Assembly: GCA_035281445.1 (NCBI GenBank)
Contig: DATEEA010000083.1
Coordinates: 6,625 to 70,624, forward strand
Source of the DNA: Candidatus Polarisedimenticolia bacterium
GTDB lineage: Bacteria > Acidobacteriota > Polarisedimenticolia > JACPZX01 > DASXTC01
Reading direction: 5' to 3'
DNA: 64,000 nucleotides
Below are positions 1 through 64,000 of this stretch, piece by piece. Below the pieces are notes generated by a model. It was given only the letters and a program-made list of their open reading frames with translations, did no database searches and was not told the origin of the DNA. The number at the start of each line of letters is the position of its first letter. The stretch's first letter is position 1. The position numbers and the translations under genes were made by a program.

Positions 1-98
1 TCGCGCGGATGCCCGGGCACGATCTCTGGATGGCCTTCTTCCGCGACTCGGAAGGGAACATCATGGCGCTGATGAGCGAGGTGCCTCATGCGGCCTGA
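1..98 (+). CDS. C-terminal fragment of a VOC (glyoxalase/bleomycin-resistance) family protein; 5' end lies outside the window
   Basis: The in-frame translation ends ...DLWMAFFRDSEGNIMALMSEVPHAA* with TGA at 96-98. The motif FRDxxGNxxxL is typical of VOC-family C-termini. The ORF is open at the window edge. Confidence 0.45.
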   Translation, partial: ARMPGHDLWMAFFRDSEGNIMALMSEVPHAA

Positions 99-131
99 GA
101 GGCCCCGGAGCCGGGCGACGCCAGGAGAGCC

Positions 132-1340
132 ATGATGTCGTTTCTTCGCCAGGTCCCCCCCATGGGGATCTACCGCACCCTCTACGCCTTCCTCGCGGCC
201 TTCGGCCGGCCGATGGGCGAGCAGGGGACCCATCCCTGGAGCCAGGGCTACCCTCGCACCGACCAACTCCCCGGCGGCCCTCCGATGCCTCGATCGGTGG
301 CCGTGGCCCCGGATCACCTGAAGTATCCCAAGGCATGGGGGCTCCCCGCGCTCAGGGAGGCCATCGCCGCCTACTACGCGCGGCACTATGGAGCGAAGAT
401 CCGGCCCGACAACGTCATGGTGTTCGCCGGGGGGAGGCCGGCGCTGGTCGCCGTGCTCTTCTTCCTGCACGACGACATCCTGGTGCGGGTCGCTTCCACC
501 GAGTACACGCCGTACTACGACATCCTGGAGCGGATGGGCCGCCGCTACGCGCTCGTGCCGAGCGGCGTGAGCAACGGCTTCAGGCCGCCGGTGCCGGACT
601 ACACCGCCCTGGATGGAGACCGGCGCCACCTCATCCTCATGAGCAACCCGTGCAACCCGACCGGGGTCGCGCGGGGACCGGACGAGATGGCGGCCCTGGT
701 CGGGGCCGCCTCCAGCGGCCGCGTCGGTCTTCTGGTGGACGAGGCCTACGAGCTCTTCCAGCAGCCGCCCGCCAGCGTCCTGGCCCACGTGGGGGACATC
801 GACGAGACCGACGTCTTCGTGGTCGGCGCCGCCACCAAGGGGTTCCAGGCGCCGGGGATCAGAGTGGGCTGGGTGGTGGCCGCCCGCGGGCACGTCGAGA
901 TCCTGGGGAACGTCTCGTCGTTCGGGATGGGAGGCGTCTCGCACCCCTCGCAGTGCTACGCGCTGGAGCTCCTGGAGGAAGAACGGGTGGCGCTGGCCCG
1001 GCGCGCCGTCCCCGGTTTCTACGCCTCGCAGCGCGCGCGCTATGCGGCCGCCTTCAGTGAGATCGGGCTCGACCTCTTCACCGGAGAGGGAGGCTTCTAC
1101 CACTGGTGCCGGCTGCCGGGAGGGCTGGACGCCGCCACGCTCAACCGCCGCCTCCATCCATCGGGGGCCGCGGTCCTGGAGGGGACCGACTGCGACATGG
1201 CGCGGCTGGGGAACGACTCCCCGCTGAGGTCCTTCTTCCGGTTCTCGTTCGGTCCGCTCGACCCGTCGTCGTTCGAAGAGGACGTGGCGATCCTGAGGTC
1301 GGCGCTGGTCACCCCGGCGGCGCGGCGGGATGCTCCTTGA
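132..1340 (+). CDS. Class I/II PLP-dependent aminotransferase
   Basis: A 402-aa ORF carrying the class-I aminotransferase motif NPCNPTGV, a Lys-containing region (VVGAATKGF) and the overall ~400-aa length of that fold. Confidence 0.8.
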   Translation: MMSFLRQVPPMGIYRTLYAFLAAFGRPMGEQGTHPWSQGYPRTDQLPGGPPMPRSVAVAPDHLKYPKAWGLPALREAIAAYYARHYGAKIRPDNVMVFAGGRPALVAVLFFLHDDILVRVASTEYTPYYDILERMGRRYALVPSGVSNGFRPPVPDYTALDGDRRHLILMSNPCNPTGVARGPDEMAALVGAASSGRVGLLVDEAYELFQQPPASVLAHVGDIDETDVFVVGAATKGFQAPGIRVGWVVAARGHVEILGNVSSFGMGGVSHPSQCYALELLEEERVALARRAVPGFYASQRARYAAAFSEIGLDLFTGEGGFYHWCRLPGGLDAATLNRRLHPSGAAVLEGTDCDMARLGNDSPLRSFFRFSFGPLDPSSFEEDVAILRSALVTPAARRDAP

Positions 1341-2715
1341 GGTAGGCCTCCGGCTTCATCATCCGCTGCGTGCGCAGCAGCACCCTGGTGAGATAGAGGG
1401 CCTCCGAGGGGCGGATCTGACGCATCCAGTCGATCCACCGCTTGCGCCCGCCCAGGCTCAGGATCGACCGGCGCCAGGTCTCCGCGTACAGCTCGAAGAA
1501 GCGCCGGGCCCCCAGCCGCGGCTCCCACAGGGCGTGGTGCATGTCGAAGCTCGACCAGGGCCGCCCGCGCAGACCCTCCCGCTCCCGATCGAACAGCTCG
1601 GTCCCCGGAAGAGGGGTCAGCAGCGTGTACCCCGCACGGTGGAATCCATGCCGATCCACGAAGTCCCACAGCTCCCGGAAGCGCGCCTCGTCCCAGCGAG
1701 GATCGACGACGAAGTTGCCGGTCACCTGGTAGCCCAGCGACCGGGCCAGCCGGGCCGCCTCCAGCGTGTCGCCGGTGGTGGCGTCCTTGGTCAGGTGCTC
1801 CAGCCCCCCGTCGGAGGCCGCCTCCAGGCCGAAGAAGATGTCGATCTCCCCGGCCAGCGGCCGCCAGGCCTCCAGGAGCTCCGGGTGGCGGGCCACCACA
1901 TCGCACCGGCTCTGCACCAGCATCCAGCGCTTGCGCACCCCCCGGCGCCGCAAGGCTCGCGCCAGCTCCAGGCTGCGCGCCGGGTGGTTCCAGAAGAGAT
2001 CGTCCACGATGAACACGTGGGGCCCGGCCGAGGCCATGTCCTGCACCACCGCTCCGGCGGAGCGCTCGCGGAACGACCGGCCGTAGAGCTGCCAGACAGA
2101 GCAGAACGAGCACCGGAAGGGGCACCCGCGCGCCGTCTCCACCGCCCAGACCGGACGGAAGAGCAGGCAGTGGTATCGGGCCCTGCGGCCGTCCAGAAGC
2201 GCCCGCGCCGGAAGCGGCACGTCGTCGAGACCGCCCCTCTCGCCGCAGGGGGTGGACACCCATCCCTCCGGCGTCCTCACCCTCAGCGACGGGACGCCGG
2301 TGACCGGGTGCCCCCTGGCCAGGGCGCCGGCCAGCGCCGGAGCGATCGCCTCGCCGTCGTCCACGGCCACGGCGTCGAAGGCGTCGGTCTCCAGAGGGCC
2401 GGGGTAGGCGGCGGCCGCGTGGCCCCCGGCCAGCAGGAACGCGCCGGGAGCCAGGCGCCGGGCACGGCGGGCCAGGGCTTCGGCCGCGCCGTACTCCAGG
2501 GCGTGCATGACCGAGACGCCCACCAGCGCCGGCCGGCTGCGCCGCACCCACGCCGCCAATCCCGGTCCGAAGCGCAGATCGGCCAGCCAAACCTCGTGGC
2601 CGGCGGCGGTCAGCGCGGCCGCGACGTACTCCAGGCCCAGCGGCTCCACGCGGAAGAAAGGGCCGAGTCCGAAGCGCTCGTTGCCCGGATCGGGGCGGAT
2701 CAGAAGGACGCGCAC
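1309..2715 (-). CDS. B12-binding-domain radical SAM protein
   Basis: A 468-aa ORF with a GTG start. The N-terminus resembles a cobalamin-binding domain (MRVLLIRPD...GLEYVAAAL..GHEV). It carries the CxxxCxxC radical SAM motif (ARGCPFRCSFCSV). Its 3' end overlaps the aminotransferase 3' end by ~30 nt (convergent). Confidence 0.8.
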   Translation of the reverse strand: MRVLLIRPDPGNERFGLGPFFRVEPLGLEYVAAALTAAGHEVWLADLRFGPGLAAWVRRSRPALVGVSVMHALEYGAAEALARRARRLAPGAFLLAGGHAAAAYPGPLETDAFDAVAVDDGEAIAPALAGALARGHPVTGVPSLRVRTPEGWVSTPCGERGGLDDVPLPARALLDGRRARYHCLLFRPVWAVETARGCPFRCSFCSVWQLYGRSFRERSAGAVVQDMASAGPHVFIVDDLFWNHPARSLELARALRRRGVRKRWMLVQSRCDVVARHPELLEAWRPLAGEIDIFFGLEAASDGGLEHLTKDATTGDTLEAARLARSLGYQVTGNFVVDPRWDEARFRELWDFVDRHGFHRAGYTLLTPLPGTELFDREREGLRGRPWSSFDMHHALWEPRLGARRFFELYAETWRRSILSLGGRKRWIDWMRQIRPSEALYLTRVLLRTQRMMKPEAYLKEHPAAPPG

Positions 2716-2757
2716 GTGTTGGAGGCTCCGCCCGCCCGGCGGCGACGGGGGGCGCGC

Positions 2758-2790
2758 CGATTCTGGGGCGGTTCGCTCCGCGTGTCAACG
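2758..2790 (-). promoter_or_regulatory. Candidate sigma70-type promoter for the radical SAM gene (TTGACA-17nt-CAGAAT)
   Basis: The minus strand reads ggcgTTGACAcgcggagcgaaccgcccCAGAATcgg: a perfect -35, a 17-nt spacer and a 4/6 -10, about 40 nt upstream of the GTG start at 2715. This is a sequence-pattern call only. Confidence 0.3.
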
Positions 2791-2797
2791 CCCGGCC

Positions 2798-5700
2798 TCA
2801 GGCCGCGGCGCCCCCCTCCGCCGCGCCGCCCAGCAGGCCCGGGCCGGCCTCGGCGGCGCCTTCCCCCACCAGCCTCCTGCGGGCGACCAGCACGTAGATC
2901 GACGGCACCACGAAGAGCGTGAACAGACTGCCGATGATCATCCCGCTCACCAGCACCGTGCCGATGCTGTTGCGCGCTCCGGCGCCGGGCCCCGTGGCCA
3001 GGACGAGCGGGAAGTGCCCGGCCACGGTGGCCGCGCTGGTCATGAGGATGGGACGCAGCCTCGTGCCGGCCGCCTCCACCACCGCCCTGAGCTTGTCCCG
3101 GCCGCGCTCCTGCAAGTGGTTGGCGAACTCCACGATCAGGATGCCGTTCTTGGCCACCAGCCCCACCAGCGTCACCAGGCCGACCTGGCTGTAGATGTTC
3201 AGCGTGGTGAATCCCAGGAAGGAGAACAGCAGCGCCCCGGAGAGCGCCAGCGGCACCGAGCCGGCCAGGATGATGAACGGGTCCCTGAAGCTCTCGAACT
3301 GCGCCGCCAGCACGAGGTAGATGAAGATCGCCGACAGGGCGAAGGTCCCCAGGAACCGGCTCCCTTCGGTGCGGAGCTGCCTCGACTCGCCGGCGTGGTC
3401 CATGCTGAAGCCGGGCGGGAGAATGGCGCGCGCCTCGTCCTCCAGGAAGGTCAGCGCCTGGTTCAAGGGGACATGAGGCGGGATGACCCCCTGGATCCTG
3501 ACCGCGTTGAGCTGCTGGAAGCGCTTCAGCTCGCGCGGCTCGGTGGACATCTCCAGGGTGGCGAAGGTGGAGAGCGGGACCAGCTTCCCCTCGGGGCCGG
3601 TCACGTGGATCGAGGCGAGCTGATCCGGAGTGAGCCGCCCGGCCCTCTGGATCTGGGGGATGACCTTGTAGCTGCGGCCCTGGATGCTGAAGCGGTTCAC
3701 GTAGTCCCCTCCCAGCATGGTGGAGAGGTCGCGCCCCGCCTGGCTCATGTCCACCCCCTGTGAGCGCAGCTTGTCGCGATCGAAGACCACCTCGGCCTGC
3801 GGCTGGTCGAACTTGAGATCGGCGTCGGCGAACAGGAACAGCCCGCTCTGGAAGGCCTTGCCGACCAGCGTCCCGGCCAGCTCCTGGAGCTGCCGGGGCT
3901 CGGCGGTGGAGGCGATGACCAGGTCCACCGGGTAGTCCCCTCCGCCGGGCAGCGACGGTGGGATGAGAGGGATGACCCTGATACCCGGGATGCGGGAGAG
4001 CTTCGCCCCCGCCTCGACCTGCATCTCCTGCGCCGTCTTCTCCCTCTCGCTCCACGGCTTGGTCACCATCCCCGAGAACCCCCCGGTGGGCATGGTGATC
4101 TGGAAGGTGCTGGACATCTCGGGGAAGGATCGGAACACGTCGTACACCTTCTGCGTGAAGAGCAGCGTCTGGTCGAGCGTCGCGTTGGGCGCCGCCTGCA
4201 CGATGCCGAAGACCACCCCCTGGTCCTCGGCGGGGGCCAGCTCCTGCTGGGACATCATGTAGAAGGGAACGATCAGCAGCACCACGATGCCCCACAGCAC
4301 CAGCATCACCGGGCGGTAGGCCAGGGTCCGCGAGAGCATCCGCGTGTAGCCGTCGCGCAGGGCGTCGAACCGGCGGTTGACCCAGCCGGCGAACCCTCTC
4401 TGGGTGTCCCCGGCCCGCAGCAGGCGCGAGCTCATCATCGGCGACAGCGTCAGCGCCACCACCCCCGACACGATGACCGCGCCGGCCAGGGTGAAGGCGA
4501 ACTCGCGGAAGAGGGATCCGGTCAGTCCCCCCTGGATGGCGATCGGGGTGTACACCGCCGCCAGGGTGATGGTCATGGCCACGATAGGCCCCACCAGTTC
4601 GCGCGCCGCGGCGATGGCCGCGCGCATCGGCGTCTCGCCCGCGTGCAGGTGCCGCTCGACGTTCTCCACGATGACGATGGCGTCGTCCACCACCAGCCCC
4701 ACCGCCAGCACGATGGCCAGCAGGGTGAGCAGGTTGATGGTGAAGCCGGCCACCAGGATCAGGAAGACCGCCCCGATCAGGGAGATGGGGATGGCCACCA
4801 CGGGGATGATGACCGAGCGCACCGATCCCAGGAACAGGAAGATCACCAGCACCACGATGAGCAGCGTCTCGCCGAGGGTGGTGAGCACCTCCCGCAGTGC
4901 GTTGCGGATGTACACGGTGGAGTCGTAGGCGACGGCCGTGGACATCCCCGCCGGGAGCTGCGCGGCGATGCCCGGCATCTCCTCGCGCACCCGGTTGATC
5001 ACGTCCAGCGAGTTGGCCGTGGGCAGGACCCACACCCCCATGAAGGTGGCGGTCTGCCCGTTGAAGCGGACGTCCTCGTCGTAGTTCTCGGCCCCCAGCA
5101 CCACGTCGGCGATCTCGCCGAGCCGCACCACGGTGCCGCCGTTCTCCTTCACCACGAGCTGGCGGAACTCCTCGGGGGTGCGCAGGTCGGTGTTGGCCAC
5201 CAGGTTCACCGACACCATGGACCCCTTGGTCCTGCCCAGCGCCGAGAGGTAGTTGTTCTCGGCCAGGGCGTCGCGCACGTCGGAGGGGGAGATCCCCAGG
5301 GAGGCCATCCGGTCCGGGTCGAGCCACACCCGCATGGCGAAGGTGCGATCCCCCAGGATGTCGGCCCGCTGCACGCCGCTCACCGCGCTGAGGCGCGGCT
5401 GCACCACGCGGGTCAGGTAGTCGGTGATCTGGTTCTGGTCGAGATCGGCCGAGGAGAAGCCGATGTACATCGCGGCGAACTGGTTGTCCGCCGTCTCCAT
5501 CTCGATCACCGGGGCCTCGGCCTCCGGCGGGAGGTCGTTGCGCACCTGGGCCACCTTGGCCTGGATCTGCGTGAGCGCCGCGTTGGTGTCGTGGTTGAGC
5601 TTCAGATGGATGGTGATGGTGCTCAGGCCCTGGGCGCTGGACGACTCGATGTAGTCGATGCCGTCCGCGCTGGCGATGACCCGCTCCAGCGGCGTGGTGA

Positions 5701-5887
5701 TGAACCCGCGCACCAGATCCGCGTTGGCCCCCACGTAGGCGGTGGAGACGCGGATCACGGCGATGTCGCTGCGCGGGTACTGCCTCACGCTGAGGGAGCC
5801 GATGGACTGCAGGCCGGCGATCAGGATGATCAGGTTGACCACGGTCGCCAGGACAGGCCGGCGGATGAAGATGTCGGTGAAGGCCAT
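2798..5887 (-). CDS. RND family multidrug/efflux permease (AcrB/HAE1-like inner-membrane pump)
   Basis: The product is ~1029 aa starting MAFTDIFIRRPVLATVVNLIILIAGL, with 12-TM RND architecture and large periplasmic loops. The start ATG overlaps the stop of the upstream membrane fusion protein gene (TGATG). The ORF track extends the frame spuriously to 6856. Confidence 0.9.
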   Translation of the reverse strand: MAFTDIFIRRPVLATVVNLIILIAGLQSIGSLSVRQYPRSDIAVIRVSTAYVGANADLVRGFITTPLERVIASADGIDYIESSSAQGLSTITIHLKLNHDTNAALTQIQAKVAQVRNDLPPEAEAPVIEMETADNQFAAMYIGFSSADLDQNQITDYLTRVVQPRLSAVSGVQRADILGDRTFAMRVWLDPDRMASLGISPSDVRDALAENNYLSALGRTKGSMVSVNLVANTDLRTPEEFRQLVVKENGGTVVRLGEIADVVLGAENYDEDVRFNGQTATFMGVWVLPTANSLDVINRVREEMPGIAAQLPAGMSTAVAYDSTVYIRNALREVLTTLGETLLIVVLVIFLFLGSVRSVIIPVVAIPISLIGAVFLILVAGFTINLLTLLAIVLAVGLVVDDAIVIVENVERHLHAGETPMRAAIAAARELVGPIVAMTITLAAVYTPIAIQGGLTGSLFREFAFTLAGAVIVSGVVALTLSPMMSSRLLRAGDTQRGFAGWVNRRFDALRDGYTRMLSRTLAYRPVMLVLWGIVVLLIVPFYMMSQQELAPAEDQGVVFGIVQAAPNATLDQTLLFTQKVYDVFRSFPEMSSTFQITMPTGGFSGMVTKPWSEREKTAQEMQVEAGAKLSRIPGIRVIPLIPPSLPGGGDYPVDLVIASTAEPRQLQELAGTLVGKAFQSGLFLFADADLKFDQPQAEVVFDRDKLRSQGVDMSQAGRDLSTMLGGDYVNRFSIQGRSYKVIPQIQRAGRLTPDQLASIHVTGPEGKLVPLSTFATLEMSTEPRELKRFQQLNAVRIQGVIPPHVPLNQALTFLEDEARAILPPGFSMDHAGESRQLRTEGSRFLGTFALSAIFIYLVLAAQFESFRDPFIILAGSVPLALSGALLFSFLGFTTLNIYSQVGLVTLVGLVAKNGILIVEFANHLQERGRDKLRAVVEAAGTRLRPILMTSAATVAGHFPLVLATGPGAGARNSIGTVLVSGMIIGSLFTLFVVPSIYVLVARRRLVGEGAAEAGPGLLGGAAEGGAAA

Positions 5888-7014
5888 CACTTGTCCTCGG
5901 GACGCGGCGCCGGATCGTTGCCCGGCAGGACGTCGTTGGCGATCTGCACCTGGGCGCCGTTGCGCAGCTTGAAGGCCCCCGAGGTCACCACCTGCTGGCC
6001 CTCCTCGATCCCCTCCAGGACCGCCACCTGGTCGCCGCGGCCGCTCCCCAGCTTGACGAACTGCTGCCGCACTCCCAGGTACGAGGACCCATCGGGGCGC
6101 CGCATCTCCTCCACGATGAAGACCGAGTCGCCGTAAGGCGCGTACTGCACCGCGCTGGCCGGCAGCGCCACCACGCTCTGCCCTTCGTCGAGCCGGGCCC
6201 TGACCTCCACGAACATCCCGGGGCGCAGGGCCCCGCCGGGGTTGGGGAGCGTCGCCCGGAGCTGGACGTTGCGTGTCGCCTCGTCCACGATGGAGTCCAC
6301 GGCGGTGATGGTCCCCGCGGAGCGCAGCCCGGCCCCGCCCTCCAGCGTCACCTCGACCTCTCCGCCGGCTCTGAGACGGCCGACCTGCTGCTGGGGCACC
6401 GAGAAGTCCACGTGGATCGGATCCAGCGACTGGAGGGGGGCGACCGGATCGCCGCTGTTCATGTACTGCCCCAGGTTGACCTGGCGGATCCCCACGAGAC
6501 CGGAGAACGGCGCGCGGATCGTCTTGCGGGAGATCGCCGCGCGGCTCTCGGCCACGCTGGCCTCGGCCTGCTTGGCCTCGGCCGAGGCCGCGTCCAGCTC
6601 GGCCTGCGACACCACCCCCTTGCTGCGCAGCCCGCGCAGCCGCTCCAGGTTGGCCAGGGCCAGCTCGCTGCGGGCCTGCGCCGAGGCGAGCTGCGCCTGC
6701 TCCTGGCTGGTGTCCAGGCGCACCAGGACCTGTCCTTCGCGCACCGGCCGGCCGGAGTCGAAGGCGATCGACTCCACCACCCCCGGGAGATCGGCTCCCA
6801 CCATCACCCCTTGCACGGCGGTGGCCGTGCCGATCGCCTCCCAGGCCCCTTGCCACCGCTCACGCCCGGCCACGATGGTGGTGACCGCCTCGGGGGGAGG
6901 CTGGTAGGCCGCCCCCTGGGCCATGGCCGCCTGGATCTGCCGGTACTTCAGCGATCCGATGGCCGCCAGGACGATCGCCGTGGCCGCCAGCATCAGGAAC
7001 ATCCGCTTCTTCAT
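5887..7014 (-). CDS. RND efflux periplasmic adaptor (membrane fusion protein, HlyD/AcrA family)
   Basis: A 375-aa ORF starting MKKRMFLMLAATAIVLAAIG (signal anchor), followed by coiled-coil, lipoyl and beta-barrel regions typical of membrane fusion proteins. Its stop overlaps the RND start and its start overlaps the OMF stop (ATGA). Confidence 0.9.
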   Translation of the reverse strand: MKKRMFLMLAATAIVLAAIGSLKYRQIQAAMAQGAAYQPPPEAVTTIVAGRERWQGAWEAIGTATAVQGVMVGADLPGVVESIAFDSGRPVREGQVLVRLDTSQEQAQLASAQARSELALANLERLRGLRSKGVVSQAELDAASAEAKQAEASVAESRAAISRKTIRAPFSGLVGIRQVNLGQYMNSGDPVAPLQSLDPIHVDFSVPQQQVGRLRAGGEVEVTLEGGAGLRSAGTITAVDSIVDEATRNVQLRATLPNPGGALRPGMFVEVRARLDEGQSVVALPASAVQYAPYGDSVFIVEEMRRPDGSSYLGVRQQFVKLGSGRGDQVAVLEGIEEGQQVVTSGAFKLRNGAQVQIANDVLPGNDPAPRPEDK

Positions 7015-8663
7015 CGCTCACGTCCTCCAGGCCGGGTCGATCCTTCCGCCGGTGCGTCGTCGTCCATCCGTTCGTCCTGCCCTGCCTCCATCTCGATGTC
7101 CACCCCCCGCTCCGCCAGGAGCGACCCGGTGGACCGGGCCATCTCCGCGCGCGCCGTCCGGTAGTCGGTCAGCGCCGCGATCTCGTCGAGCCGGGCCCGG
7201 GAAAGGTCGTTCTGGCGGGTGAGCACGAGGAAATTGGTGGACAGTCCGGCGGCGTAGCGATCGCGCTCCGAGGAGAGCTGCACCTCGGCCGCCTCGCGGG
7301 CGGCCCGCGCCGCCTGGATCCTCTGTCCCGCCGTGTCGATGGCGGCGGCGGCGTCCAGCACCTCGGCCCTCACCGCCTTGCGCAGACGGGCCAGGTCGGC
7401 CTCCGCCTGGCGCTGGGCGCTGCGAGCGCCCAGGGCCGCCGCGCGCGCGGCCCGGTTTCCGATGGGGAAGCCGAACACGAGAGAGGCCCTGGCATCGTCG
7501 AACTCCCCTTCGCCGAGCGTCTCGTACGACCGGCCGAGCCCCCCCTCCAGCCCCTCGGGGACCACCACGGGCAGGCCCGGGACCTCGTCGCCCCCGGTGT
7601 TGCGCGAGCCGGCGAAGCCCAGCCTGTCATAGGAGACAACGGCGTCGAGGGCGGGGCGGATTCCCTCCCGGGCGAAGGAGGCCTCGGCCCGGCGGCGCTC
7701 GATGGCCGCCTCGGCGGCCGCCAGCTCGGGGCGTTCGGCCAGGGCCCGGCGCAGCGACTCGGCGACGTCCACCGCCTGCAGCTCCGCCGTCATCTCCTCG
7801 CTGGGGACCAGACCCTCGGTCCAGAGCTCTTCGTCCCGGTCGTCCAGGATGCGCAGCTTCAGGCGGTTCTGCGCGCGCGACACCGTCTCGCGCGCCGCGA
7901 TCAGCTCACCCCGCCTGCGCTCCAGCTCGGCGCGGGGCTGGGCGATCTCGGTTTCGGGCGAGACGCCGTTCTCGATCCGGACGGAGGTCTCGGCGAGCTG
8001 CTCCTCGGCCAGGCGCACGGCCTCTTCCTGGACGGTGACCGCCCGGCGGGCCGCCGCCAGGTCCCAGTAGGCCCGTTCCACATCGGCCACCGCGTCCTGG
8101 AGCACCTGCCGCAGCCCGGCTCCCTCGCGGGAGCGGTCCGACGCCGCGATGCGGATCGTGACCCGCGCCTCGTCCAGCCCCCGGTTCCGCAGCAGCGGCT
8201 GGCGCAGCTCCACCCCCACCCTGGTGGCGTAGGAGGGAGACAGCAGCGCGAACTCGCTGTCGGTCGTCTCGCGCGACGCGGCCGCCCGGAGGGACACTTC
8301 CCCGCCAGTGGGCAGGAGCTGGCGGACCGAGGCGGCCGCATCGGCGATCTCGATGGTGGGGGCCGGCTGGCCGGCCGGCGCCCCGGAGAAGGGGGAGTTC
8401 ACCGGCTCGGTGGCGCGCCTCCATCCTCCTTGGAGCTCGAGCAAAGGATCGTAGGCGCCGCGAGCTCCCATCACCGCCGCCTCCGCGGCCGCCACCGCCT
8501 CGCGCTGGATGTCGATGTCGTCGCTGTTGCGCAGGGCCAGCACGATGGCGTCGCGCAGCGACAGATCGCGGTCCTCGGCCAGCGAGCCTCCCGCGGCTGA
8601 GGCGGCCGCGGCGGCCGCCACGACGGACGCCAGGATCCGTGGCGCCGCGGCCCGGCGCCTCAC
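7011..8663 (-). CDS. TolC-like outer membrane efflux factor (OMF)
   Basis: A 550-aa ORF with a signal peptide (MRRRAAAPRILASVVAAAAAASAAG) and a duplicated alpha-helical/beta-barrel repeat pattern of the OEP family. It is in an operon with the MFP and RND genes. Confidence 0.85.
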   Translation of the reverse strand: MRRRAAAPRILASVVAAAAAASAAGGSLAEDRDLSLRDAIVLALRNSDDIDIQREAVAAAEAAVMGARGAYDPLLELQGGWRRATEPVNSPFSGAPAGQPAPTIEIADAAASVRQLLPTGGEVSLRAAASRETTDSEFALLSPSYATRVGVELRQPLLRNRGLDEARVTIRIAASDRSREGAGLRQVLQDAVADVERAYWDLAAARRAVTVQEEAVRLAEEQLAETSVRIENGVSPETEIAQPRAELERRRGELIAARETVSRAQNRLKLRILDDRDEELWTEGLVPSEEMTAELQAVDVAESLRRALAERPELAAAEAAIERRRAEASFAREGIRPALDAVVSYDRLGFAGSRNTGGDEVPGLPVVVPEGLEGGLGRSYETLGEGEFDDARASLVFGFPIGNRAARAAALGARSAQRQAEADLARLRKAVRAEVLDAAAAIDTAGQRIQAARAAREAAEVQLSSERDRYAAGLSTNFLVLTRQNDLSRARLDEIAALTDYRTARAEMARSTGSLLAERGVDIEMEAGQDERMDDDAPAEGSTRPGGRER

Positions 8664-8896
8664 GGGCAGCCTTCCGTCAGGTCGGTCTTCTGGATGCGGG
8701 GGTCGAGGCGATCGGCGAAGTCGGCCAGGGCCCGGGGATCGAGCCGCAGCAGCGCCTGGCGCTCGCAGGGGTTCAGGTCGGCCCCCTCCGCGGCCATCTC
8801 GCCCAGCGCCGCGGCGGGATCCCTGGCGAACCGCCGGCGGAACGACTCGTCGGTCACCAGCCTGCCGACCACTCTCTCCACGCTGCGCTGACTCAT
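8660..8896 (-). CDS. Small protein (78 aa) with an NHLP/Nif11-like leader-type domain; first gene of the efflux operon
   Basis: The sequence MSQRSVERVVGRLVTDESFRRRFARDPAAALGEMAAEG... follows the nitrile-hydratase-leader-peptide pattern ERIIARAWSDPAFKARLLADPKAAL-AELG. A GGGAGA Shine-Dalgarno sits 6 nt before the ATG (~8896). The track ORF starts 10 codons earlier at 8926, which would overlap the predicted promoter. The stop overlaps the TolC start. Confidence 0.45.
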   Translation of the reverse strand: MSQRSVERVVGRLVTDESFRRRFARDPAAALGEMAAEGADLNPCERQALLRLDPRALADFADRLDPRIQKTDLTEGCP

Positions 8897-8924
8897 GATC
8901 GTCTCCCTTCTTGATCGGTCCCTC

Positions 8925-8943
8925 ATGTCAATCCGCGTGCCAG
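8925..8943 (-). promoter_or_regulatory. Candidate sigma-54 (-24/-12) promoter TGGCAC-N5-TTGAC upstream of the small ORF/efflux operon
   Basis: The minus strand reads ...ggccTGGCACgcggaTTGACatgagg. It has a perfect -24 TGGCAC with GG-N10 spacing, but GA instead of GC at -12. It lies ~45 nt upstream of the ATG at 8896, beside a sigma-54 activator gene. Chance occurrence in 70% GC DNA is possible. Confidence 0.3.
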
Positions 8944-9088
8944 GCCGGCCCGGCGCGGATCGGCGCCCTGCAAACCCGCGGCGCCGCTGGCCTTGCCGGC
9001 CCGCTTGCGGAGTCCGGAGCTGCGGCCGGGGCGCGGCGCGGGGTGTAGAGAATCCGACAGGTTGGCGAAGAAGCTTCAGGAAACCCGG

Positions 9089-11170
9089 TTATCCGAGGCC
9101 GTACTTCTCGATCCGCGAGTAGAGCTGCGCGCGGGTGAGGCCGAGCAGCCGCGCGGCCTTGGACTTGTTCCCCTTGGCCTCGCGCAGCGCCCGCTCCACG
9201 AACTGACGATCGACGCTCTCCAGATCGACGCCGCCTGGAGGGAGGGGGGCCGCCGGGTCGGGCGAGCCGTTGCCGGCCTGAGCGGCGGCGCCCCCGGCCG
9301 GGGCCGGCCGGCCCGGAGCGGCGGGGAGGTGCTCGCGGGTGATGAGGCCGCCGTCGCAGAGCAGGATGGCCCGCTCGATGGCGTTGCGCAGCTCGCGCGC
9401 GTTTCCGGGCCAGGCGTGCCCCATCAGGAACTCCCGGGCGTCGCGTGAGATCCCGGCCGCCGGACGTCCCATGGTGCGCCCCAGATCCTGGAGGAAGGAC
9501 TCGGCCATCGGCAGGATGTCCTCACGCCTCTCGCGCAGCGGGGGCAGCGGGATGCGGAAGACGTTGAGCCGGTAATAGAGGTCCTCGCGGAACTGGCCGC
9601 GGGAGATGGCCGCCTCCAGGTCGCGGTTGGTGGCGGCGATCACCCGGACGTCGGCCTTGAGCGTCCGCGCGCCTCCCAGCCTCTGGAACTCCTTTTCCTG
9701 GAGCACCCGCAGGAGCTTGGCCTGCACCAGGGGGCTCATCTCCCCGATCTCGTCGAGGAAGAGCGTCCCGCCGGCCGCCTGCTCCAGCCGCCCGGCCTTG
9801 GCCGAGAGCGCCCCGGTGAACGCCCCTTTCTCGTGGCCGAACAGCTCCGACTCCAAGAGCTGCTCGGGGAGAGCGGCGCAGTTGATGGCCACGAACGGCC
9901 TGCCGGCGCGCGCAGAGCCCTGGTGGATCAGGCGCGAGACCACCTCCTTGCCGGTCCCCGATTCCCCGGTCACCAGCACCGTGGTCTCGGAGGAGGCCAC
10001 CTTCCCCACGTGCGAGATGACGTCCTTCCAGCTCCGCGACACACCCACGATGCGGGTCTGGAGCCTCTCTTCCATCTCCCGGGTCAGCGTCTGCACGGTG
10101 GCTTCCAGCCGCTCGGCCCGCTCGCGCGCCTCGGCCGCGACCCTGGCCTCCTCCGCCAGGCGATGGTGCGACAGCCCCAAAGCCAGCCGGTCGGCCAGGC
10201 GCCTCGCCACCTCGACGTCGTCGATGCCGTAGCGCCCCGGCTCCCGGTGGAAGAACCCGAGTCCTCCCCGGATCTCGCCGAAGAGCCTCACCGGCACCCG
10301 CAGCCACGAACGCATCCCGCTGGCCAGCAGGATGCGGTCCTTGGCCGAGACCGGCTTCACCTCCGCCGGGATGTCGTGGGCGATCTCGAAGTCGATCTCG
10401 CGCCGGTCCAGCTCTTCGGGGCTGAGCCGTATCGGTCCCGAGGGGACCGGGATGTCGGCGGAGCCGGAGTAGGCCGTCACCTGGATGGTGGCCGTCTTCG
10501 TCTCCAGCTCGGTGAGCACCAGCAGATCGTGGGGCAGGACCGGCTGCACGGTCCGGGAGATCCTCTGGAAGACCTGCCGCACGTCGAGCGACTCGGCCAG
10601 GGTGGCCAGCAGCGACTCCAGCCTGTCGAGCCGCTCGTGGCGGCGCCGCTGCTGGTCCCAGATGCGCCAGTGCTCCACCGCCGAGCCGAGCAGCGCGGCG
10701 ATGGGGCGCAGCACCGCCTGGTGCTCGTCATCGAAGGCGTTGGGCCGGAAGGAGCTCGCCCACACGCCGCCGGTGAACACCCCGTCGCTGTGGAAGGGGG
10801 CCCACAGCGCCGAGCGGACACCGGCGCCCAGGATCCCCGCGTCGATCCGGTAGGAGGGATCCAGCTCCCTGGCGGCGTCGTCGATGCGCGGGATCGGCTC
10901 CGGTCTCGGGCGGAGCCTGGGAGACCAGGCCGACAGCGGCGTGGGATCGGTGCAGGTGGGGTCGTGCTCGTCGCAGGGGACCGTCGCGGCGTGCAGCACG
11001 GCCGAGTCGCCGTTGATGATGCGCACCACCCCCAGGTTGTCCAGCGGGATGACCGCGCGGATGGAGTTGGCCACCCGCCCGAACACCTGCTGGAGCTCGA
11101 GCGTCTCGGAGGCCGTCTCGGCGATTTCCGAGAGGACGGAGGCGATGGTTCGAGGGTCCATGAAACGCAC
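9089..11170 (-). CDS. Sigma-54-dependent transcriptional activator (bEBP) with two N-terminal GAF domains, an AAA+ sigma-54 interaction domain and a C-terminal Fis-type HTH
   Basis: A 693-aa ORF. The central domain carries [19 protein letters not shown] (Walker A) and the [15 protein letters not shown] motif (GAFTGA). The C-terminus has [26 protein letters not shown] (HTH_8). Two GAF-like regions precede the ATPase. Confidence 0.9.
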
Positions 11171-11226
11171 AGTTTACCACGCGGGCCGGAGGCTCCCCGG
11201 GACGCGGTCTGGTATCCTGCGCGCCG

Positions 11227-13935
11227 ATGCCGCTGGCGCCCGGCTCCCGCATCGGTCCCTACGAGGTCCTGTCCGCCCTGGGAAGCGGCGGGATGGGGGA
11301 GGTCTATCGCGCCCGGGATCCCCGCCTGCAGCGCGATGTGGCCCTCAAGACGCTCCCGGACGCCGTGGCCGCCGACCCCGACCGGCTGGCCCGGTTCGAG
11401 AGGGAAGCCAAGCTCTCGGCCGGCCTGAACCATCCCCACGTCGCCACGCTGTACGGACTGGAGGAGATCGGCGGGGTCCGGGCGCTGGTCATGGAGCTGG
11501 TGGAGGGGCCCACCCTGGGGGAGAGGATGGCCGGAGGCCGCATCCCTCTCGAGGAGATCCTCCTCATCGCGCTGCAGATGTCCGAAGCGCTCGAGGCCGC
11601 CCACGAGCGGGGCGTCATCCACCGGGATCTCAAGCCCGCCAACGTGAAGCTGACCGCCGGCGGCGCCGTGAAGGTCCTCGACTTCGGCCTGGGCAAGGCG
11701 CTGGCAGGCGAGACGTCCGCCTCCGCTCCAGGGGCCGGCCCCGTCACGGCGCTCCCCACGGTCACCTCCGACAGGACGCAGGCCGGCATCATCCTGGGGA
11801 CGGCGGCCTACATGAGCCCCGAGCAGGCCAAGGGGCGCCCCGCCGACCGGAGGAGCGACATCTGGTCCTTCGGGGTGGTGCTGTACGAATGCCTGACGGG
11901 CAGGAGGCTCTTCGCCGCCGAGACGGTGTCCGAGACGCTGGCCTCGGTCATCCGCGACGAGCCCGATTTTGGCGCGCTGGCGCCCGGCACCCCCCCGCGG
12001 CTGCGCGCTCTGCTGGAGCGCTGCCTGGTGAAGGATCCCCGCCGCAGGCTCCAGGCGATCGGCGACGCGCGGGTGGAGCTGGAGGACCTGCTGCATGGCG
12101 CCGGCGGGCCGCCGGGCGGCGTCCACGAGACCCGGGGCGCCTCCGCGGCCCGGCGCTCTCTCCTGCTGAACGTGGCGCCCTGGGGCCTGGCCGCCGCGGT
12201 GACGGCGGGACTCTGGATGGCGATGTCCGGGGCCGGCGGCCCTTCCGCGCCTCCCGGCGAGCCGGTGCGGCGCGTGGAGATCCAGGGGATCTCGGTGGTC
12301 TCCTCGAGCAACGTGGCCATCTCCCCCGACGGCTCGAGCATCGTCTCCTACGACGTGACCCCGGGCGCCCCGGGGCTGCTGCGCCGCCGGCTCGACAGCT
12401 ACGACGTCCAGCTGATCCAGGGGACCGAGGCCGGTTTCAACCCCTTCTTCTCGCCCGACGGCCGGACTTTGGGGTTCTTCTCGGGCAAGCGGCTCTGCGT
12501 CGTGCCGCTGGAAGGCGGAGTCAGGCGCTGCCTGGCCGCGGCGGACGGCTACGCGACCGGATCCTGGGGCGAGGACGGCACCATCGTCTTCCAGCACCAT
12601 CCCGCCGGCAGCGGCGAGAAGAGCGGGCTCATGAAGGTGCCGGCCTCCGGCGGGACCGCCTCGTGGCTCACAGAGGTGGCGCGCGCGGGGGGGGAGCTGG
12701 AGCACCGCTACCCCCAGATCCTCCCCGGCGGCCGGCACGTCCTGTTGTCCGTGTACCGGGGCCTGCGGGACGTGGACACCGCGGTGGTGCCGCTGGCGGG
12801 GGGAGAGCCCAAGGTGGTCCTGCCCAAGACGGTCCGCGCCAGGTACGTGCCCACCGGGCACCTCGTGTACGTGGACGGCGCCACCGCCGTGGTGCGGGCC
12901 GTCCCCTTCGACCTGGGCGCCATGGCCGCGACCGGACCGCCCGTGGACGTGGTGCGGGACATCTACAGCCCGGCCGACTCCATCCCCGCCTTCGAGATCT
13001 CGGCCGAGGGGACCTTGCTCTACTCCACGGGCGGTCAGTTCGGCGAGGACTTCTCGGTGGTCCGGGTGGACCGCAGCGGGCTGGTCACCCCACTGGTGGA
13101 GGAGCTGGCGAGCTGGACCCAGCCCCGCGTCTCCCCCGACGGCCGGACGCTGCTGCTGCGTCGCGCCGAGCAGCCGGACTGCCATCTCTGGCTGCTCGAT
13201 CTGGAGCGCAAGGCGCTCACCAGGCTGACCATGGACGGGGACCATCACAACGCCCTGTGGGTGGGCGACGGCGCGGAGATCGCCTTCTCCATCCAGCGGT
13301 CGCAGGACCGGGTGCGGCAGCTCTTCGCCCTTCCCTCCGATGGGGGCGGCGCGCCGAGGAGCCTGGCCGTCATGGACTACCCCGCCGTCCCCGGGTCGAT
13401 GACGCCCGACGGGCGGTACCTTGCGGTGTCGCACGACGACCGCAGGGAGCGCAACGACATCGACGTGATCGATATGAAGACCGGGCAGGCCAGGGCCTTC
13501 CTGGCCACGGAGCACGACGAGGATCACCCGGACTTCTCTCCCGACGGCCGGTGGGTGGCCTACACGTCCAACGAGACAGGGCGGGCCGAGGTGTACGTGA
13601 GACCGTTTCAGGGCTCCGGCGCCAAGTACCGCGTCTCCACCGGCGGCGGGACCGGGGCGGTCTGGTCGCGCGACGGCCGCGAGCTGTTCTACGCGGAGGG
13701 GATCCGCCTGATGCGGGCGGTCATCGCCACCCAGCCCCGCTTCACCGCCTCCACCCCCGAGCCGGTCGTGGAGAACGCCCAGTTCGTCTGGGAGCGGGTG
13801 CGCAACTACGACGTCACGTCCGACGGCCGCTCCTTCGTCATGATCCGCCGCGCGGGCTCCACCGGCAGGACACTGCGCGTGGTGAGCGGCTGGTTCACCG
13901 AGCTGCGGCGCATGGCCCCGGGCCGGGATCGGTGA
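11227..13935 (+). CDS. Ser/Thr protein kinase fused to a C-terminal TolB-like WD40/PD40 beta-propeller
   Basis: A 902-aa ORF. The N-terminal Hanks kinase motifs are GSGGMGEVYRA, VALK, HRDLKPANV, DFGL and SPEQ. A predicted TM segment lies near residue 320. The C-terminal half has PD40-type repeats (SPDGR, FSPDGR...). Confidence 0.85.
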   Translation: MPLAPGSRIGPYEVLSALGSGGMGEVYRARDPRLQRDVALKTLPDAVAADPDRLARFEREAKLSAGLNHPHVATLYGLEEIGGVRALVMELVEGPTLGERMAGGRIPLEEILLIALQMSEALEAAHERGVIHRDLKPANVKLTAGGAVKVLDFGLGKALAGETSASAPGAGPVTALPTVTSDRTQAGIILGTAAYMSPEQAKGRPADRRSDIWSFGVVLYECLTGRRLFAAETVSETLASVIRDEPDFGALAPGTPPRLRALLERCLVKDPRRRLQAIGDARVELEDLLHGAGGPPGGVHETRGASAARRSLLLNVAPWGLAAAVTAGLWMAMSGAGGPSAPPGEPVRRVEIQGISVVSSSNVAISPDGSSIVSYDVTPGAPGLLRRRLDSYDVQLIQGTEAGFNPFFSPDGRTLGFFSGKRLCVVPLEGGVRRCLAAADGYATGSWGEDGTIVFQHHPAGSGEKSGLMKVPASGGTASWLTEVARAGGELEHRYPQILPGGRHVLLSVYRGLRDVDTAVVPLAGGEPKVVLPKTVRARYVPTGHLVYVDGATAVVRAVPFDLGAMAATGPPVDVVRDIYSPADSIPAFEISAEGTLLYSTGGQFGEDFSVVRVDRSGLVTPLVEELASWTQPRVSPDGRTLLLRRAEQPDCHLWLLDLERKALTRLTMDGDHHNALWVGDGAEIAFSIQRSQDRVRQLFALPSDGGGAPRSLAVMDYPAVPGSMTPDGRYLAVSHDDRRERNDIDVIDMKTGQARAFLATEHDEDHPDFSPDGRWVAYTSNETGRAEVYVRPFQGSGAKYRVSTGGGTGAVWSRDGRELFYAEGIRLMRAVIATQPRFTASTPEPVVENAQFVWERVRNYDVTSDGRSFVMIRRAGSTGRTLRVVSGWFTELRRMAPGRDR

Positions 13936-14029
13936 CCGGCGGCCCCGCCGGGACCTCCCCCGGGGCAGGCGCGCCACGTGCCGCCACGCCCTCCCTCAGG
14001 CGGCGGCGCCGGCCGTATACAATCAGCGC

Positions 14030-14500
14030 ATGGTGCGCATCCTCGTGGACGCCGACGCCTGTCCGGTGAAGGAGGAGATCTACCGGCTGGCGATCCGTCA
14101 CGACCTCGACGTCGTCATGGTGACCCACGGGCCGCTGCGGGTCCCCCGGCGCGGGCGGATCCAGCGAGTCCAGGTGGCCCGCGGCCTCGACGCCGCCGAC
14201 GACTGGATCGCGGATCAGGCGGGCCCCGGCGACATCGTGATCACCGCCGACGTGCCGCTGGCCAGGCGCTGCCTGGACAAGGGAGCCCGCGTGATCGCTC
14301 CGTACGGGCAGGTCTTCACGCCCGAGTCGATCGGCGACATGCTGGCGCACCGGGATCTGCTGGAGAATCTCCGCCAAGCGGGCGTCGTCACCGGGGGGCC
14401 TGCCGCGTATGCCGCTTCCGACAGGACCCGCTTCCTCTCCCGGCTGGGAGAGGCGATCCACGCGCTCAAGCAGGCCGAGGTCGATCAGAGCCCGGGGTAG
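14030..14500 (+). CDS. YaiI/YqgV family protein (UPF0178, DUF188)
   Basis: A 156-aa ORF starting MVRILVDADACPVKEEIYRLA, characteristic of the YaiI family. Confidence 0.75.
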   Translation: MVRILVDADACPVKEEIYRLAIRHDLDVVMVTHGPLRVPRRGRIQRVQVARGLDAADDWIADQAGPGDIVITADVPLARRCLDKGARVIAPYGQVFTPESIGDMLAHRDLLENLRQAGVVTGGPAAYAASDRTRFLSRLGEAIHALKQAEVDQSPG

Positions 14501-15237
14501 AGGCCCAGGTAGATGAGGACCAGGTCGAGCGTGTCCTGCACCCCGTGGGCGATGATCGGGACGGCCAGCCGCCGGCCGCAGGCCAGGTAGAGCCCCCCCA
14601 GCAGCCATCCGTTCCAGGTGTTCTCCATCATCCCGGTGATCCCCTGGTCGATGTGACCGGCGCCGAACAGCAGGCCGACGGCGGCCAGGCTCGTCCACCA
14701 GGCCGCCCTCGAGCCGCCCAGCAGCCCGGCGGCGCGGCTCATCAGGAAGCCGCGGTAGACAGCCTCTTCTCCCAGGGCTGCCACCACCCACGCGAGCAGC
14801 AGCGCGAGCCCCAGCACCGCCAGGTTTCCCTCGATGACCAGCAGGTCGCTGAGGTCGGGCGGCTGTCCCGCCCACCACGTGGCCAGCGGGTGGGTGACGG
14901 TCAGCTCGATCAGCGACATGCAGGACCCGGCCAGACACCCCAGCGCGAGCGCGCGCCGCATGTCGGCCGGGCGATGCAGCCCCACGTCGCGCCAGCGCAG
15001 GCCGCGCAGCCGCAGCGAGGCCCACCCGAGCAGGAGGAGGAACGGGGTCTTGCTGAAGGGGACCATCCGCGCGGCGTCCGCGGCGAACAGAGCGGCCACG
15101 GCGGCGGCCTCGGCCGCGGCCAGCAGGCGGCCGGCGGTGCGGCCGCGGCGAGCGCTGCCCGGGCGGCGATCCGTCTCTTGTGCCGGGTGCCCGCCCTCGA
15201 GGCTCATCGCGCTTCCCTCCGGATCCAAGCCGTCCAT
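14485..15237 (-). CDS. CPBP family intramembrane metalloprotease (CAAX protease-like)
   Basis: It carries the three CPBP motifs: EExxxR (GEEAVYRGF), FxxxH (FGAGHIDQG) and HxxxD (HGVQDTLD), in a multi-TM protein. The start is uncertain (M at 15237 or 15207). The 3' end overlaps the YaiI 3' end by 16 nt. Confidence 0.65.
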   Translation of the reverse strand: MDGLDPEGSAMSLEGGHPAQETDRRPGSARRGRTAGRLLAAAEAAAVAALFAADAARMVPFSKTPFLLLLGWASLRLRGLRWRDVGLHRPADMRRALALGCLAGSCMSLIELTVTHPLATWWAGQPPDLSDLLVIEGNLAVLGLALLLAWVVAALGEEAVYRGFLMSRAAGLLGGSRAAWWTSLAAVGLLFGAGHIDQGITGMMENTWNGWLLGGLYLACGRRLAVPIIAHGVQDTLDLVLIYLGLYPGL

Positions 15238-15276
15238 GCGAGGTGGCCCGCCCCGGCCGCGGAGACGGGCCGGGAA

Positions 15277-16398
15277 TCAGCCGGTCAGGACGGCCGCCAG
15301 CAGCGTGAGGTCGTCGGCCGGCGGTCTCCCGGCGCGGAACTCCGTCTCGGCGGCCAGCAGCCCTTCGAGGAGCGGGGCGCCTCCCTGAGGGTGCCGGCGA
15401 ACGACGTCCCGCAGCCGCTGGTCGCCGAAAAAGGCGTGATCGGTGGAAGCCTCGGTGAGGCCGTCGGTGTACAGGAGCCACCGATCCCCCGGGCCCGCCG
15501 GGACGCTGCGCCGGACCCAGGACGCACCGTCGAGCGCGGGCGACACGATGGGGCCCGTGGGCGGCAGCTCCACGGCGGGGCGCGAGTCTCCCCACAGGAT
15601 CCCCGGAGGGTGCCCGGCGTTGACGTAGTCGATCCGGCCGGCCGCGGCGTCCACGCAAAGGCAGATCAGGGTGACGAATCGGCCGGGGCCGAACGGTCCC
15701 AGGGCCGAGGCGATCGCCGCCGCCACCGCCTCGGGGGCCTGGCCGCCGCCAATGGCGCCATGGAAGGAAGACTTCACCAGCCCCGTCAGCATCGCCGCCG
15801 ACCCGCCGTGGCCCGACACGTCGGCCACCATCATGGCCGCCCGCCCGCCGCCGCAGAGGGCGTAGTCGTAGAGATCGCCGGCCAGCTCGGTGCAGGGCCT
15901 CAGCCGGCAGGACAGCGCCACCCCGGCCACGGTGGCCTCGGCCGGCGGGAGGAGGCTCTGTTGGAAGGCCCTGGCCTCCGACAGCTCGTCCTGCAGCCGC
16001 CTGATGTGGGCGCGGTTCTGCTCGCGCAGCGCGCGCTGCTCGAGGCAGCGCTCGACCAGGGTGCGCAGCAGCTCGGAGTCGAACGGCTTCTGGATGAAGT
16101 AGAAGGCGTTCTCGCGGATCGATCGGATGACCTTCTGATCCACGTCGGTCATGCTGCCGGTCATGAGGATGGCGTCCAGGCCCGGGACGGTCCGCTTGAG
16201 GCGCCCCAGCAGCTCGAATCCGTCGATGTCCGGGAGCCGGATGTCGAGGATGGCCAGGTCCGGCTCCAGGCGGGTCGCGGAGGCGAGCGCCTCCCTGGCC
16301 GAGGTGAACGAGGCCACGCTGTGCCGCGGCCCCAGCACGCGCTGCACCGCCCGCAGCATTCCCGGCTGGTCGTCGACGACCAGGATCCTCGCCTTCAC
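15277..16398 (-). CDS. Response regulator: N-terminal REC receiver with a C-terminal PP2C/SpoIIE-type phosphatase output (RsbU-like)
   Basis: The REC domain reads MKARILVVDDQPGMLRAV...DLAILDIRLPDIDGFEL. The C-terminal PP2C region contains ADVSGHGGSAAM and YTDGLTEA. The start overlaps the stop of the upstream kinase gene. Confidence 0.8.
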   Translation of the reverse strand: MKARILVVDDQPGMLRAVQRVLGPRHSVASFTSAREALASATRLEPDLAILDIRLPDIDGFELLGRLKRTVPGLDAILMTGSMTDVDQKVIRSIRENAFYFIQKPFDSELLRTLVERCLEQRALREQNRAHIRRLQDELSEARAFQQSLLPPAEATVAGVALSCRLRPCTELAGDLYDYALCGGGRAAMMVADVSGHGGSAAMLTGLVKSSFHGAIGGGQAPEAVAAAIASALGPFGPGRFVTLICLCVDAAAGRIDYVNAGHPPGILWGDSRPAVELPPTGPIVSPALDGASWVRRSVPAGPGDRWLLYTDGLTEASTDHAFFGDQRLRDVVRRHPQGGAPLLEGLLAAETEFRAGRPPADDLTLLAAVLTG

Positions 16399-18077
16399 GC
16401 GCCCTCCTCGGCGGACCGGCCCGGCCTCGCGCGGGGGATGAGCAGCCGCACGCGGGTCCCCCGGCCCACCTCGCTCTCGATGGCCATGTCGCCGTTCATC
16501 TGCCAGACCAGCGAGCGGCAGATGGAGAGACCCAGGCCGCTCCCCTCCGCCTTGGTGGTGAAGAACGGCTCCTGGATGCGCGGGAGGTCGGCCGGCGGGA
16601 TGCCGTGGCCCGTGTCCTCAACCACGATCTCCACGCCGGAGCCGTGGGAGCGGGCTCGCACGGACAGCCTTCCTCCCGACGGCATCGCCTCGCGGGCGTT
16701 GTTGATCAGGTTGAACAGGATGCGCTCGATGTCGCTCTGGCCGCCCGCCAGGGCCGGGAGCCCCTCGGGCACTTCGAGCACCACGCGCACGCCGCGGCGG
16801 TCCAGGCCGTCCTGGAGGATGGCCAGCGTCCCGCGCACCGCGCGGGCCAGGTCGATCCCCGAGGGGCCCTGGCCCGCGTGGCGGGCGAAGGCCAGCATCC
16901 CCCCGAAGATCCTCCGGCAGAGCTGCAGCGACTCCTGCACCTGCGCCAGGTCCTGGACGAGCTCGGCCGCGTCCAGCCGGCCCTCCTTCAGGTCGGAGAG
17001 CATCTGCTGCACGAGGGGGAGCGCCGACCCCAGGGCGTTGTTCACGTCGTGGGAGACGCCCCGGGCCAGATCGGCCATGGCGTGCTTGCGCTCCGCCTCC
17101 AAAATCCTTTCCTGGAGCGAGAGGGAGCGGTGCACGTTGTGGATGGCGATGGCGGCCTCGGAGCGGAACCCGTCGAGGAGCTCCGCCTCGTAGGGGCCGA
17201 AGCTGCGGGGATGCCGGGAGGCGATCCGCAGCGCCCCGATGGCCGTCCCGCGGGCCACCAGCGCCGCCAGCAGCACCGCCCCGGCGGGAGCGCCGGGTTC
17301 CACGGCTCCGGCCGGGCCGTCCAGCAGCGGCGACAACGCCTCCGGCTCCGCTCCCAGCCAGGCCCGCCAGCGTCCCTCGACCCGGTCGAAGCCGAAGATC
17401 TCCCCGCGCGCCAGGAGAGCCAGCCCCTCGGGTGAGAGGGCCACCCTGGCTCCGATGCGCGCGCTCTTGCCCTTGTGCCAGGCGATCTGCTCCGCCTCCA
17501 GCCGCAGCGCCGGCTCGGCCGCGTCCAGGATGAGCAGCGCCGAGGAGTGGTCGTAGCGGGTGAGAGAGCGCAGCCCGTGGAGGATCTGGTAGAGGAGGTC
17601 CTTGGGACGCAGCTCCTCCATGATCTTGCGATCGATGCGGGACCGGACGTCGATGATCCGTTCACGGTCGATCCGCTCGATGGCCTCTGTGAGCGCCACG
17701 GCCAGCTTGCACAGCGCCCGGCCGTCCCCCTTCTGGAAGGGAGCGCTTCGGGACAGGGCCAGCGCGCCCCAGGAGCGCCCCCGGCGCCGCACCGGAGCCA
17801 GCAGGAAGCCGCCGGGGACACGGGGATGGGTCTCGCGGATGAACGCCGCCAGCAGCGCTTCATCCCATGGCGCGCCCGCGGGGAGGGAGAAGGTCACGCG
17901 CGCCGCCGGCTCGCCGTGGGGCAGCCACGCGGCGCAGCCGGCGTCGGCCCGGAAGAACTCCCGGGCGGCGCGCAGCGTGTAGCGCATCGCCGCTCCGGTG
18001 TCGCGCATCGGCTTGAGCGCGGCGCCGAGCGATTCCAGCCTGACATACAGGTCGAGCCGGCGCTGGTCGGTGGGCAT
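16395..18077 (-). CDS. Sensor histidine kinase with GAF domain(s) (HisKA + HATPase_c)
   Basis: A 560-aa ORF. It has an H-box (MADLARGVSHDVNNALGSA) and N/G boxes (LFNLINNAREAM, VEDTGHGIP, GSGLGLSI). The upstream region resembles GAF. It is translationally coupled to the REC-PP2C gene. Confidence 0.85.
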   Translation of the reverse strand: MPTDQRRLDLYVRLESLGAALKPMRDTGAAMRYTLRAAREFFRADAGCAAWLPHGEPAARVTFSLPAGAPWDEALLAAFIRETHPRVPGGFLLAPVRRRGRSWGALALSRSAPFQKGDGRALCKLAVALTEAIERIDRERIIDVRSRIDRKIMEELRPKDLLYQILHGLRSLTRYDHSSALLILDAAEPALRLEAEQIAWHKGKSARIGARVALSPEGLALLARGEIFGFDRVEGRWRAWLGAEPEALSPLLDGPAGAVEPGAPAGAVLLAALVARGTAIGALRIASRHPRSFGPYEAELLDGFRSEAAIAIHNVHRSLSLQERILEAERKHAMADLARGVSHDVNNALGSALPLVQQMLSDLKEGRLDAAELVQDLAQVQESLQLCRRIFGGMLAFARHAGQGPSGIDLARAVRGTLAILQDGLDRRGVRVVLEVPEGLPALAGGQSDIERILFNLINNAREAMPSGGRLSVRARSHGSGVEIVVEDTGHGIPPADLPRIQEPFFTTKAEGSGLGLSICRSLVWQMNGDMAIESEVGRGTRVRLLIPRARPGRSAEEGA

Positions 18078-18113
18078 CGAGCGGGTCTCCGCCGGGCTCG
18101 CGGCGGAGCCGGG

Positions 18114-19262
18114 TCAGCGCCCAGTATACAGGCGGCGGCCGGCGCCCCGGCCGCGCGCGGGCCGGGGCGCCGCCCTGCGAAGGGCCTCGATCAGGGCGGC
18201 GTCCACCAGCCCGCGGGGGTTCCCCTCGTGCGCCAGGGCGTGATCCTTGCGGAAGGCATCCACCGCTTCGATCGCCTCCTGATCGAAGACGCCCCATGCC
18301 GCCATGAAGTCCCGCAGCCTGGCGTTGTGCTCGTCGAAGAGCGCCCCGAGCCGGGTGGGATCGCTGCGCAGCAGCGAGCGGTCGAAATCGAGCCTGGGAG
18401 GCTCGGGGATCGGCGGCTGGCCCTTCCTCCAGTAGCCCGCGGCGTGCAGGAGCCGCTTCAGCTCCACCACGTCCGGACCCTCCACGGCGGAGAAGGACCG
18501 GTGCCCCAGCCGGCGCGACGTGGCGTAGTAGACGCGCTTCAGCTCTCCGACCGGCTCCGGGTGCTCGCCCACGTCGATGGAGACGCTGATGTGATCCCCG
18601 GCGCGTCCCGGGTCGCGCGGATCGGCCACCCGCAGCGCCGCCGACTGGAGGTTCCCCAGCCTCTTGTCGCCGCCGGCCCTCTGCCCCGCCTCCAGCGCCA
18701 GGACGAGCCGCTCGGCGAGCGGCATCCCCGATCCGGCGGTGGACTCGAAGCGGCCGGCCACCGCGTCCACCACCTCCCGCCCCACCAGGATGTTCCCCTG
18801 GACGGTGTACCCCTGGCCCTGACGGCTTCCGGCCCATCCGTTGGTCTCCTTGCCGGTGAACGCGGCGGTCCGTCCCTGCATGTCGATCAGCCCGAGCTGG
18901 CGCCGCTCACGCCCCCGATCGTCCGCCAGGAGACGCTCGATGACCTCCTGGGGCGCCACCTCCCGCTCCATCAGGTCGAGCGCCTGTCGCCCGTACTCCA
19001 CCACCGTCCAGGCCTGCGTCGCCGCCGCTCCCACTCCCGCGCGGACCCAGGGGACCGCCCGCCCCACGAACGGCACGCGGGTGGTGACCGCCACGCCGCT
19101 CTCGCCGGTCGCCGCGTCGATGGCGCAGATGGAGAACGTGGCATGGAGGAGTCCCGACGGATCCGCGGACCGGTTCTCCCGCGCCGCGGCCCGTTCATGG
19201 ACCCCCTGGGGGCCGGCGGCCAGCGCGAGCAGGAGGGACGCCGCCAGGACGATGCGGCTCAT
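18114..19262 (-). CDS. DUF1028-family (Ntn-hydrolase-like) secreted protein with a C-terminal peptidoglycan-binding-like domain
   Basis: It has a signal peptide (MSRIVLAASLLLALAAG), a TFSICAID N-terminal-nucleophile-like motif typical of DUF1028, and a C-terminal PG_binding_1-like segment (ELKRLLHAAGYW...DAFRKDHAL). The start is placed at the MSRIVL codon (the track ORF begins at 19337). Confidence 0.6.
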   Translation of the reverse strand: MSRIVLAASLLLALAAGPQGVHERAAARENRSADPSGLLHATFSICAIDAATGESGVAVTTRVPFVGRAVPWVRAGVGAAATQAWTVVEYGRQALDLMEREVAPQEVIERLLADDRGRERRQLGLIDMQGRTAAFTGKETNGWAGSRQGQGYTVQGNILVGREVVDAVAGRFESTAGSGMPLAERLVLALEAGQRAGGDKRLGNLQSAALRVADPRDPGRAGDHISVSIDVGEHPEPVGELKRVYYATSRRLGHRSFSAVEGPDVVELKRLLHAAGYWRKGQPPIPEPPRLDFDRSLLRSDPTRLGALFDEHNARLRDFMAAWGVFDQEAIEAVDAFRKDHALAHEGNPRGLVDAALIEALRRAAPRPARGRGAGRRLYTGR

Positions 19263-19269
19263 CGAGGCC

Positions 19270-19899
19270 TCACCGCCGCTCCAGCGCGCGCTGCATCGCG
19301 CTGCGTGTCTCTTCGATGACGTCCACGACCGGGCCACCGTAGCGCAGGGGAGCGGGCAGGTCGTGCTCCCAGCGCGCGGCGCCGTCGAAGAGTGCCACGA
19401 CGTCCCAGACCACGAAGCCGGGAGGCAGCGGCTCGTCGAACCCGTACCGCTGAGGGTGCTCGCTGACCGCGCGGACGATGTCCTCCGAGACGATGCGATC
19501 GGGATCCCAGTACTGGACGGCGCGCGGGTCGTCGACCAGCTTCAGGACGCTGCTCATGGGGGGAGCGAAGTCTGTGGCCAGCACGGGCTCCCAGACGACG
19601 TGCGCGCGGATCCTGGCGCGGGGGAACGCATCCAGCAGCTCGTCCAGCGCGGAGGCCCCCCGCACGCAGACCGGTCACGTCGGGGAGAGCATGACCAGCA
19701 GGCGCGCATCCTGCCCGGGCGCATTGAACGCGTCGAGCAGCAGGGGCAGCGCGCCCTTCTCCAGCCGCGTCAAGGGGGGCTGGCCCGGCGGAACGCTGCG
19801 CGGGGCGAAGACCATCCACGCGCCGATGCCCGCGCACACCGCCAGGGTGCCGGCGGCCGCCGCCAGGGCCACCCTCCCGATCCTGCGCCTGCCTCTCAA
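19270..19899 (-). CDS. Membrane-anchored thioredoxin-fold thiol:disulfide oxidoreductase (TlpA/DsbA-like) with an in-frame TGA at 19675-19677, preceding the PVC of a U-P-V-C motif: candidate selenoprotein
   Basis: The track ORFs 19675..19899 and 19270..19665 are in the same frame, separated only by a TGA. The read-through product is MRGRRRIGRVALAAAAGTLAVCAGIGAWMVF (TM anchor) ...ARLLVMLSPT-U-PVCVRGASALDELLDAF.... This is a beta1-strand followed by UxxC at the start of helix alpha1, i.e. the thioredoxin active-site position. A GC-rich hairpin starts ~10 nt 3' of the UGA (candidate bSECIS). The TTG start overlaps the upstream gene's stop as TTGA. Alternatives are a pseudogene or sequencing error. 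Confidence 0.45.
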
Positions 19900-22800
19900 T
19901 GCCGCCAGCCGAACCTCTCCCGCATCCGCTCCATCGACTCCAGGGCAGCCGGGTGAACGGTGTCGCCGCCTTCCTTCTCCCAGAAGAAGGGGCGTCGCTT
20001 CACCGACACCGGAGCGACCTGATCCATGGTCGCCGCGTCGTACAGCCTCCCGTTGAGCATGGTGTAGGCCACGTTCTCCGAGAGGCGGATGTCGCTCAGC
20101 GGATCCCCCTCCACGACGAAGAGATCGGCCAGCTTGCCCGCTTCCAGCGAGCCGATGTCCTTGTCCATGCCGATGTAGCGCGCGCCGTCGATGGAGCCGG
20201 CCCGCAGCGCCTCCCAGGGGGTGAAGCCTCCCTGGACCAGCATCCAGAGCTCCCAGTGCGAGGCCAGGCCCTCGCGCTGCCCGTGCGCGCCGATCTGGAC
20301 CGACACCCCGCGGTCGCGCAGCCTCTTGGCGAAGCGCGCCACGTTGACGTGGTTGTAGTGCAGGTCCGGAGCCTTGGTGCGCCGGATGGACGCCGGGTCC
20401 ACCGCGAAATGGGGGACGAAGCGCATGAGCCGGGCGTTCTCCCAGACGTTGGTCCGATCGTACCAGTAGGTCTCGCCGGACAGCCCGCCGTAGGCCACGC
20501 CCAGCGTCGGCGTGTAGCCGGTTCCGCTGCGGGACCAGAGCTGGACGACGTCGTCGTAGAGCTCGGCCAGCGGCAGCGCGTGCTCGATGCCCGTGTGCCC
20601 ATCCACGATCATCTGCATGTTGTGCTGGAACTTGGCGCCTCCTTCCGGGACCACCATGACGCCGAGCTGCCGGCCGGCCTCGATGACCTGCTGCTTCTGG
20701 TCGCGCCGCGGCTGCTGGTAGGACTTCACGCTCACCGCCCCGACGTCCTTGAGCCGCCGGACGTGGAACAGGGCATCATCGAGAGACTCGATCGACGCGG
20801 CGTAGCCGGGACCCGAGGCCCCGTAGAGGATGGTTCCCGTGGACCACGTGCGGGGTGCCAGGATCCGCCCCGTCCTCTGCATCTGCGAGGCGGCGAAGAT
20901 GGTGGAGGTGTCGTTGGACGGGTCGTGGACGGTGGTCACGCCGAACGACAGGTTGGAGTACTGCTCCCAGTTCTGGCGGGGGATGACCTCCTCGATCCCC
21001 TCGGCCCCGTGGGCGTGGACGTCCACCAGGCCGGGCAGGACGGTCATGCCGGACACGTCGAACACCCGGGCGTCGGCGGGGGGGCGCACCTGCGAAGCGT
21101 GGCCGACCGCCTCGATCCGTCCGCCGTTCACCACCACGACTCCGTTCTCGATGATCTCGCGGGTGCGGCCGGCGTCCCGCATGGTGACCACGCGGCCGCC
21201 GGTCAGAGCGATGCGCCCGGAGGGCCTGTCGGCTGGGGCCTTGAAGGCGAGGTCCATTCCGGCCTCCACCGGCTCGGGGAGCTCGGCGGGAGCCCCTTCC
21301 AGGAAGGAGAAGGCGTCCTTGAGCTCGCGGGTGTAGAGCGTGGCTCCGTGCGACCAGTGGAGCTTGCCTGAGTCGGCCGACCAGTGCAGAAACTCTCCGC
21401 TGCGCCGGCTCACCTGGCGGACGGGGTAGGCCTTGGCGTCCCCGGCGATGGCCACGGTCTTGCCGGTGAGGGTGAAGGGAGCCACGAAGGCGTTGTGGTT
21501 CTCGGCGAAGGCCACCCAGCGGCCGTCCGGCGAGAGGCGGAGCTCGGTGGCGTTTTCCCCCTTGAGGTGCGTGCGCTCATCCAGCCCGTCGAGGGTGACC
21601 GACTTGAGGACGAGCTGGGTCTCCTCCACGTTGTCGGAGAAGAAGACCCTGTCGGCGGCCGGTCCGAAGTGGGCGTCCCGTCCCGAGCGCGCCACGCGCC
21701 GCGGTGCTCCGCCCGCGGCGGCGACCACGTACAGGCCCGGCTCCAGGGAGCCCTCGCTCGACGTCAGGTAGCCGCCGGCGACCTTGCGGTAGACGAGGGT
21801 GCGGCCGTCAGGGGAGAAGCGCGGCTCGACGTACAGTCCGGGCGACGGAGTGACGTCCTTGCCGGTCCCGCCCGTGACCGGGGCCACCTTCACCCTTCCC
21901 AGGGCGTCGTCGTCCCACGAGACGTAGGCCACATGGCGCCCGTCCGGGCTGAACGACGGGTGGAACTCGAAGTGATCCTCCTGCGTGGTCAGCCTCCTCG
22001 CCGCGCCGCCCCGGGCATCGCGCAGCCACAGGCGCCCCATCGCTTCGTAGAGCACCTTCGATCCGTCGGGGGACATCTGGGCCCAGCGCAGCATGCGCAC
22101 GTCGAACGGATCGGGGGCGACGGCCACGGGGAAGCGCAAGGCGGCGTTCACCCGGCGCGTGGTCCTGACGCGGACCGGGATGACGGAGACCTGCCTGGTC
22201 GCGGCGTCGACGCGGTGGAACCTCCCTCCCGCCCAGAAGACGATCGACCGGCTGTCCGGAGTCCAGCCGAAGGCCGTGGCGTTGCCGTGGCTGCCGTCGG
22301 TCTCCTGCAGGTCGCGATCGAGCCGGTCGTGGATCGGCCACTCCCTTCCGCTCTGGAGGTCCTTGAGGTAGAGGGCCGACACCATGTTGGGGGTCCTCCG
22401 GATGAAGGCGAGGGTCTTTCCGTCGGGAGAGGGCGTGGGGCGGACGGCCCCGCCGGGGCCCCCGACGAAGGTGTCCACCTCGCCGGTCTTCCGGTCGAGC
22501 CGGCGGATGGAGAAGATGTTGCCGGTGGAGTCCTTGTTGTACTGCCAGACCCTACCCGGGGTCACGTCCTGGCTGAAGAAGACGTAGCGGCCGTCGCGGG
22601 AGAAGGCCGGCTCGGCGATGTTCTTCTGGGCGCGCGGGCCGTCGGGGCGCTCGATGAGGTTCATCCCCGCGCCGCCTCCCGCATGGAACAGCCAGATCTC
22701 CCCCGCGGCGATGCTGCGCGTGGAGGTGAAGTCCTTCTTGGCCGCGATGTAGTCCCCGTCGGGGCTCCAGGCGGGGTTGTGGACCAGCGTCTTCTTCTCC

Positions 22801-23216
22801 TCGCTCACGGCGCGCGGCGACGAGCCGTCGGAGCCCATGACCCAGATGTTGTCCCCGCCCGCGCGGTCGGAGATGAAGGCGATCCTCCTGCCGTCGGGGC
22901 TGTAGCGGGGCTCGGTGTCCCAGGGGATGCCGGTGGTCAGGGATCGCGCCTCGCCCCCTTCGATGGGGACGGTGTAGAGGTCGCCCAGCATGTCGAACAC
23001 GAGGGTGCGGCCGTCGGGGCTGACGTCCACGCTGGACCACGTGGTCTCCTGCGTGTCGATGGCCACCTCGGTGAAGGCCCCCGGCGGGGCGGCCACGTCC
23101 CATTTCGGGGCGTCCTTGTCCTTGGCGTCCTTCCCCTTGGCGGGCGCGGCCCACCCGCCCCAGGGCGCGGCGAGCAAGGCCAGGCTGATCACGGCGGCGG
23201 CTCTGTGTCGTCTCAT
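19896..23216 (-). CDS. Secreted TolB-like PD40 beta-propeller protein fused to a C-terminal metal-dependent amidohydrolase domain
   Basis: A 1106-aa ORF with a signal peptide (MRRHRAAAVISLALLAAPWGGWA) and multiple PD40 repeats (SPDGR.., SPDGD.., FSPDGR..). The C-terminal amidohydrolase motifs are VLPGLVDVHAHG, ...HTGIEHA... and ...VQIGAHGQ... Confidence 0.85.
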   Translation of the reverse strand: MRRHRAAAVISLALLAAPWGGWAAPAKGKDAKDKDAPKWDVAAPPGAFTEVAIDTQETTWSSVDVSPDGRTLVFDMLGDLYTVPIEGGEARSLTTGIPWDTEPRYSPDGRRIAFISDRAGGDNIWVMGSDGSSPRAVSEEKKTLVHNPAWSPDGDYIAAKKDFTSTRSIAAGEIWLFHAGGGAGMNLIERPDGPRAQKNIAEPAFSRDGRYVFFSQDVTPGRVWQYNKDSTGNIFSIRRLDRKTGEVDTFVGGPGGAVRPTPSPDGKTLAFIRRTPNMVSALYLKDLQSGREWPIHDRLDRDLQETDGSHGNATAFGWTPDSRSIVFWAGGRFHRVDAATRQVSVIPVRVRTTRRVNAALRFPVAVAPDPFDVRMLRWAQMSPDGSKVLYEAMGRLWLRDARGGAARRLTTQEDHFEFHPSFSPDGRHVAYVSWDDDALGRVKVAPVTGGTGKDVTPSPGLYVEPRFSPDGRTLVYRKVAGGYLTSSEGSLEPGLYVVAAAGGAPRRVARSGRDAHFGPAADRVFFSDNVEETQLVLKSVTLDGLDERTHLKGENATELRLSPDGRWVAFAENHNAFVAPFTLTGKTVAIAGDAKAYPVRQVSRRSGEFLHWSADSGKLHWSHGATLYTRELKDAFSFLEGAPAELPEPVEAGMDLAFKAPADRPSGRIALTGGRVVTMRDAGRTREIIENGVVVVNGGRIEAVGHASQVRPPADARVFDVSGMTVLPGLVDVHAHGAEGIEEVIPRQNWEQYSNLSFGVTTVHDPSNDTSTIFAASQMQRTGRILAPRTWSTGTILYGASGPGYAASIESLDDALFHVRRLKDVGAVSVKSYQQPRRDQKQQVIEAGRQLGVMVVPEGGAKFQHNMQMIVDGHTGIEHALPLAELYDDVVQLWSRSGTGYTPTLGVAYGGLSGETYWYDRTNVWENARLMRFVPHFAVDPASIRRTKAPDLHYNHVNVARFAKRLRDRGVSVQIGAHGQREGLASHWELWMLVQGGFTPWEALRAGSIDGARYIGMDKDIGSLEAGKLADLFVVEGDPLSDIRLSENVAYTMLNGRLYDAATMDQVAPVSVKRRPFFWEKEGGDTVHPAALESMERMRERFGWRH

Positions 23217-23255
23217 CTCCTCGATCCCCCTCGGGCGCCCTCCGGGGCGCCGATC
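23217..23255 (-). terminator. GC-rich palindromic hairpin (GGGCGCCC-tcc-GGGGCGCC) downstream of ettA, without a U-tract
   Basis: A self-complementary 7-8 bp stem sits in the 40-nt gap between the ettA stop and the start of the PD40-amidohydrolase gene. There is no T-run, so this is weak as an intrinsic terminator. Confidence 0.2.
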
Positions 23256-24935
23256 CTATCCGTGCGTCAGCCGGCGGTACCGGATCCTGTGAGGCTGATC
23301 GGCATCGGGTCCTTTGCGCTGGCGCAGGTTCACGACGTAGTCCTGGTAGTTCCCCTCGAACCAGACGACCTGGCTGTCTCCCTCGAACGCCAGGATGTGC
23401 GTGGCGATGCGATCCAGGAACCACCGATCGTGGCTGATCACCACGGCGCAGCCGGCGAAGCCGAGCAGGGCCTCCTCCAGCGCTCGCAGGGTGTCCACGT
23501 CGAGGTCGTTGGTCGGCTCGTCCAGCAGCAGCACGTTGGCGCCCGTCTTGAGCATCCGCGCCAGGTGGACCCGGTTGCGCTCGCCTCCGGATAGATCCTT
23601 CACCTTCTTCTGCTGATCCGAGCCGCGGAAGTTGAACGACGAGACGTAGCCGCGCGAGCCGACCTGGCGCTTGCCCAGGGCGAGGGTCTCGCTCCCTTCG
23701 GAGATCGCCTCCCAGACCGTGGCCTCGGCGGGCAGGGCGTCGCGGGCCTGATCGACGTAGCCGAGCTTCACCGACTCGCCGACCTTCAGGGTGCCCGCGT
23801 CGGGCTCCTCCCGACCCATGATCATCCGGAAGAGAGTCGTCTTCCCTGCTCCGTTGGGCCCGATGATCCCCACGATGCCGCCCGGCGGAAGAGAGAACGA
23901 GAGCCCCTCGATGAGGAGGTTCTCGCCGTACCCCTTGACCAGCTCGGAGGCCTCCACCACCATGCTGCCCAGGCGGGGGCCGGGCGGGATGTAGATCTCG
24001 ACGCTCTCGGGCAGGCGCTCGGTCTCCTCGGCCAGGAGCTTCTCGTAGGCCGCCAGGCGGGCCTTCCCCTTGGCCTGCCGCGCGCGGGGCGCCATCCGCA
24101 CCCACTCCAGCTCCCGCTGCAGCGTGCGCTGGCGGACCGACGCCCCCTTCTCTTCCCGGGCCAGGCGCGCCTGCTTCTGGTCCAGCCACGAGCTGTAGTT
24201 CCCCTCCCAGGGGATCCCCGCGCCCCGGTCCAGCTCCAGGATCCACCCGGCCACGTTGTCGAGGAAGTACCGGTCATGGGTGACCGCCACCACCGTCCCG
24301 CCGTACTCCTTGAGATAGCGCTCCAGCCAGGCCACCGACTCCGCGTCGAGGTGGTTGGTCGGCTCGTCGAGCAGGAGCATGTCCGGCTTGGTGAGGAGCA
24401 GCCGGCACAGGGCCACGCGCCTCCGCTCGCCGCCCGACAGGGTGGCCACCTCGGCGTCGGGGGGAGGACAGCGCAAAGCGTCCATGGCCATCTCCACCTG
24501 GTGGTCCAGCTCCCAGGCGTTGCAGGCGTCGATCTGATCCTGCACCCTGGCCTGCTCCTCCAGCAGCTTCTCCATCTGGTCCGGCGCCAACTCCTCGCCG
24601 AACCTCTCGCTGATGGCGTTGAAGCGGTCGAGCAGAGCGCGCGTCCCGGCCACCCCCTCCTCCACGTTGCCCAGCACGGTCTTGGAGGGATCGAGCTGCG
24701 GCTCCTGGGGGAGGTAGCCGACCTTCACCCCCTTGGCGGCGAACGCCTCCCCCATGAAGTCCGCGTCCTGGCCGGCCATGATGCGCAGCAGCGAGCTCTT
24801 GCCGGCGCCGTTGGCGCCCAGCACGCCGATCTTCGCGCCGAAGTAGAAAGAGAGGTAGATCCCCTTGAGGATCTCGCGCTTGGGAGGGACCACCTTGCGG
24901 AGGTCCTTCATCACGAAGATGTACTCGTTGGCCAT
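23256..24935 (-). CDS. ettA: Energy-dependent translational throttle protein EttA (ABC-F family ATPase)
   Basis: A 559-aa ORF starting [55 protein letters not shown], closely matching the EttA N-terminus. It has two ABC cassettes (Walker A twice, LSGGERNRV signature) separated by an ABC-F linker. Confidence 0.9.
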
Positions 24936-25050
24936 GGGGTCCCTTTCGGAAGGCCACAGGATAGCAGAGGGATGCGGGAGGAAGGGAGGGGCGGAGGCGC
25001 CGGATCCTATCCCCGGCGGTGCGAGGCCTCAGCGCGGGGCCGCGAGCGGA

Positions 25051-26043
25051 TCAAGGCCCCACGCCGCGGCGCGGGGGGACCGAGCGGCGCGGATCGAACC
25101 AGGCTCTCTTCTTGCTCCTTCCGGGCGGGGCGACCGCCCGCTCCGGCGCCGGCTCGGCACCGGAGCCCTCCATGGGCGGACCGGTCTCGGCGGCGGTGTT
25201 GTTGTGCCCGACGCCCCGTCCCGTCAGGTAGGTGTGCGTGTGGTTGGCCAGCTCTTCGAGGCGCTGGAGGACCTCCGCCTCGTCGATCCCCACCTTGACC
25301 GCGAGCCGCGACCATCCGGCGCCCCCGCCGTCCTGCAGGATGGGGAAGTTGTCCATGTAGTCGCACTCCGACCCGACGTCCAGGCCGCCGTCGGAGAAGA
25401 CGGCGCAGGTCAGGACCATCTCCAGCCGGTAGGTGTGGCCCCTGGTGAGGACGGCCGGGAAGGTGTTGGAGACGGTCTTTTCGTCCTTGCCGCCCCCCAG
25501 GTTGAGATCGAACGGGATGTACGGGATGGAGATGCCGGCGCCGTCCCCGTCACGGCCCCAGATGATCTCGCCTTTGATGGTCTTTCCGGCGGTCAGGTCC
25601 CGCAGACGGATGGCCAGCTCCACGGTGGGCGAAGAGAAGAACCCGATGAACAGGACGCGGCCCTTCCAGTGGGCGTCGTAGCTGATCCACGCGCCCACGG
25701 TGTTCCCCGTGGTCTCGGCGTCGCCGAGCACCTCGAAGTCGTTCCACATGAAGGCCGAGCCGCGCACCGTGGTGAGCCCGATCCACTGCGGGCCGACCAG
25801 CGGGCGGACCTCGGCGCGGAGGGCCCTCTGGGCGGCGTTGCACGACGCGTCGGTGCGGGCCAGCTCCTCCACCGTGTTGGGGATCTCCAGGTGGGTGCCG
25901 CAGCCGTCCGCGGCGGAGAACTCGATCGTCGCGCCGGGGGAGACGGTCTCCTGGGCCGGAATGGGGGTCGAGCCGATCCCCGCGAGGCCGATCAGGGCCG
26001 TCAACGGGAGGATCGGGGCGTTCCTGCGTGTCCAGGCGAGCAT
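25051..26043 (-). CDS. Hypothetical secreted protein (signal peptide, several Cys pairs)
   Basis: A 330-aa ORF with a plausible signal peptide (MLAWTRRNAPILPLTALIGLAGIGSTPIPAQE) and no recognisable domain. It sits in a coherent coding frame between annotated genes. Confidence 0.45.
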   Translation of the reverse strand: MLAWTRRNAPILPLTALIGLAGIGSTPIPAQETVSPGATIEFSAADGCGTHLEIPNTVEELARTDASCNAAQRALRAEVRPLVGPQWIGLTTVRGSAFMWNDFEVLGDAETTGNTVGAWISYDAHWKGRVLFIGFFSSPTVELAIRLRDLTAGKTIKGEIIWGRDGDGAGISIPYIPFDLNLGGGKDEKTVSNTFPAVLTRGHTYRLEMVLTCAVFSDGGLDVGSECDYMDNFPILQDGGGAGWSRLAVKVGIDEAEVLQRLEELANHTHTYLTGRGVGHNNTAAETGPPMEGSGAEPAPERAVAPPGRSKKRAWFDPRRSVPPRRGVGP

Positions 26044-26214
26044 GGGACCCCCTTGCGGCCCTGACGGGCCGGTTCTTCTGGAATTGAAAGGCGCGAAGCC
26101 GGACTATTGCGAATATCCCGCGGAAGGTCCGGCCCGTCAAGGGGAAAAGAGGGCCCGGCGCGCGGTGTGCCGGATTCGGGCCGCGTCCGGGAGGTCCGGC
26201 GGCGAAGCGCCGGC

Positions 26215-27900
26215 TCAGGGGCGGGAGGACTCGGGAAGGTAGAGACCGGCTCCCGGCCCCACCGGCAACCCGAAGGTCATCCAGGCGATCAGGAAGAGAC
26301 TCCAGCCGGCCAGGAAGGTGATGGAGTAGGGGAGCATGAGGGCGATGATGGTCCCCATCCCCCCCTTGGCCGCGTACCTCTCGGCGAAGGCGACGATGAG
26401 CGCGAAGTAGGTCATCATCGGCGTGATGACGTTGGTGCTGGAATCGCCGATGCGGTAGGCGGTCTGCGTGAGCTCCGGGGTGTAGCCGAGCAGCATGAAC
26501 ATGGGGACGAAGATCGGGGCCATCACCGCCCACTTGGCCGAGGCGCTCCCCATGAACAGGTTCATGGCCGCGGTCACCAGCACGAACCCCACGATGAGGG
26601 GGATGCCGGTGAGGCCGATCGATTTGAGCACCTCGGCCCCTTTGATCGCCGTGATCAGGCCGACGTTGGTCCAGGCGAAGTAGGCCACGAACTGCGCCGC
26701 GAAGAAGACGATGACGATGTAGAGCCCCAGGCTCTTCATGGCCGCCCCCATCTTGGCCATGAGATCCCCGTCGCTGCGGATGGAGCCGGTGACGACGCCG
26801 TAGACCAGGCCCGGAAGGAGGAACATCACGAAGATGATGGTGACGATCCCCGACAAGAACGGGCTGTGCAGGAGGTCCCCCGTCTCCGGATCGCGAAGGA
26901 CGCCGTCGGACGGGACGACGGCCCAGAGAAGGAGGCCCGCCAGCAGCAGGAGCGTCAGTCCGGCCGCGGCCAGGCCGCGCCGCTCGATCGGCTGCAGGCC
27001 CTCCACCGGGCCGGTCTTCTCCGGACCGGCGTACGCCCCGAGCCGCGGCTCCACGATCCGCTCGGTCACCCATGTGCCGAGGGCGGTGATGAGGAAGGTC
27101 GAAGCGAACATGAAGTAGTAGTTGCAGGCCGGGTTGACGGCGTAGGAGGAATCGATGATGCGGGCGGTCTCTTGCGTGATGCCCGACAGCAGCGGATCCA
27201 CCGTCCCCAGGACCAGGTTCGCGCTGTAGCCCCCCGACACGCCGGCGAAGGCGGCGGCCAGCCCTGCCAGGGGGTGCCTCCCCACGGCCAGGAAGATGAC
27301 CGCGGCCAGCGGGATGAGGATCACGTAGCCCGCCTCGGATGCGGCGTTGGAGCAGACACCGGTGAAGACCACCATCATGGTGATCAGGCGCCGCGGGGCC
27401 GAGAGGACCATGGCCCGCAGGACCGCGGTGAGCAGCCCCGATCCCTCGGCGACCCCGACCCCGAGCATCGCCACCAGCACCGTCCCCAGCGGGACGAACG
27501 AGGTGAAGTTGGTGACCATGGTGGTCACGATGCGGCGCAGTCCGTCGCCGTTGAGCAGGCTGAGGGCCTCGATCGGCTGCCCGGTGGAGGGATGCCGGGC
27601 CACGTAGCCGGCCCCGGAGAGGACCGCCGACCCGAGGATGACGCCGAGGGCGAACAGCGCGAAGAGAGTCCCGGGATGGGGCAGCTTGTTCCCCACCCAC
27701 TCGATGACGTCGAGGCTGCGGTGGAGGAAGGAGCGCCGCGGGGGAGAGGATCTCACCGAGCTGTCCGCCGTCTTGGGATCGCGCGTGATGGCCCTCTCCC
27801 TCCCTCCGGTGCGCCTCAGCCTAGACGAAGCGCCGGGGCCGATCAAGGCGCGCGGCGGCCACCCCCATGAGACCGTCCGGGGCGCCCCGCGGCGGGACAA
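26215..27900 (-). CDS. AbgT-family transporter (p-aminobenzoyl-glutamate/antimetabolite transporter family)
   Basis: The motif [24 protein letters not shown] matches the AbgT N-terminal signature (ERIGNKVPHP). The protein is ~520-560 aa and polytopic. The true start is probably downstream of the track ATG (a GTG near 27756), so the N-terminal extension is doubtful. Confidence 0.75.
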
Positions 27901-28173
27901 GCTGTCCAGACTGGCCGCCGAGGTGGCGGCCCGTCCCGACCTGACTGAGCGCGGCCGGCGGGAGGGTCAAGGAAAATTCAAGGCCCCGGCGGCAGGATCG
28001 CGGGCGTGGCGTGACCAGCCGGGGCAAGGCTCCCTGCCGGAGCGGGTGCCCATCGCGAGCGGTGGACGCCCTGACCACTCCCCGGCGGTCGGTTGAGATC
28101 GGCGGCGGGGACCGCAGCAGACTCCCGCGGGTCTGCCCCGCCGCCGGTCAGGCCGCCCGGGCCGCCTGCCGGC

Positions 28174-29115
28174 TCAGGTGATCGAAGGCCCTTCGCGCCC
28201 CGCGGGATTCCTGGTCGCGGCGCGCCGGACGGCGGCCACCATCCCGACGATGGCCAGCCCCGGCCAGACCACCGCCCAGGACGAGTCCGGGAAGCCGTCG
28301 CGGGCCGAAGCGATGATCCCTCCCAAGGACACCGCGGGCTCGGGGGCTCCCATCCCCAGGAACGAGACCGCCGACTCGAGGAGGATGGTGTCGGCGATCC
28401 TCAGCGACGCGGTGACGGCGAGCAGCGGAGCCATCGCCGGAAGGATGTGCCACACGGCGATCCGGGAGGTCGAGCAGCCCAGCGCGCGCGCCGCCATGGT
28501 GAGATCGCTTCTCCGGCGTGACATCACCTCGGCCCGAAGGATCCTGGCCGGCCCGGGCCAGGTCGTCGCGGCCAGGACCGCCACGAGCATCGTGGTGGAG
28601 GGGCTCAGGACCGCCGCGCAGACCATGTAGACGACCACGCGCGGAAGGCAGAGCATCCCTTCCACCACGCGCATCAGCACGGCGTCCCACCAGCCGCCGA
28701 GCCAGCCCATGGAGAACCCCGCGACGGCGGCGGCCGCCAGCGCCAGGCAGACGACCGTCACGGTGATCAGGAGGCTCCTCCGGGCGGCGTGCAGAAGCCT
28801 CGACAGGAGGTCCCGCCCCAGGCCGTCGGTCCCCAGCAGATAGAAGCGCGGGCTCGGGCGTCCCGTCACCTCCTGGTCATCCAGCGTCACCCTGCGGCCC
28901 GCGCGCAGACCGGCCCATCCGCTGCCGGTGGGCGTCAGCCCGGTGAGGATCCAGGTGCGGGGCCCGGTCGCCACCGCGTGCGCCCGCGTCAAGGGGGGCA
29001 GATAGCGGGCGCCGGCCACGTCCTCCTGCAAGCCGGGCGGATAGGGAGAGAGCGCGGGAGCGATGGCGAAGGCGGCGGCGACGGCCGCGATCCACCAGCG
29101 GCGCGGGACGCTCAT
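28174..29115 (-). CDS. ABC transporter permease, DppC/OppC-like (peptide/nickel family)
   Basis: The start MSVPRRWWIAAVAAAF follows a GGAGGG Shine-Dalgarno. The BPD_transp_1 region includes ...LGTDGLGRDLLSRLLHAARRSLLI.... The ATG overlaps the stop of the upstream permease. The track ORF (28174..29844) is over-extended. Confidence 0.8.
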   Translation of the reverse strand: MSVPRRWWIAAVAAAFAIAPALSPYPPGLQEDVAGARYLPPLTRAHAVATGPRTWILTGLTPTGSGWAGLRAGRRVTLDDQEVTGRPSPRFYLLGTDGLGRDLLSRLLHAARRSLLITVTVVCLALAAAAVAGFSMGWLGGWWDAVLMRVVEGMLCLPRVVVYMVCAAVLSPSTTMLVAVLAATTWPGPARILRAEVMSRRRSDLTMAARALGCSTSRIAVWHILPAMAPLLAVTASLRIADTILLESAVSFLGMGAPEPAVSLGGIIASARDGFPDSSWAVVWPGLAIVGMVAAVRRAATRNPAGREGPSIT

Positions 29116-30080
29116 CCGTCCCCCTCCCTCACCCTCGGGTCGAGGACGGCGACGGCCAGGTCCGCCGCCAGGCCGCCGGCCACCACCAGCAGAGCGGTCG
29201 CCGCGGCGCATCCCAGGATGAGCGGCTCGTCGCGCGCGAGCGCAGCCTGGTAGGCGAGCCGGCCCATCCCTGGCCACGCGAAGAGCGACTCCACCACGAC
29301 GCTGCCGCCGGCCAGGCCGGGCAGAGCGAGGCCGAGCAGTCCCGCCACCGGACGCAACGCGCCCCGCAGCGCGTGCAGGGCCACGGTGCGCCGCCGCGAC
29401 GCCCCACGCGCCCTGGCCGCCAGGGCGAACCGTCCGGTCAGGGCGTCGCCGATCTCCTCCCGCACCAGCAGCGCGATGCCGGCGGCCCCGGGCAGGGCCA
29501 GGGAGACGACCGGAAGGGCCATGTGGAGGGCGGCGTCCCACAGCCGCCAGAGAGCGGGCAGGTCGTCCGAGCCGGGCGAGTGCATCTGGGAAACGGGGAG
29601 CCAGCCCAAGCGGACGGAGAAGACGACCATGAGGATCAGTCCCGTCCAGTAGGAGGGCAGAGAGTAGGCCACCGTGAAGCCGCCGCCGAGGACGCGGTCC
29701 AGCCGTCCCCCCCGGACCCCGGCGGCGAGCGCCCCCGCCCCGATCCCGAGGGCGAACTGCGCGGCGATGGCCGCGGCCATCAAGAGGACGGTGTTGCCCG
29801 CCGCCTCTCCGATCGCCTCGGCCACCGGGCGGCGGAGAGACCACGATCGGCCCATGTCCCCCGTCGCGAGCCCCGCGGCCCAGCTCAGGAAGCGCTCGTC
29901 CGGGGGGCGATCGGCGCCCAGCGCGCGGCGGACGGCGCCTGTGTCACGGCTCAGCCCCGAGGCGGGCTCGCGCGAGAAGGGGTCGCCCGGCACGACCTGC
30001 AGGAAGCAGAACAGCAGGACCAGCGCCACTCCCAGGGCCGGAGCGGCGGCCGCGACGCGGCGGGCGAGATGCACAAGCAC
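29112..30080 (-). CDS. ABC transporter permease, DppB/OppB-like
   Basis: The conserved N-terminus is VLVHLARRVAAAAPALGVALVLLFCFLQVVPGDPFS (compare DppB MLQFILRRL...LIHLIPGDP), with a GTG start and a GGAG 6 nt upstream. The start is moved from the track ATG at 30227. Confidence 0.75.
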   Translation of the reverse strand: MLVHLARRVAAAAPALGVALVLLFCFLQVVPGDPFSREPASGLSRDTGAVRRALGADRPPDERFLSWAAGLATGDMGRSWSLRRPVAEAIGEAAGNTVLLMAAAIAAQFALGIGAGALAAGVRGGRLDRVLGGGFTVAYSLPSYWTGLILMVVFSVRLGWLPVSQMHSPGSDDLPALWRLWDAALHMALPVVSLALPGAAGIALLVREEIGDALTGRFALAARARGASRRRTVALHALRGALRPVAGLLGLALPGLAGGSVVVESLFAWPGMGRLAYQAALARDEPLILGCAAATALLVVAGGLAADLAVAVLDPRVREGDG

Positions 30081-30169
30081 GTCAGACTCCGCCCGCCGGG
30101 GGTCCGGACGGGCCGGGATTCGGATAGAATGACGGCGCGCGATTCCCTGGAACCTGCGATCCGGAAGCC

Positions 30170-31810
30170 ATGGACCGTCGCCGCGGAGGATCTCGTTTGA
30201 GCAGCCAGCGCGGCAGGCTCGCCGCATGGTGTCTCGTGGGCCTGTCGGCCGGCCTGCCGGCGGCCGCTCCGCCCTCCGCCGGCTCTCCTTCCCGGTTGAT
30301 CATCGGCGTGCGTGGCGATGTTACCTCGTTCAACGTCTACACCGCCACGAACGCCTTCTCCCAGGACGTGGCCGACCTGATCTATCCGCGCCTGGCGGGG
30401 GAGCAGGATGACTTCCTGGAGGGGCCCCCCACCTTCCGCCCCGGGCTGGCCTCTTCCTGGGCTTTCTCCCAGGACGGCCTCACGCTCACCGTGAAGCTGG
30501 ATCCCCGGGCCCGCTGGGCGGACGGGCGTCCGCTCACGTCCGAGGACGTCCTCTTCTCGCACCGCGCGGCGTCCAGCCCGGAGGTCGGCTGGGTGGGCCG
30601 GGACGTCAAGGACCGCATCGCGGAGGTGGCCGCACCCGATGCCGGCACCATCGTGTACCGCTTCCGGCAACCCTACCCCTACCAGCTCATGGACGTGGTG
30701 GACGGCAACATCCTTCCCGCGGCCGTGTTCTCGGCCATCCCCTTCGCCGAGTGGCCGGCACGGTCCTTCCGGGAGGCCCCGTCGCCCAGCGGGCCGTTCC
30801 GGCTCAAGCGGTACGAGCCCCGGTCGATCATCGAGCTGGAGCGCAACCCCGGCTATCACGTCCAGGGCCGGCCGCGCCTGGAGACGGTCGTCTTCCGCGT
30901 GATCCCCGACGAGAACACGCTCCTCAACGAGCTGCTGGCCGGGGGGATCGACATGATGGAGAACGTCCCCGCGCGAGCCGTGCAGCAGGTGGAGCGCTCG
31001 CCCCGCCTGCGCGTCGTCCGGTCCCCCGACCTCTCGTACACCTACATCTGCTGGAACACGTCCCGGCCGCTCTTCGGCGACCCGCGCGTGCGGCGCGCGC
31101 TCACCCTGGCCCTGGACCGGCAGGCCATGGTGGAGGGGCCGCTGGGAGGGGCCGGGCGCGAGGCGGTCGGCCCGGTTCTCTCGTTCCTGTGGGCGCGGCA
31201 TCCCGGATTGAAGCCGCACCCCTACGACCCGCAGGCCGCCTCCCGCCTCCTGAAGGAGGCCGGGTGGTCGGATGGCGACGGCGACGGGGTGCTGGATCGC
31301 GACGGCACGGTCTTCCGGTTCGAGCTGGAGACGAACCAGGGCTCGGGGCTGCGGTGGGAGGTCGCCCAGATGGCGTCGGCGCAGCTGCGCCGCGTGGGGA
31401 TCGAAGCCGTGGCGCGCGTCGTGGAGACCGGGGCCTTCCTGGAGAAGCACGAGCGCCATGACTTCGACGCCTTCGTCGGATCCATCCGCGAGTCCACCAA
31501 GGTGGACTTGTGGTCGGTCCTCCACAGCGCCGCGGGCGCCGGCGGGTACAACCACGGCCTGTACTCCAACGCCCGGCTCGACGCGATCATCGAGCAGGCG
31601 CGCGCCGCCTCCGACGCGGCGGCCGCGCGGGAGCTGTGGATGAAGGCGCAGGAGATCGTCCATCAGGAGCAGCCCTTCACCTTTCTGTTCGAGCCCGACC
31701 GCTTCCACGCCGTGCCACGGGCCCTCAAGGGGCCCCGGCCCAGCCCCCGCAGCGCCTACGTCGCCCTGGAGGAATGGACCTGGGAGCCCGCCTCCGGCGC
31801 CGCTCCGTGA
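30170..31810 (+). CDS. ABC transporter substrate-binding protein, family 5 (DppA/OppA-like), secreted
   Basis: A 546-aa ORF with a signal peptide (LAAWCLVGLSAGLPAAAPPSAGS) and SBP_bac_5-like architecture. It is divergent from the two permease genes. Confidence 0.8.
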   Translation: MDRRRGGSRLSSQRGRLAAWCLVGLSAGLPAAAPPSAGSPSRLIIGVRGDVTSFNVYTATNAFSQDVADLIYPRLAGEQDDFLEGPPTFRPGLASSWAFSQDGLTLTVKLDPRARWADGRPLTSEDVLFSHRAASSPEVGWVGRDVKDRIAEVAAPDAGTIVYRFRQPYPYQLMDVVDGNILPAAVFSAIPFAEWPARSFREAPSPSGPFRLKRYEPRSIIELERNPGYHVQGRPRLETVVFRVIPDENTLLNELLAGGIDMMENVPARAVQQVERSPRLRVVRSPDLSYTYICWNTSRPLFGDPRVRRALTLALDRQAMVEGPLGGAGREAVGPVLSFLWARHPGLKPHPYDPQAASRLLKEAGWSDGDGDGVLDRDGTVFRFELETNQGSGLRWEVAQMASAQLRRVGIEAVARVVETGAFLEKHERHDFDAFVGSIRESTKVDLWSVLHSAAGAGGYNHGLYSNARLDAIIEQARAASDAAAARELWMKAQEIVHQEQPFTFLFEPDRFHAVPRALKGPRPSPRSAYVALEEWTWEPASGAAP

Positions 31811-34800
31811 CCCCCGTCGTTTCCCTGATCCGGGCCAAGCTCCTCCCCCCCGCCGCCGGCCCGCGCCACCTGCGCCGCCCGCGGCTGGAAGAGCGCCTGG
31901 CGGCGGGGCTGGCCGGCAGAGCCACTCTGGTGACCGCCGGCCCCGGCTACGGCAAGAGCAGCCTGGCCGCGCGCGTCCTCAAGGAGCGAGGAGGCGACTC
32001 GGTCTGGTACCGCCTCGACCCGTTCGACCGGGATCCCTGGGTGCTGGTCCGCTACCTGATCGAAGGGATTCGCCAGCACGTTCCGGACTTCGGAGAGCGC
32101 AGCGAGAGCGTGCGGGACGCCATCCGTGCCTCGGGAGGGCCGGTGGAGCGTCTGACCGACACTCTGATCCGGGACGCGGAGGAGTCCCTCGAGGGCGGGA
32201 TGGTGATCGTGATGGACGACGTCCATCACGTCACGGGTGGAGAGTCCGAGGCGGCGTTGAGGCGGCTGCTGGCCTACCTTCCCGGCACGCTGCATCTGAT
32301 CCTGATGGGCCGCTCGCTCCCCGACCTCGGTGCCGCCTCGCTGGAGGCCGGCGCCTCGGTCCAGGCGATGAGGGGAGAGGATCTCCTGTTCACCCTGGAG
32401 GAGACGCGTCTTCTGGTGAGGGAGACCTTCGGCCTGTCCGCTCCGGAAGGGACCATCCGCAGGATCCATGAGCGGACGCGAGGCTGGATCACCGCGCTGC
32501 AGCTCCTCTGCCGGACGGTGCCGCCCGGCGGTGACCTCGACCTCCCCGAGGCGGTCTTCGCCCTGACCGAGCCGGAGATCTTCGCCTACTTCAGCGAGGA
32601 GACGCTCGCGTCGGAGGCCGAGCAGACGCGGCACCTGCTGCTGGCCGCCTCGCTGGCCTCCGCCGTCGATCCGGACATCCTTTCCGTGGTCCTTCAGGGG
32701 ACGGACGCGCGCGGGGTGCTGTCGGACCTGGCGCGGCGGAGTCTCTTCCTGTCGCCGCTGGAGAGCCGCGGCCGCCTGTACGCGCTGGATCCCCTGTTCG
32801 CCGATTTCCTGAGGGGCAAGGCCGACGAGAGGCTGGGGATGGCGGGGGTCCGCGAGCTGCACCGGCGCTACGCCAGGGCCTTCGCCGGAAGGCACGAGGC
32901 CGCGCAGTCCCTGAGACACTGGATCCTGGCCGGCGAGCCGAGGCAGGCGGCCCGGCTGCTCGCCCTGCACGGGAAGGCGATGGTGCGGGCCGGGATGCTG
33001 GGACCGGTGAGGGATGCGGCGAAGTTCGTCTCCGAGCGGGGCGAGCGCACGCCGGCCCTCGACGACGTGCTGGGGGAGGCGAGCCGTGTCTGCGGCGACT
33101 TCGCGGCCGCGGCCGGATCGTTCGAGCGGGCGCTCGCTCCTCCCTCCGGAGCGCCCTTGACGGGAGCCGCGAGGGCGGCGGCGCTTCAGGGGCTGGCCTA
33201 CTCGCTGCTGAAGCTGGGGGAGGTGGAGCGGGCCCGCCGCGCCGCGGAGGAGGCCCTGGAGTCCGCGGGCGGCCACGACGACGCGCTGCGAGCCAGGATC
33301 CTCAACACCCTCTCGCTGATCCTCTACCGCGGGGGAAGCCAGGCCGACGCCGTCGAGGGATGGCAGGAGGCGCTGCGCGCCGCCCGCAAGGCGGACGACA
33401 CGCACCTGGCCCGCATGATCGCGCACAACCTCGGACTGCCGCACGCCGTGACCGGGGACTTCGCCCGGGCCGCCGAGTGCTTCCACATCCTGATCGACCC
33501 CGACAGCGCCCGGCTGGGACCGGAGGAAGGAGCCGCCTACCTCAACCTGGCCCGGATCGAGACGCTGCTGGGGCGTCCGGAGTCCGCGGCCGCGCCGCTC
33601 GGCGACGCCCGGGAGATCGCGTGGAAATGGCGGCTCACCGGACTGAAGGGAGACATCCTGGAGGCGGAGGGAAACCTCTTGCGGGAAACGGGGGACTTCG
33701 AGGCCGCGCGAAGCAAGTACGCGGAGGCGAGGGCGCTGTTCACCGAGCTCGGCCGGCTGGATCTGCTCGACGGTCTGGCCGAAGAGGAAGCGCTGCTGGC
33801 CTCCCTTCGTGGAAGCCATGACGAGGCCGTCCGGCTGGCCGATGACTGCGTGGAGCGCCGCCGGCGGGCCGGCGACCCCGCCGGGATCGCCTCCAGCCTT
33901 CTGGTCTGCGGGAGGACGCGGCTGAACGCGCTCGACCCGGCGCGCGCGGAGCCGGCGCTGGAGGAGGCGCTGCGGCTCTTCGGCCGGACCGGCCGCGCCT
34001 ACGAGAGCTGCCTTGCCGGGATCTGGCTGTCGGCGGCTCACGGCCGCCTGGGGCGGCAGGACGCGGCCGGGCGGCGTCTGGCGGAGGCGCTGGCCCTGGC
34101 CTCGCGCTTCCGCTACGAGCCTGCCGTCCTCCGCGTGCTGGCGGCGCAGCCCGACCTGGCGCGCGCCGCGGCGTCGCTGGGGGCGGCACCGGCCTGGGCG
34201 CGGGCCGTTCCGCCGGAGGCGGAGCGGCCGGCGCGGGCTTCCCTGGGGGCCATCTCGCCGGAAGGGGCCGATCTCACGGCCAGACTGCTGGGACCGGTCG
34301 AGGTCTTCCGCGACGCCGGCGAGCGGATCCCGCCGCGGGTGTGGAAGGTGCGACGGGCCCTTCACATGTTCTGCTTCCTGGCGGCCTCCCGGGACCACCG
34401 GGCCTCCAAGGATCGGCTGGCCGACGCGCTCTGGGGGGAAGCCCGCCTGGACACCATCGAGAAGAACTTCCACCCGACCATCTCCATGTTGCGCCGGGCG
34501 CTCAACCACGGGCGCCATGTCCCCAGGCACTTCATCCTCTACGAGGGGGGCGCCTACCTGCTGAACCCGGCCTACCGGTACGACCTCGACATCGAGACGT
34601 TCGATCAGGCGCTGTCGAAGGCCCGCAAGGCGGCGGGCGAAGGAAGGATCGAGGCGGCGATCGAAGCCTACGACGCCGCCCTGGAGCTCTACCGGGGGCC
34701 CTTCATGGACGAGGAGTACGAGCCCTGGGCGGAGGCGCCGCGGGCTCACTACGAAGAGCTCCTGCTCGGCTCGCTGAGCGAGGCCGCCGCCCTGCATCTG

Positions 34801-35064
34801 AAGCTGGGAGACGCGACCGGAGCGGCCGGCCGGCTCCAGCGCCTGGTGGAGCGCGATCCCTTCGACGAGGAGGCCTCCGCGCGCCTGATGCGCGCGCTGG
34901 GGGCGGCGGGGGACAGGGCCGGAGTCCGCCGCGAGTACCGGCGACTGAGCGAGGCGCTGCGCGAGGAGCTGTCGGCCGAGCCGCTCCCCGCGACCCTCGA
35001 GGCCTGCGAGGAGGCCCTGGCGGCGGCCTCGGTATCCCTTGCGGACCGGAGGCGCAAGAGGTAG
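31774..35064 (+). CDS. Large transcriptional regulator: N-terminal P-loop ATPase, TPR repeats, and a C-terminal SARP module (OmpR-type winged helix + BTAD)
   Basis: The Walker A is LVTAGPGYGKSSLAA. The middle region is TPR-like. The C-terminal segment LLGPVEVFRDAGERIPPRVWKVRRALHMFCFLAA...DRLADALWGE...ISMLRRAL...YLLNPAYRYDLDIETFDQAL is a SARP wHTH followed by BTAD helices. The start is ATG 31774 or GTG 31807 (GTGA overlap with the SBP stop). The track start at 31510 is spurious. Confidence 0.75.
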   Translation: MDLGARLRRRSVTPVVSLIRAKLLPPAAGPRHLRRPRLEERLAAGLAGRATLVTAGPGYGKSSLAARVLKERGGDSVWYRLDPFDRDPWVLVRYLIEGIRQHVPDFGERSESVRDAIRASGGPVERLTDTLIRDAEESLEGGMVIVMDDVHHVTGGESEAALRRLLAYLPGTLHLILMGRSLPDLGAASLEAGASVQAMRGEDLLFTLEETRLLVRETFGLSAPEGTIRRIHERTRGWITALQLLCRTVPPGGDLDLPEAVFALTEPEIFAYFSEETLASEAEQTRHLLLAASLASAVDPDILSVVLQGTDARGVLSDLARRSLFLSPLESRGRLYALDPLFADFLRGKADERLGMAGVRELHRRYARAFAGRHEAAQSLRHWILAGEPRQAARLLALHGKAMVRAGMLGPVRDAAKFVSERGERTPALDDVLGEASRVCGDFAAAAGSFERALAPPSGAPLTGAARAAALQGLAYSLLKLGEVERARRAAEEALESAGGHDDALRARILNTLSLILYRGGSQADAVEGWQEALRAARKADDTHLARMIAHNLGLPHAVTGDFARAAECFHILIDPDSARLGPEEGAAYLNLARIETLLGRPESAAAPLGDAREIAWKWRLTGLKGDILEAEGNLLRETGDFEAARSKYAEARALFTELGRLDLLDGLAEEEALLASLRGSHDEAVRLADDCVERRRRAGDPAGIASSLLVCGRTRLNALDPARAEPALEEALRLFGRTGRAYESCLAGIWLSAAHGRLGRQDAAGRRLAEALALASRFRYEPAVLRVLAAQPDLARAAASLGAAPAWARAVPPEAERPARASLGAISPEGADLTARLLGPVEVFRDAGERIPPRVWKVRRALHMFCFLAASRDHRASKDRLADALWGEARLDTIEKNFHPTISMLRRALNHGRHVPRHFILYEGGAYLLNPAYRYDLDIETFDQALSKARKAAGEGRIEAAIEAYDAALELYRGPFMDEEYEPWAEAPRAHYEELLLGSLSEAAALHLKLGDATGAAGRLQRLVERDPFDEEASARLMRALGAAGDRAGVRREYRRLSEALREELSAEPLPATLEACEEALAAASVSLADRRRKR

Positions 35065-35106
35065 GCTTGGTCTCTCCGCGGATCCGACCGGAACGGGGGC
35101 TCAGCC

Positions 35107-37653
35107 ATGACGCGGGCCTTTCGGGTCATTCTTCTCCTGCTGGCCGCCTTCCCCCAGGCGCAGGCCGGCGTCTACGTCACCGAAGCCTCGGGCATCCGCT
35201 GGAACGACGTGGGCGGGATCCGGTGGAACGACGTCGGCGGGATCCGCTGGAACGACGTCGGCGGCCTGCTGGTCACGGAGGCCTCCGGCATCCGCTGGAA
35301 CGACGTGGGCGGGATCCGGTGGAACGACGTGGGAGGGATCGAGTTCATCGGCCCGGTGGGCGATCCGGTGAGCATCGATCTGGAGCTGCTCCGCCTCGTC
35401 GGGGTGCTCCCGGACTCTTCCTCCATCAACGTCATCATCACCTACCGCGGCGCTCCGGCGGCGTCCGACCTGGACGATCTCGTCTCTCTGGGGATCACCG
35501 GCGGGACGGTCTTGCGGGTCCTGCCCATGGTCGTCGTCCACGCCACGCGATCCCAGATCGACGCCATCGCCGATCTGCCCCGCGTGCGGTCGATCTACGC
35601 GAACCGGACGCTCTCCTTCTTCGATGACGCCAGCGGGGCGCGCATCGGCCTGCCCGAGCTGTCCGCCGACCTCGAGCTGCGGCCCCGCGGGACGCCGCTG
35701 ACGGGGGAGGGGGTGACCATCGCCGTTCTCGACTCGGGGGTCGATGCCGGCCACCCCGATCTTCCCTTCGGCGGGAAGGTCGTCCAGAACGTGCGGCTGG
35801 GAGGAAGCTCCGGCGGCGCCGGGTTCGTGCACCCCGCTCGCGTCGAGGGGTTGGTGAACACCGACCTCGTGCTGGGCCATGGCACGTTCGTGGCGTCGGT
35901 AGCGGCGGGGACGGGCCAGGCAGGAGGAGGGCGGTACGAGGGGGTCGCACCCGGCGCCTCGGTGCTCGGCCTGGCGGCGGGTGACCTCTTCATCCTCAAC
36001 GTGCTGGAAGGGTTCGACTACATCCTGGAGAAAGGTGAGCAGCACGGCGTCAAGGTGGTGAACTGCTCCTGGGGCACGCAGGGCTTCTTCGATCCGCATG
36101 ATCCCGTGAACATCGCGACGCGCTCGCTGCACGATGCCGGGATGACCGTGGTCTTCGCCGCCGGCAACCACGGTCCCGCCCCTGACACGCTCAACCCGTA
36201 CGCCGTCGCCCCCTGGGTGATCGGGGTCGGCTCCTCCCGCAAGGACGGCTCGCTGTCGAGGTTCTCCTCCCGCGGCCTGTTCGAGGAGCTCCTCTACCGG
36301 CCCACCCTCCTGGCGCCGGGAGAGGGGATCATCGCGGCGAAGGCATCCGGGCTGGCCGGCGTGGATGGAGTGACCGGGGTCGGGGACCCTTCTGGAGGGG
36401 TTTCCGTCCCTCCCGGCGAATCGCTCTGGTACACCGCCGCCAGCGGGACCTCCTTCGCCGCCCCGCACGTCGCCGGAGTGATCGCCCTGATGCTGGAAGC
36501 GGAGCCCGGGCTCACGCCGGGGCAGATCAAGAGGCTCCTGCAGCAGACGGCCGTGCCCTTGCTGCGGGCGGATCGATCGCAGGCCGGCGCCGGGGGACTG
36601 GACGCCTGGGCCGCCCTGGCCCTGACCCTGGACGGGGAGAGGCCGTTTGGAACCCACGTAGCGGGCTGGCTCGACCAGCGTCCGTACCGGATCGACCATC
36701 TTCCGCCGGCGCTCTCCGCGTTGACCGTGCCCGCCGGCGGCTCGGCGATCGCCGCGGCCGACGTGTCGGGGGCGGTGGCGTCCTGGCAGGCGACCATCTC
36801 CTGGAACCGGCCGCCCGGGACGGGGGACCTGGACATGCGGGCGGTGAGCGGCTCTGGAGCCGAGGTCGAGAGGTCGGACGGTTGGATCGGCCCGTCGCTG
36901 TTCGGCCGGACGGAGGGGATGCACCTGATGGCGGTCGTCCCCGAAGCGCTCCAGCTCGATGTCCACTTCAAGCAGGGAGTGGGGCCTCTGGATCAGCCGT
37001 TCGAGCTGCGGCAGCAGAAGGCGGTCGCCGCCATCACCGCCTACACCGATCTGGCGCCCTGGCCCGCCGGGGATCAGGAGGCGATCACGCGGGCCGTCAG
37101 CCGCCACGTGATGATCGGGCGCGGCTCCCGCTTCGAGCCGGCCGCGGCGCTCACCCGGGCCGAGCTGGCCAGGGCCCTGGCTCTGGCCGGCGGGGCGCCT
37201 CAGAGGATCCCTTCATCGCCTTCCTTCGCCGACGTCCCCCCGTCGGACCCCGACTTTCCCTACGTCGAATCGGCGGCCGGGCTCCGGGCGCGGGCAAGGC
37301 TGATGGACGCATCACCGTCGCGCCTGGTGAGGGTCCTTGGCGACCCGTCCGCCGGGGACGGGCCGCGCGCCCAGGCCGCCTTCGCTCCCCGCCATGCGGT
37401 GCGGCGGCTGGACTACGCGGTCGCCGTCGTCCGGGCCGCCGGCCTGGAGGCCGAGGCCCTGGCCCGGGCCGGTGAGCCTCTCGGGCTGGCGGACGAGTCC
37501 TCGATCCCCGAGGCGCTCAAGGGCTACGCCGCGGTCGCCCTGGGTCGCGGCTTCATCGAGCCGGTGGCCCTCGCGGGGGGAGAAGGCTTCGACCCGGACG
37601 GCCCGGTGTCCCGGCTGTCGGCAGCCCGGTTCCTGGTGAAGCTGCTCGATTGA
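35107..37653 (+). CDS. Secreted S8 (subtilisin-like) serine peptidase with N-terminal tandem nonapeptide repeats and an I9-like propeptide
   Basis: It has a signal peptide (MTRAFRVILLLLAAFPQAQA). The catalytic triad is present as D in AVLDSGVD, H in GHGTFVAS and S in GTSFAAPHVAGV. An I9-like inhibitor region lies before the catalytic domain. The C-terminal ~250 aa are possibly SLH-like (FADVPPSDPDFPYVESAAGL). Confidence 0.85.
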   Translation: MTRAFRVILLLLAAFPQAQAGVYVTEASGIRWNDVGGIRWNDVGGIRWNDVGGLLVTEASGIRWNDVGGIRWNDVGGIEFIGPVGDPVSIDLELLRLVGVLPDSSSINVIITYRGAPAASDLDDLVSLGITGGTVLRVLPMVVVHATRSQIDAIADLPRVRSIYANRTLSFFDDASGARIGLPELSADLELRPRGTPLTGEGVTIAVLDSGVDAGHPDLPFGGKVVQNVRLGGSSGGAGFVHPARVEGLVNTDLVLGHGTFVASVAAGTGQAGGGRYEGVAPGASVLGLAAGDLFILNVLEGFDYILEKGEQHGVKVVNCSWGTQGFFDPHDPVNIATRSLHDAGMTVVFAAGNHGPAPDTLNPYAVAPWVIGVGSSRKDGSLSRFSSRGLFEELLYRPTLLAPGEGIIAAKASGLAGVDGVTGVGDPSGGVSVPPGESLWYTAASGTSFAAPHVAGVIALMLEAEPGLTPGQIKRLLQQTAVPLLRADRSQAGAGGLDAWAALALTLDGERPFGTHVAGWLDQRPYRIDHLPPALSALTVPAGGSAIAAADVSGAVASWQATISWNRPPGTGDLDMRAVSGSGAEVERSDGWIGPSLFGRTEGMHLMAVVPEALQLDVHFKQGVGPLDQPFELRQQKAVAAITAYTDLAPWPAGDQEAITRAVSRHVMIGRGSRFEPAAALTRAELARALALAGGAPQRIPSSPSFADVPPSDPDFPYVESAAGLRARARLMDASPSRLVRVLGDPSAGDGPRAQAAFAPRHAVRRLDYAVAVVRAAGLEAEALARAGEPLGLADESSIPEALKGYAAVALGRGFIEPVALAGGEGFDPDGPVSRLSAARFLVKLLD
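35194..35337 (+). repeat. Five tandem in-frame 27-nt repeats (24-nt IRWNDVGG core plus one spacer codon each) encoding the identical peptide I-R-W-N-D-V-G-G (3 + 2 copies, separated by an LLVTEASG spacer) within the peptidase N-terminus
   Basis: The copies read atccgctggaacgacgtgggcggg / atccggtggaacgacgtcggcggg / atccgctggaacgacgtcggcggc / (spacer) / atccgctggaacgacgtgggcggg / atccggtggaacgacgtgggaggg. They differ only at synonymous third positions (cgc/cgg, gtg/gtc, ggc/ggg/gga). Confidence 0.85.
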
Positions 37654-37681
37654 CCGCGCAAGATGGCGCCGGCGTGCAACC

Positions 37682-38998
37682 TCAAGAGGCGTGCGGGGGC
37701 CCTTGCCGTCCAGGCGCCGCAGCGGCTGGGCAGGACGCTTCGATCTGCACGATCGGCCGCACCAGGAAGGCGGCCGCGCCCATCGCGGCGCAGACGACGC
37801 CCCCGGCCGCGTACCATGCCCGGACGCCGGCGAGGTCCGCGACGGGGGCGGCGAGAAGGAGCCCGGCGGGCGTCATGGCCGCGGCGGCGCTCATCATCAG
37901 CGTGAAGACCCGGCCCTGGTATTCGGGTGCGATGGTCGCCTGCATGATGGTCGCGATGCAGCCGTTGGCCAGGGCGGAGAAGACGCCGACGGCGAACAGG
38001 GCGAGGATCGCCAGGGGCCAGAGCCATGCCGGCGTGGCGCCAAGAGACAGGGTGGCGAGGCCGAGGCCCAGAATCGAGCCGAGGGCAGCGCGCGCCCGGC
38101 GGCCGGATCCGCCCCAGGCGCTCAGGGCGAGTCCGCCTCCGATGGCGCCCGCTCCGAAGGCCGAAGTGGCCCAGGCCTGCATGGCCACGTCTCCCTTCAT
38201 CTCCTGGAGCATCAGCAGGGGGAGCAGGGCGAAGGCCGGGACGCAGAAGAGGTTGATCACCGCGGCGCCTCCGATCAGACCGATGTGCCCCGGCAGGCCG
38301 CGCAGGTAGCGCAGGCCGCTGCCGAGGTCGGCCAGCAAGCCCGGGCTCTTCCCGGCCTCGGGCTCCCCGCGCCGCTCCGGTTCCGGCACCCGGATGAAGA
38401 GCAGCGGCGCCATGGCCAGGAGCGCCGTGGCCACGTCCACGGCCATCACCCCGGTCATCCCCACGAGGCCGAGCAGGGCCGCTCCGGCGGGGGCGGTGAG
38501 GATCCCCAGGCCACCCTGAAGCATCTGGTTCACTCCCTGGATTCGGCCCAGGTCCTGGCGGGACACCATGAGCGACGTCGCCGACAGCATGGCCGGGGCG
38601 TGGAAGGCGCCTCCGATCGCGCGCCAGAGCAGGAAACCGAGCACCGCCGTGGTGCTCGCGCCTCCGGCGAGAAAGAGACCCGCCAGGGCCAGCGACCCGA
38701 GGGCCACGGCGCCGTCGGCCGCCAGCATGGTCGCGCGGCGGCTCCACCGGTCCACCAGCGCGCCGATCGCCGGTCCGAGGACGATGGTGGGGAGCAGCGC
38801 GAACAGGGTGGCGGTGCTCAGGACGGCAGGGGAGCCGGTTTGCAGCGTCAGCCACCAGACCAGGGCGAACTGGGAGGCCTGGCTCCCCGCGAGCGAGAGG
38901 GCCTGCCCCGACCAGATGGTCCAGAACGCCCCCCTGCGCATCGGCGGATCCGCCGCGGCGCGCGTGGACGCGGTCGCCGCCTCTTCGCTTGCAGTCAT
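37682..38998 (-). CDS. MFS transporter (12-TM, EntS/macrolide-efflux-like MFS_3 type)
   Basis: The start MTASEEAATAS... follows a GGAGGAG Shine-Dalgarno. The product is ~439 aa with 12 predicted TM helices and MFS-type loops. The track ORF adds a spurious 38-aa N-terminal extension. Confidence 0.75.
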   Translation of the reverse strand: MTASEEAATASTRAAADPPMRRGAFWTIWSGQALSLAGSQASQFALVWWLTLQTGSPAVLSTATLFALLPTIVLGPAIGALVDRWSRRATMLAADGAVALGSLALAGLFLAGGASTTAVLGFLLWRAIGGAFHAPAMLSATSLMVSRQDLGRIQGVNQMLQGGLGILTAPAGAALLGLVGMTGVMAVDVATALLAMAPLLFIRVPEPERRGEPEAGKSPGLLADLGSGLRYLRGLPGHIGLIGGAAVINLFCVPAFALLPLLMLQEMKGDVAMQAWATSAFGAGAIGGGLALSAWGGSGRRARAALGSILGLGLATLSLGATPAWLWPLAILALFAVGVFSALANGCIATIMQATIAPEYQGRVFTLMMSAAAAMTPAGLLLAAPVADLAGVRAWYAAGGVVCAAMGAAAFLVRPIVQIEASCPAAAAPGRQGPPHAS

Positions 38999-39049
38999 GG
39001 CTCCTCCTCGCCGGCGGCGGGGCCGCCCCTTCATGCCGGAGGCCCGAAT

Positions 39050-39086
39050 GTCACGGCGTTCCTGATTATTCAAATCTACATGAACA
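39050..39086. promoter_or_regulatory. Low-GC divergent promoter/operator region between the MFS and ArsR genes, containing the inverted repeat ACATgaacaATGT
   Basis: An unusually AT-rich 40-nt stretch (ttcctgattattcaaatctacatgaacaatgtcaagtagtaag) lies in a 70% GC context immediately upstream of both divergent start codons. It carries a short inverted repeat of the kind ArsR-family repressors bind. Confidence 0.3.
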
Positions 39087-39782
39087 ATGTCAAGTAGTAA
39101 GATGAGCTCCATGGCGGGAAGCAGAGGACGGCCGGAGAGACGAGGCGCGCCGGCGGCATCGAAGGGGACGCCGGCGAGGGCGGGGACCGCGAAGGGTCCG
39201 GCCAGCGAGATCCACCGGCTGACGAGGCTTGATCAGATGAAGGTGCTGGCCCATCCTCTGCGGATCCGGATCCTGGAGCTCCTCTGCGAGGAACGGACCA
39301 CGAAGCAGGTGGCCGAAATCCTCGATCTGCCTCCCACCCGGCTCTACCACCACGTGGCCGCACTGGAGCGCGTGGGTCTCGTGCGGCTCGGGCGCACCCG
39401 GCAGCGCCGGGGCGCGGTGGAGAAGTACTATCAAGCCGTGGCCAAGACCTTCAGCGCCGATCCGAGGCTCTTCTCGTCCCGCGGTTCGGGGCAGGCCAGG
39501 GAGGCGGCCCAGGGCGTGGCCGCCCGGATCCTCGAGCACACCACCGCCGATCTCCTCGAGCTGCTGGAGGGAGGCGAAGGGCCGGGCACGCTGGAGCAGG
39601 AAGGGATCCTGAGCTATCTGGAGGTGCGGGGCGGCCCCGCCGAGCTGAAGACGATGCGGGCCCGGCTCATGAAGCTGATCAAGAGCTCCGCGGGGCGCGC
39701 TCCCAAGGCGGGCGCGGGGGGAGCGGCCTACCGGCTGACGATCGCGTTCTTCCCGCTGGCCCGCGGGCGCCGCTTCCGCTGA
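39087..39782 (+). CDS. ArsR-family (winged HTH, metalloregulator-type) transcriptional regulator
   Basis: The HTH_20-type segment is LAHPLRIRILELLCEERTTKQVAEILDLPPTRLYHHVAALERVGLV. It is divergent from the MFS transporter, a classic repressor-efflux pair. The start may instead be an internal ATG. Confidence 0.75.
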   Translation: MSSSKMSSMAGSRGRPERRGAPAASKGTPARAGTAKGPASEIHRLTRLDQMKVLAHPLRIRILELLCEERTTKQVAEILDLPPTRLYHHVAALERVGLVRLGRTRQRRGAVEKYYQAVAKTFSADPRLFSSRGSGQAREAAQGVAARILEHTTADLLELLEGGEGPGTLEQEGILSYLEVRGGPAELKTMRARLMKLIKSSAGRAPKAGAGGAAYRLTIAFFPLARGRRFR

Positions 39783-39846
39783 GCGGGGCGGCCGCACGGG
39801 CGGCTCACGACGCCGGGCGGCTCGGGAGGACGCGGCCCTCCAGGCG

Positions 39847-42800
39847 TCACAGGCTCCCGACGAAATTGACGAAGGCGCCCTGGTGGTCGTAGCTCAGGTC
39901 GGTCAGGTCGTCGGAGAAGTCGGTGAAGTTGTAGCCCGCTCCGACCTTGAAGTGCCTGCCGAAGCGGCGGTAGATGGCGGCCAGCGCGCCACCGCGTCTC
40001 TGTTCGAGGTCCGGCAGGTCGAGCGTGCGCACCTCCACGAGGCTCTCCCATCCCTCCAGGAACCGCCAGTCCGCGCGCAGCACCGCGAGATGCGCGGTGT
40101 TGTCGAAGAACTCGCGCTCGACGCGATCCAGGCTGACCTGCCCCATGCGGTAGGCGTACTTGCCTCCGATGGACCAGTCGGCCGTGAGGTCGTAGGTCAG
40201 GTCCAGGGCCGCGACGTGGCTCTTCTGGATGAACTCGGCGGGAGTGCCGCGGAAGGTCACCTGGTCCACGGTGGGGACATTGTAGAAGTAGGTGTACTTG
40301 GCCAGGGCGCTCAGCCGATCGTGCCGCACCGGGCGATAGGCGTAGCCGACCACCGCCTCGGTGTAGCCGCCCTCGTGGAGCTTGCCCAGGGAGCTGTCGC
40401 TCACCGAATGGTTCAGCTTGCCGACCACGCGCCCGTCCGGTGTGAGCTGGAACCGGAAGGTGTTGCGGAACAGCCACGCCGTCCTCTCGGTCACCGAGCT
40501 GTCGGCCTGCTCCGCGTCATCCTGACGGTACTCCACGGCGCTGGAGAGCTGCATCGTCTCCTGGCCGTAGCCCACGCGCACGCCGGCCGCCGTGCGGTCG
40601 GTCTCCGCGCCGGTCAGCGCGTCCCGCAGGGTGCCGGCCTCCGCGCTGGCGCCCACGTTCCACTGCTCCCGTTCCACGAGGTTGATGCCGGCGGCGTGGG
40701 TGAGGCCGGTGAGCGACGTGCCGTCCTGGTACCGCTCCTCGAGGTAGACGCTGGAGGTGTCGGACAGCCTCCTCTTCACGCCCGACACGAGGCTGCCGCG
40801 GCGGACGTTGAGGCCGTTGTCCGTCCTCTCGTTCTCCAGGGCGTAGTTCAGGTAGAGGCTGGTCCGGTCGGAGTACAGGTAGCTGCTCCCGATCCTGGCG
40901 GCCGCCCCCAGGTCCCCGCCTGAGACCTCCCCGTCGAGCCTGAAGCGCCTGGTCAGGTGATAGGAGCCGCCCGCGCCCACGCGCCCGTTTTCCTCGCGAC
41001 CCTCGCTCGACGCGACCGTCTCCTGGACGAACCCGTAGGCGCGCCAGGAGGCTCCCGGGTCGAAGGTCACCTGCGCCACCGCGTCGGTGCGGTCGCCCTG
41101 CTCCTGGGTCGGCAGGACGACAGGCGAGCGGTCCTCCCGCTCGTCGCTGCGGATCCCGGTGCTGACGCTCCAACGGTCGGTCAGCTTGTAGCCGACGTTG
41201 AGCTCCACCGCCCGCGTCTCCAGCCCCTGCTCCTCGGTCCGCTGGTCCCCCTTGGCCGCCAGGCTCAGGCGATCGGTCACGGCCATGCGGAAGGCACCGC
41301 CGATCTGCTCGGTGTCCTTGACGGCGGCCTGGCCCGGAGCCGAGTAGCCGGCCTCGATCGTCTGCGCGTAGAGGGTCAGGCGGCCGTCCTTGCCCGTGAA
41401 GAGGTCGCCGAGGCCGACGCTCACGTCGGCCCGGTAGGCACCCGCTTCGGCCTCGGTGAAGGCCGCGTCGGCCGGGCCGAAGAAGCCGAACCCGCCGTCC
41501 TGCGACCGCAGCGTGCTGGAGACCAGCCCCTCGCTGCGTCCGGTCTGCACCTTGAGCCAGGTCTGCTGGCTCATCCGCAAGGTCAGGTCGGCCGCGCCGA
41601 GGTTGCTGTCAACGTCCCCTTCTTCGTTGGAGTTGGCGGTCACTCCGAGCCGCACGTGGTCGGTGATCCAGTAGTGCCCCTGGCCGCCCACGGCCATCGC
41701 GTCCAGCTCGTCGAAGCCCGGCGTGTACTCGTAGCGCGCCACCAGATAGGCCTCGTCTCCGCTCAGGCCGCTGGTGCGCACCAGCAGGTTGTCGTCGGCG
41801 GTGGACGACAGGGGCTCGGAGAGCAGGACCCGGCCCTGGAGGTAGTCGATGTCGTAGTCCACGCCGTACCTGAGGTTCACCACCCCCGTGACGATCTGCG
41901 AGTCCTTGTCGCGCATCTCGATGCGCAGGCGCTCCGAGCCGGTCAGGATGTCCTGGTGGCGCAGGAAGTAGAGCGAGCCGCCCGTTCCCCGGAACTCCTC
42001 GTAGCTGGGCACCGTTCCGGGCTCGGCGGCGAACCCGTCCACGGCGGCGCGCCGCTCTCCGAAGTGGGTGGTGGCCTGGGACCCGTAGTGGGCGTTGGCC
42101 CCGTACAGGCCGCGGTCCACGTGGGCCAGCTCGTTGCCCAGGTACCCGACCTTGAAGTTCCCCCACATCCCGTAGTTGTCCCCGTGGCTCGCCTTGAAGT
42201 AGAACTTGCCCAGGGTGGGCGCCATCTCCTCCACCACGCTGTCGTCGCCGAAGGTGGGGTAGTGCTGGTCGGGATCGATGCGCCGGAAGAGCGCTTCGGG
42301 CGACTTGTCCAGGAAGTTGGTGAACAGGTCCTCCACCGGGCCCTCGCGGGTGTCCGCGCTGGCCGTCAGCCGCCAGCGGTCGCTGACCTTGCCGTTGACG
42401 TAGAACGCCAGCCGGCCGTCCACGGACGAATCGAGATCCTGGCGCGGGTTCTCCCCTTGCAGCGCCTCGGCCGGCCCATCGGACCGGTTCTCGGACAGGG
42501 TGAGATCGGCGATGCCGACGTAGAACAGGTCGGCGCGCTCGAACTCCAGATCGCGAAGGTAAAGGGATCCGTTGCCGGCCTCGTCCAGCACGGCCACCTC
42601 GACCGTGTGCGCGCCGGCCGGGAGGATCTCCTCCGCCGCGAAGCGGCCCTGCGGATCCACCGGGACCTGGCGGCCCGCCACCCAGACCGTGTGGCCCGCG
42701 GGGATGCCGCCGCCCTGCACCGTCACCGTCCCGCCGCCTCCCAGCGGGATCCTGTGGCGCGCCAAGTCGGCCTCGCCGTACGCGGCCAGCAGCTCGACCG

Positions 42801-44916
42801 GCGGCCCGGGCTCGGCTCCGGAGGCCTGGGCGTCGCCGGCCGAAGGCTCCCCGATCAGCCACAGCGGCCGCTCGTCGGTCTCGTCGTAGGCCCCCTGCGC
42901 GCCGTACGCGCGCAGGACGTACTTGAGCTCCCGGGCCGGCCCTTCGATGGTCCCGGCCGCCGGCACCCACTCCGCCAGGCCGTCTTCGCCCACCGGAACG
43001 ACCTCGATCGGGACGGTCTGCGCCGACTGCTCCTTGCGGAAGATCCGGATCTCGGCGCGCTGGATGAAGCCCGCATAGTTGGTGTGCATCCGGAACTGCA
43101 CCGGCGAGGCGACGGGTCCGGCTCCCTGATCGCTCACCGACACCGCCACCGGATGCGCGGCCACGCTCAGACGCGGCCTCGACTCCAGGTTGTCGAAGCG
43201 GAACCGGATGCTGGCGTCCTCCAGCGCCACGTCGGTGCAGCGCTGGACATCCGAGGAGCTGCGATCCGGGTCGTCGATCGGCTTTCCGTCCACGGTGATG
43301 CGCATCACGTTCAGCTCGTAGGGGCTCTTGGGGCGGAGCTCGCGGGTGATGCGCGTGATGTCCAGCCCCTCGAGGTCCAGCGGAGCCGGTTCGTCGTAGA
43401 CGGCCTGCACGCGCACGAACGATGTCTCCCCCTGGACGAAGCCGGCGTTGACGACGTCATCGGACTGCACGTAGCCCCGCCCCTCGTGCTCGGACCGGGC
43501 GCCCGACAGCAGCGGGTCCTGCATGACCATGTCCATGGCCCGGCGCGCCCGCGCCGCGGACAGCCCGATGTCGTCGCCGTACACCGACGCGGTGCGGCGA
43601 TCGAGGCGCTCGTTCTTGGTGTACCCGATGAACAGCAGCCGCGGGTTGGCCCGATCCGCGATCTCCGCCAGCGCGCGCTGCAGGTCCGCAGCGTAGCCGG
43701 GGGGAACGATCGGCTGGCCGGCCTCCAGCTCGATGGTGCGGAGAGGACCCCAGGGGGGATCGTAGACCTTCGCCACCAACGTCTCTTCGCTCTCGCCGGG
43801 ACAGGGCTGCGGCTCGTCGGGCAGCTCCTGCAGGGGGTCGTCGTACCAGAACTCCACCTCGACGCGGCGGTTCAGCGTCCGTCCCTGCGCCGTGTCGTTG
43901 GAGGCCAGCGGGTGCGAGGCGCCGCGTCCGTCGCTCTGGATGGCCGAGGTCGGCAGCCCCAGGGCCTCCTGCATGGCCAGGGCGACGCGCAGCGCCCGGG
44001 CCTTGGACAGGGACAGGTGCGTCCCGTAGATGCGCTCGTTGCGGCCGGTCAGCGGCGCCCCGTCGGTGTAGCCGACGAAGCGGACGATGACCCCCTGCCG
44101 GTCGCGCAGGTGGTCGAGCGCCTGCCGCACTTGCAGGGCGAAGTCCTTGGACAGGGGAGTGGTCTCGTCCTCGTAGCGCAGCGGCGCGATGAGGTTCTTC
44201 ACGCGCGTCCGGCGGGCGTGTCCCTCCTTGTACCGCATCTTGCAGACGGTCTCCATGCGGCAGACCTTGATGCGCTTGATGTCGTCGGAGACGAGGATCT
44301 CCTGCTCCTTGGGGGCCTCCCGGATCTCGTCGTACCAGACTTCCACCTCGACCCGCCGGTTGAGAGCGCGGCCTTCCTCCGTCTCGTTGGGCGCGATGGG
44401 CTGCGTGTCCCCGGCCCACTCGTATGTGATGGCTTCAGGCGGCAGCTTGAGCGAGGTTTTGAAGTGCTCGGCCACCTCGCCGGCGCGCTCCCTGGACAGA
44501 CCCGCGTTGTCTCCGAAGACGCGCGCCAGACCCTCGGACAGCCGCTGAGAATCCGCGTGCCCGACGAAGTGAAGGCGGACATTGCGGCGGTCCCGCATGG
44601 AGTCGAGGATCCTGGCCAGCTTGTCGAGGTAATCGGGCGGGATCTGGGCCACGCCCGACTGGAACCGGATGGGAGGGACCACGTTCTTGAGCTTGACCGT
44701 CTCCGGTTTTTCGCCGGCGACCTGCCGGATTTCCACCCGATCGCCCCGCTCGCTGTCCAGCCCGTTGGGATCCTGGGCCCAGACCCGGAAGCCCTGGTCG
44801 CCGGACAGATGATGCTCGGCCTGCTCTCCAGGCTTCTTCTCGCGCTCCTCGGCGGCCGCGGTGAAGGCGGAGAGGAGCAGCCCGAGCGCCAGCGAAGCGT
44901 GGCGATGCCTGCGCAT
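39847..44916 (-). CDS. Giant (~1689 aa) outer-membrane protein: signal peptide, three tandem OmpA-like peptidoglycan-binding domains, then a long beta-rich (beta-barrel-like) C-terminal region
   Basis: The start MRRHRHASLALGLLLSAFTAAA follows a GGGAGG Shine-Dalgarno, 5 nt after the upstream gene's stop. Three OmpA_C signatures are present (..NRRVEVEVWYDE, ..TLNRRVEVEFWYDD, plus a third TAS..GDDIGLSAARARRA unit). The remaining ~1100 aa are Gly/Tyr/Asp-rich with an alternating amphipathic pattern, ending ...GAFVNFVGSL. The track ORF is over-extended to 46263. Confidence 0.65.
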   Translation of the reverse strand: MRRHRHASLALGLLLSAFTAAAEEREKKPGEQAEHHLSGDQGFRVWAQDPNGLDSERGDRVEIRQVAGEKPETVKLKNVVPPIRFQSGVAQIPPDYLDKLARILDSMRDRRNVRLHFVGHADSQRLSEGLARVFGDNAGLSRERAGEVAEHFKTSLKLPPEAITYEWAGDTQPIAPNETEEGRALNRRVEVEVWYDEIREAPKEQEILVSDDIKRIKVCRMETVCKMRYKEGHARRTRVKNLIAPLRYEDETTPLSKDFALQVRQALDHLRDRQGVIVRFVGYTDGAPLTGRNERIYGTHLSLSKARALRVALAMQEALGLPTSAIQSDGRGASHPLASNDTAQGRTLNRRVEVEFWYDDPLQELPDEPQPCPGESEETLVAKVYDPPWGPLRTIELEAGQPIVPPGYAADLQRALAEIADRANPRLLFIGYTKNERLDRRTASVYGDDIGLSAARARRAMDMVMQDPLLSGARSEHEGRGYVQSDDVVNAGFVQGETSFVRVQAVYDEPAPLDLEGLDITRITRELRPKSPYELNVMRITVDGKPIDDPDRSSSDVQRCTDVALEDASIRFRFDNLESRPRLSVAAHPVAVSVSDQGAGPVASPVQFRMHTNYAGFIQRAEIRIFRKEQSAQTVPIEVVPVGEDGLAEWVPAAGTIEGPARELKYVLRAYGAQGAYDETDERPLWLIGEPSAGDAQASGAEPGPPVELLAAYGEADLARHRIPLGGGGTVTVQGGGIPAGHTVWVAGRQVPVDPQGRFAAEEILPAGAHTVEVAVLDEAGNGSLYLRDLEFERADLFYVGIADLTLSENRSDGPAEALQGENPRQDLDSSVDGRLAFYVNGKVSDRWRLTASADTREGPVEDLFTNFLDKSPEALFRRIDPDQHYPTFGDDSVVEEMAPTLGKFYFKASHGDNYGMWGNFKVGYLGNELAHVDRGLYGANAHYGSQATTHFGERRAAVDGFAAEPGTVPSYEEFRGTGGSLYFLRHQDILTGSERLRIEMRDKDSQIVTGVVNLRYGVDYDIDYLQGRVLLSEPLSSTADDNLLVRTSGLSGDEAYLVARYEYTPGFDELDAMAVGGQGHYWITDHVRLGVTANSNEEGDVDSNLGAADLTLRMSQQTWLKVQTGRSEGLVSSTLRSQDGGFGFFGPADAAFTEAEAGAYRADVSVGLGDLFTGKDGRLTLYAQTIEAGYSAPGQAAVKDTEQIGGAFRMAVTDRLSLAAKGDQRTEEQGLETRAVELNVGYKLTDRWSVSTGIRSDEREDRSPVVLPTQEQGDRTDAVAQVTFDPGASWRAYGFVQETVASSEGREENGRVGAGGSYHLTRRFRLDGEVSGGDLGAAARIGSSYLYSDRTSLYLNYALENERTDNGLNVRRGSLVSGVKRRLSDTSSVYLEERYQDGTSLTGLTHAAGINLVEREQWNVGASAEAGTLRDALTGAETDRTAAGVRVGYGQETMQLSSAVEYRQDDAEQADSSVTERTAWLFRNTFRFQLTPDGRVVGKLNHSVSDSSLGKLHEGGYTEAVVGYAYRPVRHDRLSALAKYTYFYNVPTVDQVTFRGTPAEFIQKSHVAALDLTYDLTADWSIGGKYAYRMGQVSLDRVEREFFDNTAHLAVLRADWRFLEGWESLVEVRTLDLPDLEQRRGGALAAIYRRFGRHFKVGAGYNFTDFSDDLTDLSYDHQGAFVNFVGSL

Positions 44917-44921
44917 GCCGC

Positions 44922-47900
44922 TCACCTCCCGTCCGGCGCGCGCGTGCCGCGCTTTCGGGGCGGAGCGCCGAGTCGCCAGAAGATCTCGGGCTCGATGGTG
45001 AGCGGATAGGCGTCCGCCTCGTCCCAGGCCCCCAGGATGGCGCTCTTGACGGCGTCCATCCGGCGCTCCACCAGCCCCGCGTCCTCGGTGTCGGCGACGT
45101 ACGACAGGCGCAGCACCGCCGGCGCCTTGCGCAGCTCGGCCAGCAGCAGATCGAGCCTCGGCCGCCACTGGGGACGGATGCCCGTCGCGTCCGGCTCGAA
45201 GGCCGCGTCGGAGAGATCGATGGCCACCACGCGGTGGATGGACGCACCGAAGTCGATCGTGAGCGCCTTGCCCCGGGTGGCGCGCTTGACCTGGACCTGA
45301 TCGGTGGACATGCGGTAGCCGCTGGGGAGGGTCCGGTCGTCGAGCTTCAGCACGAAGTTGCTGCCGCGCGCCTCGTGGGGCGTGATGGCGCAGGTGATGT
45401 GATACCGCCCGTGCGCGTCGGTGGCGGCCTGCAGGCCTCGCGCCGTCGCCAGGCGCACGCCGGGCAGGCCGGCCTCGCCTTCGTCCTGCCGCTGGTTGCG
45501 ATTGGCGTCGTCGAAGACCTTGCCGGTCACGTCGGTGCAGTCGAACGTCGGGTCGGGGACCAGGCGGACGGTTGCCGTCGCTTCTCCGGACAGGGCGCCT
45601 CCGGTCGCCCCGTTCACCACCAGAGCGCTGTTGACGTGCTCCCCCTCGCCCACGCCGGCCCCCACGGCCAGCAGCAGCTTCAGGGTCCGCGCCTCGGTGG
45701 CCGCGATGACCAAACCGCTCCAGGTCAGCTCGCGGCCGGCGATGGACGGCTCGGCCGGAACGCCGTCCAGGAGAGCCGACCCCTGGACGTAGCTGAAGCC
45801 GGCCGGGAAGCGGTCCACGATGGCCGCGTCCGTGAGGAGCATGCCCGACAGGTTGCTCACGGTGATGACGTACGGGATCAGTTGGCCGCGCATCACGTTG
45901 AGCGCCGGAGTGGTCTTGGAGACGGCCACCGAGCCGCTGAGCTGCGGATCGAGAGGGATGTGGTTGTTGAAGATCTGGCTCGATCCCGGCGGCAGGCTCC
46001 CGTCCAGCGTCAGGTGCAGGTGATGGGTGGTGCCCGCGCTGCGGGGAGGCACCCCCGCGCCGGGAGCCAGCTCCGAGGGCTGCACCTCGCAGTGCTGGCC
46101 CGTGGCGGGGATGGCGTCGTCCGGGCCGCCCGGGCAGGCCGGAACCGAGAACGCCGGCGTGGATCCGTCGGAGGCCGGCGGGATGATCTGGGAGCCGCCC
46201 GGAAGGAAGGTCGCTCCCGGAGGCGCCGTGACCGCGATGAGGTAGTCGCCGCCGGGCGGGCACGCCGGATCGCTGAAGTTGATGTCGAACTTGTAGTAGC
46301 CGTCCGCCAGAGTGACCTGCCCTTGCTGGGCCGCGTCGTCGAAGCAGGCGGCGGGCAGCGGCGAGGCCGCGCCGGAGTCCAGCAGGCTCAGGGAGGCGCC
46401 GGGGATCGGCGTGCGCGCGACCGCGTTGTAGATGACGCCGTTGGGCTGGATGGGAAGGTTCAGGCCCTGCACGCTGGCGCCGGACGTCACCAGGATGCCG
46501 CTGATGCGCTGCAGTCCGTTGGTGAAAGCCGAGGCGGCCCGGCCGAGCATCGCGGTGGCGGGGCCCGCCCCCGGCGCGCGGAACCGGATCTCGTACTGCG
46601 CTCCGCTGGCGTCGTTCGGCTCGACGCCGATGATCCGGTAGTCGCCGTTTGCGTCGGTGATCGCCGAGTGCAGCGGCTGGCCGTCGCGGTGCAGGTCGAC
46701 CGCCCAGCCGGCCAGGGAGCGCTCGCCTGCGTCCCGAGACTGGTCGAAGTCGGCGTCGTGCCAGACCGAACCGCTCAGCACGGCCACGCCGGGGATGCCG
46801 CCCACGACGATGGAGACGCTGGCGCTGGCCGTCTGGGCCGGCGTGTTCCAGGCCACCACGCCGGTGTTGGTGACCACCGTGCCCTGCGCGAGGCCGGGAT
46901 CCAGGACGGCCCTGAAGCGAAGCACCACCTGCTCGCCCGGCTCCAGCGGCCCGCTCACCGCGGCATGGTTCGCGGTGATGGTGGAGCCGGCGAAGCTCAC
47001 CCCCGCCGCCGAACCGTCCATCGTGGCGGAGCCCGGGACGTAGGCGAGCTGGGACGGGTCGAGCGTGTCGGTGATGACCACGTTGAGGGCGGGCACGGCC
47101 CCGATGTTGCTTACCAGGACGACGTACTCGAGCTCCGCCCCGGGCAGCGCCGCCCCGCCGGCGACCACGGCCACCTGTTTGGCGATGGAAAGCTGCTGGC
47201 CGTCGCCCACGACCACCACCGTGGGCTCGGGACCGGTGGCCGGGTTGCCGTCGCCGTCGGTGGGCAGGTCGGGCAGCTCGGCGCTTCCCACGACGGCCTG
47301 GTTGCTGATGAGCGTGCCCGCGGGGGTGCCCGGGTCGACGCGCAGGTCGAACTGCACCACGGCCGCCCCGCCCGGGGAGATGGTGCCGGCGCCCGGGCCG
47401 GGCAGAGGCGGCGTCAGGTCGGAGGAGCTGATGTCGATGCCCGAGGCGAGCGGGAAGACCCCGCCGTCCGGCTGGCCCACCGGCAGGCCGTTCAGCAGAG
47501 TGGAGTTCGTGACGTACGTCGTGTTCGCCGGGACCGTGTCGGTCAGCACGATGCTGGTCGCGGGGATGGCCGCGGAGTTCTGGACCGTGATGGTGTAGCG
47601 CAGCACGTCCCCCGGATCGACGACGCCCGGGGAGCCCAGATCGACCTGGAGCGCGGCTCGCTTGTCCGCGAAGAGCAGCGGGAAGTTGCCGACGATGTCG
47701 CGGGTTGGATCCCCGGCGATCGGGGTGTCCGGGTCGTCGGAAGGGTGGTCGACGATCCCGCTGCTCGTGGCGCTGACGAATCCCTGGTTCGAGATGATGG
47801 TGCCGTTGACGACGTTCGGGTTGACCACCACGTCGAACGTGATGGTAGCCACGTTGGTGGGCGGGCCCGAGGCTCCGGCAGGCATGGATCCCGGCGTCGG

Positions 47901-50057
47901 GTCGGCGGGCGAGTGGATGAGCATCCCGCCCACCAGCGGCGACAGGCCGCCTGAGTCGGGGACCGGGCTGCCGTTCAGAGTCGTGCTGCCGGCGACGTAC
48001 GTCGTGTTCACCGGCACGGCATCGCGCAGCACGACGCCGGTGGCGTCTTCGTTGCCGATGTTCCTGACGGTGATGGTGTACCGCAGTGTCTCGCCCGCCA
48101 GCAGGACGGCCGGATCCCCCGTCAGGTCGGTCGAGGTCTTCTGCACCAGGAAGGAGGGGAACGAAACGATGGTCACTCTCGTCGGGTCCTCGTCGCCGGG
48201 GACCAGAGGATCGGCGGTCCCGTTGACGCCGGGGTCGTCGCTCAAGGTGAAGAGCGCGCCGCTGTCCAGGCGGAGCGCCGACTGGTTGGAGACGACGGTG
48301 CCGTTGGCCAGAGTGGAGGACAGCGTGATGTCGAACTGGATCACGACCTCGCCGGCGGCGGGCAGGCTCAGGTTCCGGACATCGAGGAGGCCCGTGCCGT
48401 CGGCACCGCCCGTGCTGCTGGTGGCGCTGATGTCGGCGCCGGCCGGCCAGGCGACCAGCGTCAGCGTGCCCGGCACGAACGCCGGCTGGGCGTTGAGGGC
48501 GTCCAGCTCGTCGACGATCCTGAAGTTGCTCAACGACTGGTCGGTCGCGCGGAAGCGCAGGGTGTACCGGAGAGTGTCACCCGGCGCTGCCGTCGTGGCG
48601 GGCGACGCGCCGCTGGTGAGGTCGGCGACGGTCTTCTCGAAGAAGAAACCGGTGAGCGCCACGGCCACGGTGTGCGCGTCCTGGTGGTCCTCGATCGAGG
48701 TCGTGCCGTCGGTCAGCGTGCGGGTGTAGGCCTGCCGATCCGGGTTGCTGTCGTCGCCGTTGAACCACTGGATGGCGCCGGCGATGTTGGTGAGCGTGGC
48801 GCCGTCCTGCGTGTCGGCGTCGAGCTGGGTCCGGTAGCGGAGGATGAGCCGCTCTCCCGGCCCGATGGTGGCGGCCGCCGTCAGCAAGGTGATGTCGAGG
48901 CGGCAGTTCGGCGCGCCGCTCCAGCTCATCACGTAGTCGGCGCCGGGGCTGAGCGGCCCTTTCCCGGGAACCGGGGTGACGCCGTCGGCGGCGAAGACCT
49001 GGGCGCTCTGGATCTGGGGCGTCAGGTCGCACATGCCGCCCGTCGCGCCGTCCGGGAAGTGATCGCGCAGCGAGACGTTCCAGGCGTCGCTCAGCCCGTC
49101 GTTGCGGACGTCGATGGCGAAATCGCCCCACTGGCCGAGGTTCATCGTCGCCGGGCCGGTCTTGTCCACGATCAGAAGAGGCGCGGCGATGGTCAGCGGC
49201 GCAGTGATGCCCCACTCGCCCGGCAGCGGCTCGTGAAAGACGTTGTCGATGAGCCGGCCGAAGTCCCACTTGGCGGTGTTGATGAACTGGGTCCCCGGCG
49301 CGTTGACCGGCGTGTCCTCCAGCACCACGGTCAGCTCGATGACGAACTGCCGCCCGGCATCCACGACCGGGATGTTGTCGAAGGTGAGGAAGCCGCCGAC
49401 GTTGGAGAAGGTGTGCGGAACGTCCGTGCCGTCATCGAGCCAGCGGGCGGTGTGGCCGACGTAGGTGAGATCCACGCCCGTCTCGTTGAGGTCGTCCCAG
49501 ACGGTGATGCTGTGCAGGTCGTTGGGCGACCCCTGGAAGTCGATGACCGTCCCGGTGGCCGGATCGAACAGGACCGGAATGATGAGCGTCCAGGTGAAGG
49601 GGACGCCGATGGTGGCCACCGCGGGGCCCGGCGGATTCTGCTTGTTGATCTTCTCGACGGGGATCAGGAGGTTCTGGCACCCCTCCTGGATCGTGCTGGA
49701 GGAGCCGTTGGTGAACCAGATCTTGTGCCCGTGAACGGAGCTGCACGCCATGTTCCCCGTGTGCACCACGTTGTCGAAGATGATCAGCCAGCGCTCGTTG
49801 GTCTGGCCCGGCTGCGTGAAGAAGCTGAAGTTGGTGGTGAGTGGGTTGGACGCCGGGAAGTTGCGGATGGTGCAATTGCCGTCGATATTGACGTTCGGCG
49901 GCGGGACCGGATTCACGAAGCCGTCGATCAGACCGCCGAAGGCCTGGCAGGCGAGCGCCTCGGTGGATCCGCCGGCGAGCACGCCGAGGAGCGGCATCAC
50001 CAGGAGGAGAGCCCTCCTGAGTGTGGCCTTCGATCCGCCCCCCTTTTTGCAGCCCAT
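44922..50057 (-). CDS. Giant (~1711 aa) secreted surface protein with DUF11 (conserved repeat domain) and SdrD-B/Cna-B-like repeats
   Basis: It has a signal peptide (MGCKKGGGSKATLRRALLLVMPLLGVLAGGSTEALA) after a GAGGA Shine-Dalgarno. Multiple DUF11-type units occur (TLRYTITVRNIGNEDATGVVLRDAVPVNTTYVAGS; VLRYTITVQNSAAIPATSIVLTDTVPANTTYV; LEYVVLVSNIGAVPALNVVITDTLDP), alongside SdrD-B-like units (VSGSVWHDADFDQSRDAGE...DANGDYRI; VTGKVFDDANRNQRQDEGE...DAHGRYHI). Confidence 0.7.
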   Translation of the reverse strand: MGCKKGGGSKATLRRALLLVMPLLGVLAGGSTEALACQAFGGLIDGFVNPVPPPNVNIDGNCTIRNFPASNPLTTNFSFFTQPGQTNERWLIIFDNVVHTGNMACSSVHGHKIWFTNGSSSTIQEGCQNLLIPVEKINKQNPPGPAVATIGVPFTWTLIIPVLFDPATGTVIDFQGSPNDLHSITVWDDLNETGVDLTYVGHTARWLDDGTDVPHTFSNVGGFLTFDNIPVVDAGRQFVIELTVVLEDTPVNAPGTQFINTAKWDFGRLIDNVFHEPLPGEWGITAPLTIAAPLLIVDKTGPATMNLGQWGDFAIDVRNDGLSDAWNVSLRDHFPDGATGGMCDLTPQIQSAQVFAADGVTPVPGKGPLSPGADYVMSWSGAPNCRLDITLLTAAATIGPGERLILRYRTQLDADTQDGATLTNIAGAIQWFNGDDSNPDRQAYTRTLTDGTTSIEDHQDAHTVAVALTGFFFEKTVADLTSGASPATTAAPGDTLRYTLRFRATDQSLSNFRIVDELDALNAQPAFVPGTLTLVAWPAGADISATSSTGGADGTGLLDVRNLSLPAAGEVVIQFDITLSSTLANGTVVSNQSALRLDSGALFTLSDDPGVNGTADPLVPGDEDPTRVTIVSFPSFLVQKTSTDLTGDPAVLLAGETLRYTITVRNIGNEDATGVVLRDAVPVNTTYVAGSTTLNGSPVPDSGGLSPLVGGMLIHSPADPTPGSMPAGASGPPTNVATITFDVVVNPNVVNGTIISNQGFVSATSSGIVDHPSDDPDTPIAGDPTRDIVGNFPLLFADKRAALQVDLGSPGVVDPGDVLRYTITVQNSAAIPATSIVLTDTVPANTTYVTNSTLLNGLPVGQPDGGVFPLASGIDISSSDLTPPLPGPGAGTISPGGAAVVQFDLRVDPGTPAGTLISNQAVVGSAELPDLPTDGDGNPATGPEPTVVVVGDGQQLSIAKQVAVVAGGAALPGAELEYVVLVSNIGAVPALNVVITDTLDPSQLAYVPGSATMDGSAAGVSFAGSTITANHAAVSGPLEPGEQVVLRFRAVLDPGLAQGTVVTNTGVVAWNTPAQTASASVSIVVGGIPGVAVLSGSVWHDADFDQSRDAGERSLAGWAVDLHRDGQPLHSAITDANGDYRIIGVEPNDASGAQYEIRFRAPGAGPATAMLGRAASAFTNGLQRISGILVTSGASVQGLNLPIQPNGVIYNAVARTPIPGASLSLLDSGAASPLPAACFDDAAQQGQVTLADGYYKFDINFSDPACPPGGDYLIAVTAPPGATFLPGGSQIIPPASDGSTPAFSVPACPGGPDDAIPATGQHCEVQPSELAPGAGVPPRSAGTTHHLHLTLDGSLPPGSSQIFNNHIPLDPQLSGSVAVSKTTPALNVMRGQLIPYVITVSNLSGMLLTDAAIVDRFPAGFSYVQGSALLDGVPAEPSIAGRELTWSGLVIAATEARTLKLLLAVGAGVGEGEHVNSALVVNGATGGALSGEATATVRLVPDPTFDCTDVTGKVFDDANRNQRQDEGEAGLPGVRLATARGLQAATDAHGRYHITCAITPHEARGSNFVLKLDDRTLPSGYRMSTDQVQVKRATRGKALTIDFGASIHRVVAIDLSDAAFEPDATGIRPQWRPRLDLLLAELRKAPAVLRLSYVADTEDAGLVERRMDAVKSAILGAWDEADAYPLTIEPEIFWRLGAPPRKRGTRAPDGR

Positions 50058-50286
50058 GGAGTCCTCGCTCCGCTCGCCGGGCGTCGCCGCCGCGCTGGGA
50101 AGGGACCGAGGCCATCCACGTCGTGGACTGGATTCCGGCGGTCCCGCCGTCCTGGGGCCCTGGGGCCCTTTAGACCGGTGACTTTGCGTCGCCATCTTTC
50201 GATGGCTTTGCCCTTGTCAGAATCTTCGATGTCAGAGGATCAGATTCGCAGCGTGTCGTGATCTCCTGGTCGCCGTGTCATGGCCG
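50058..50286 (-). promoter_or_regulatory. 229-nt intergenic region with a lower-GC segment and a TGTCAGA direct repeat, probably the promoter of the giant adhesin/OmpA-barrel gene pair
   Basis: The plus strand reads ttgcccttgtcagaatcttcgatgtcagaggatcagattcgcagcgtgtcgtga, with TGTCAGA twice 15 nt apart. It is the only sizeable non-coding gap inside the 20-kb co-oriented cluster. Confidence 0.25.
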
Positions 50287-51855
50287 CTAGCCGCCGGCCG
50301 CGCCGGCGTCGTAGGCCGGCAGGAAGTCGATCGGGTACACGATGGTCAGCGCCTGCACCCCTTCCTTGGCGCCGAACTGGATGGTCCTGACGCGGGCCAC
50401 GACCTGGGCTGCCAGATCCGGGGCGTCCATGTCGGTGGACTGCAGCGCGCACATCGACACGCTGCCGTCCGGCTCGATGGTCAGCCGCAGCACCATCTGG
50501 CCCTGCAAGGCCGGGTTCTTGCGCAGCTCCCGGTTGTAGAGCCTGTAGAACGATGCCTTGTAGCGGTCGAAGACGATCTGGATTTCCTCATCCGTGCGGG
50601 ACGGCCCGGGGCCGCTGGCCAGCGGACGGTCGCCGCCCCCCCCGCCGATCGAGGCGATCGGGCTGCCGACCTGCGCGGGATGGAGCCCGCCGCCGCCCCC
50701 GCCTCCGCCTCCCCCGCCTCCTCCATCGCCGTGCAGCGCGCTGCCTCGCCCTTGTCCCGTGCCCCCGCCTCCGCCTCCGCCCAGGTTGCGGCTCAGCGAG
50801 GCCAGGTTGATCCCGCCGCTCGAGCCTGGGGCGTTGGTGGTCAGCATGGAGCGCGTGGATGCCGGGCTCACCTCATCGGCCTGGCCATAGCGCGCCGCGG
50901 CCCCGAGGCGCGGAGCAACCTTGTCCTGCGCCAACGTCGCGAACTGGTCACGGAAGGCCAGGATCCCCGGCTTGCCCGGCTTCTCCGCCGGAGGGGCTTG
51001 AGCCGAGACGAAGGTCTCCGGTCCCGGGGGCAGACCCGGCGCCCCCGGCGCCGCCTCCCCGGCCGGCCCGGATGGCGCCGGCGCGGCCTCGGCCATCGCC
51101 GGCTCGTCCTGCGGAGAGGGTTGGGGCGGCGCTTCAGGCTTGGGCTTGTGCCGCTCCTGGCGCTCCGGATCGAGAGGCGCCTGAGGAGCGGCCGGAGGCT
51201 GCGGCAAGGGCTTCGCCTGGACCTCCCGGATGAACTGCACCAGCCGCTCGGGCATCTCCTCCGGAGTGAGGCGCCTGGGCTGGGGCAGCGGGATCATCGG
51301 GAGCAGCGCGCCGAAGCTCAGGCTGACCACGAGCGACGCGGCCAGGGCCCTGCGGAACCGGCTGTCCTCCTCGGCGCCGCGCGCCCAGGCCATGAGCTGG
51401 ACACGGCGGGGGATGGGACTGATCTCCCGCTCTTCCACCCATTCCAGCTTCCGCCGCTCCTCCTCCTGGCGGACGTCGTACAGATCCTCCCCCAGGAGCT
51501 CCAGGACCTCCTCTTCGCGGCCGATGCCGGCCAGGATGGCCCGGCGCCGCTCGTCGAGCGCGCCAAGCTGCGCCTGGAAGGCGCTCACGCGGCCGCGCGC
51601 CCCGCGGAGCTGCTCCTCGGACCGGGCCCCCTCCGCGCGCTCGCCCCAGAAGAGCGACGCGGCGCCCATCGCGGCCAGCTTCTCCAGCGAGCCGCAGGCC
51701 TGCTCCAGCAGCTCGTGCTGGGCCCGCCGCGGCGCCAGACTCTCGAGCTGGTCGTCCACGGCCCGCAGATCCGCGGCCAGGCCCTGCATCCTTCCGTGGG
51801 CCTGATCCACCTTCGCGCGCAGCTCGTTCTCTTCCTGTGACCTCATGGCGTCCAT
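50287..51855 (-). CDS. TonB-like energy transducer with an AgmX/PglI-type C-terminal domain (GltG/NfsG-like)
   Basis: A 522-aa ORF. It has a cytoplasmic coiled-coil N-terminus, one TM helix (LAASLVVSLSFGALLPMIPL), a Pro-rich linker and a long Gly run. The C-terminal domain is EIQIVFDRYKASFYRLYNRELRKNPALQGQMVLRLTIEPDGSV...ALTIVYPIDF (TonB_C/AgmX-like). Confidence 0.7.
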   Translation of the reverse strand: MDAMRSQEENELRAKVDQAHGRMQGLAADLRAVDDQLESLAPRRAQHELLEQACGSLEKLAAMGAASLFWGERAEGARSEEQLRGARGRVSAFQAQLGALDERRRAILAGIGREEEVLELLGEDLYDVRQEEERRKLEWVEEREISPIPRRVQLMAWARGAEEDSRFRRALAASLVVSLSFGALLPMIPLPQPRRLTPEEMPERLVQFIREVQAKPLPQPPAAPQAPLDPERQERHKPKPEAPPQPSPQDEPAMAEAAPAPSGPAGEAAPGAPGLPPGPETFVSAQAPPAEKPGKPGILAFRDQFATLAQDKVAPRLGAAARYGQADEVSPASTRSMLTTNAPGSSGGINLASLSRNLGGGGGGGTGQGRGSALHGDGGGGGGGGGGGGGLHPAQVGSPIASIGGGGGDRPLASGPGPSRTDEEIQIVFDRYKASFYRLYNRELRKNPALQGQMVLRLTIEPDGSVSMCALQSTDMDAPDLAAQVVARVRTIQFGAKEGVQALTIVYPIDFLPAYDAGAAGG

Positions 51856-51865
51856 TCGGTCCGTC

Positions 51866-52366
51866 CTAGGTTGACTGCGTGGCCTTCTGGACCACGGCCA
51901 GCGACACGCGCGTGTAGCCCTGCGCCGTGCACGTGGCCAGGATCTTCTTCAGCACGCTGAACGGGATCGACTTGTCCGCGAGGACCGTCACTTCGTGGCT
52001 CTCGGCGACGGCCTGCGTGCTCAGCCCGATGACGGTCCCGCTCAGCTCCGCGAGCCGTGCGCCGATCGGCCCGATCTCGACGTTTCCGGCCGCCTGGATG
52101 TCGGCCACCCGCGCCACGGGCACTCCCTGGACCAGGACCTCCTCCGTGCCCACGACGATCACCACGGTCTCGCGCGGCTTCTCCTCGACCACCGATTCGG
52201 GCAGAGTGATCTGGCTGGGCTTCTGGAGCGTCTCCACCGCGCTGCCCGAGTTGACCACCAGGAAGAACACCAGGGTCGTGAAGACGTCCATCAGCGAGGT
52301 GAGCTGCAGCTTGGGCACGGCGTTCTTGTTGCGCGTCATGCGCCGGATACGGCGCGAGGTGTTCAT
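51866..52366 (-). CDS. ExbD/TolR-family biopolymer transport protein (AglS/AglQ-like)
   Basis: A 166-aa ORF with LTSLMDVFTTLVFFLVV, the conserved single TM helix of ExbD/TolR. Its start overlaps the upstream ExbD stop. Confidence 0.85.
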   Translation of the reverse strand: MNTSRRIRRMTRNKNAVPKLQLTSLMDVFTTLVFFLVVNSGSAVETLQKPSQITLPESVVEEKPRETVVIVVGTEEVLVQGVPVARVADIQAAGNVEIGPIGARLAELSGTVIGLSTQAVAESHEVTVLADKSIPFSVLKKILATCTAQGYTRVSLAVVQKATQST

Positions 52367-52842
52367 GGCGCGTCTCCTATGGAAATCGCCGTGAACAGCT
52401 CGGCGCGGACCGTCTTGCCGCCCTCCAGCGTCTCGGCGGACCGGAGGGTGTCCATGACCTGGATGAGGTGGTCGTAGGGGATGTCCGCTTCGAGGAGCAC
52501 CGAGGCGTCGTTCTTCTCCGGATACTCCCGCTTGATCGCCACCAGGTACTCGGACAGCTTGCCCAGATCGTAGGCTTCGCCGTCCTTCGGGATCGCCGCG
52601 ATCACCTGCGAGCCATCCATGATCTCCAACCCCGCCTGCCGGACCACCACCTCCACCCGGAAGGTGGGGGTCGTGGGCGGGGCGCTGTTGATGCTCGGCA
52701 GATCCAGCTCGGCGATGGTGATGCGCGAGAAGACGGCGGTGATGAGCAGGAACGGCACGAGCACGACCATCAGGTTCATGAAGCTGGTCATGTCGATGTC
52801 GGTCGCCTCCTTGTGGCGGCGGTAATGGTGTATTCGTGCCAT
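52363..52842 (-). CDS. ExbD/TolR-family biopolymer transport protein (second copy)
   Basis: A 159-aa ORF with MTSFMNLMVVLVPFLLITAVF. The start MARIHHYRRHKEATDIDMTSF follows AAGGAGG. The track ORF is over-extended to 53352. Confidence 0.85.
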   Translation of the reverse strand: MARIHHYRRHKEATDIDMTSFMNLMVVLVPFLLITAVFSRITIAELDLPSINSAPPTTPTFRVEVVVRQAGLEIMDGSQVIAAIPKDGEAYDLGKLSEYLVAIKREYPEKNDASVLLEADIPYDHLIQVMDTLRSAETLEGGKTVRAELFTAISIGDAP

Positions 52843-52847
52843 GCTCG

Positions 52848-53498
52848 TTACACCGCGACCTGGCGCTTGGCCATGGCCGTGATCACGTTGAGCGCCTTCA
52901 CCGACGCCATCTCCAGGCTGTCCACGATCTCGCCGGTCTTGGCCGTCAGCACGGAGTGCGTCACCAGCAGCGGGATGGCCACGATCAGCCCGAAGGCCGT
53001 CGTGTTCATGGCCACGGAGATGCTGGCCGACAGCAGGTCCGCCCTTTCCGCGGGGTTGGCGTCGGACACGGCCTGGAACCCCTGGATCAGGCCGATGATC
53101 GTCCCCAGCAGGCCCAGCAGTGTGGCGACGTTCGCCCCCAGCGCGACGTAGGCGGTGCGCTTCTCGAGCTGCGGGATGATCTCCATCATCGTCTCTTCCA
53201 TGGCGATCTCGATGTCCTCCCGCCGCCGCACCGCGCCCTGCCGTGCGAGGCCCATGCTCAGCAGCCGCGACACCGTGGAGTCGTCCTTGCTGGTCATCTC
53301 CCTGGCCTTCTCGAAGTCCCCGGTGGCCAGCGCGGGCTCCAGCTGGCTCCACATGCCTTCATTCCTGCGCCTCACACGGGTGAGCGTGACGTAGCGCTCG
53401 ACGGCGATGGCGATGCCGACCGCGAACACGACCAGGATGGGGTACATGAAAGGCCCCCCCGTGACGAAGAACTTGACCATGGAATAAAGCGCGTCCAT
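52848..53498 (-). CDS. MotA/TolQ/ExbB proton-channel family protein (AglR-like)
   Basis: The motif ...RTAYVALGANVATLLGLLGTIIGLIQGFQAV... is the conserved TM2/TM3 signature of ExbB/TolQ. The start is placed at MDALYSMVKFF (the track ORF starts 16 codons earlier). Confidence 0.85.
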   Translation of the reverse strand: MDALYSMVKFFVTGGPFMYPILVVFAVGIAIAVERYVTLTRVRRRNEGMWSQLEPALATGDFEKAREMTSKDDSTVSRLLSMGLARQGAVRRREDIEIAMEETMMEIIPQLEKRTAYVALGANVATLLGLLGTIIGLIQGFQAVSDANPAERADLLSASISVAMNTTAFGLIVAIPLLVTHSVLTAKTGEIVDSLEMASVKALNVITAMAKRQVAV

Positions 53499-53578
53499 AT
53501 GCGACCTCCCTCCTTCCATCCTGCCGATGGAGTTGCCGACCACCAACCACAGCCACGCTCGAACGCCGCGTCACCCGC

Positions 53579-53929
53579 TCATCTGGCGCCCGACCGGATC
53601 TCGTAATAGCTGAGCGCGCGCAGGAACACATCCCTGTCCACGGGCTTCCGGGAGTCGTCGAGCAGGGTCGTCAGACCCATGGAGACGCCCAGCTCCGAGC
53701 TTTTCCAGGGGACGATGACCAGCGACTTGGGCGCCTCCTGATTGCCCAGGATGGACATGCCGTCGATCCGCTTGGCCTCTTCGGCCTTCTGCTTGGGGTC
53801 CTTCTTCGGCTCCTTCCCGGCGGCCTCGCTTCCGCCGGAGGGTGTCCCCTGGTCCGATGACGGCTGTTCCTCGGCGGACAGGAGTGCCGTGGCCAGCAGC
53901 AGCGGTACGATCCAAGGACTCCGTCTCAT
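53579..53929 (-). CDS. Small secreted protein (116 aa), function unknown (GltF/NfsF-like position)
   Basis: The start [21 protein letters not shown] follows a GGAGGAG Shine-Dalgarno, and its ATGA overlaps the upstream TPR gene. The middle is Lys/Glu-rich. No known domain is recognised. Confidence 0.5.
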
Positions 53930-54597
53930 GGCTCCTCCTTCCGGCGCTCGCGCTGGCGAAGGTCGGCGATCCACTTCACGGCCTCGGCATCCTGCGGAGC
54001 GAGCTTGCTGTAGGTCTCGTAGTGCTCCAGGGCGCACGCGTGGTCGCCGAGGTACAGGTCGCAGAGGATGGCCAGGTTCCTGTGCGCGTGGTGGAAGCCG
54101 GGAAAACGGTCCAGGGCCGCCTCGTAGCAGGCCCGCGCCTCCGCGAACCGGCCCCGGCGCCGCTGCACCAGCCCCAGCTCGTTGTGGGTCACGGGGTGCC
54201 TGGGGTCGAGCTCCAGAGCCGTCTTCAGGCTGGCCTCGGCGCGCTCCAGGTCGCCGGTGCGCGCGTAGGCCATGCCGAGATTGATGTGCGCCGCCGTCAG
54301 GAGGGGAGCCCGCTCGGTCACTTCCAGAAGGAGCGCGATGCCCGGCTCGTGCTTCGCTTCCTCCAGCAGGCGCACCGCTTTCTCGAAATCGGCGCGAACC
54401 TGTGCCGGGACGCGCGCGCGCTGGGTGATGATGAACCCGCCTTCGTCCTGCTCCACCTCCACCTTCGCAGCCTTCCGTTCCGGCTCCTGCTTGTCCCCCT
54501 TGGCGTAGGCGGCTGCGCAGACGGCGAGCAGAAGCGCCAGCCACGGCACCCTGCGGGCGATCCTTGTCAGGGCACGCTGATCACTCGGGGTCCGCAT
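53926..54597 (-). CDS. Periplasmic TPR-repeat protein
   Basis: A 223-aa ORF with a signal peptide ([16 protein letters not shown]) and 3-4 TPR units ([42 protein letters not shown]...). The 5' end overlaps the upstream gene by 17 nt, so the start may be slightly downstream. Confidence 0.7.
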
Positions 54598-57500
54598 CGT
54601 CCATCCTCTGCTCTTCCACGACGGCCGGCTCGGGCTTCGCCGGATCGACGGGGGGATCTCCCGGCGCCGGGACAGCCGCCTGCGCCGCGGGCGTCCGGTA
54701 GATGTAGGTGTCGATGGCCCGGAGAAAGCCTCCGCTCGTCTCGGTCCTGGCGTAGCGTCCGGGCATCAGCTCGACCAGCTTGGCGAGGCTCTTCTCCACC
54801 CAGGGGCTGGCGAGGCCGGCCCGCATCAGCTCCAGGTTCTTCTCGTGGAAGGCGATGGCCTTCTCCTCGAAGGGGAACGCCTCTTCCTCCAGGGCCAGCT
54901 CGTACTCCTGGAGCTCGGCCTGCGGCAGGTCGGCCGGCCGCTCGGATTCGGCCAGCGACCGGCTGAAGTCGAGATAGATCTCGGCCATGTAGTGCGTGGC
55001 TGCCGCCGTGACGTCTCCTATCTCGTACTCCACCAGCCGGTTCATGGCCTCGATCGCGGCGTCCATGCGCTGCTTCTTGTCTTGAAGGCTCGTCTCGAAC
55101 GGCTGCAAGAGCTTCACCGCCAGGAACTCCTGGTAGAGGTGCTCCGAAAGGACCAGCGCCGAGCGCGCTGCCAGCGTCCTGGTCCGGCCCGTCCTGTGCG
55201 GCCCTGCCTCCGCGTCGATGCGGACGATGTCCGCCAGCTCCTGGCGGTAGAGCGGCTCGTCGTGCCGTGTCTTGTGGATCTCGGCGATCTTGAACCGTGT
55301 CTCCAGGGCCGTCTCCACCGGCTGGGGGAACTCGGCGACGTAGCGACGGTAGGCGTCCAGTGCCCGGCCGGGGGCCTGCGACTCCTCGTGGAGACTCCCC
55401 GCCACGAGAAGGGCCTCGCCGCGCAGCGCCGGGTCGCCGGACTCCGACGCCAGCCGCTCGTACTCCTCGGCGGAGCGCGACACCTGGCCGCTCTGACGGT
55501 AGGCGAAGGCGATCTGCCGGGTGGCCTCGAGGTGCAGCGCGTGTCCGGGATGCTCCTCCCGGAAGGCTTCGAGCACGCTCGCGGCGGCTGTCCAGTCCTG
55601 CAGCTCCATCAGCGCCGCGCCGGCGTCGTACTCGGCCGCTGCGCGGATGGTGGAGTCCGGAGCCGCCGAGCGGATCCTCAGAAAATGATCCGCGGCCACC
55701 CGATGGTCCTGCGCCTCCTTGGCCAGCTCGCCCTGCTTGTAGATGGAAGCGGCCAGGTTGTCCACCAGCGCGGCGCGCGACGGGTCGTCCTCGGGCGTGG
55801 CCGAGAGCACCTGGCCGTAGGCCTGCTCGGCCCGGAGATAGTCCGCCAGCTCGAAGGAGCCGTGCGCCACCACGACCCAGGCGGAGCGGCCGATGTCCCG
55901 GCCCGCGCCGGGGTAGGCATCGATCACGCGCTGGGCGGCGGCGATGGCCTCGGGGTAGCTCTTCATCTCGTAGAGGTCGTCGGCTGCGGCTCCCAGGATG
56001 GCCGGGACGTGCTCGTGATCGGGGAAGGTGTCCGCGAACCGTATGGAGCTGGCGACCGTGTCGCGCTGGACGGTCTCGCGCTGCTCCTGGCCCGAGGCCT
56101 TCATCTCCTCGCGGTAGGCGTAGATCGCGGCGTAGCCCGCGGCGGCCGACTGGTCGTGCGGCGGGTAGCCGTAGGCCGTGCGTTCGTACTGCCTGGCCGC
56201 CTCCCGGTAATCCTTGTGCTCGAGGAGGAGATCCGCGAACTGGTAGTTGATGGGCGGGGAGTCGGCGTCCGTGGGGAAGGACTCCAGGTAGCCGCCGTAC
56301 CATCGGAGGGCCTCCTGATAGCTGGCCAGCTTCTCATCGGCGGCCGCGGCGCCCTGGTACTGGGCGTGGTAGTGCGTGGCCAGGTCCTTCAGGTTGGTCT
56401 TGAGGTAGGCCAGCACCTCGGGCCTCTCCTCGGGCCGGAAGTGGCTCCAGTACTCGGCCTTCAGTCCGTACCTGGCCGCGAAGTCCCGCTTGGACTCCAG
56501 CACCAGCTTGGGGAACTCACCCTGGGTGAACGTCTCCACGATGCGCATGCCGAAGTCGGGCGCCGCGCGGTGGAACGGATAGAGAGCGGTGAAGGTCCTG
56601 TACGTCTTCGCGGCGTCGTCGTAGCGCAGCTTGGCCAGGTAGTGCTCGCCGAGATGGGCATAGACGCGGTCCTCGTACGAGCGGTTGCCCGAGGCGGAGA
56701 AGTAATCCCGGACGGCGTCCGCCCCGCCCAGGTTGTTGAAGCTCAGGCTGATCACCCGGAAGGTGTCGGCGACGCGGCGTTCGTCGTCCTCCGCCTGCCT
56801 CTCATCGAAGTCGTATCCGATCGACACCTTGTGGTCGAGCAGCGCCATGTACTTGTGCAGGGCCTCTTCGTAGAAGTCCTGCTTGTAGAGGGTCCATCCC
56901 AGCTTGTAGAGGGCCAGTTCGTAGTACTCGGAGGCCGCGCCTCGCTCGATGATGGGGGAGTAGGCGCCCTCGGCTTCCCGGTAGCGCTTGCGGGTGAAGA
57001 AGTACTCGCCGCGCCGGAACTGCACTTCGTCGAAGTGCTCCGACTGCGGGTTCGCCCGGATCATGCGCTCCATTGTCTCCATGGCCTCGTCCGTGCGCCC
57101 GAGCTCGTCGAGGGCGCGCGCCATCTGATACAGGACCTGGTCGTTGTGCCGGTAGCTCGGGTACTCGGCGAGAAGGCGCTCGTAGAGGGCGATGGCCTCG
57201 ATCGGCCCTTGCGGATCCTCGCGCACGCCGGCCAGGCCCGGCGGGACGGCGCCGCCGGGCCCGAGGAACCCGCTCGCGGCGGTCGTGCGCTGCTCGAAGT
57301 CCGCCTCGGACTCGGTCAGGCCGGCCCCGGCCACGGCCGGAGACGGGTCCATCGTGTCGGCGTCGGCCAGGGCGGGCTGCGGCGCGGCCAGCTCCCGGAC
57401 CTTGCCGTCGTCGGCCCGCAGGCCGAACTGCTTCTCGATCTGCAAGTCCGCGAGGCGCCGCATCGCCTCGGGGGTCATGGGCGTCTCGGGCGTCTCCTCC

Positions 57501-57679
57501 AGGAACCGCCGGTATCCCTGCATGGCTTGATCCAGGCCCTGCTCGACCTTCGCCTCCTGCAAGTCAGGGCGGACGTCGCGCAGCTCCGCCAGCGTCGCCA
57601 GCGCAGCCCTCTCCGGCCGGGCGGCGCAGCCGCCGGCGAGAACCGGCACGAGCGCCAGGCAGACGGCCAGGCGGCGCAT
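54581..57679 (-). CDS. Large (1032 aa) TPR-repeat lipoprotein (GltD/NfsD-like)
   Basis: It has a lipoprotein signal ([19 protein letters not shown], lipobox LAGGC) followed by TPR-like helical repeats throughout. Its ATGA overlaps the upstream gene. Confidence 0.75.
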
Positions 57680-59571
57680 CAGCGCCCCTCCGGGGCGGCC
57701 TGGGCGTGCGCCGCCCGGTCGTAGCTGTCGGCGGCCGCGTAGCGCGCCTGCATCTGCTGGGCCACCAGGCGCTCCCTGCGAGCGGTGAGCTGGTTGATGG
57801 CCACGGTCTCGATCATCTGTCCCTGGCGGGCCATCAGGAGGTCGACCTGTTCCTGCGCTTCGGCGACGCTCTGTCGAAGCCGCCGGATCGTGGTGTCGTA
57901 GCCCGCGTGGCTGTGCGTGGCCGCCTGCCTCGCCCTCACGAAGGCGGCGTACTGTCGGTGGAGGATCTCCACCTGCTCGTCCAGCTCCTTGAGGTGGGCG
58001 TGCGCCGCGGTGAGCCTCTCGTGGTACTCCGTCTCCAGCCTCCAGACGAGGACGCCGCGCAGTCGGGCGGTTCGCTGCCGGATGGCGGCCGCCTGAGGAC
58101 CGTCCGAGCCGCCGATCTGCCTCTCCATGAGCGCGATGGCCTCCGCGGCGGCCAGCTCCTCCGCCGTGGCCAGGTGGTCCGGCCTGGGGGAGGTCAGCAT
58201 CGCCTGAAGGCGATCGTTGAGGTGCCGGCGCTGCTCGAGGCGAAGTCGCATGCGAGAGTCGAGCTCCCGGAACTGCGCATCGACCGCCGGCAGCAGCGGC
58301 TCGTAGTTCTCGCGGCGGAGCCGGATGATGTCCTCGAAGGAGTCCAGGCTGGTCTTCCAGGTGCCGAGTCTGGACCTGAGATCTTCGAGATCGAGATGGT
58401 TCTGCAGCGCCGTCTGGAAGTCGTGCGAGGCCATGAGCTCCATCAGGTAATAGGTCTCCGGAGCGTCGGGGAGCGAGCGCAGGCGGATGACCCAGGTGTT
58501 GTCGTGGCGGGCCTCTTCGCGAGTCAACGCCGTGAGAAAGCGCCCTTCACGGATGCTCTCGATGGAGGCGTCGACCTTCGCGATCTGCCCGCCGAACGAG
58601 CGCAGCGCGCGCTCGTACAGGAGCGCCGCCCTGCCGTGCAGGTTCAGGCTGGCGTAGGCGTGCGGAGCGGCCAGCATCGCCTCCTGCACCGCCGCGTCGG
58701 TCTGCTCGCGATCCAGCAGGATGTTCCAGGGGACGAGCGCCCGGTCGTAGCGTCCCGCCGTGGCGTCGGCCCACCCGGACCGCAGCAGCGCCTGGTTCGA
58801 GAACGGCCCTTCCAGCCGGATGCGGTCCAGCGACTGCCTCGCCCGATCGAAGTCGGCGGACTCGAACAGGATGGTCCCGAGGACCAGGTTGGACTTGTCC
58901 CGGATGGCCAGGGCGGCGGCGTCGGCGGCCGGGAGCCGCCCCGCCCTCTCGAGCTGCTCGACGGCTTCCTGCGGCCTGGCGTCCTGCAGCAGAGCGATCC
59001 CCAGGTTGTAGGCGGCGAACCCGCCCAGGCCCTCATCGCCTCCACCGCTCCCCAGCCTCGCCAGCACCTCCGCGGCCTCCGCCGCACGGCCGGTCGCCAT
59101 GTAGATGTTCGCGCGCAGGAACTCGATGTCGTCCTGGATGCCCTCGGGCACCGTCCCTTCGATCCGGGCCAGCGCGTGCAGAGCCTCCTCGAGCTGATCC
59201 TTCTGGAAGTGGATGCGGGCCAGGCGGAAGGCGGCCTCGTTGCGGACGGCCTGGTCCACCGCCCCCTCCAGGACCGCCTTGATGGCGCGTCCCGCGCGGT
59301 GGTGCATCCGGTAGCTCAGCTCGAAGTCGCCGACGAAGAACTCGGCGTCACCGGCGTGAACGTGCAGCGTGTCGAGGGCCGGCTCGTCGAGCGCGCGGTA
59401 CTGAGCCAGCTCGACGTCCAGCCTCTCCAGCGCGTCGAAGAAGCGTCCCTGGTAGGCGTGATAGAGCGCCTCGCCGAAGTGCAGATCCCTCAGGTCCGCT
59501 CCGCCCGCCGGAGAGGCCGCGGCCGCCAGGGCCAGACCGAGGAGGATCCGCCTGCGCGGCGCGCGTCGCAT
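57679..59571 (-). CDS. Periplasmic TPR-like helical-repeat protein (630 aa; GltE/NfsE-like)
   Basis: It has a signal peptide (MRRAPRRRILLGLALAAAASPAGGA). The N-terminal half is TPR-like and the C-terminal half is coiled-coil rich. Confidence 0.65.
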   Translation of the reverse strand: MRRAPRRRILLGLALAAAASPAGGADLRDLHFGEALYHAYQGRFFDALERLDVELAQYRALDEPALDTLHVHAGDAEFFVGDFELSYRMHHRAGRAIKAVLEGAVDQAVRNEAAFRLARIHFQKDQLEEALHALARIEGTVPEGIQDDIEFLRANIYMATGRAAEAAEVLARLGSGGGDEGLGGFAAYNLGIALLQDARPQEAVEQLERAGRLPAADAAALAIRDKSNLVLGTILFESADFDRARQSLDRIRLEGPFSNQALLRSGWADATAGRYDRALVPWNILLDREQTDAAVQEAMLAAPHAYASLNLHGRAALLYERALRSFGGQIAKVDASIESIREGRFLTALTREEARHDNTWVIRLRSLPDAPETYYLMELMASHDFQTALQNHLDLEDLRSRLGTWKTSLDSFEDIIRLRRENYEPLLPAVDAQFRELDSRMRLRLEQRRHLNDRLQAMLTSPRPDHLATAEELAAAEAIALMERQIGGSDGPQAAAIRQRTARLRGVLVWRLETEYHERLTAAHAHLKELDEQVEILHRQYAAFVRARQAATHSHAGYDTTIRRLRQSVAEAQEQVDLLMARQGQMIETVAINQLTARRERLVAQQMQARYAAADSYDRAAHAQAAPEGR

Positions 59572-59574
59572 CGA

Positions 59575-60123
59575 TCACCATTCCCCAAGGGCGATCGGCG
59601 TGCCGGACGACGGCCCGCCCAGCGTCAGCCCGACCAGCTTCGGCTTCACCTCCTTGCGGAAGGTGAAGCTCTCCGTGCGGCTGAAGTCGGCGCCCCCTTC
59701 CAGCTTGCCGTTCACCAGCACCTCGAGCTGATGATCTCCCGTCGCCAGGTTGCCGGCGTGGATCCGCTGCACCCCCCCTTTGCGCAGCGCCTCCAGCTCC
59801 TTGGCGCTGTAGATGGAGTGGGCGACGAGCTGGCCGTCGATCCGGAGACGCACCGCATCGAGCCGCAGGGTGTCTCCCTTGGCCAGAGCGACGAAGATGG
59901 CCACCTGCGTCCCCGACGGGTAGAGGAGCTTCTCCTCCAGCCTGCGCAGCTCCTCGGAGATGCGCAGCACGTCGGACTTGATGGCCTGGACCTCTTCGTC
60001 GAGGCCCTTCATCTTCTGCCGGTCATCCCGCTGCTGTTGCTGCTGCTGTTGCTCGGCGCCGCCGGGCGCCGTGGCCAGGCAGAGGAGAAGCGCGAAACAG
60101 ACTCCCCAGGTGTTCAGCCGCAT
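59575..60123 (-). CDS. Periplasmic coiled-coil protein (182 aa) with a poly-Gln tract; first gene of the cluster
   Basis: The start is MRLNTWGVCFALLLCLATAPGGAEQQQQQQQRDDRQKMKGLDEEVQAIKSD.... It has a signal peptide, a (CAG)7-encoded Q7 tract, a coiled coil and a beta-rich C-terminus. The track ORF is over-extended to 60399. Confidence 0.5.
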   Translation of the reverse strand: MRLNTWGVCFALLLCLATAPGGAEQQQQQQQRDDRQKMKGLDEEVQAIKSDVLRISEELRRLEEKLLYPSGTQVAIFVALAKGDTLRLDAVRLRIDGQLVAHSIYSAKELEALRKGGVQRIHAGNLATGDHQLEVLVNGKLEGGADFSRTESFTFRKEVKPKLVGLTLGGPSSGTPIALGEW

Positions 60124-60607
60124 GCGATGACTCCAAGGTCGGTGCCGCGTAAACTCCTCCTGTAGGAGAGCGCGCGGCAATTCCTCTTCTTGACCGCCGG
60201 ATGATCCTCCGGCGTCGAACCGCGGGTGACGATTGTGCTGGCTGCGAAGTGCGTCAAGTTCTCGATGTCGGGGGGAATCCAGCAAGTCGGGAGCGACACG
60301 ATCCGTCGCGGCTGTCGAGGCCGGGCGCCGCATCGCCGGAATCCGGACCGGGCGCACCGGGCATGCGCCGCCAGGAAAGCTCAGGAAGGACGGCCGCATC
60401 GGCGGGAGGGGAGGAGGAGACTTTATCGGTTCGGAGGGCAGGGCGGCCGGGGGCCGAACCCGTATGCGGCATCGAGGTGGTTCAATGGACGCGGGATGCG
60501 CCTCGCAGTATGGAGCCAGGTCAGGGCCGAGTGGACCATCCGGCCGGTTCCGCGATGTCCACGGGGAGTGACGCGGGCACGACGGGCCGGCGCCCGATCT
60601 CAGGAGG

Positions 60608-61633
60608 TTATTTGGCGGCGGATCCTGCCGAGTGTGAACTCCCTCCGTCGCGGCTCCCGCGTCCCGGCCGGACCGGGGCCTCGGAGCTCCGGCGCCATGC
60701 GGCCGGGGCGAGGCCCATCTCGCGCTTGAAGGCGCGGCTGAACGCGGCTTCGGACTCGTATCCGACCTCGCCCGCGACGCCCGCCACGGTCTGCCGGCTG
60801 CTGCGGAGGAGGTCCCCCGCCAGCCGCAGCCGCCAGCGGGCGAGGTATTGCATCGGAGGCTGGCCGACGAGAGAGGTAAACCTCTCGGCCAGCACCGAAC
60901 GGGACACGCCCACCGCGCGCGCCAGCTCCTCCACCGTCCAGCCGCCGGCCGGCTTGGAGTGAATCAGGGCGAGCGCCCTGCCCACGGACGGATCGCGCAG
61001 CCCCGCGAGCCATCCGGTCTGGTCAGCGGGCATGGTCTCGATGTGTCTGCGGATGGCCTCCAAGAACATCAGCTCCGAGATCTTCGCGAGCATGGCGCCG
61101 GCACCGGTGCGCTGCGCGGCGGACTCCGCGACGCTGAAGCGGATGGAGGACGTCAGCCACTGGGCCGCGGGTCCGTCGCGCATGCTGACGATCATGACCC
61201 GGGGCAGCGCCGCGAGGACCGTCTCGAAGAGCGAGGAATGACAGGCGAGGTATCCGCAGACCATCCTTGTGGCCGCGCCGCCGCCTCCGTGCCGGACGCG
61301 AGGGACGTCGTCCGGGCCGCGCCGCACCACGAAGGGTTCGCCCGGCACCGGCAGGCGGGAGAGGTCGCTGCCGAGGGCGTGCGCCTCTCCGCCCGGGATG
61401 ACGACGAGATCTCCCGTCCCGGCGGACACCGGCGCCTGTCCAGCCACGGAGACCTGGCACCGCCCCTCGGTCACCAAGTGGTAGAAGACGACATGCTGGG
61501 CATCCGGAAGGTGCTCGATGCACACCTCGACGCCCGCCGGCTCGCCGATGCACCATGGCTCGCCGAACTCGGCGTCCATGAACACGGCGCCGGTGAGCCG
61601 GACGATCCTCAGCACGTCGGATAGAGCGTCCAA
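60608..61633 (-). CDS. AraC-family transcriptional regulator with an N-terminal cupin-type sensor domain
   Basis: The C-terminal HTH_18 is ...WTVEELARAVGVSRSVLAERFTSLVGQPPMQYLARWRLRLAGDLL...ESEAAFSRAFKREMG. The N-terminal cupin region has the typical family start (M)DALSDVLRIVRLTGAVF. I place the start at a TTG with a GTGGAGGA Shine-Dalgarno (61633). The track ATG at 61753 would put two 11-bp direct repeats inside the coding sequence. Confidence 0.65.
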   Translation of the reverse strand: MDALSDVLRIVRLTGAVFMDAEFGEPWCIGEPAGVEVCIEHLPDAQHVVFYHLVTEGRCQVSVAGQAPVSAGTGDLVVIPGGEAHALGSDLSRLPVPGEPFVVRRGPDDVPRVRHGGGGAATRMVCGYLACHSSLFETVLAALPRVMIVSMRDGPAAQWLTSSIRFSVAESAAQRTGAGAMLAKISELMFLEAIRRHIETMPADQTGWLAGLRDPSVGRALALIHSKPAGGWTVEELARAVGVSRSVLAERFTSLVGQPPMQYLARWRLRLAGDLLRSSRQTVAGVAGEVGYESEAAFSRAFKREMGLAPAAWRRSSEAPVRPGRGSRDGGSSHSAGSAAK

Positions 61634-61649
61634 TGGGTCCTCCACGTCG

Positions 61650-61683
61650 AATCCGGAGTCCAGGGCAAGAGATCCGGAGTCCC
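61650..61683. promoter_or_regulatory. Two copies of the 11-bp direct repeat ATCCGGAGTCC spaced 21 bp (two helical turns), in the divergent AraC/diiron promoter region
   Basis: The plus strand reads gaATCCGGAGTCCagggcaagagATCCGGAGTCCcgg. Direct repeats at 21-bp periodicity are the classic AraC-family binding-site layout. The site lies ~110-140 nt upstream of the diiron gene ATG. Confidence 0.3.
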
Positions 61684-61790
61684 GGTCATGGGCGGGCGCG
61701 GGGCCGCCGCGGATACTAACACCCGTCACGCGGCCCACCAAGATCAGCCGCATTCACAGCAACGACCTGGAACCCAAGAGGAGAACAGGC

Positions 61791-62726
61791 ATGACCGTGA
61801 TGGAGCAGCAGGCCGTCAAAGAGCGCTACGAGAAGTGCATCCAGGCGTCGAAGCGAGTCCGCTGGGACATCGACCGCGACGTCATCCGCGGCCGCCGGCT
61901 CGACTTCTCCCGGACGTTCCTTCCCGACGCCATCTCCAAGGTCAGCGAGCTCGGCTTCCTCGACGCGGCAGGACGGCGGCAGCTGAGCCAGATACAGGGG
62001 CGCACCTATGCCAACATGTTCGGCCTCGTCGAGCGCTTCATCAGCGCCAAGATGCTCGAAGTCAGCCGCGACCACTGGCTCGGCGACCAGACCAAGCTGG
62101 AGGCGCTGGTCCGCTTCACGGACGAGGAGCTGAAGCACCAGGAGCTGTTCCGCCGCATCGAGTCCATGGCGGCGGAGGGCATGCCCGAGGGCTATCAGTT
62201 CGCTCCGCAGCCCAACGACGTGGCCTCGGTCGTGCTCGGGAAGTCGACCTGGGCCGTGCTCGCGCTCACCTGCCACATCGAGCTCTTCACCCTGGAGCAC
62301 TACCGCGCCAGCATCGAGCCCGACGCGGACCTCTCGGAACTCTATAAGGACGTGTTCCTGTACCACTGGAAGGAGGAGTCGCAGCACGCCATCCTGGACG
62401 AGCTGGAGTGGCGGCGCGAAGATGCAGGCCTCTCGCCGGTGGAGCGCGACCGGGCCGTCGACGACCTGATCGAGCTCGTGGCCGCGGTCGACGGGCTGCT
62501 GCAAGCGCAGGCGTCCGCCGACGCGGCGTACTTCGTGAAGATCTCCGGACGGAGCTTCCAGCCCAAAGAGGTGGAGCGGCTCCACGCGGCGGTGCTCGAG
62601 TCCTACCGCTGGCAGTACATCGTCTCGGGAGTGGAGAGCCCGCGTTTCATGGGGATCCTCGGCAGCATGATCACATCGGGCCAGGCCGCGCGCGTCCGCG
62701 AGGCCCTGGCGCCGATTTTGGGCTGA
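61791..62726 (+). CDS. Ferritin-like diiron-carboxylate protein (AurF/diiron N-oxygenase-like family)
   Basis: A 311-aa ORF starting MTVMEQQAVKERYEKC after AAGAGGAGA. It has several E-x2-3-H pairs on predicted helices (EELKHQELF; HIELFTLEHY; KEESQHAILDELEW) consistent with a four-helix-bundle diiron site. The track ORF starts spuriously at 61518. Confidence 0.6.
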   Translation: MTVMEQQAVKERYEKCIQASKRVRWDIDRDVIRGRRLDFSRTFLPDAISKVSELGFLDAAGRRQLSQIQGRTYANMFGLVERFISAKMLEVSRDHWLGDQTKLEALVRFTDEELKHQELFRRIESMAAEGMPEGYQFAPQPNDVASVVLGKSTWAVLALTCHIELFTLEHYRASIEPDADLSELYKDVFLYHWKEESQHAILDELEWRREDAGLSPVERDRAVDDLIELVAAVDGLLQAQASADAAYFVKISGRSFQPKEVERLHAAVLESYRWQYIVSGVESPRFMGILGSMITSGQAARVREALAPILG

Positions 62727-62787
62727 CCACCGGCCGGCGTCGAGGCTCCCTTCCCGGGGGCGGGACGCCGAGGACCCGGCAGCCGAT

Positions 62788-62872
62788 CCCCGTCGGCGGG
62801 CATTTCACCTACCGCCTCGTGTTCCCGGATCCGGGCCTGTACCGGTACCACTCGCACATCCGGGAGGACTGA
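62788..62872 (+). pseudogene. Fragment of a multicopper oxidase gene (domain-1 WYHSH region) ending in a premature stop
   Basis: The translation ...GGHFTYRLVFPDPGLYRYHSHIRED* matches the MCO consensus FTYxFxAxQxGTYWYHSH. Only ~28 codons are coherent. Upstream in-frame sequence is non-protein-like. Confidence 0.3.
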
Positions 62873-62899
62873 CAGAGCCCGTGCGACCCGGGCGTGCTG

Positions 62900-63050
62900 G
62901 TCGCGGTGCACCTTGGGGTCACACCACAGCGGGACATCGTAGGGCTCAGACGGGGCGGGCGACAGAGCGGGGAGTTCCTCGGCCAGGAACTGCTCCAGTG
63001 GCAGCCGCCCGGTGCTGCTGTGGCGTCGCCGGCCGTACTCCACGAGGCCT
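62900..63050 (-). mobile_element. Remnant of an IS3/IS481-type DDE transposase/integrase C-terminus
   Basis: The minus-strand translation ...GFRGLVEYGRRRHSSTGRLPLEQF... matches the conserved integrase core C-terminal motif YNxxRPHSALGYLTPxEF. No intact ORF, inverted repeats or upstream catalytic DDE region was seen. Confidence 0.3.
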
Positions 63051-63230
63051 CGGAATCCAACAGATGGCGACCGCCCGTGCTTGGCGGCGCATCGAGGCAA
63101 GCCGACTCGCAGCAAGACAGAGAACGCCGAATTGAATAGATTCTCGCGCGAAAGAGGCGTATCGTTGGCGGGATCGGGACTGTTTTCTCGCTTCCCAGAG
63201 ATGAGGGACGATTATCCCGAGGGAGGCGAT

Positions 63231-64000
63231 CATGGAAGGCCGGAGCATCCGGGCGGGCTTTGCGATCTCGATGCTGGCCTTTGCCGGGCTTTTCGATCAG
63301 GGGCCGATCCAGCGTAAGACCCTGCACAATGAGGGGGATCTCGCGCTGGTCGACGCGGCGATCGACGCCGCGGTACACAGCCCCGCCGGGACGTCGATCA
63401 CCGTTGTTGGCGAGGTCATCTTCAATGGTCCATTCCGGGGCGGCGCGCCGTTCAACGGCCGCGGCACCGCGGTGTTCAACGATGGCTGCAGTCCGGGCGA
63501 CAGCCCCGCGGTCGTTCCCTTCGAAGGGGGCGTGCGCTTCGGCCCTGCCAGCGCGCTGACGATCGAGCTGGGCGCCACGACGTTCGGGAGCTTCGACCGC
63601 CTCGAGATCCAGGCGGGTCTCGAAGCCGGCGGCGCGCTGGTGGTCGTCCTGCTGCCCGGCTTCGCCGGAAACCCGGGCGACAGCTACGAGATCGCCACGG
63701 CGGCCGGCATCACGGGAAGCTTCACCTACACGCCCCCGAACGTCGGACAGGGCGTCACGCTGGCGCTCCAGCAGACCTCCACGTCGATCCGGCTCACCGT
63801 CGCGGCCGACTGCAACGGGAACAACATCGCCGACGCGGACGAGGTCGCCCAGAACCCCGCGCAGGACTGCGACGGCAACCTTATCCCTGACAGTTGCGAC
63901 ATCTCCGGTGGCGCCAGCGACACCAACGCCAACGGCTATCTCGACACGTGCGAGGTCTGCCTGCTCGACGTGGCCGCGGCCGGGCTGTCGTGGACGCCGC
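63231..64000 (+). CDS. Secreted protein (5' partial CDS running off the window) with C-terminal dockerin/EF-hand-like calcium-binding repeats
   Basis: An ATG (~63231) is preceded by GGGAGG and a low-GC promoter-like stretch. The N-terminus is hydrophobic (MEGRSIRAGFAISMLAFAGLF). Three repeats match D-x-[ND]-x-N-x-[IL]-x-D-x-x-[DE] (DCNGNNIADADEV, DCDGNLIPDSCDI, DTNANGYLDTCEV). The frame is open to the window end, so it is absent from the ORF track. Confidence 0.55.

Follow-up and report, generated by a model that had tools for sequence, protein, structure and literature searches.

A probable membrane-anchored thioredoxin-fold selenoprotein family of Acidobacteriota with a conserved in-frame UGA and frequent MerR/MerT-like operon partners

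In a 64-kb stretch of DNA from a Candidatus Polarisedimenticolia bacterium (hereafter the window) we find that two adjacent minus-strand open reading frames constitute a single gene (Table 1), and that the apparent stop codon dividing them very probably encodes selenocysteine (Sec), making the gene a selenoprotein gene. The unity of the gene, the conservation of its TGA, the Sec/Cys pairs among its homologs, a covarying SECIS hairpin and the fold are all borne out by the data presented below. The best overall explanation, which we regard as likely, is that the gene codes for a 209-residue membrane-anchored thioredoxin-fold selenoprotein whose UGA is read by SelB, and whose family may have had an ancestral role in handling soft metals. 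The gene apparently founds or belongs to an uncatalogued family of thioredoxin-fold selenoproteins and is currently mis-annotated.

Table 1. Features of the predicted selenoprotein gene, in window coordinates
Feature	Coordinates	Strand	Remarks
Complete selenoprotein gene (predicted)	19270..19899	-	209 codons including Sec75, plus stop codon 19270-19272
Probable TTG start codon	19897..19899	-	overlaps TGA stop of the upstream Tricorn/PD40-amidohydrolase gene (TTGA, 19896-19899)
N-terminal TM signal-anchor (predicted)	19810..19866	-	residues 12-30; mean Kyte-Doolittle 1.83
Thioredoxin-like (TlpA/ResA/CcmG-type) domain, probably extracytoplasmic	19273..19791	-	begins at conserved PxGQxPL linker
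UGA codon, predicted to be read as selenocysteine	19675..19677	-	residue 75, first of U-P-V-C; conserved TGA; Cys at same column in homologs
Resolving Cys codon UGC of UxxC	19666..19668	-	residue 78; conserved in Sec forms except L011
SECIS hairpin	19647..19665	-	nt 13-31 from the U of UGA; 7-bp core 19648-19664; apical loop GGC 19655-19657

A TTG-initiated frame running from 19899 to 19675 and a second frame at 19665-19270 lie in one register with a lone TGA between them (19677-19675), an arrangement that was pointed out in the first-pass annotation and that is confirmed both on the sequence itself and by the maintenance of the frame on either side of the TGA in about 80 species. The read-through product has the form MRGRRRIGRVALAAAAGTLAVCAGIGAWMVF...ARLLVMLSPT-[TGA]-PVCVRGASALDELL..., and past the UGA the translation of ...ARLLVMLSPT-[TGA] continues as PVCVRGASALDELLDAF.... 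Gene callers choose an alternative GTG start (19870-19872); we prefer the TTG because it yields an Arg-rich tail (MRGRRRIGR) of the kind that also precedes the TM segment in homologs, and on these sequence grounds it is probably the start actually used. The upstream gene that it overlaps codes for a protein of 1106 residues, and a DUF1028 gene lies on the other side. The initial proposal that this overlap reflects translational coupling stands for the overlap itself, but the arrangement is local to the host genome: orthologous loci have unrelated neighbors, and we accordingly rejected coupling as a feature of the family. A scan of the window for other genes split by a TGA yielded two false candidates, namely a pair of adjacent genes that happen to share a frame and an antisense frame.

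The TGA is strongly conserved. A scan of one genome per GTDB species recovered 169 relatives, and in the best 80 of these the codon at position 75 is TGA in 79 loci and TGC in one. The carriers are nearly all Acidobacteriota (Polarisedimenticolia, Pyrinomonadaceae, Bryobacteraceae, Terriglobia, Blastocatellia and Thermoanaerobaculia), with one Eisenbacteria bin and one Anaeromyxobacter bin outside this phylum; every family sequence derives from a MAG or a metagenome. Over the 39 codons that precede the TGA, in-frame stops are absent from all 82 sequences compared, whereas stops interrupt the two remaining frames in 57 and 53 of them. The entropy at the three codon positions of this stretch is 1.08, 0.77 and 1.68, respectively, and it encodes a conserved peptide of the form xPxGQxPL...FN...VRVxVxLSPT. 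Purifying selection thus acts on both sides of the TGA. The recurrence of the same TGA with the same flanking peptide in 79 of the 80 species-representative loci goes far beyond chance and upholds the earlier suggestion that a stop is unlikely to fall at the redox position by accident. The same split geometry is also seen in two other loci with different neighboring genes.

Searches of 5.8 billion proteins recovered 151 homologs, about 90% of which are 120-145 residues long and start with (M/V)RGASAL, three codons past the position of the TGA; about ten are full-length. Seven full-length homologs display SPT-C-xx-C in the alignment, with a Cys exactly at the TGA column, and three show SPT-W-PVC. 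One of the latter was examined as DNA and has TGA at that codon, indicating that the gene caller had applied a code in which TGA specifies Trp. A profile search added 13 further full-length forms, including ten with Cys at the Sec column, one with W (again TGA), one with SxxC and one without both residues. Homologs with Cys at the UGA position, anticipated as a check on the idea, are therefore present in both searches (seven and ten full-length proteins). Of the Sec forms examined, L011 alone, with U-A-F-G, lacks the resolving Cys. Together with the persistence of TGA across about 80 species and the covarying SECIS described below, these aligned Cys residues strengthen the original proposal of Sec at the UGA.

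A hairpin (GUGCGG/GGGGCCU/CCGCGC) starts 10 nt past the UGA, where the first-pass annotation had noted a GC-rich structure as a possible SECIS, and this assignment is now supported by its conservation, by covariation and by its agreement with the bacterial SECIS model. Across the family nt 13-31 follow the pattern N-U-G-C-R-G-G-G / GGC / C-U-C-Y-G-C-A-N. Among 81 distinct sequences of Sec forms, 94.4% of the cells in the 7-bp core (14-20/24-30) are paired, as against 40-66% with a slid 3' arm; the observed covariation was reached by none of 500 shuffles, and RNAalifold finds the same stem. The pair 17/27 is A-U in 50 and G-C in 31 of these sequences, with zero exceptions and no intermediates. 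Its 5' base is the middle position of an Arg (CGG) or Gln (CAG) codon and its 3' base is a silent Ser wobble position (UCC/UCU). By parsimony, on a neighbor-joining tree from which the residues encoded by the hairpin were left out, at least six independent double switches between G-C and A-U have occurred at this pair, and these compensatory changes confirm that the hairpin is conserved in orthologous loci. Synonymous sites within the hairpin are frozen: the Gly codon of the loop is GGG in 84 of 84 sequences, whereas in the rest of these genes just 17% of Gly codons are GGG, and the adjacent Ala is GCC in 79 of 84 versus 28% elsewhere.

The published bacterial SECIS (bSECIS) model has four constraints, namely the apical loop, the stem, the UGA-to-loop distance and an MFE <= -7.5 kcal/mol (PMC13188914), and the hairpin agrees with all four, having a GGC loop, a stem of 7-8 bp, a distance of 17 nt, and an MFE within the limit in 78 of 81 sequences (-12.4 kcal/mol in the window). 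It resembles the E. coli fdhF-type bSECIS (Zhang and Gladyshev consensus, as given in PMC13188914) in being a hairpin within the coding sequence about 10 nt past the UGA, with G at the first loop positions, 17 nt from UGA to loop and a stable stem. However, its sequence is unrelated to that of fdhF, and it varies unusually little from class to class (UGCRGGGGGCCUCYGCA), since it coincides with the codons of a conserved peptide, C-L/V-R/Q-G-A-S-A, which is kept by the Cys forms too. The hairpin is absent in three of the four Cys forms for which DNA was available, these using other codons and having MFE values of -0.5, -6.0 and -3.6, and one Cys form (TGT) keeps it intact, which suggests a recent conversion from Sec to Cys. 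Folding of the region after the UGA, the check first put forward, gave a divided outcome: the 71 nt of the window folded alone are not significant (z = -1.08), single-sequence folding being uninformative in a 71% GC genome, but the comparative fold supports the hairpin, whose significance is visible solely in comparative data. During translation, SelB with Sec-tRNA(Sec) would bind this hairpin, so that the UGA would be read as selenocysteine and translation would continue; this dependence on SelB we infer. A search of the window against Rfam gave no match at the UGA site. The only Rfam match in the window is a c-di-GMP-I riboswitch.

The N-terminal anchor foreseen in the first-pass annotation is evident as a hydrophobic segment of 19 residues preceded by five Arg residues. 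Over the family as a whole, the residues ahead of the TM segment have a net charge of +2.3 and those behind it one of +0.85; in some homologs a lipoprotein signal peptide (LAGC, LAAC, AAAC) takes the place of the anchor. On these sequence features a periplasmic orientation of the domain is predicted, and its extracytoplasmic location is likely. A single N-terminal helix would hold the product in the cytoplasmic membrane, its N-terminus on the inner side, a topology that we infer; the TlpA/ResA/CcmG-like domain would lie on the outer face, where helix alpha1 would begin with Sec75-Pro-Val-Cys78.

As the basis for the fold we modelled the closest full-length Cys form, P0043, which is 44% identical to the window product, using an alignment of 64 sequences; the fold assignment of the window protein rests on this 44%-identical homolog. 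The model (pLDDT 94.6, pTM 0.88) has a TM helix at residues 2-21 and an alpha/beta domain with a strand at residues 55-61 (TRLLLLL) that runs into Cys65-x-x-Cys68 at the N-terminus of a helix (66-81). As modelled, this is the active-site geometry of thioredoxin, and it places the U/CxxC at the strand-to-helix junction of a thioredoxin-like fold as had been supposed from the sequence. The top structural neighbors of the model are all TlpA/ResA/CcmG-type reductases. At the sequence level, no match was obtained for the read-through sequence against Pfam and NCBIfam at E <= 10, 21 individual family members matched no thioredoxin-family model in these libraries, and the family profile found no thioredoxin-like match among PDB sequences. 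The kinship with TlpA/DsbE that was initially proposed hence holds in terms of structure but not in terms of Pfam, NCBIfam or PDB sequence models.

Several features set the present family apart from the TlpA/ResA/CcmG (DsbE)/ScsD-type reductases, with which it has a sequence identity of just 7-18%. It has Sec in place of the first Cys of the TlpA/ResA/CcmG reductases and does not conserve their canonical cis-Pro. In the window's clade an LPPxF precedes xxWD, and the PPGF of the window protein, which had been read as cis-Pro-like, lies in the right topological place before strand beta3; but this Pro is conserved in that clade only, and most members of the family have GEHDRxS there, with no Pro. 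Unlike the TlpA-like subgroup, the family has invariant motifs of its own, namely SPT-U-xx-C, GASA and the family-wide invariant WEP, YWDP and VWD. In operons it is joined by MerR/MerT-like genes and not by genes for Sco or cytochrome maturation.

This operon context, which goes beyond what the window sequence shows, is the main functional clue. Flanking ORFs from 87 non-redundant loci were clustered and then searched with HMMs. Directly upstream on the same strand, 70 of the 87 loci encode a MerT-like membrane protein of about 125 residues with an invariant CCLPxxPF and one more invariant Cys, which scores against NCBIfam MerTP (2.6e-8) and MerT (6e-6) and Pfam MerC (0.0036), all under the curated cut-offs. 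A MerR-family regulator, usually upstream, is found in 52 of the 87 loci, with three Cys conserved at 96-98%; it scores about 1e-30 against ZntR, MerR, CadR/PbrR and CueR alike, and also gives sub-threshold matches to SoxR and NmlR. In a representative of this regulator the conserved Cys are residues 82, 117 and 132; the MerR of Tn501 has them at 82, 117 and 126. A small YFxGCP protein, which scores above the cut-off of NF049942 ('DF family (seleno)protein'), occurs in 27 of the 87 loci, and only its Cys forms are seen in the related loci. Bona fide Pfam MerT and MerR are encoded in L092 and L088: in L092 an array MerR-MerT(PF02411)-HMA-zf_CopZ lies upstream of the MerT-like gene and the selenoprotein gene, and the Cys form P0043 adjoins MerR-MerT. 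In the three annotated mer-type neighborhoods there is no MerA and no pyridine-nucleotide-disulfide oxidoreductase. The related loci revealed no recurrent cluster of such proteins and no recurrent downstream neighbor of the selenoprotein gene. The window's own clade (L003, L005, L008-L013, L091) has no MerT-like or MerR-like neighbor and no conserved neighbor gene of any kind, and no MerT-like or MerR-like gene occurs anywhere in the 64-kb window.

In most members the gene is the last of a merR-(DF-family)-merT-like operon, the place that MerP has in classical mer operons. Beyond this gene order, the likeness to MerP extends to a predicted extracytoplasmic domain with an xxC chelating pair. 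In contrast to MerP, the fold is thioredoxin-like rather than HMA/ferredoxin-like, the protein is membrane-tethered and carries Sec, an HMA protein is present besides the selenoprotein in L092, MerA is not found nearby, and the window copy lies outside such an operon. The MerP-like position nonetheless leads us to view the handling of Hg(II)-type soft metals as, by analogy, most likely the ancestral role of the family. The selenol/thiol pair would either undergo redox cycling by way of a selenenylsulfide or bind a thiophilic metal as a chelate, and the ancestral role could have been metal capture and hand-off to the CC-motif transporter, or keeping the cysteines of the transporter reduced. We offer this metal role of the family as a hypothesis. 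For the window copy it is a transfer by homology only, since its clade lacks MerT-like and MerR-like neighbors, and that this copy itself has a metal-linked function we rate as somewhat short of an even chance. Its clade has left the mer-like operon, and its members may act as more general extracytoplasmic selenol:disulfide reductases. No DsbD/CcdA-type electron donor is adjacent.

The principal competing view is that the selenoprotein is purely a periplasmic TlpA/ResA/CcmG-type thiol:disulfide reductase, acting on the disulfides of exported proteins, for instance apocytochromes, Sco or CoxB, and having no direct part in metal handling, with the mer-like neighbors reflecting co-regulation under thiol stress. 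It is a serious contender, if less than likely: every top structural neighbor is such a reductase, no metal genes lie near the copies of the window's clade, and MerR-family regulators also sense oxidative and thiol stress, in line with the sub-threshold SoxR and NmlR matches. Against it, in 70 of the 87 loci the gene comes immediately after that for a CC-motif MerT-like transporter, where MerP would be; the three-Cys metal-site pattern of the regulator is conserved at 96-98%; genes for cytochrome maturation, Sco and DsbD/CcdA are not recurrent in the neighborhoods; and the cis-Pro typical of such reductases is missing in most members. Returning to soft-metal handling, a more specific and speculative proposal is that the family is a selenium-based, membrane-tethered replacement or partner of MerP, in which a periplasmic selenolate-thiolate (UxxC) site on a thioredoxin fold would bind Hg(II) or some other soft metal before handing it to a divergent CC-motif MerT-like transporter under the control of a three-Cys MerR-type sensor. 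Such a system would be widespread in soil Acidobacteriota, mostly without MerA, and the window copy would be a derived, operon-independent paralog. In this full form we consider the proposal unlikely, but if true it would connect selenium biologically with the handling of mercury, a link not recognized before, in a phylum that is among the most abundant in soil. The association in operons with a sensor of the MerR type, a MerT-like transporter and a DF-family (seleno)protein makes it testable that soil Acidobacteriota use selenium chemistry for soft metals.

With regard to decoding, the UGA might instead be read by a SelB-like factor with Cys on a selC*-type tRNA-Cys(UCA), or by a Trp or Gly suppressor tRNA. 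Such selC*-type tRNAs exist and have been proposed for some Deltaproteobacteria (Mukai et al. 2017, in PMC7609411), and unusual allo-tRNAs are reported in Acidobacteria. Moreover, ARAGORN found no tRNA-Sec in the 64-kb window or in the fetched related loci, selA, selB and selD are not encoded in the window, and a regex search for SelA, SelB and SelD signatures gave no match in 681 kb of related DNA; a weak Pfam match of one member to the SelB winged-helix model (E = 0.096) was dismissed as noise. However, most genes of the window end in TGA, which is therefore an ordinary stop codon, and indeed the main one, in the host genome, and this excludes a genome-wide reassignment. The hairpin conforms to the SelB-type bSECIS consensus, use of Sec is documented for Acidobacteria, and the selC* tRNA-Cys system was described in other phyla (PMC7609411). 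A family with TGA in most members and Cys in a few, the hairpin being lost in the latter, bears the classical signature of Sec/Cys pairs, and we hold decoding by anything other than Sec to be very unlikely.

The locus is annotated by gene callers and by NCBI as if there were two genes, one for a small membrane peptide that stops at the TGA and one for a soluble protein starting independently from a GTG that is indeed present three codons later; NCBI lists the C-terminal frame of the window as a 131-aa hypothetical protein from a Candidatus Polarisedimenticolia MAG. This reading is highly improbable, as the P-V-C codons between the TGA and the GTG are conserved and include the resolving Cys, the Cys-form homologs are single polypeptides, the GTG 'start' is CTG or TTG (Leu) in most loci, and the division would cut a single thioredoxin fold between strand beta1 and helix alpha1 with its CxxC. 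That the TGA arose by an error of sequencing or assembly, or by recent pseudogenization, in favor of which there is only the bare presence of a stop codon, has a negligible chance of being correct, given the purifying selection on both flanks of the TGA and its identity in independent assemblies of the window locus (ENA, Logan and NCBI) as well as in 79 of 80 species, which settles the first-pass concern over read errors. The conserved TGA and the coding-like frame upstream of it therefore exclude, in effect, the readings as two genes, error or pseudogene.

About 111 prokaryotic selenoprotein families, each tied to a domain model, are listed in a 2026 review of prokaryotic selenoproteomes and in BSepDB. 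The catalogued thioredoxin-fold UxxC selenoproteins include the thiol:disulfide interchange protein PF13098, Prx-like PF00578, Redoxin PF08534, DsbA-like PF01323, the thiol-disulfide isomerase-like cd02966, SaoT NF040730 and the HUIPC-motif NF047660 (PMC13188914, Table 1). The present family has in common with them a UxxC on a thioredoxin-like fold, Cys homologs and a bSECIS directly 3' of the UGA, but the present protein, compared with those of the families that are defined by Pfam or NCBIfam models, matches none of the models at E <= 10. A literature search found no description of an Acidobacteriota SPT-U-xx-C family, and published catalogues treat Acidobacteriota as selenoprotein-poor. Public databases systematically split the gene into a peptide of 65-75 residues and a 'hypothetical protein' of about 130 residues; a family model would therefore mend thousands of records and enlarge the known selenoproteome of the phylum. 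The family SECIS provides a ready-made search pattern, and the family is also a natural experiment on SECIS evolution, in which the choice between Arg and Gln codons goes together with a silent Ser wobble, synonymous sites stay fixed, and the hairpin decays once TGA becomes TGY. As to its size, an exhaustive profile search of 1.84 billion representatives gave 487 clusters at E <= 1e-10, and 1,510 when the limit was E <= 1e-3; at 50% identity the family thus has no fewer than 1,510 clusters. It is present in 169 GTDB species. Among the best 150 cluster representatives, only 16 have an N-terminal extension and about 89% are truncated at the Sec codon.

The MerR-like and MerT-like genes that usually lie upstream of members of the selenoprotein family are separated, in 27 of the related loci (including L019, L024-L026, L029-L036, L042, L051, L052, L059-L062, L064, L066, L068 and L072), by a gene for a small YFxGCP protein. 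This protein scores above the cut-off of NF049942, the NCBIfam model for 'DF family (seleno)protein'. The first description of that family dates from 2025 and came from the genome of a member of the Desulfobacterota, without functional context; in the present loci the protein is seen only in Cys forms and occurs in a conserved MerR-like/MerT-like operon context. A second recurrent association of the selenoprotein gene may be with a pair of radical-SAM and PTP-NADK/BLH-phosphatase-like genes, which is common to two otherwise dissimilar loci, L091 and L092. The locus L067 (DATMNZ010000044.1) combines a Sec-form gene and a MerT-like neighbor on a contig that was assigned to a Candidatus Saccharimonadales bin; the contig looks acidobacterial, and the bin assignment is probably wrong.

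The selenoprotein family also shows several variants at the redox motif. In the homolog P0043 (L088 2040-2087), encoded in a MerR-MerT cluster, the Sec position is occupied by a Cys codon (TGT) and the SECIS hairpin is still intact (MFE -12.1); Sec appears to have been replaced by Cys very recently here, leaving the hairpin as a fossil SECIS. The Sec form at the locus L011 (approximately nt 2400-2650) reads SPT-U-A-F-G, with Gly in place of the resolving Cys; it keeps both the TGA and the hairpin. It could be a copy in decay, or else a 1-Sec variant. Two full-length homologs available only as proteins depart further from the motif: P0177 has SPSEKRS, with both redox residues gone, and P0239 has SPT-S-VK-C. 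The remainder of the domain is conserved in both, suggesting that some members of the family may have a non-redox role.

In the window, the selenoprotein gene is preceded by genes for an ABC-F ATPase and a Tricorn/PD40-amidohydrolase, and is immediately followed by tightly packed genes on the same strand, which encode a DUF1028 protein (domain match E = 1.2e-65), a GAF-HATPase sensor kinase and a response-regulator-SpoIIE phosphatase. This looks like an operon, and the arrangement is not kept in the orthologous loci.

Elsewhere in the window, a c-di-GMP-I riboswitch lies at the 5' end of an ORF for a large repeat protein, whose domain composition makes it look like a giant surface adhesin. The ATG called mechanically for this ORF falls within the riboswitch, so the real start codon is probably further downstream.

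Coordinates of genes and RNA elements in the window and in related loci
Feature	Location	Coordinates	Strand	Remarks
DUF1028 protein, GAF-HATPase sensor kinase, response-regulator-SpoIIE phosphatase	window	15277-19262	-	3' of selenoprotein gene
1757-aa protein ORF	window	44922-50195	-	DUF11, SdrD-B-like, DUF7619, CarboxypepD_reg repeats
c-di-GMP-I riboswitch	window	50134-50222	-	Rfam RF01051, 76.9 bits, E = 2.3e-13
YFxGCP protein (example)	L072	695-1072	+	between MerR-like and MerT-like genes
Radical-SAM and PTP-NADK/BLH-phosphatase-like genes	L091	4705-5793 and 3162-3725		near selenoprotein gene
Radical-SAM and PTP-NADK/BLH-phosphatase-like genes	L092	4614-5690 and 5687-6391		near selenoprotein gene

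Follow-up and report, generated by a model that had tools for sequence, protein, structure and literature searches.

The locus and the subtilase gene

The window is the whole stretch of 64 kb of DNA that was analysed, and all coordinates are positions within it. It contains the gene for an S8 subtilase, with genes for a regulator, a solute-binding protein and permeases close by (Table 1). The initial annotation had described the product as a secreted S8 subtilase. The Pfam match confirms the S8 domain, and a Sec-type leader is predicted from reading of the sequence. The residues D209, H258, N354 and S449 are invariant in 84 homologues and provide the Asp-His-Ser order together with the oxyanion Asn. 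Searching the PDB sequences with phmmer returned subtilases, including Tk-SP, at 3e-43 to 5e-43. A minus-strand ORF overlapping the protease gene, 35101–37107, was judged to be spurious from its codon-position GC profile.

Table 1. Positions of the features discussed, in window coordinates.
Feature	Position	Strand	Residues	Remarks
Second permease	within ORF 28174–29844	−		Pfam
ABC permease BPD_transp_1	29112–30227	−		Pfam; divergent from the solute-binding protein gene
SBP_bac_5 family-5 (peptide or nickel type) periplasmic solute-binding protein	30170–31810	+		Pfam, 7e-81
MalT-like STAND ATPase/TPR/winged helix/BTAD regulator (SARP-type, C-terminal)	31771–35064	+		Pfam and NCBIfam
S8 subtilase	35107–37653	+	1–848	
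Sec-type signal peptide MTRAFRVILLLLAAFPQAQA	35107–35166	+	1–20	Predicted cleavage between AQA and G, read from the translation
Complete octad array	35167–35358	+	21–84	Eight in-phase units of 8 aa
Canonical block 1, IRWNDVGG x3	35194–35265	+	30–53	I-first register
Spacer unit LLVTEASG	35266–35289	+	54–61	
Canonical block 2, IRWNDVGG x2	35290–35337	+	62–77	
Remaining pro-region	35359–35703	+	85–199	Helix 92–100, I9-like fold 106–165 (AlphaFold2)
Peptidase_S8 catalytic domain	35704–36555	+	200–483	Pfam PF00082, 7.2e-41
Beta-sandwich domain	36685–37035	+	527–643	Strands in AlphaFold2 model
C-terminal SLH region and stop codon	37042–37653	+	646–848	

Subtilase zymogens are normally arranged in the order signal peptide, I9 prodomain, catalytic domain. 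The propeptide of this protein had been called I9-like. The predicted fold of residues 106–165 is compatible with this, as AlphaFold2 gives a beta-alpha-beta-beta-alpha-beta fold of the prodomain type with pLDDT 80–94 and the best Foldseek match was to ProN-Tk-SP, the pro-form of Tk-SP (3afg, 1.6e-36), but no Pfam Inhibitor_I9 match was obtained at E<=0.01. The beta-sandwich domain corresponds to a region of the homologues where matches to PPC (pre-peptidase C-terminal) were weak and mostly below the curated cutoff; Tk-SP has a jelly-roll domain. The match to Pfam SLH (PF00395, 2.9e-8, residues 646–688) exceeds the gathering cutoff, the SLH region is modelled by AlphaFold2 as helical with pLDDT >90 and SLH is also found in many homologues. 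This region is probably a cell-wall anchor.

The residue right after the predicted signal peptidase site is the first of an array of octapeptides, which in a G-first register reads GVYVTEAS, GIRWNDVG three times, GLLVTEAS, GIRWNDVG twice and GIEFIGPV. The initial annotation had noted five IRWNDVGG copies at 35194–35337 and called them nonapeptides. The coordinates are exact, the first ATC being at 35194 and the GGG of the fifth copy ending at 35337, and so is the order of three copies, LLVTEASG and two more copies (a 3+spacer+2 layout as assembled). The unit, however, is of eight residues with a period of 24 nt, and the true array is larger, comprising eight contiguous units. TRF reported a period of 24 at 35189–35340 with 6.3 copies and a score of 165.

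Comparison of the codons bore out the observation that the five copies differ solely at synonymous sites. The wobble differences are CGC/CGG, GTG/GTC, GGC/GGA and GGG/GGC, corresponding to at least 4 synonymous versus 0 non-synonymous events where synonymous sites make up 5.3 of the 24 sites in each unit. A role for the repeats at the DNA level, for example as direct-repeat sites for the SARP regulator, was considered and rejected. The repeats lie ∼85–230 nt past the ATG, within the coding sequence, and the peptide is constant while the wobble positions alone vary.

Distribution of the array

The check for the repeat in other subtilases gave a positive result, the array being found in ∼150 S8 homologues from Acidobacteriota, namely Polarisedimenticolia and Blastocatellia. 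JGI labels many homologues ‘serine protease AprX’. An AxA-G junction followed directly by the first octad is common to all array-bearing homologues. Copy number among the homologues is largely fixed, with 94 of the ∼150 having a layout of 5+spacer+2 units, and the spacer at the equivalent place is LLFTDASG or TLFTDASG.

Relatives with 35–40% identity have arrays at the equivalent place built from other units (GVTFTGAS, GVVLTGAD, GITATGTD, GTTFGEAG), with a common pattern of G-aliphatic-x-hydrophobic. Glycine occupies phase 0 in 8–19 units per array across the lineages. In arrays of the IRWNDVGG type the first and spacer units are conserved, with a likeness to the canonical units of distant lineages (GVTFTGAS, GVVLTGAD). 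Even the degenerate units retain the 8-residue phase, and in them position 1 is G, position 2 aliphatic and position 4 hydrophobic. The array is homologous by position and pattern to the arrays of other units in relatives down to ∼35% identity, and the phase kept in degenerate units could reflect inheritance through indel-free duplication instead of being imposed by a fold. Many homologues mix units within one array, three to five different units being found as in P0004, and conserved non-repeat inserts, ..SVVLRQPQ and GRVFSIAPS among them, occur in the long arrays of 200–300 aa.

One sequence, P0047, in which the leader and array are joined to an EEP (endonuclease/exonuclease/phosphatase) domain, raised the idea of a portable module. 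It was not accepted as evidence because the EEP domain is a C-terminal half only and the gene occupies the protease slot downstream of the regulator, so that the sequence more probably reflects a chimeric contig or a rearrangement. When the octad profile was run against a large protein database, solely short leader-plus-array fragments were returned and thus no second protein context was found. A super-period of 16 aa, or two units, in the IRW-type arrays was also dismissed. Unit identity was 0.39 at lag 2 as compared with 0.33 and 0.31 at lags 1 and 3, thus there is no clear two-unit signal.

Conservation and selection

No part of the protein is better conserved than the canonical units. Across 80 homologues their identity to the window is 89%, whereas the catalytic domain reaches 70%, the prodomain 58% and the signal peptide 26%. 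The R, W, D and GG are near-invariant, and positions 1, 4 and 6 in the I-first register vary conservatively. Between the window and five related loci there is a minimum of 40 synonymous versus 8 non-synonymous events.

In distant relatives, units identical in amino acids are just 76–88% identical as DNA. In these distant arrays, two units from the same genome resemble each other no more closely than two from separate genomes, which indicates that synonymous sites are saturated, and because of this saturation no positional orthology of units between genomes could be detected. The proposal that selection acts on the peptide, and that the copies do not simply reflect recent DNA duplication, therefore holds more widely than for the five copies on which it was made. 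The array is under strong position-specific purifying selection and its architecture is largely fixed.

It had also been allowed that the repeat might be a low-complexity linker, variable among orthologues, and what was found is clearly the opposite. A flexible linker of this sort, serving no specific function and removed with or after the signal peptide, would fit the richness in glycine, the low AlphaFold2 confidence described below and the failure to match any family. It would not be expected to be the most conserved segment of the protein, under strong purifying selection and with a fixed architecture. The linker reading is already contradicted by the conservation data and we regard it as scarcely credible.

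Database searches and structure prediction

Pfam and NCBIfam searches at E<=1 with the window protein and seven distant array-bearing homologues found nothing over the array, and PDB sequence and profile searches with the array returned chance matches alone at E<=10. The motif might have been a known structural repeat, as the initial annotation recognised, but no match to the array exists in Pfam, NCBIfam or the PDB sequences and no solved structure or curated family in these three resources corresponds to it by sequence. In a literature search the motif strings of the array were absent from papers, and a keyword search on subtilases, propeptides and repeats gave nothing relevant. The claim that no subtilase with such a cassette had been described thus agrees with the Pfam, NCBIfam, PDB sequence and literature searches; the cassette is nevertheless not singular, being family-wide.

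The array was modelled with AlphaFold2 as a single chain only. Using an alignment of 84 sequences, the window array had a pLDDT of 31–48 with short strands solely at the IRWN segments, which is too low to indicate a stable monomeric fold. For the long-array homologue P0175, modelled from its sequence alone, the result as a whole was poor, with a mean pLDDT of 37. The array was the best-scoring part of it, at 50–59, and had a 5-residue strand for every 8 residues.

Two kinds of established beta-repeat were considered, an RTX-type Ca2+-binding beta-roll and a trimeric beta-helix like that of gp5/VgrG. The composition of GG plus Asp is RTX-like, and the T4 gp5 triple-stranded beta-helix is characterised by a period of eight residues in which one Gly is fixed (PMC3004832). 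An obligate trimer would explain the failure of AlphaFold2 on the array as a monomer. The period is however 8 and not 9, the GGxGxD motif is absent and units of the GVTFTGAS type have no acidic residue, all of which argue against RTX. As for gp5, its consensus of G at a, N/D at b and V at g is followed only at the G and, in one register, the V, while the octad profile matches no gp5, VgrG or other PDB chain at E<=10. Taken together, either of these folds has only a slender chance of being correct.

The predictions bear also on the idea that the array is a pseudo-substrate ‘fuse’. The newly activated enzyme would have to chew through units containing its preferred site, so delaying degradation of the prodomain and timing activation. 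In its favour, the array precedes the inhibitory prodomain and AlphaFold2 models it as extended or poorly folded, every type of unit has a conserved hydrophobic position, and tight conservation would be expected for a fit to a conserved active-site cleft. Subtilisins prefer hydrophobic residues with the P4/P1 spacing of i, i+3. The hydrophobic residues of the units are at i, i+2, which suits a beta-strand better, and the invariance of R, D and GG is left unexplained. We consider a fuse to be very unlikely.

The regulator and the gene neighbourhood

The initial annotation placed an ATPase-TPR-SARP regulator 43 nt upstream on the same strand. The gene and strand are correct, with a gap of 42 nt between the stop at 35064 and the ATG at 35107. 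The longest ORF of the regulator runs from 31510, and the likely start is an ATG near 31771 overlapping the end of the solute-binding protein gene. Matches were obtained to MalT (NF003420, 188 bits, below the cutoff), BTAD and AfsR-type models. The same regulator lies directly upstream of the array-bearing S8 gene in all 16 informative loci of the same type, and adjoining or nearby in 8 of 12 distant array-bearing loci. None was seen beside 8 array-less relatives, several of which are on short contigs. The four GVVLTGAD-type loci have perfect arrays, and no regulator was found on flanks spanning only 1.0–3.2 kb upstream; within these flanks they were counted as showing independence of the array from the regulator.

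The solute-binding protein gene is probably the first gene of an operon that continues with the regulator and the protease. Its position is kept in 8 of the 9 same-type loci with enough flank, and another SBP_bac_5 gene adjoins the homologue P0168. The divergent arrangement of permease and solute-binding protein genes is kept in related loci (L002, L003 and L012). The ORFs at ∼15–57 kb of the window encode transporters, regulators, peptidases and surface proteins according to Pfam. No RiPP maturase was found among the likely coding ORFs of this region, thus covering ∼20 kb on either side, and the modifying enzymes sought (radical SAM, YcaO, lanthipeptide synthetase, ATP-grasp, cyclase) were absent in the related loci too.

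This neighbourhood bears on the suggestion, made in the initial annotation, that the repeats resemble a polyprotein precursor of a pheromone or RiPP. Direct support is missing, as there is neither a maturase within ∼20 kb nor any processing site between units; the regulator and, in the lineage of the window, the solute-binding protein do stand as conserved neighbours. An autoinducer polyprotein fused to its own processing protease would work as follows. The pro-region would be cut, for example after W, F or L, to give 5–7 copies of one octapeptide such as NDVGGIRW. Import would be through the family-5 binding protein and ABC permeases, the TPR sensor of the MalT/SARP regulator would bind the peptide, and the regulator with peptide bound would turn on the whole operon. 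The constancy of all copies at one amino acid sequence despite saturated synonymous divergence is in keeping with such a precursor, as are the differences in unit sequence between lineages, the association of regulator with array and retention of SBP_bac_5 just described, and an array that AlphaFold2 does not fold with confidence. Position 4 of the G-first register is, moreover, always a residue that we take to be accepted by subtilisins at P1.

Against this, the units abut without spacers, dibasic sites or other recognition sites between them, copy number is largely fixed, and the spacer and first units are conserved and not decaying. The mixing of three to five units in many arrays and the conserved inserts of the long arrays are likewise difficult to accommodate. 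The GVVLTGAD clade has arrays although no regulator was found on the available flanks, and phylogeny confounds the association of regulator with array. The regulator itself is of MalT-type STAND/SARP architecture and not RRNPP. To our knowledge, signalling by unmodified linear peptides is not established in diderm bacteria. We therefore view an autoinducer polyprotein as unlikely, if still worth considering. Its fully specified form, in which an unmodified linear octapeptide present at 5–7 per zymogen is taken up by the binding protein and permeases and sensed by the TPR domain in a self-reporting feedback or quorum circuit, with IRWNDVGG, IRFNDAGG, GVTFTGAS and GITATGTD as lineage-specific ‘pherotypes’, is as a joint proposition distinctly unlikely.

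A possible structural module in the pro-region

The reading that we prefer, tentatively and at somewhat less than an even chance, is that the array is an undescribed domain with one beta-strand per octad, which lengthens the pro-region of a zymogen anchored to the wall and is shed when the enzyme is activated. The IRWNDVGG copies would then be the lineage-specific version of an old domain of repeated octads, whose pattern is G, aliphatic, x, hydrophobic/aromatic, x, G/D, x, x. A short beta-strand and then a tight turn at Gly would probably make up each unit. The domain would come ahead of the I9-like prodomain in a subtilase that resembles Tk-SP and AprX and has an SLH anchor at its C-terminus. 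We infer that this extension of the pro-region is folded and rich in beta-structure; it may be a cross-beta meander, or a beta-helix dependent upon self-association. As the array is part of the pro-region, it would be present only in the zymogen and be lost with the prodomain at autoactivation.

Such a domain would most likely govern the state or location of the latent enzyme. It might, for example, stabilise or dock the inhibitory prodomain, or bring zymogens together as oligomers at the envelope. That the array stores a diffusible signal is less likely. Counting against the structural reading, the R and W are conserved on both faces of the putative strand. A scaffold by itself would not call for this much, which implies that something reads the whole unit. 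Turnover of the units may take place when one variant now and then expands and replaces the others, after which selection would freeze the sequence.

The array is a widespread, strongly selected extra N-terminal module that is absent from the databases and literature searched, and it is paired with a dedicated STAND/SARP regulator in most lineages though not all. A structural array would amount to a new beta-repeat fold of short period and would add a new layer to zymogen control in bacteria that are abundant in soil and sediment. Were the array instead a peptide store, it would be the first autoinducer embedded in a protease and would extend peptide signalling to Acidobacteria. Either way, it is an unusually clean case of tandem units held constant in amino acids over saturating synonymous divergence.

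Comparison with known systems

The closest likeness over the body of the protein is to Tk-SP of Thermococcus kodakarensis (PDB 3afg, 9ues) and AprX, with which it shares a core of inhibitory prodomain, S8 domain and beta-sandwich. Neither is known to have an octad array before the prodomain or a C-terminal SLH region. Among repeats, the RTX nonapeptide beta-roll (GGxGxDxUx) likewise belongs to secreted proteins and has Gly-Gly and Asp within a short tandem unit, but the window array has a period of 24 nt and its GIRWNDVG unit is without GGxGxD.

The triple-stranded beta-helix of T4 gp5/VgrG is built from octapeptide VxGxxxxx repeats, and the likeness lies in the eight-residue period, the fixed turn Gly and the one short strand per unit (PMC3004832). 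The gp5 repeats are however degenerate and C-terminal in a structural spike protein whereas the window array is N-terminal in a protease, departs from the consensus a = G, b = N/D, g = V, h = polar and gives no Pfam Gp5_C match.

Tandem identical copies released by an S8-family enzyme are found in the yeast alpha-factor precursor and in fungal repeat proteins, both processed by Kex2. The likeness is that of tandem identical copies under selection at the level of the peptide. The Kex2 precursors are separate small proteins with dibasic and spacer sites, while here the copies abut within the protease itself, with no KR or RR between the window units and one conserved octad as the sole spacer. 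In the fused burpitide cyclases, for example KjaBURP with its four N-terminal QLLVWRGH cores, repeated short cores, some of them octapeptides with Trp, are also situated in the N-terminal region of the processing enzyme (PMC11253845). Those are plant, copper-dependent BURP enzymes that make macrocycles, unlike the window locus, which has no BURP domain and no other modifying enzyme.

In RRNPP quorum sensing (Rap/Phr, NprR/NprX, PlcR/PapR), extracellular subtilases mature the signal. An RRNPP-family regulator with a small pro-peptide of ∼40–60 aa was not found here; the window regulator is a MalT-type STAND protein with SARP output, the ‘precursor’ is an 848-aa enzyme and the host is a diderm acidobacterium. 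What the locus has in common with these systems is a TPR regulator gene that adjoins and precedes a Sec-exported candidate source of peptide, 42 nt apart in the window and adjacent in 16 of 16 same-type loci, with an oligopeptide-type binding protein nearby.

The protease and its array

The GC profile of the protease ORF across codon positions is that of a real gene (the sequence is 71% GC), and its product is 100% identical to the GenBank entry 'S8 family serine peptidase [Candidatus Polarisedimenticolia bacterium]'. An AlphaFold2 model built with an 84-sequence alignment was confident over most of the chain (mean pLDDT 81.5). The nearest solved structure was that of Tk-SP in its pro-form. 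The Sec-type leader is predicted to end in AQA and is followed in translation by GVYVTEAS, three copies of GIRWNDVG, GLLVTEAS, two further copies of GIRWNDVG and GIEFIGPV; signal-peptide cleavage and autoprocessing sites were predicted by eye. The array itself (aa 16-85) was modelled with pLDDT of only 31-48, with short strands on the IRWN segments alone. The initial annotation placed IRWNDVGG repeats, the same unit in another register, at 35194-35337; this position and its codon observations were exact, although the 'nonapeptide' has eight residues rather than nine.

Features of the protease gene and its surroundings (window positions unless marked aa)
Feature	Position	Strand	Remarks
DUF1028	18114-19337	-
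PD40/DPPIV-N/amidohydrolase fusion	19896-23216	-
AbgT-family transporter	26215-27900	-
SBP_bac_5-regulator-S8 block	30170-37653	+	conserved, same strand; also L002, L003, L012, L018, L021, L022, L024, L035
Regulator, longest ORF	31510-35064	+	STAND ATPase (MalT-like), TPR, winged helix, BTAD
S8 protease	35107-37653	+	848 aa
Array, period 24	35189-35340		TRF
I9-like prodomain	aa 106-165		predicted fold, confident in AlphaFold2 model
Peptidase_S8	aa 200-483		Pfam, 7e-41; catalytic domain confident in model
Beta-sandwich	aa 527-643		confident in model
SLH motif	aa 646-688		Pfam; SLH region helical, confident in model
MFS transporter (-), ArsR-family HTH (+)	37682-39782		divergent
Sigma-70-like promoter, near consensus	39093-39065	-	TTGACA-17-AATAAT, 11/12 matches
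Very large ORF, OmpA domain	39847-46263	-	2138 aa
Very large ORF, DUF11 + SdrD-B + CarboxypepD_reg repeats	44922-50195	-	1757 aa

Conservation of the repeat units

The database search found about 150 array-bearing homologues, from Acidobacteriota MAGs. The array was present in 47/47 matches to the N-terminal 219 aa and also in some 120 best full-length matches; judged from these sequences, it is a family feature and no singularity. The commonest layout, seen in 94 of about 150, places one conserved spacer unit (LLFTDASG or similar) between a block of five units and a block of two, the 3+2 layout of the window being found in 7; all sequences compared are metagenome assemblies, and among P0001-P0047 and P0313-P0326 a large share of the array-bearing entries are fragments ending in or just past the array at contig ends, so that copy numbers, the window's included, may reflect assembly collapse. 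The repeat breaks short-read assemblies and array copy numbers from MAGs need caution. Within units, variation is conservative at positions 1 (I/L/V/M), 4 (N/S/D/T) and 6 (V/T/A/L/P), and R, D, GG and W (F in one clade) hardly vary. In many proteins a single array combines three to five versions of the unit.

The initial proposal of selection at the peptide level was upheld. The five window copies differ by 4 or more synonymous changes and by none that is non-synonymous, and the window with five related genome loci required a minimum of 40 synonymous against 8 non-synonymous events, even though only about 22% of sites per unit are synonymous. Across 80 homologues, identity to the window protein was 89% for the canonical units, 70% for the catalytic domain, 58% for the prodomain, 54% for the SLH region and 26% for the signal peptide. 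Since no other part of the protein is as well conserved as the canonical units, the array is not the drifting linker that would have spoken against the initial annotation, and a functionless linker is effectively excluded.

Distant array types

An exhaustive representative search showed a broader pattern. Relatives at 35-45% identity carry arrays in the same position built of quite different units: GVTFTGAS (P0166, P0168), GVVLTGAD/GVVLTGAE (P0172, P0167), GIAFTGAD (P0174), GITATGTD (P0175), GTTFGEAG (P0176), GITFSTAN (P0171) and GLT[AVIM]TGAD (P0178, P0197). In the G-first register the first residue of every array directly follows the predicted AxA site, and degenerate units retain Gly at position 1, with position 2 aliphatic and position 4 hydrophobic. 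Where arrays are long (200-300 aa), they include conserved inserts that are not repeats. The window's first and spacer units resemble the canonical unit of these lineages, which makes IRWNDVGG a derived and expanded variant. In other, similarly distant relatives the protein begins directly with the prodomain, and thus the array is an accessory module of one subfamily.

Units identical in amino acids in the distant arrays share only 76-88% of nucleotides, and unit identity within genomes equals that between genomes. Synonymous sites are therefore saturated and recent gene conversion cannot account for the identity of the units. In L009 (3283-5883), nine GVVLTGAD units are identical in amino acids, and units 3-4 and 7-8 are also identical in DNA, which indicates that a 96-nt segment of four units was duplicated recently on an otherwise saturated background; this is a mode of array turnover.

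L007 (2840-9581) has in series an array-bearing S8, a SurA/PrsA-like peptidyl-prolyl isomerase and an array-less S8-SLH paralogue, recalling the lactococcal PrtM/PrtP maturase-protease pairing. In L011 (1872-2648) the exact protease slot downstream of the regulator is occupied by P0047, in which a protease-type leader and array run into an endonuclease/exonuclease/phosphatase domain of which only the C-terminal half is present. A chimeric contig, or else rearrangement at the repeat, is the probable cause.

Genetic neighbourhood

The upstream ATPase-TPR-SARP regulator reported initially is present, ending 42 nt before the protease ATG. It is preceded and overlapped by a family-5 solute-binding protein (SBP) gene, with divergent ABC permease genes beyond; about 87 extra N-terminal codons of the regulator's longest ORF overlap the SBP gene and are probably untranslated. 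In same-type loci the regulator was immediately upstream of the protease in 16/16 informative cases and the SBP gene ahead of it in 8/9. Among distant array types it adjoins the protease in six loci and lies close by in two more. Four GVVLTGAD-type loci showed no regulator in the 1.0-3.2 kb available upstream, nor was it seen beside eight array-less relatives, several on short contigs. Shared ancestry confounds this association, and several absence calls rest on short flanks. The block looks like an operon for product-induced proteolysis and peptide uptake. The wider neighbourhood holds many genes of peptide catabolism, and the upstream stretch 18114-27900 is rich in peptide/amino-acid catabolism and uptake genes.

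The MFS gene is convergent with the S8 gene, 28 nt separating their stop codons. The 39847-46263 and 44922-50195 ORFs share 1.3 kb, read in different frames; either the former has a spurious 5' extension or both belong to one giant surface-protein gene that carries a frameshift. In L017 (3132-8457), one of the eight array-less loci above, two tandem array-less S8 paralogues, SLH being called faintly on one, lie within a type II secretion cluster (GspG-like pseudopilins, GspK, PilN, GspM, secretin) adjoining a sigma-54 activator. This placement suggests that the wider family is T2SS cargo.

Role of the array

Could the array be a source of autoinducer peptides? Three observations speak for it: AlphaFold2 left the array unfolded, the invariant residues would lie on both sides of the putative strand, and there is a strong link to the TPR regulator plus, in the window's lineage, a peptide-binding protein. 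A position-constrained beta-repeat domain nevertheless fits better than a reservoir of peptides for release because the architecture is fixed, special units are conserved, a phase-keeping hydrophobic pattern is shared across deep divergence, units are mixed within arrays, long arrays hold conserved inserts, arrays persist in loci where the regulator was not found, and P0175 is predicted by AlphaFold2 with a regular strand per octad. The autoinducer reading is unlikely.

Lying N-terminal to the prodomain, the array would be confined to the zymogen stage of the protease. A beta-repeat domain so placed may therefore serve in latency, docking or self-association, a tentative assignment at somewhat under even odds. 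That it acts as a pseudo-substrate 'fuse' seems improbable.

Comparison with known systems

No entry in Pfam, NCBIfam or PDB covers the array, and a literature search for the motif found it in no paper. With a period of 8 and no RTX motif, the array is not an RTX repeat. The gp5/VgrG triple-stranded beta-helix has an 8-residue period and a fixed Gly (PMC3004832), as does the array, but its consensus is unmatched and the two are unrelated in sequence. A fold like that of RTX or gp5 is very improbable.

For the polyprotein-precursor idea of the initial annotation there are real analogues: alpha-factor/Kex2 and the fused burpitide cyclases, which have repeated cores at their N-terminus (PMC11253845). 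The processing spacers and modifying domain which define these systems are missing from the window protease, and no RiPP-type maturase was found in the window or related loci.

In AfsR-type large SARPs the SARP module is N-terminal, and the domain order of the window regulator is the reverse. This regulator lies outside the RRNPP family, but the layout of regulator, exported-peptide source and oligopeptide-binding protein resembles RRNPP systems in outline.
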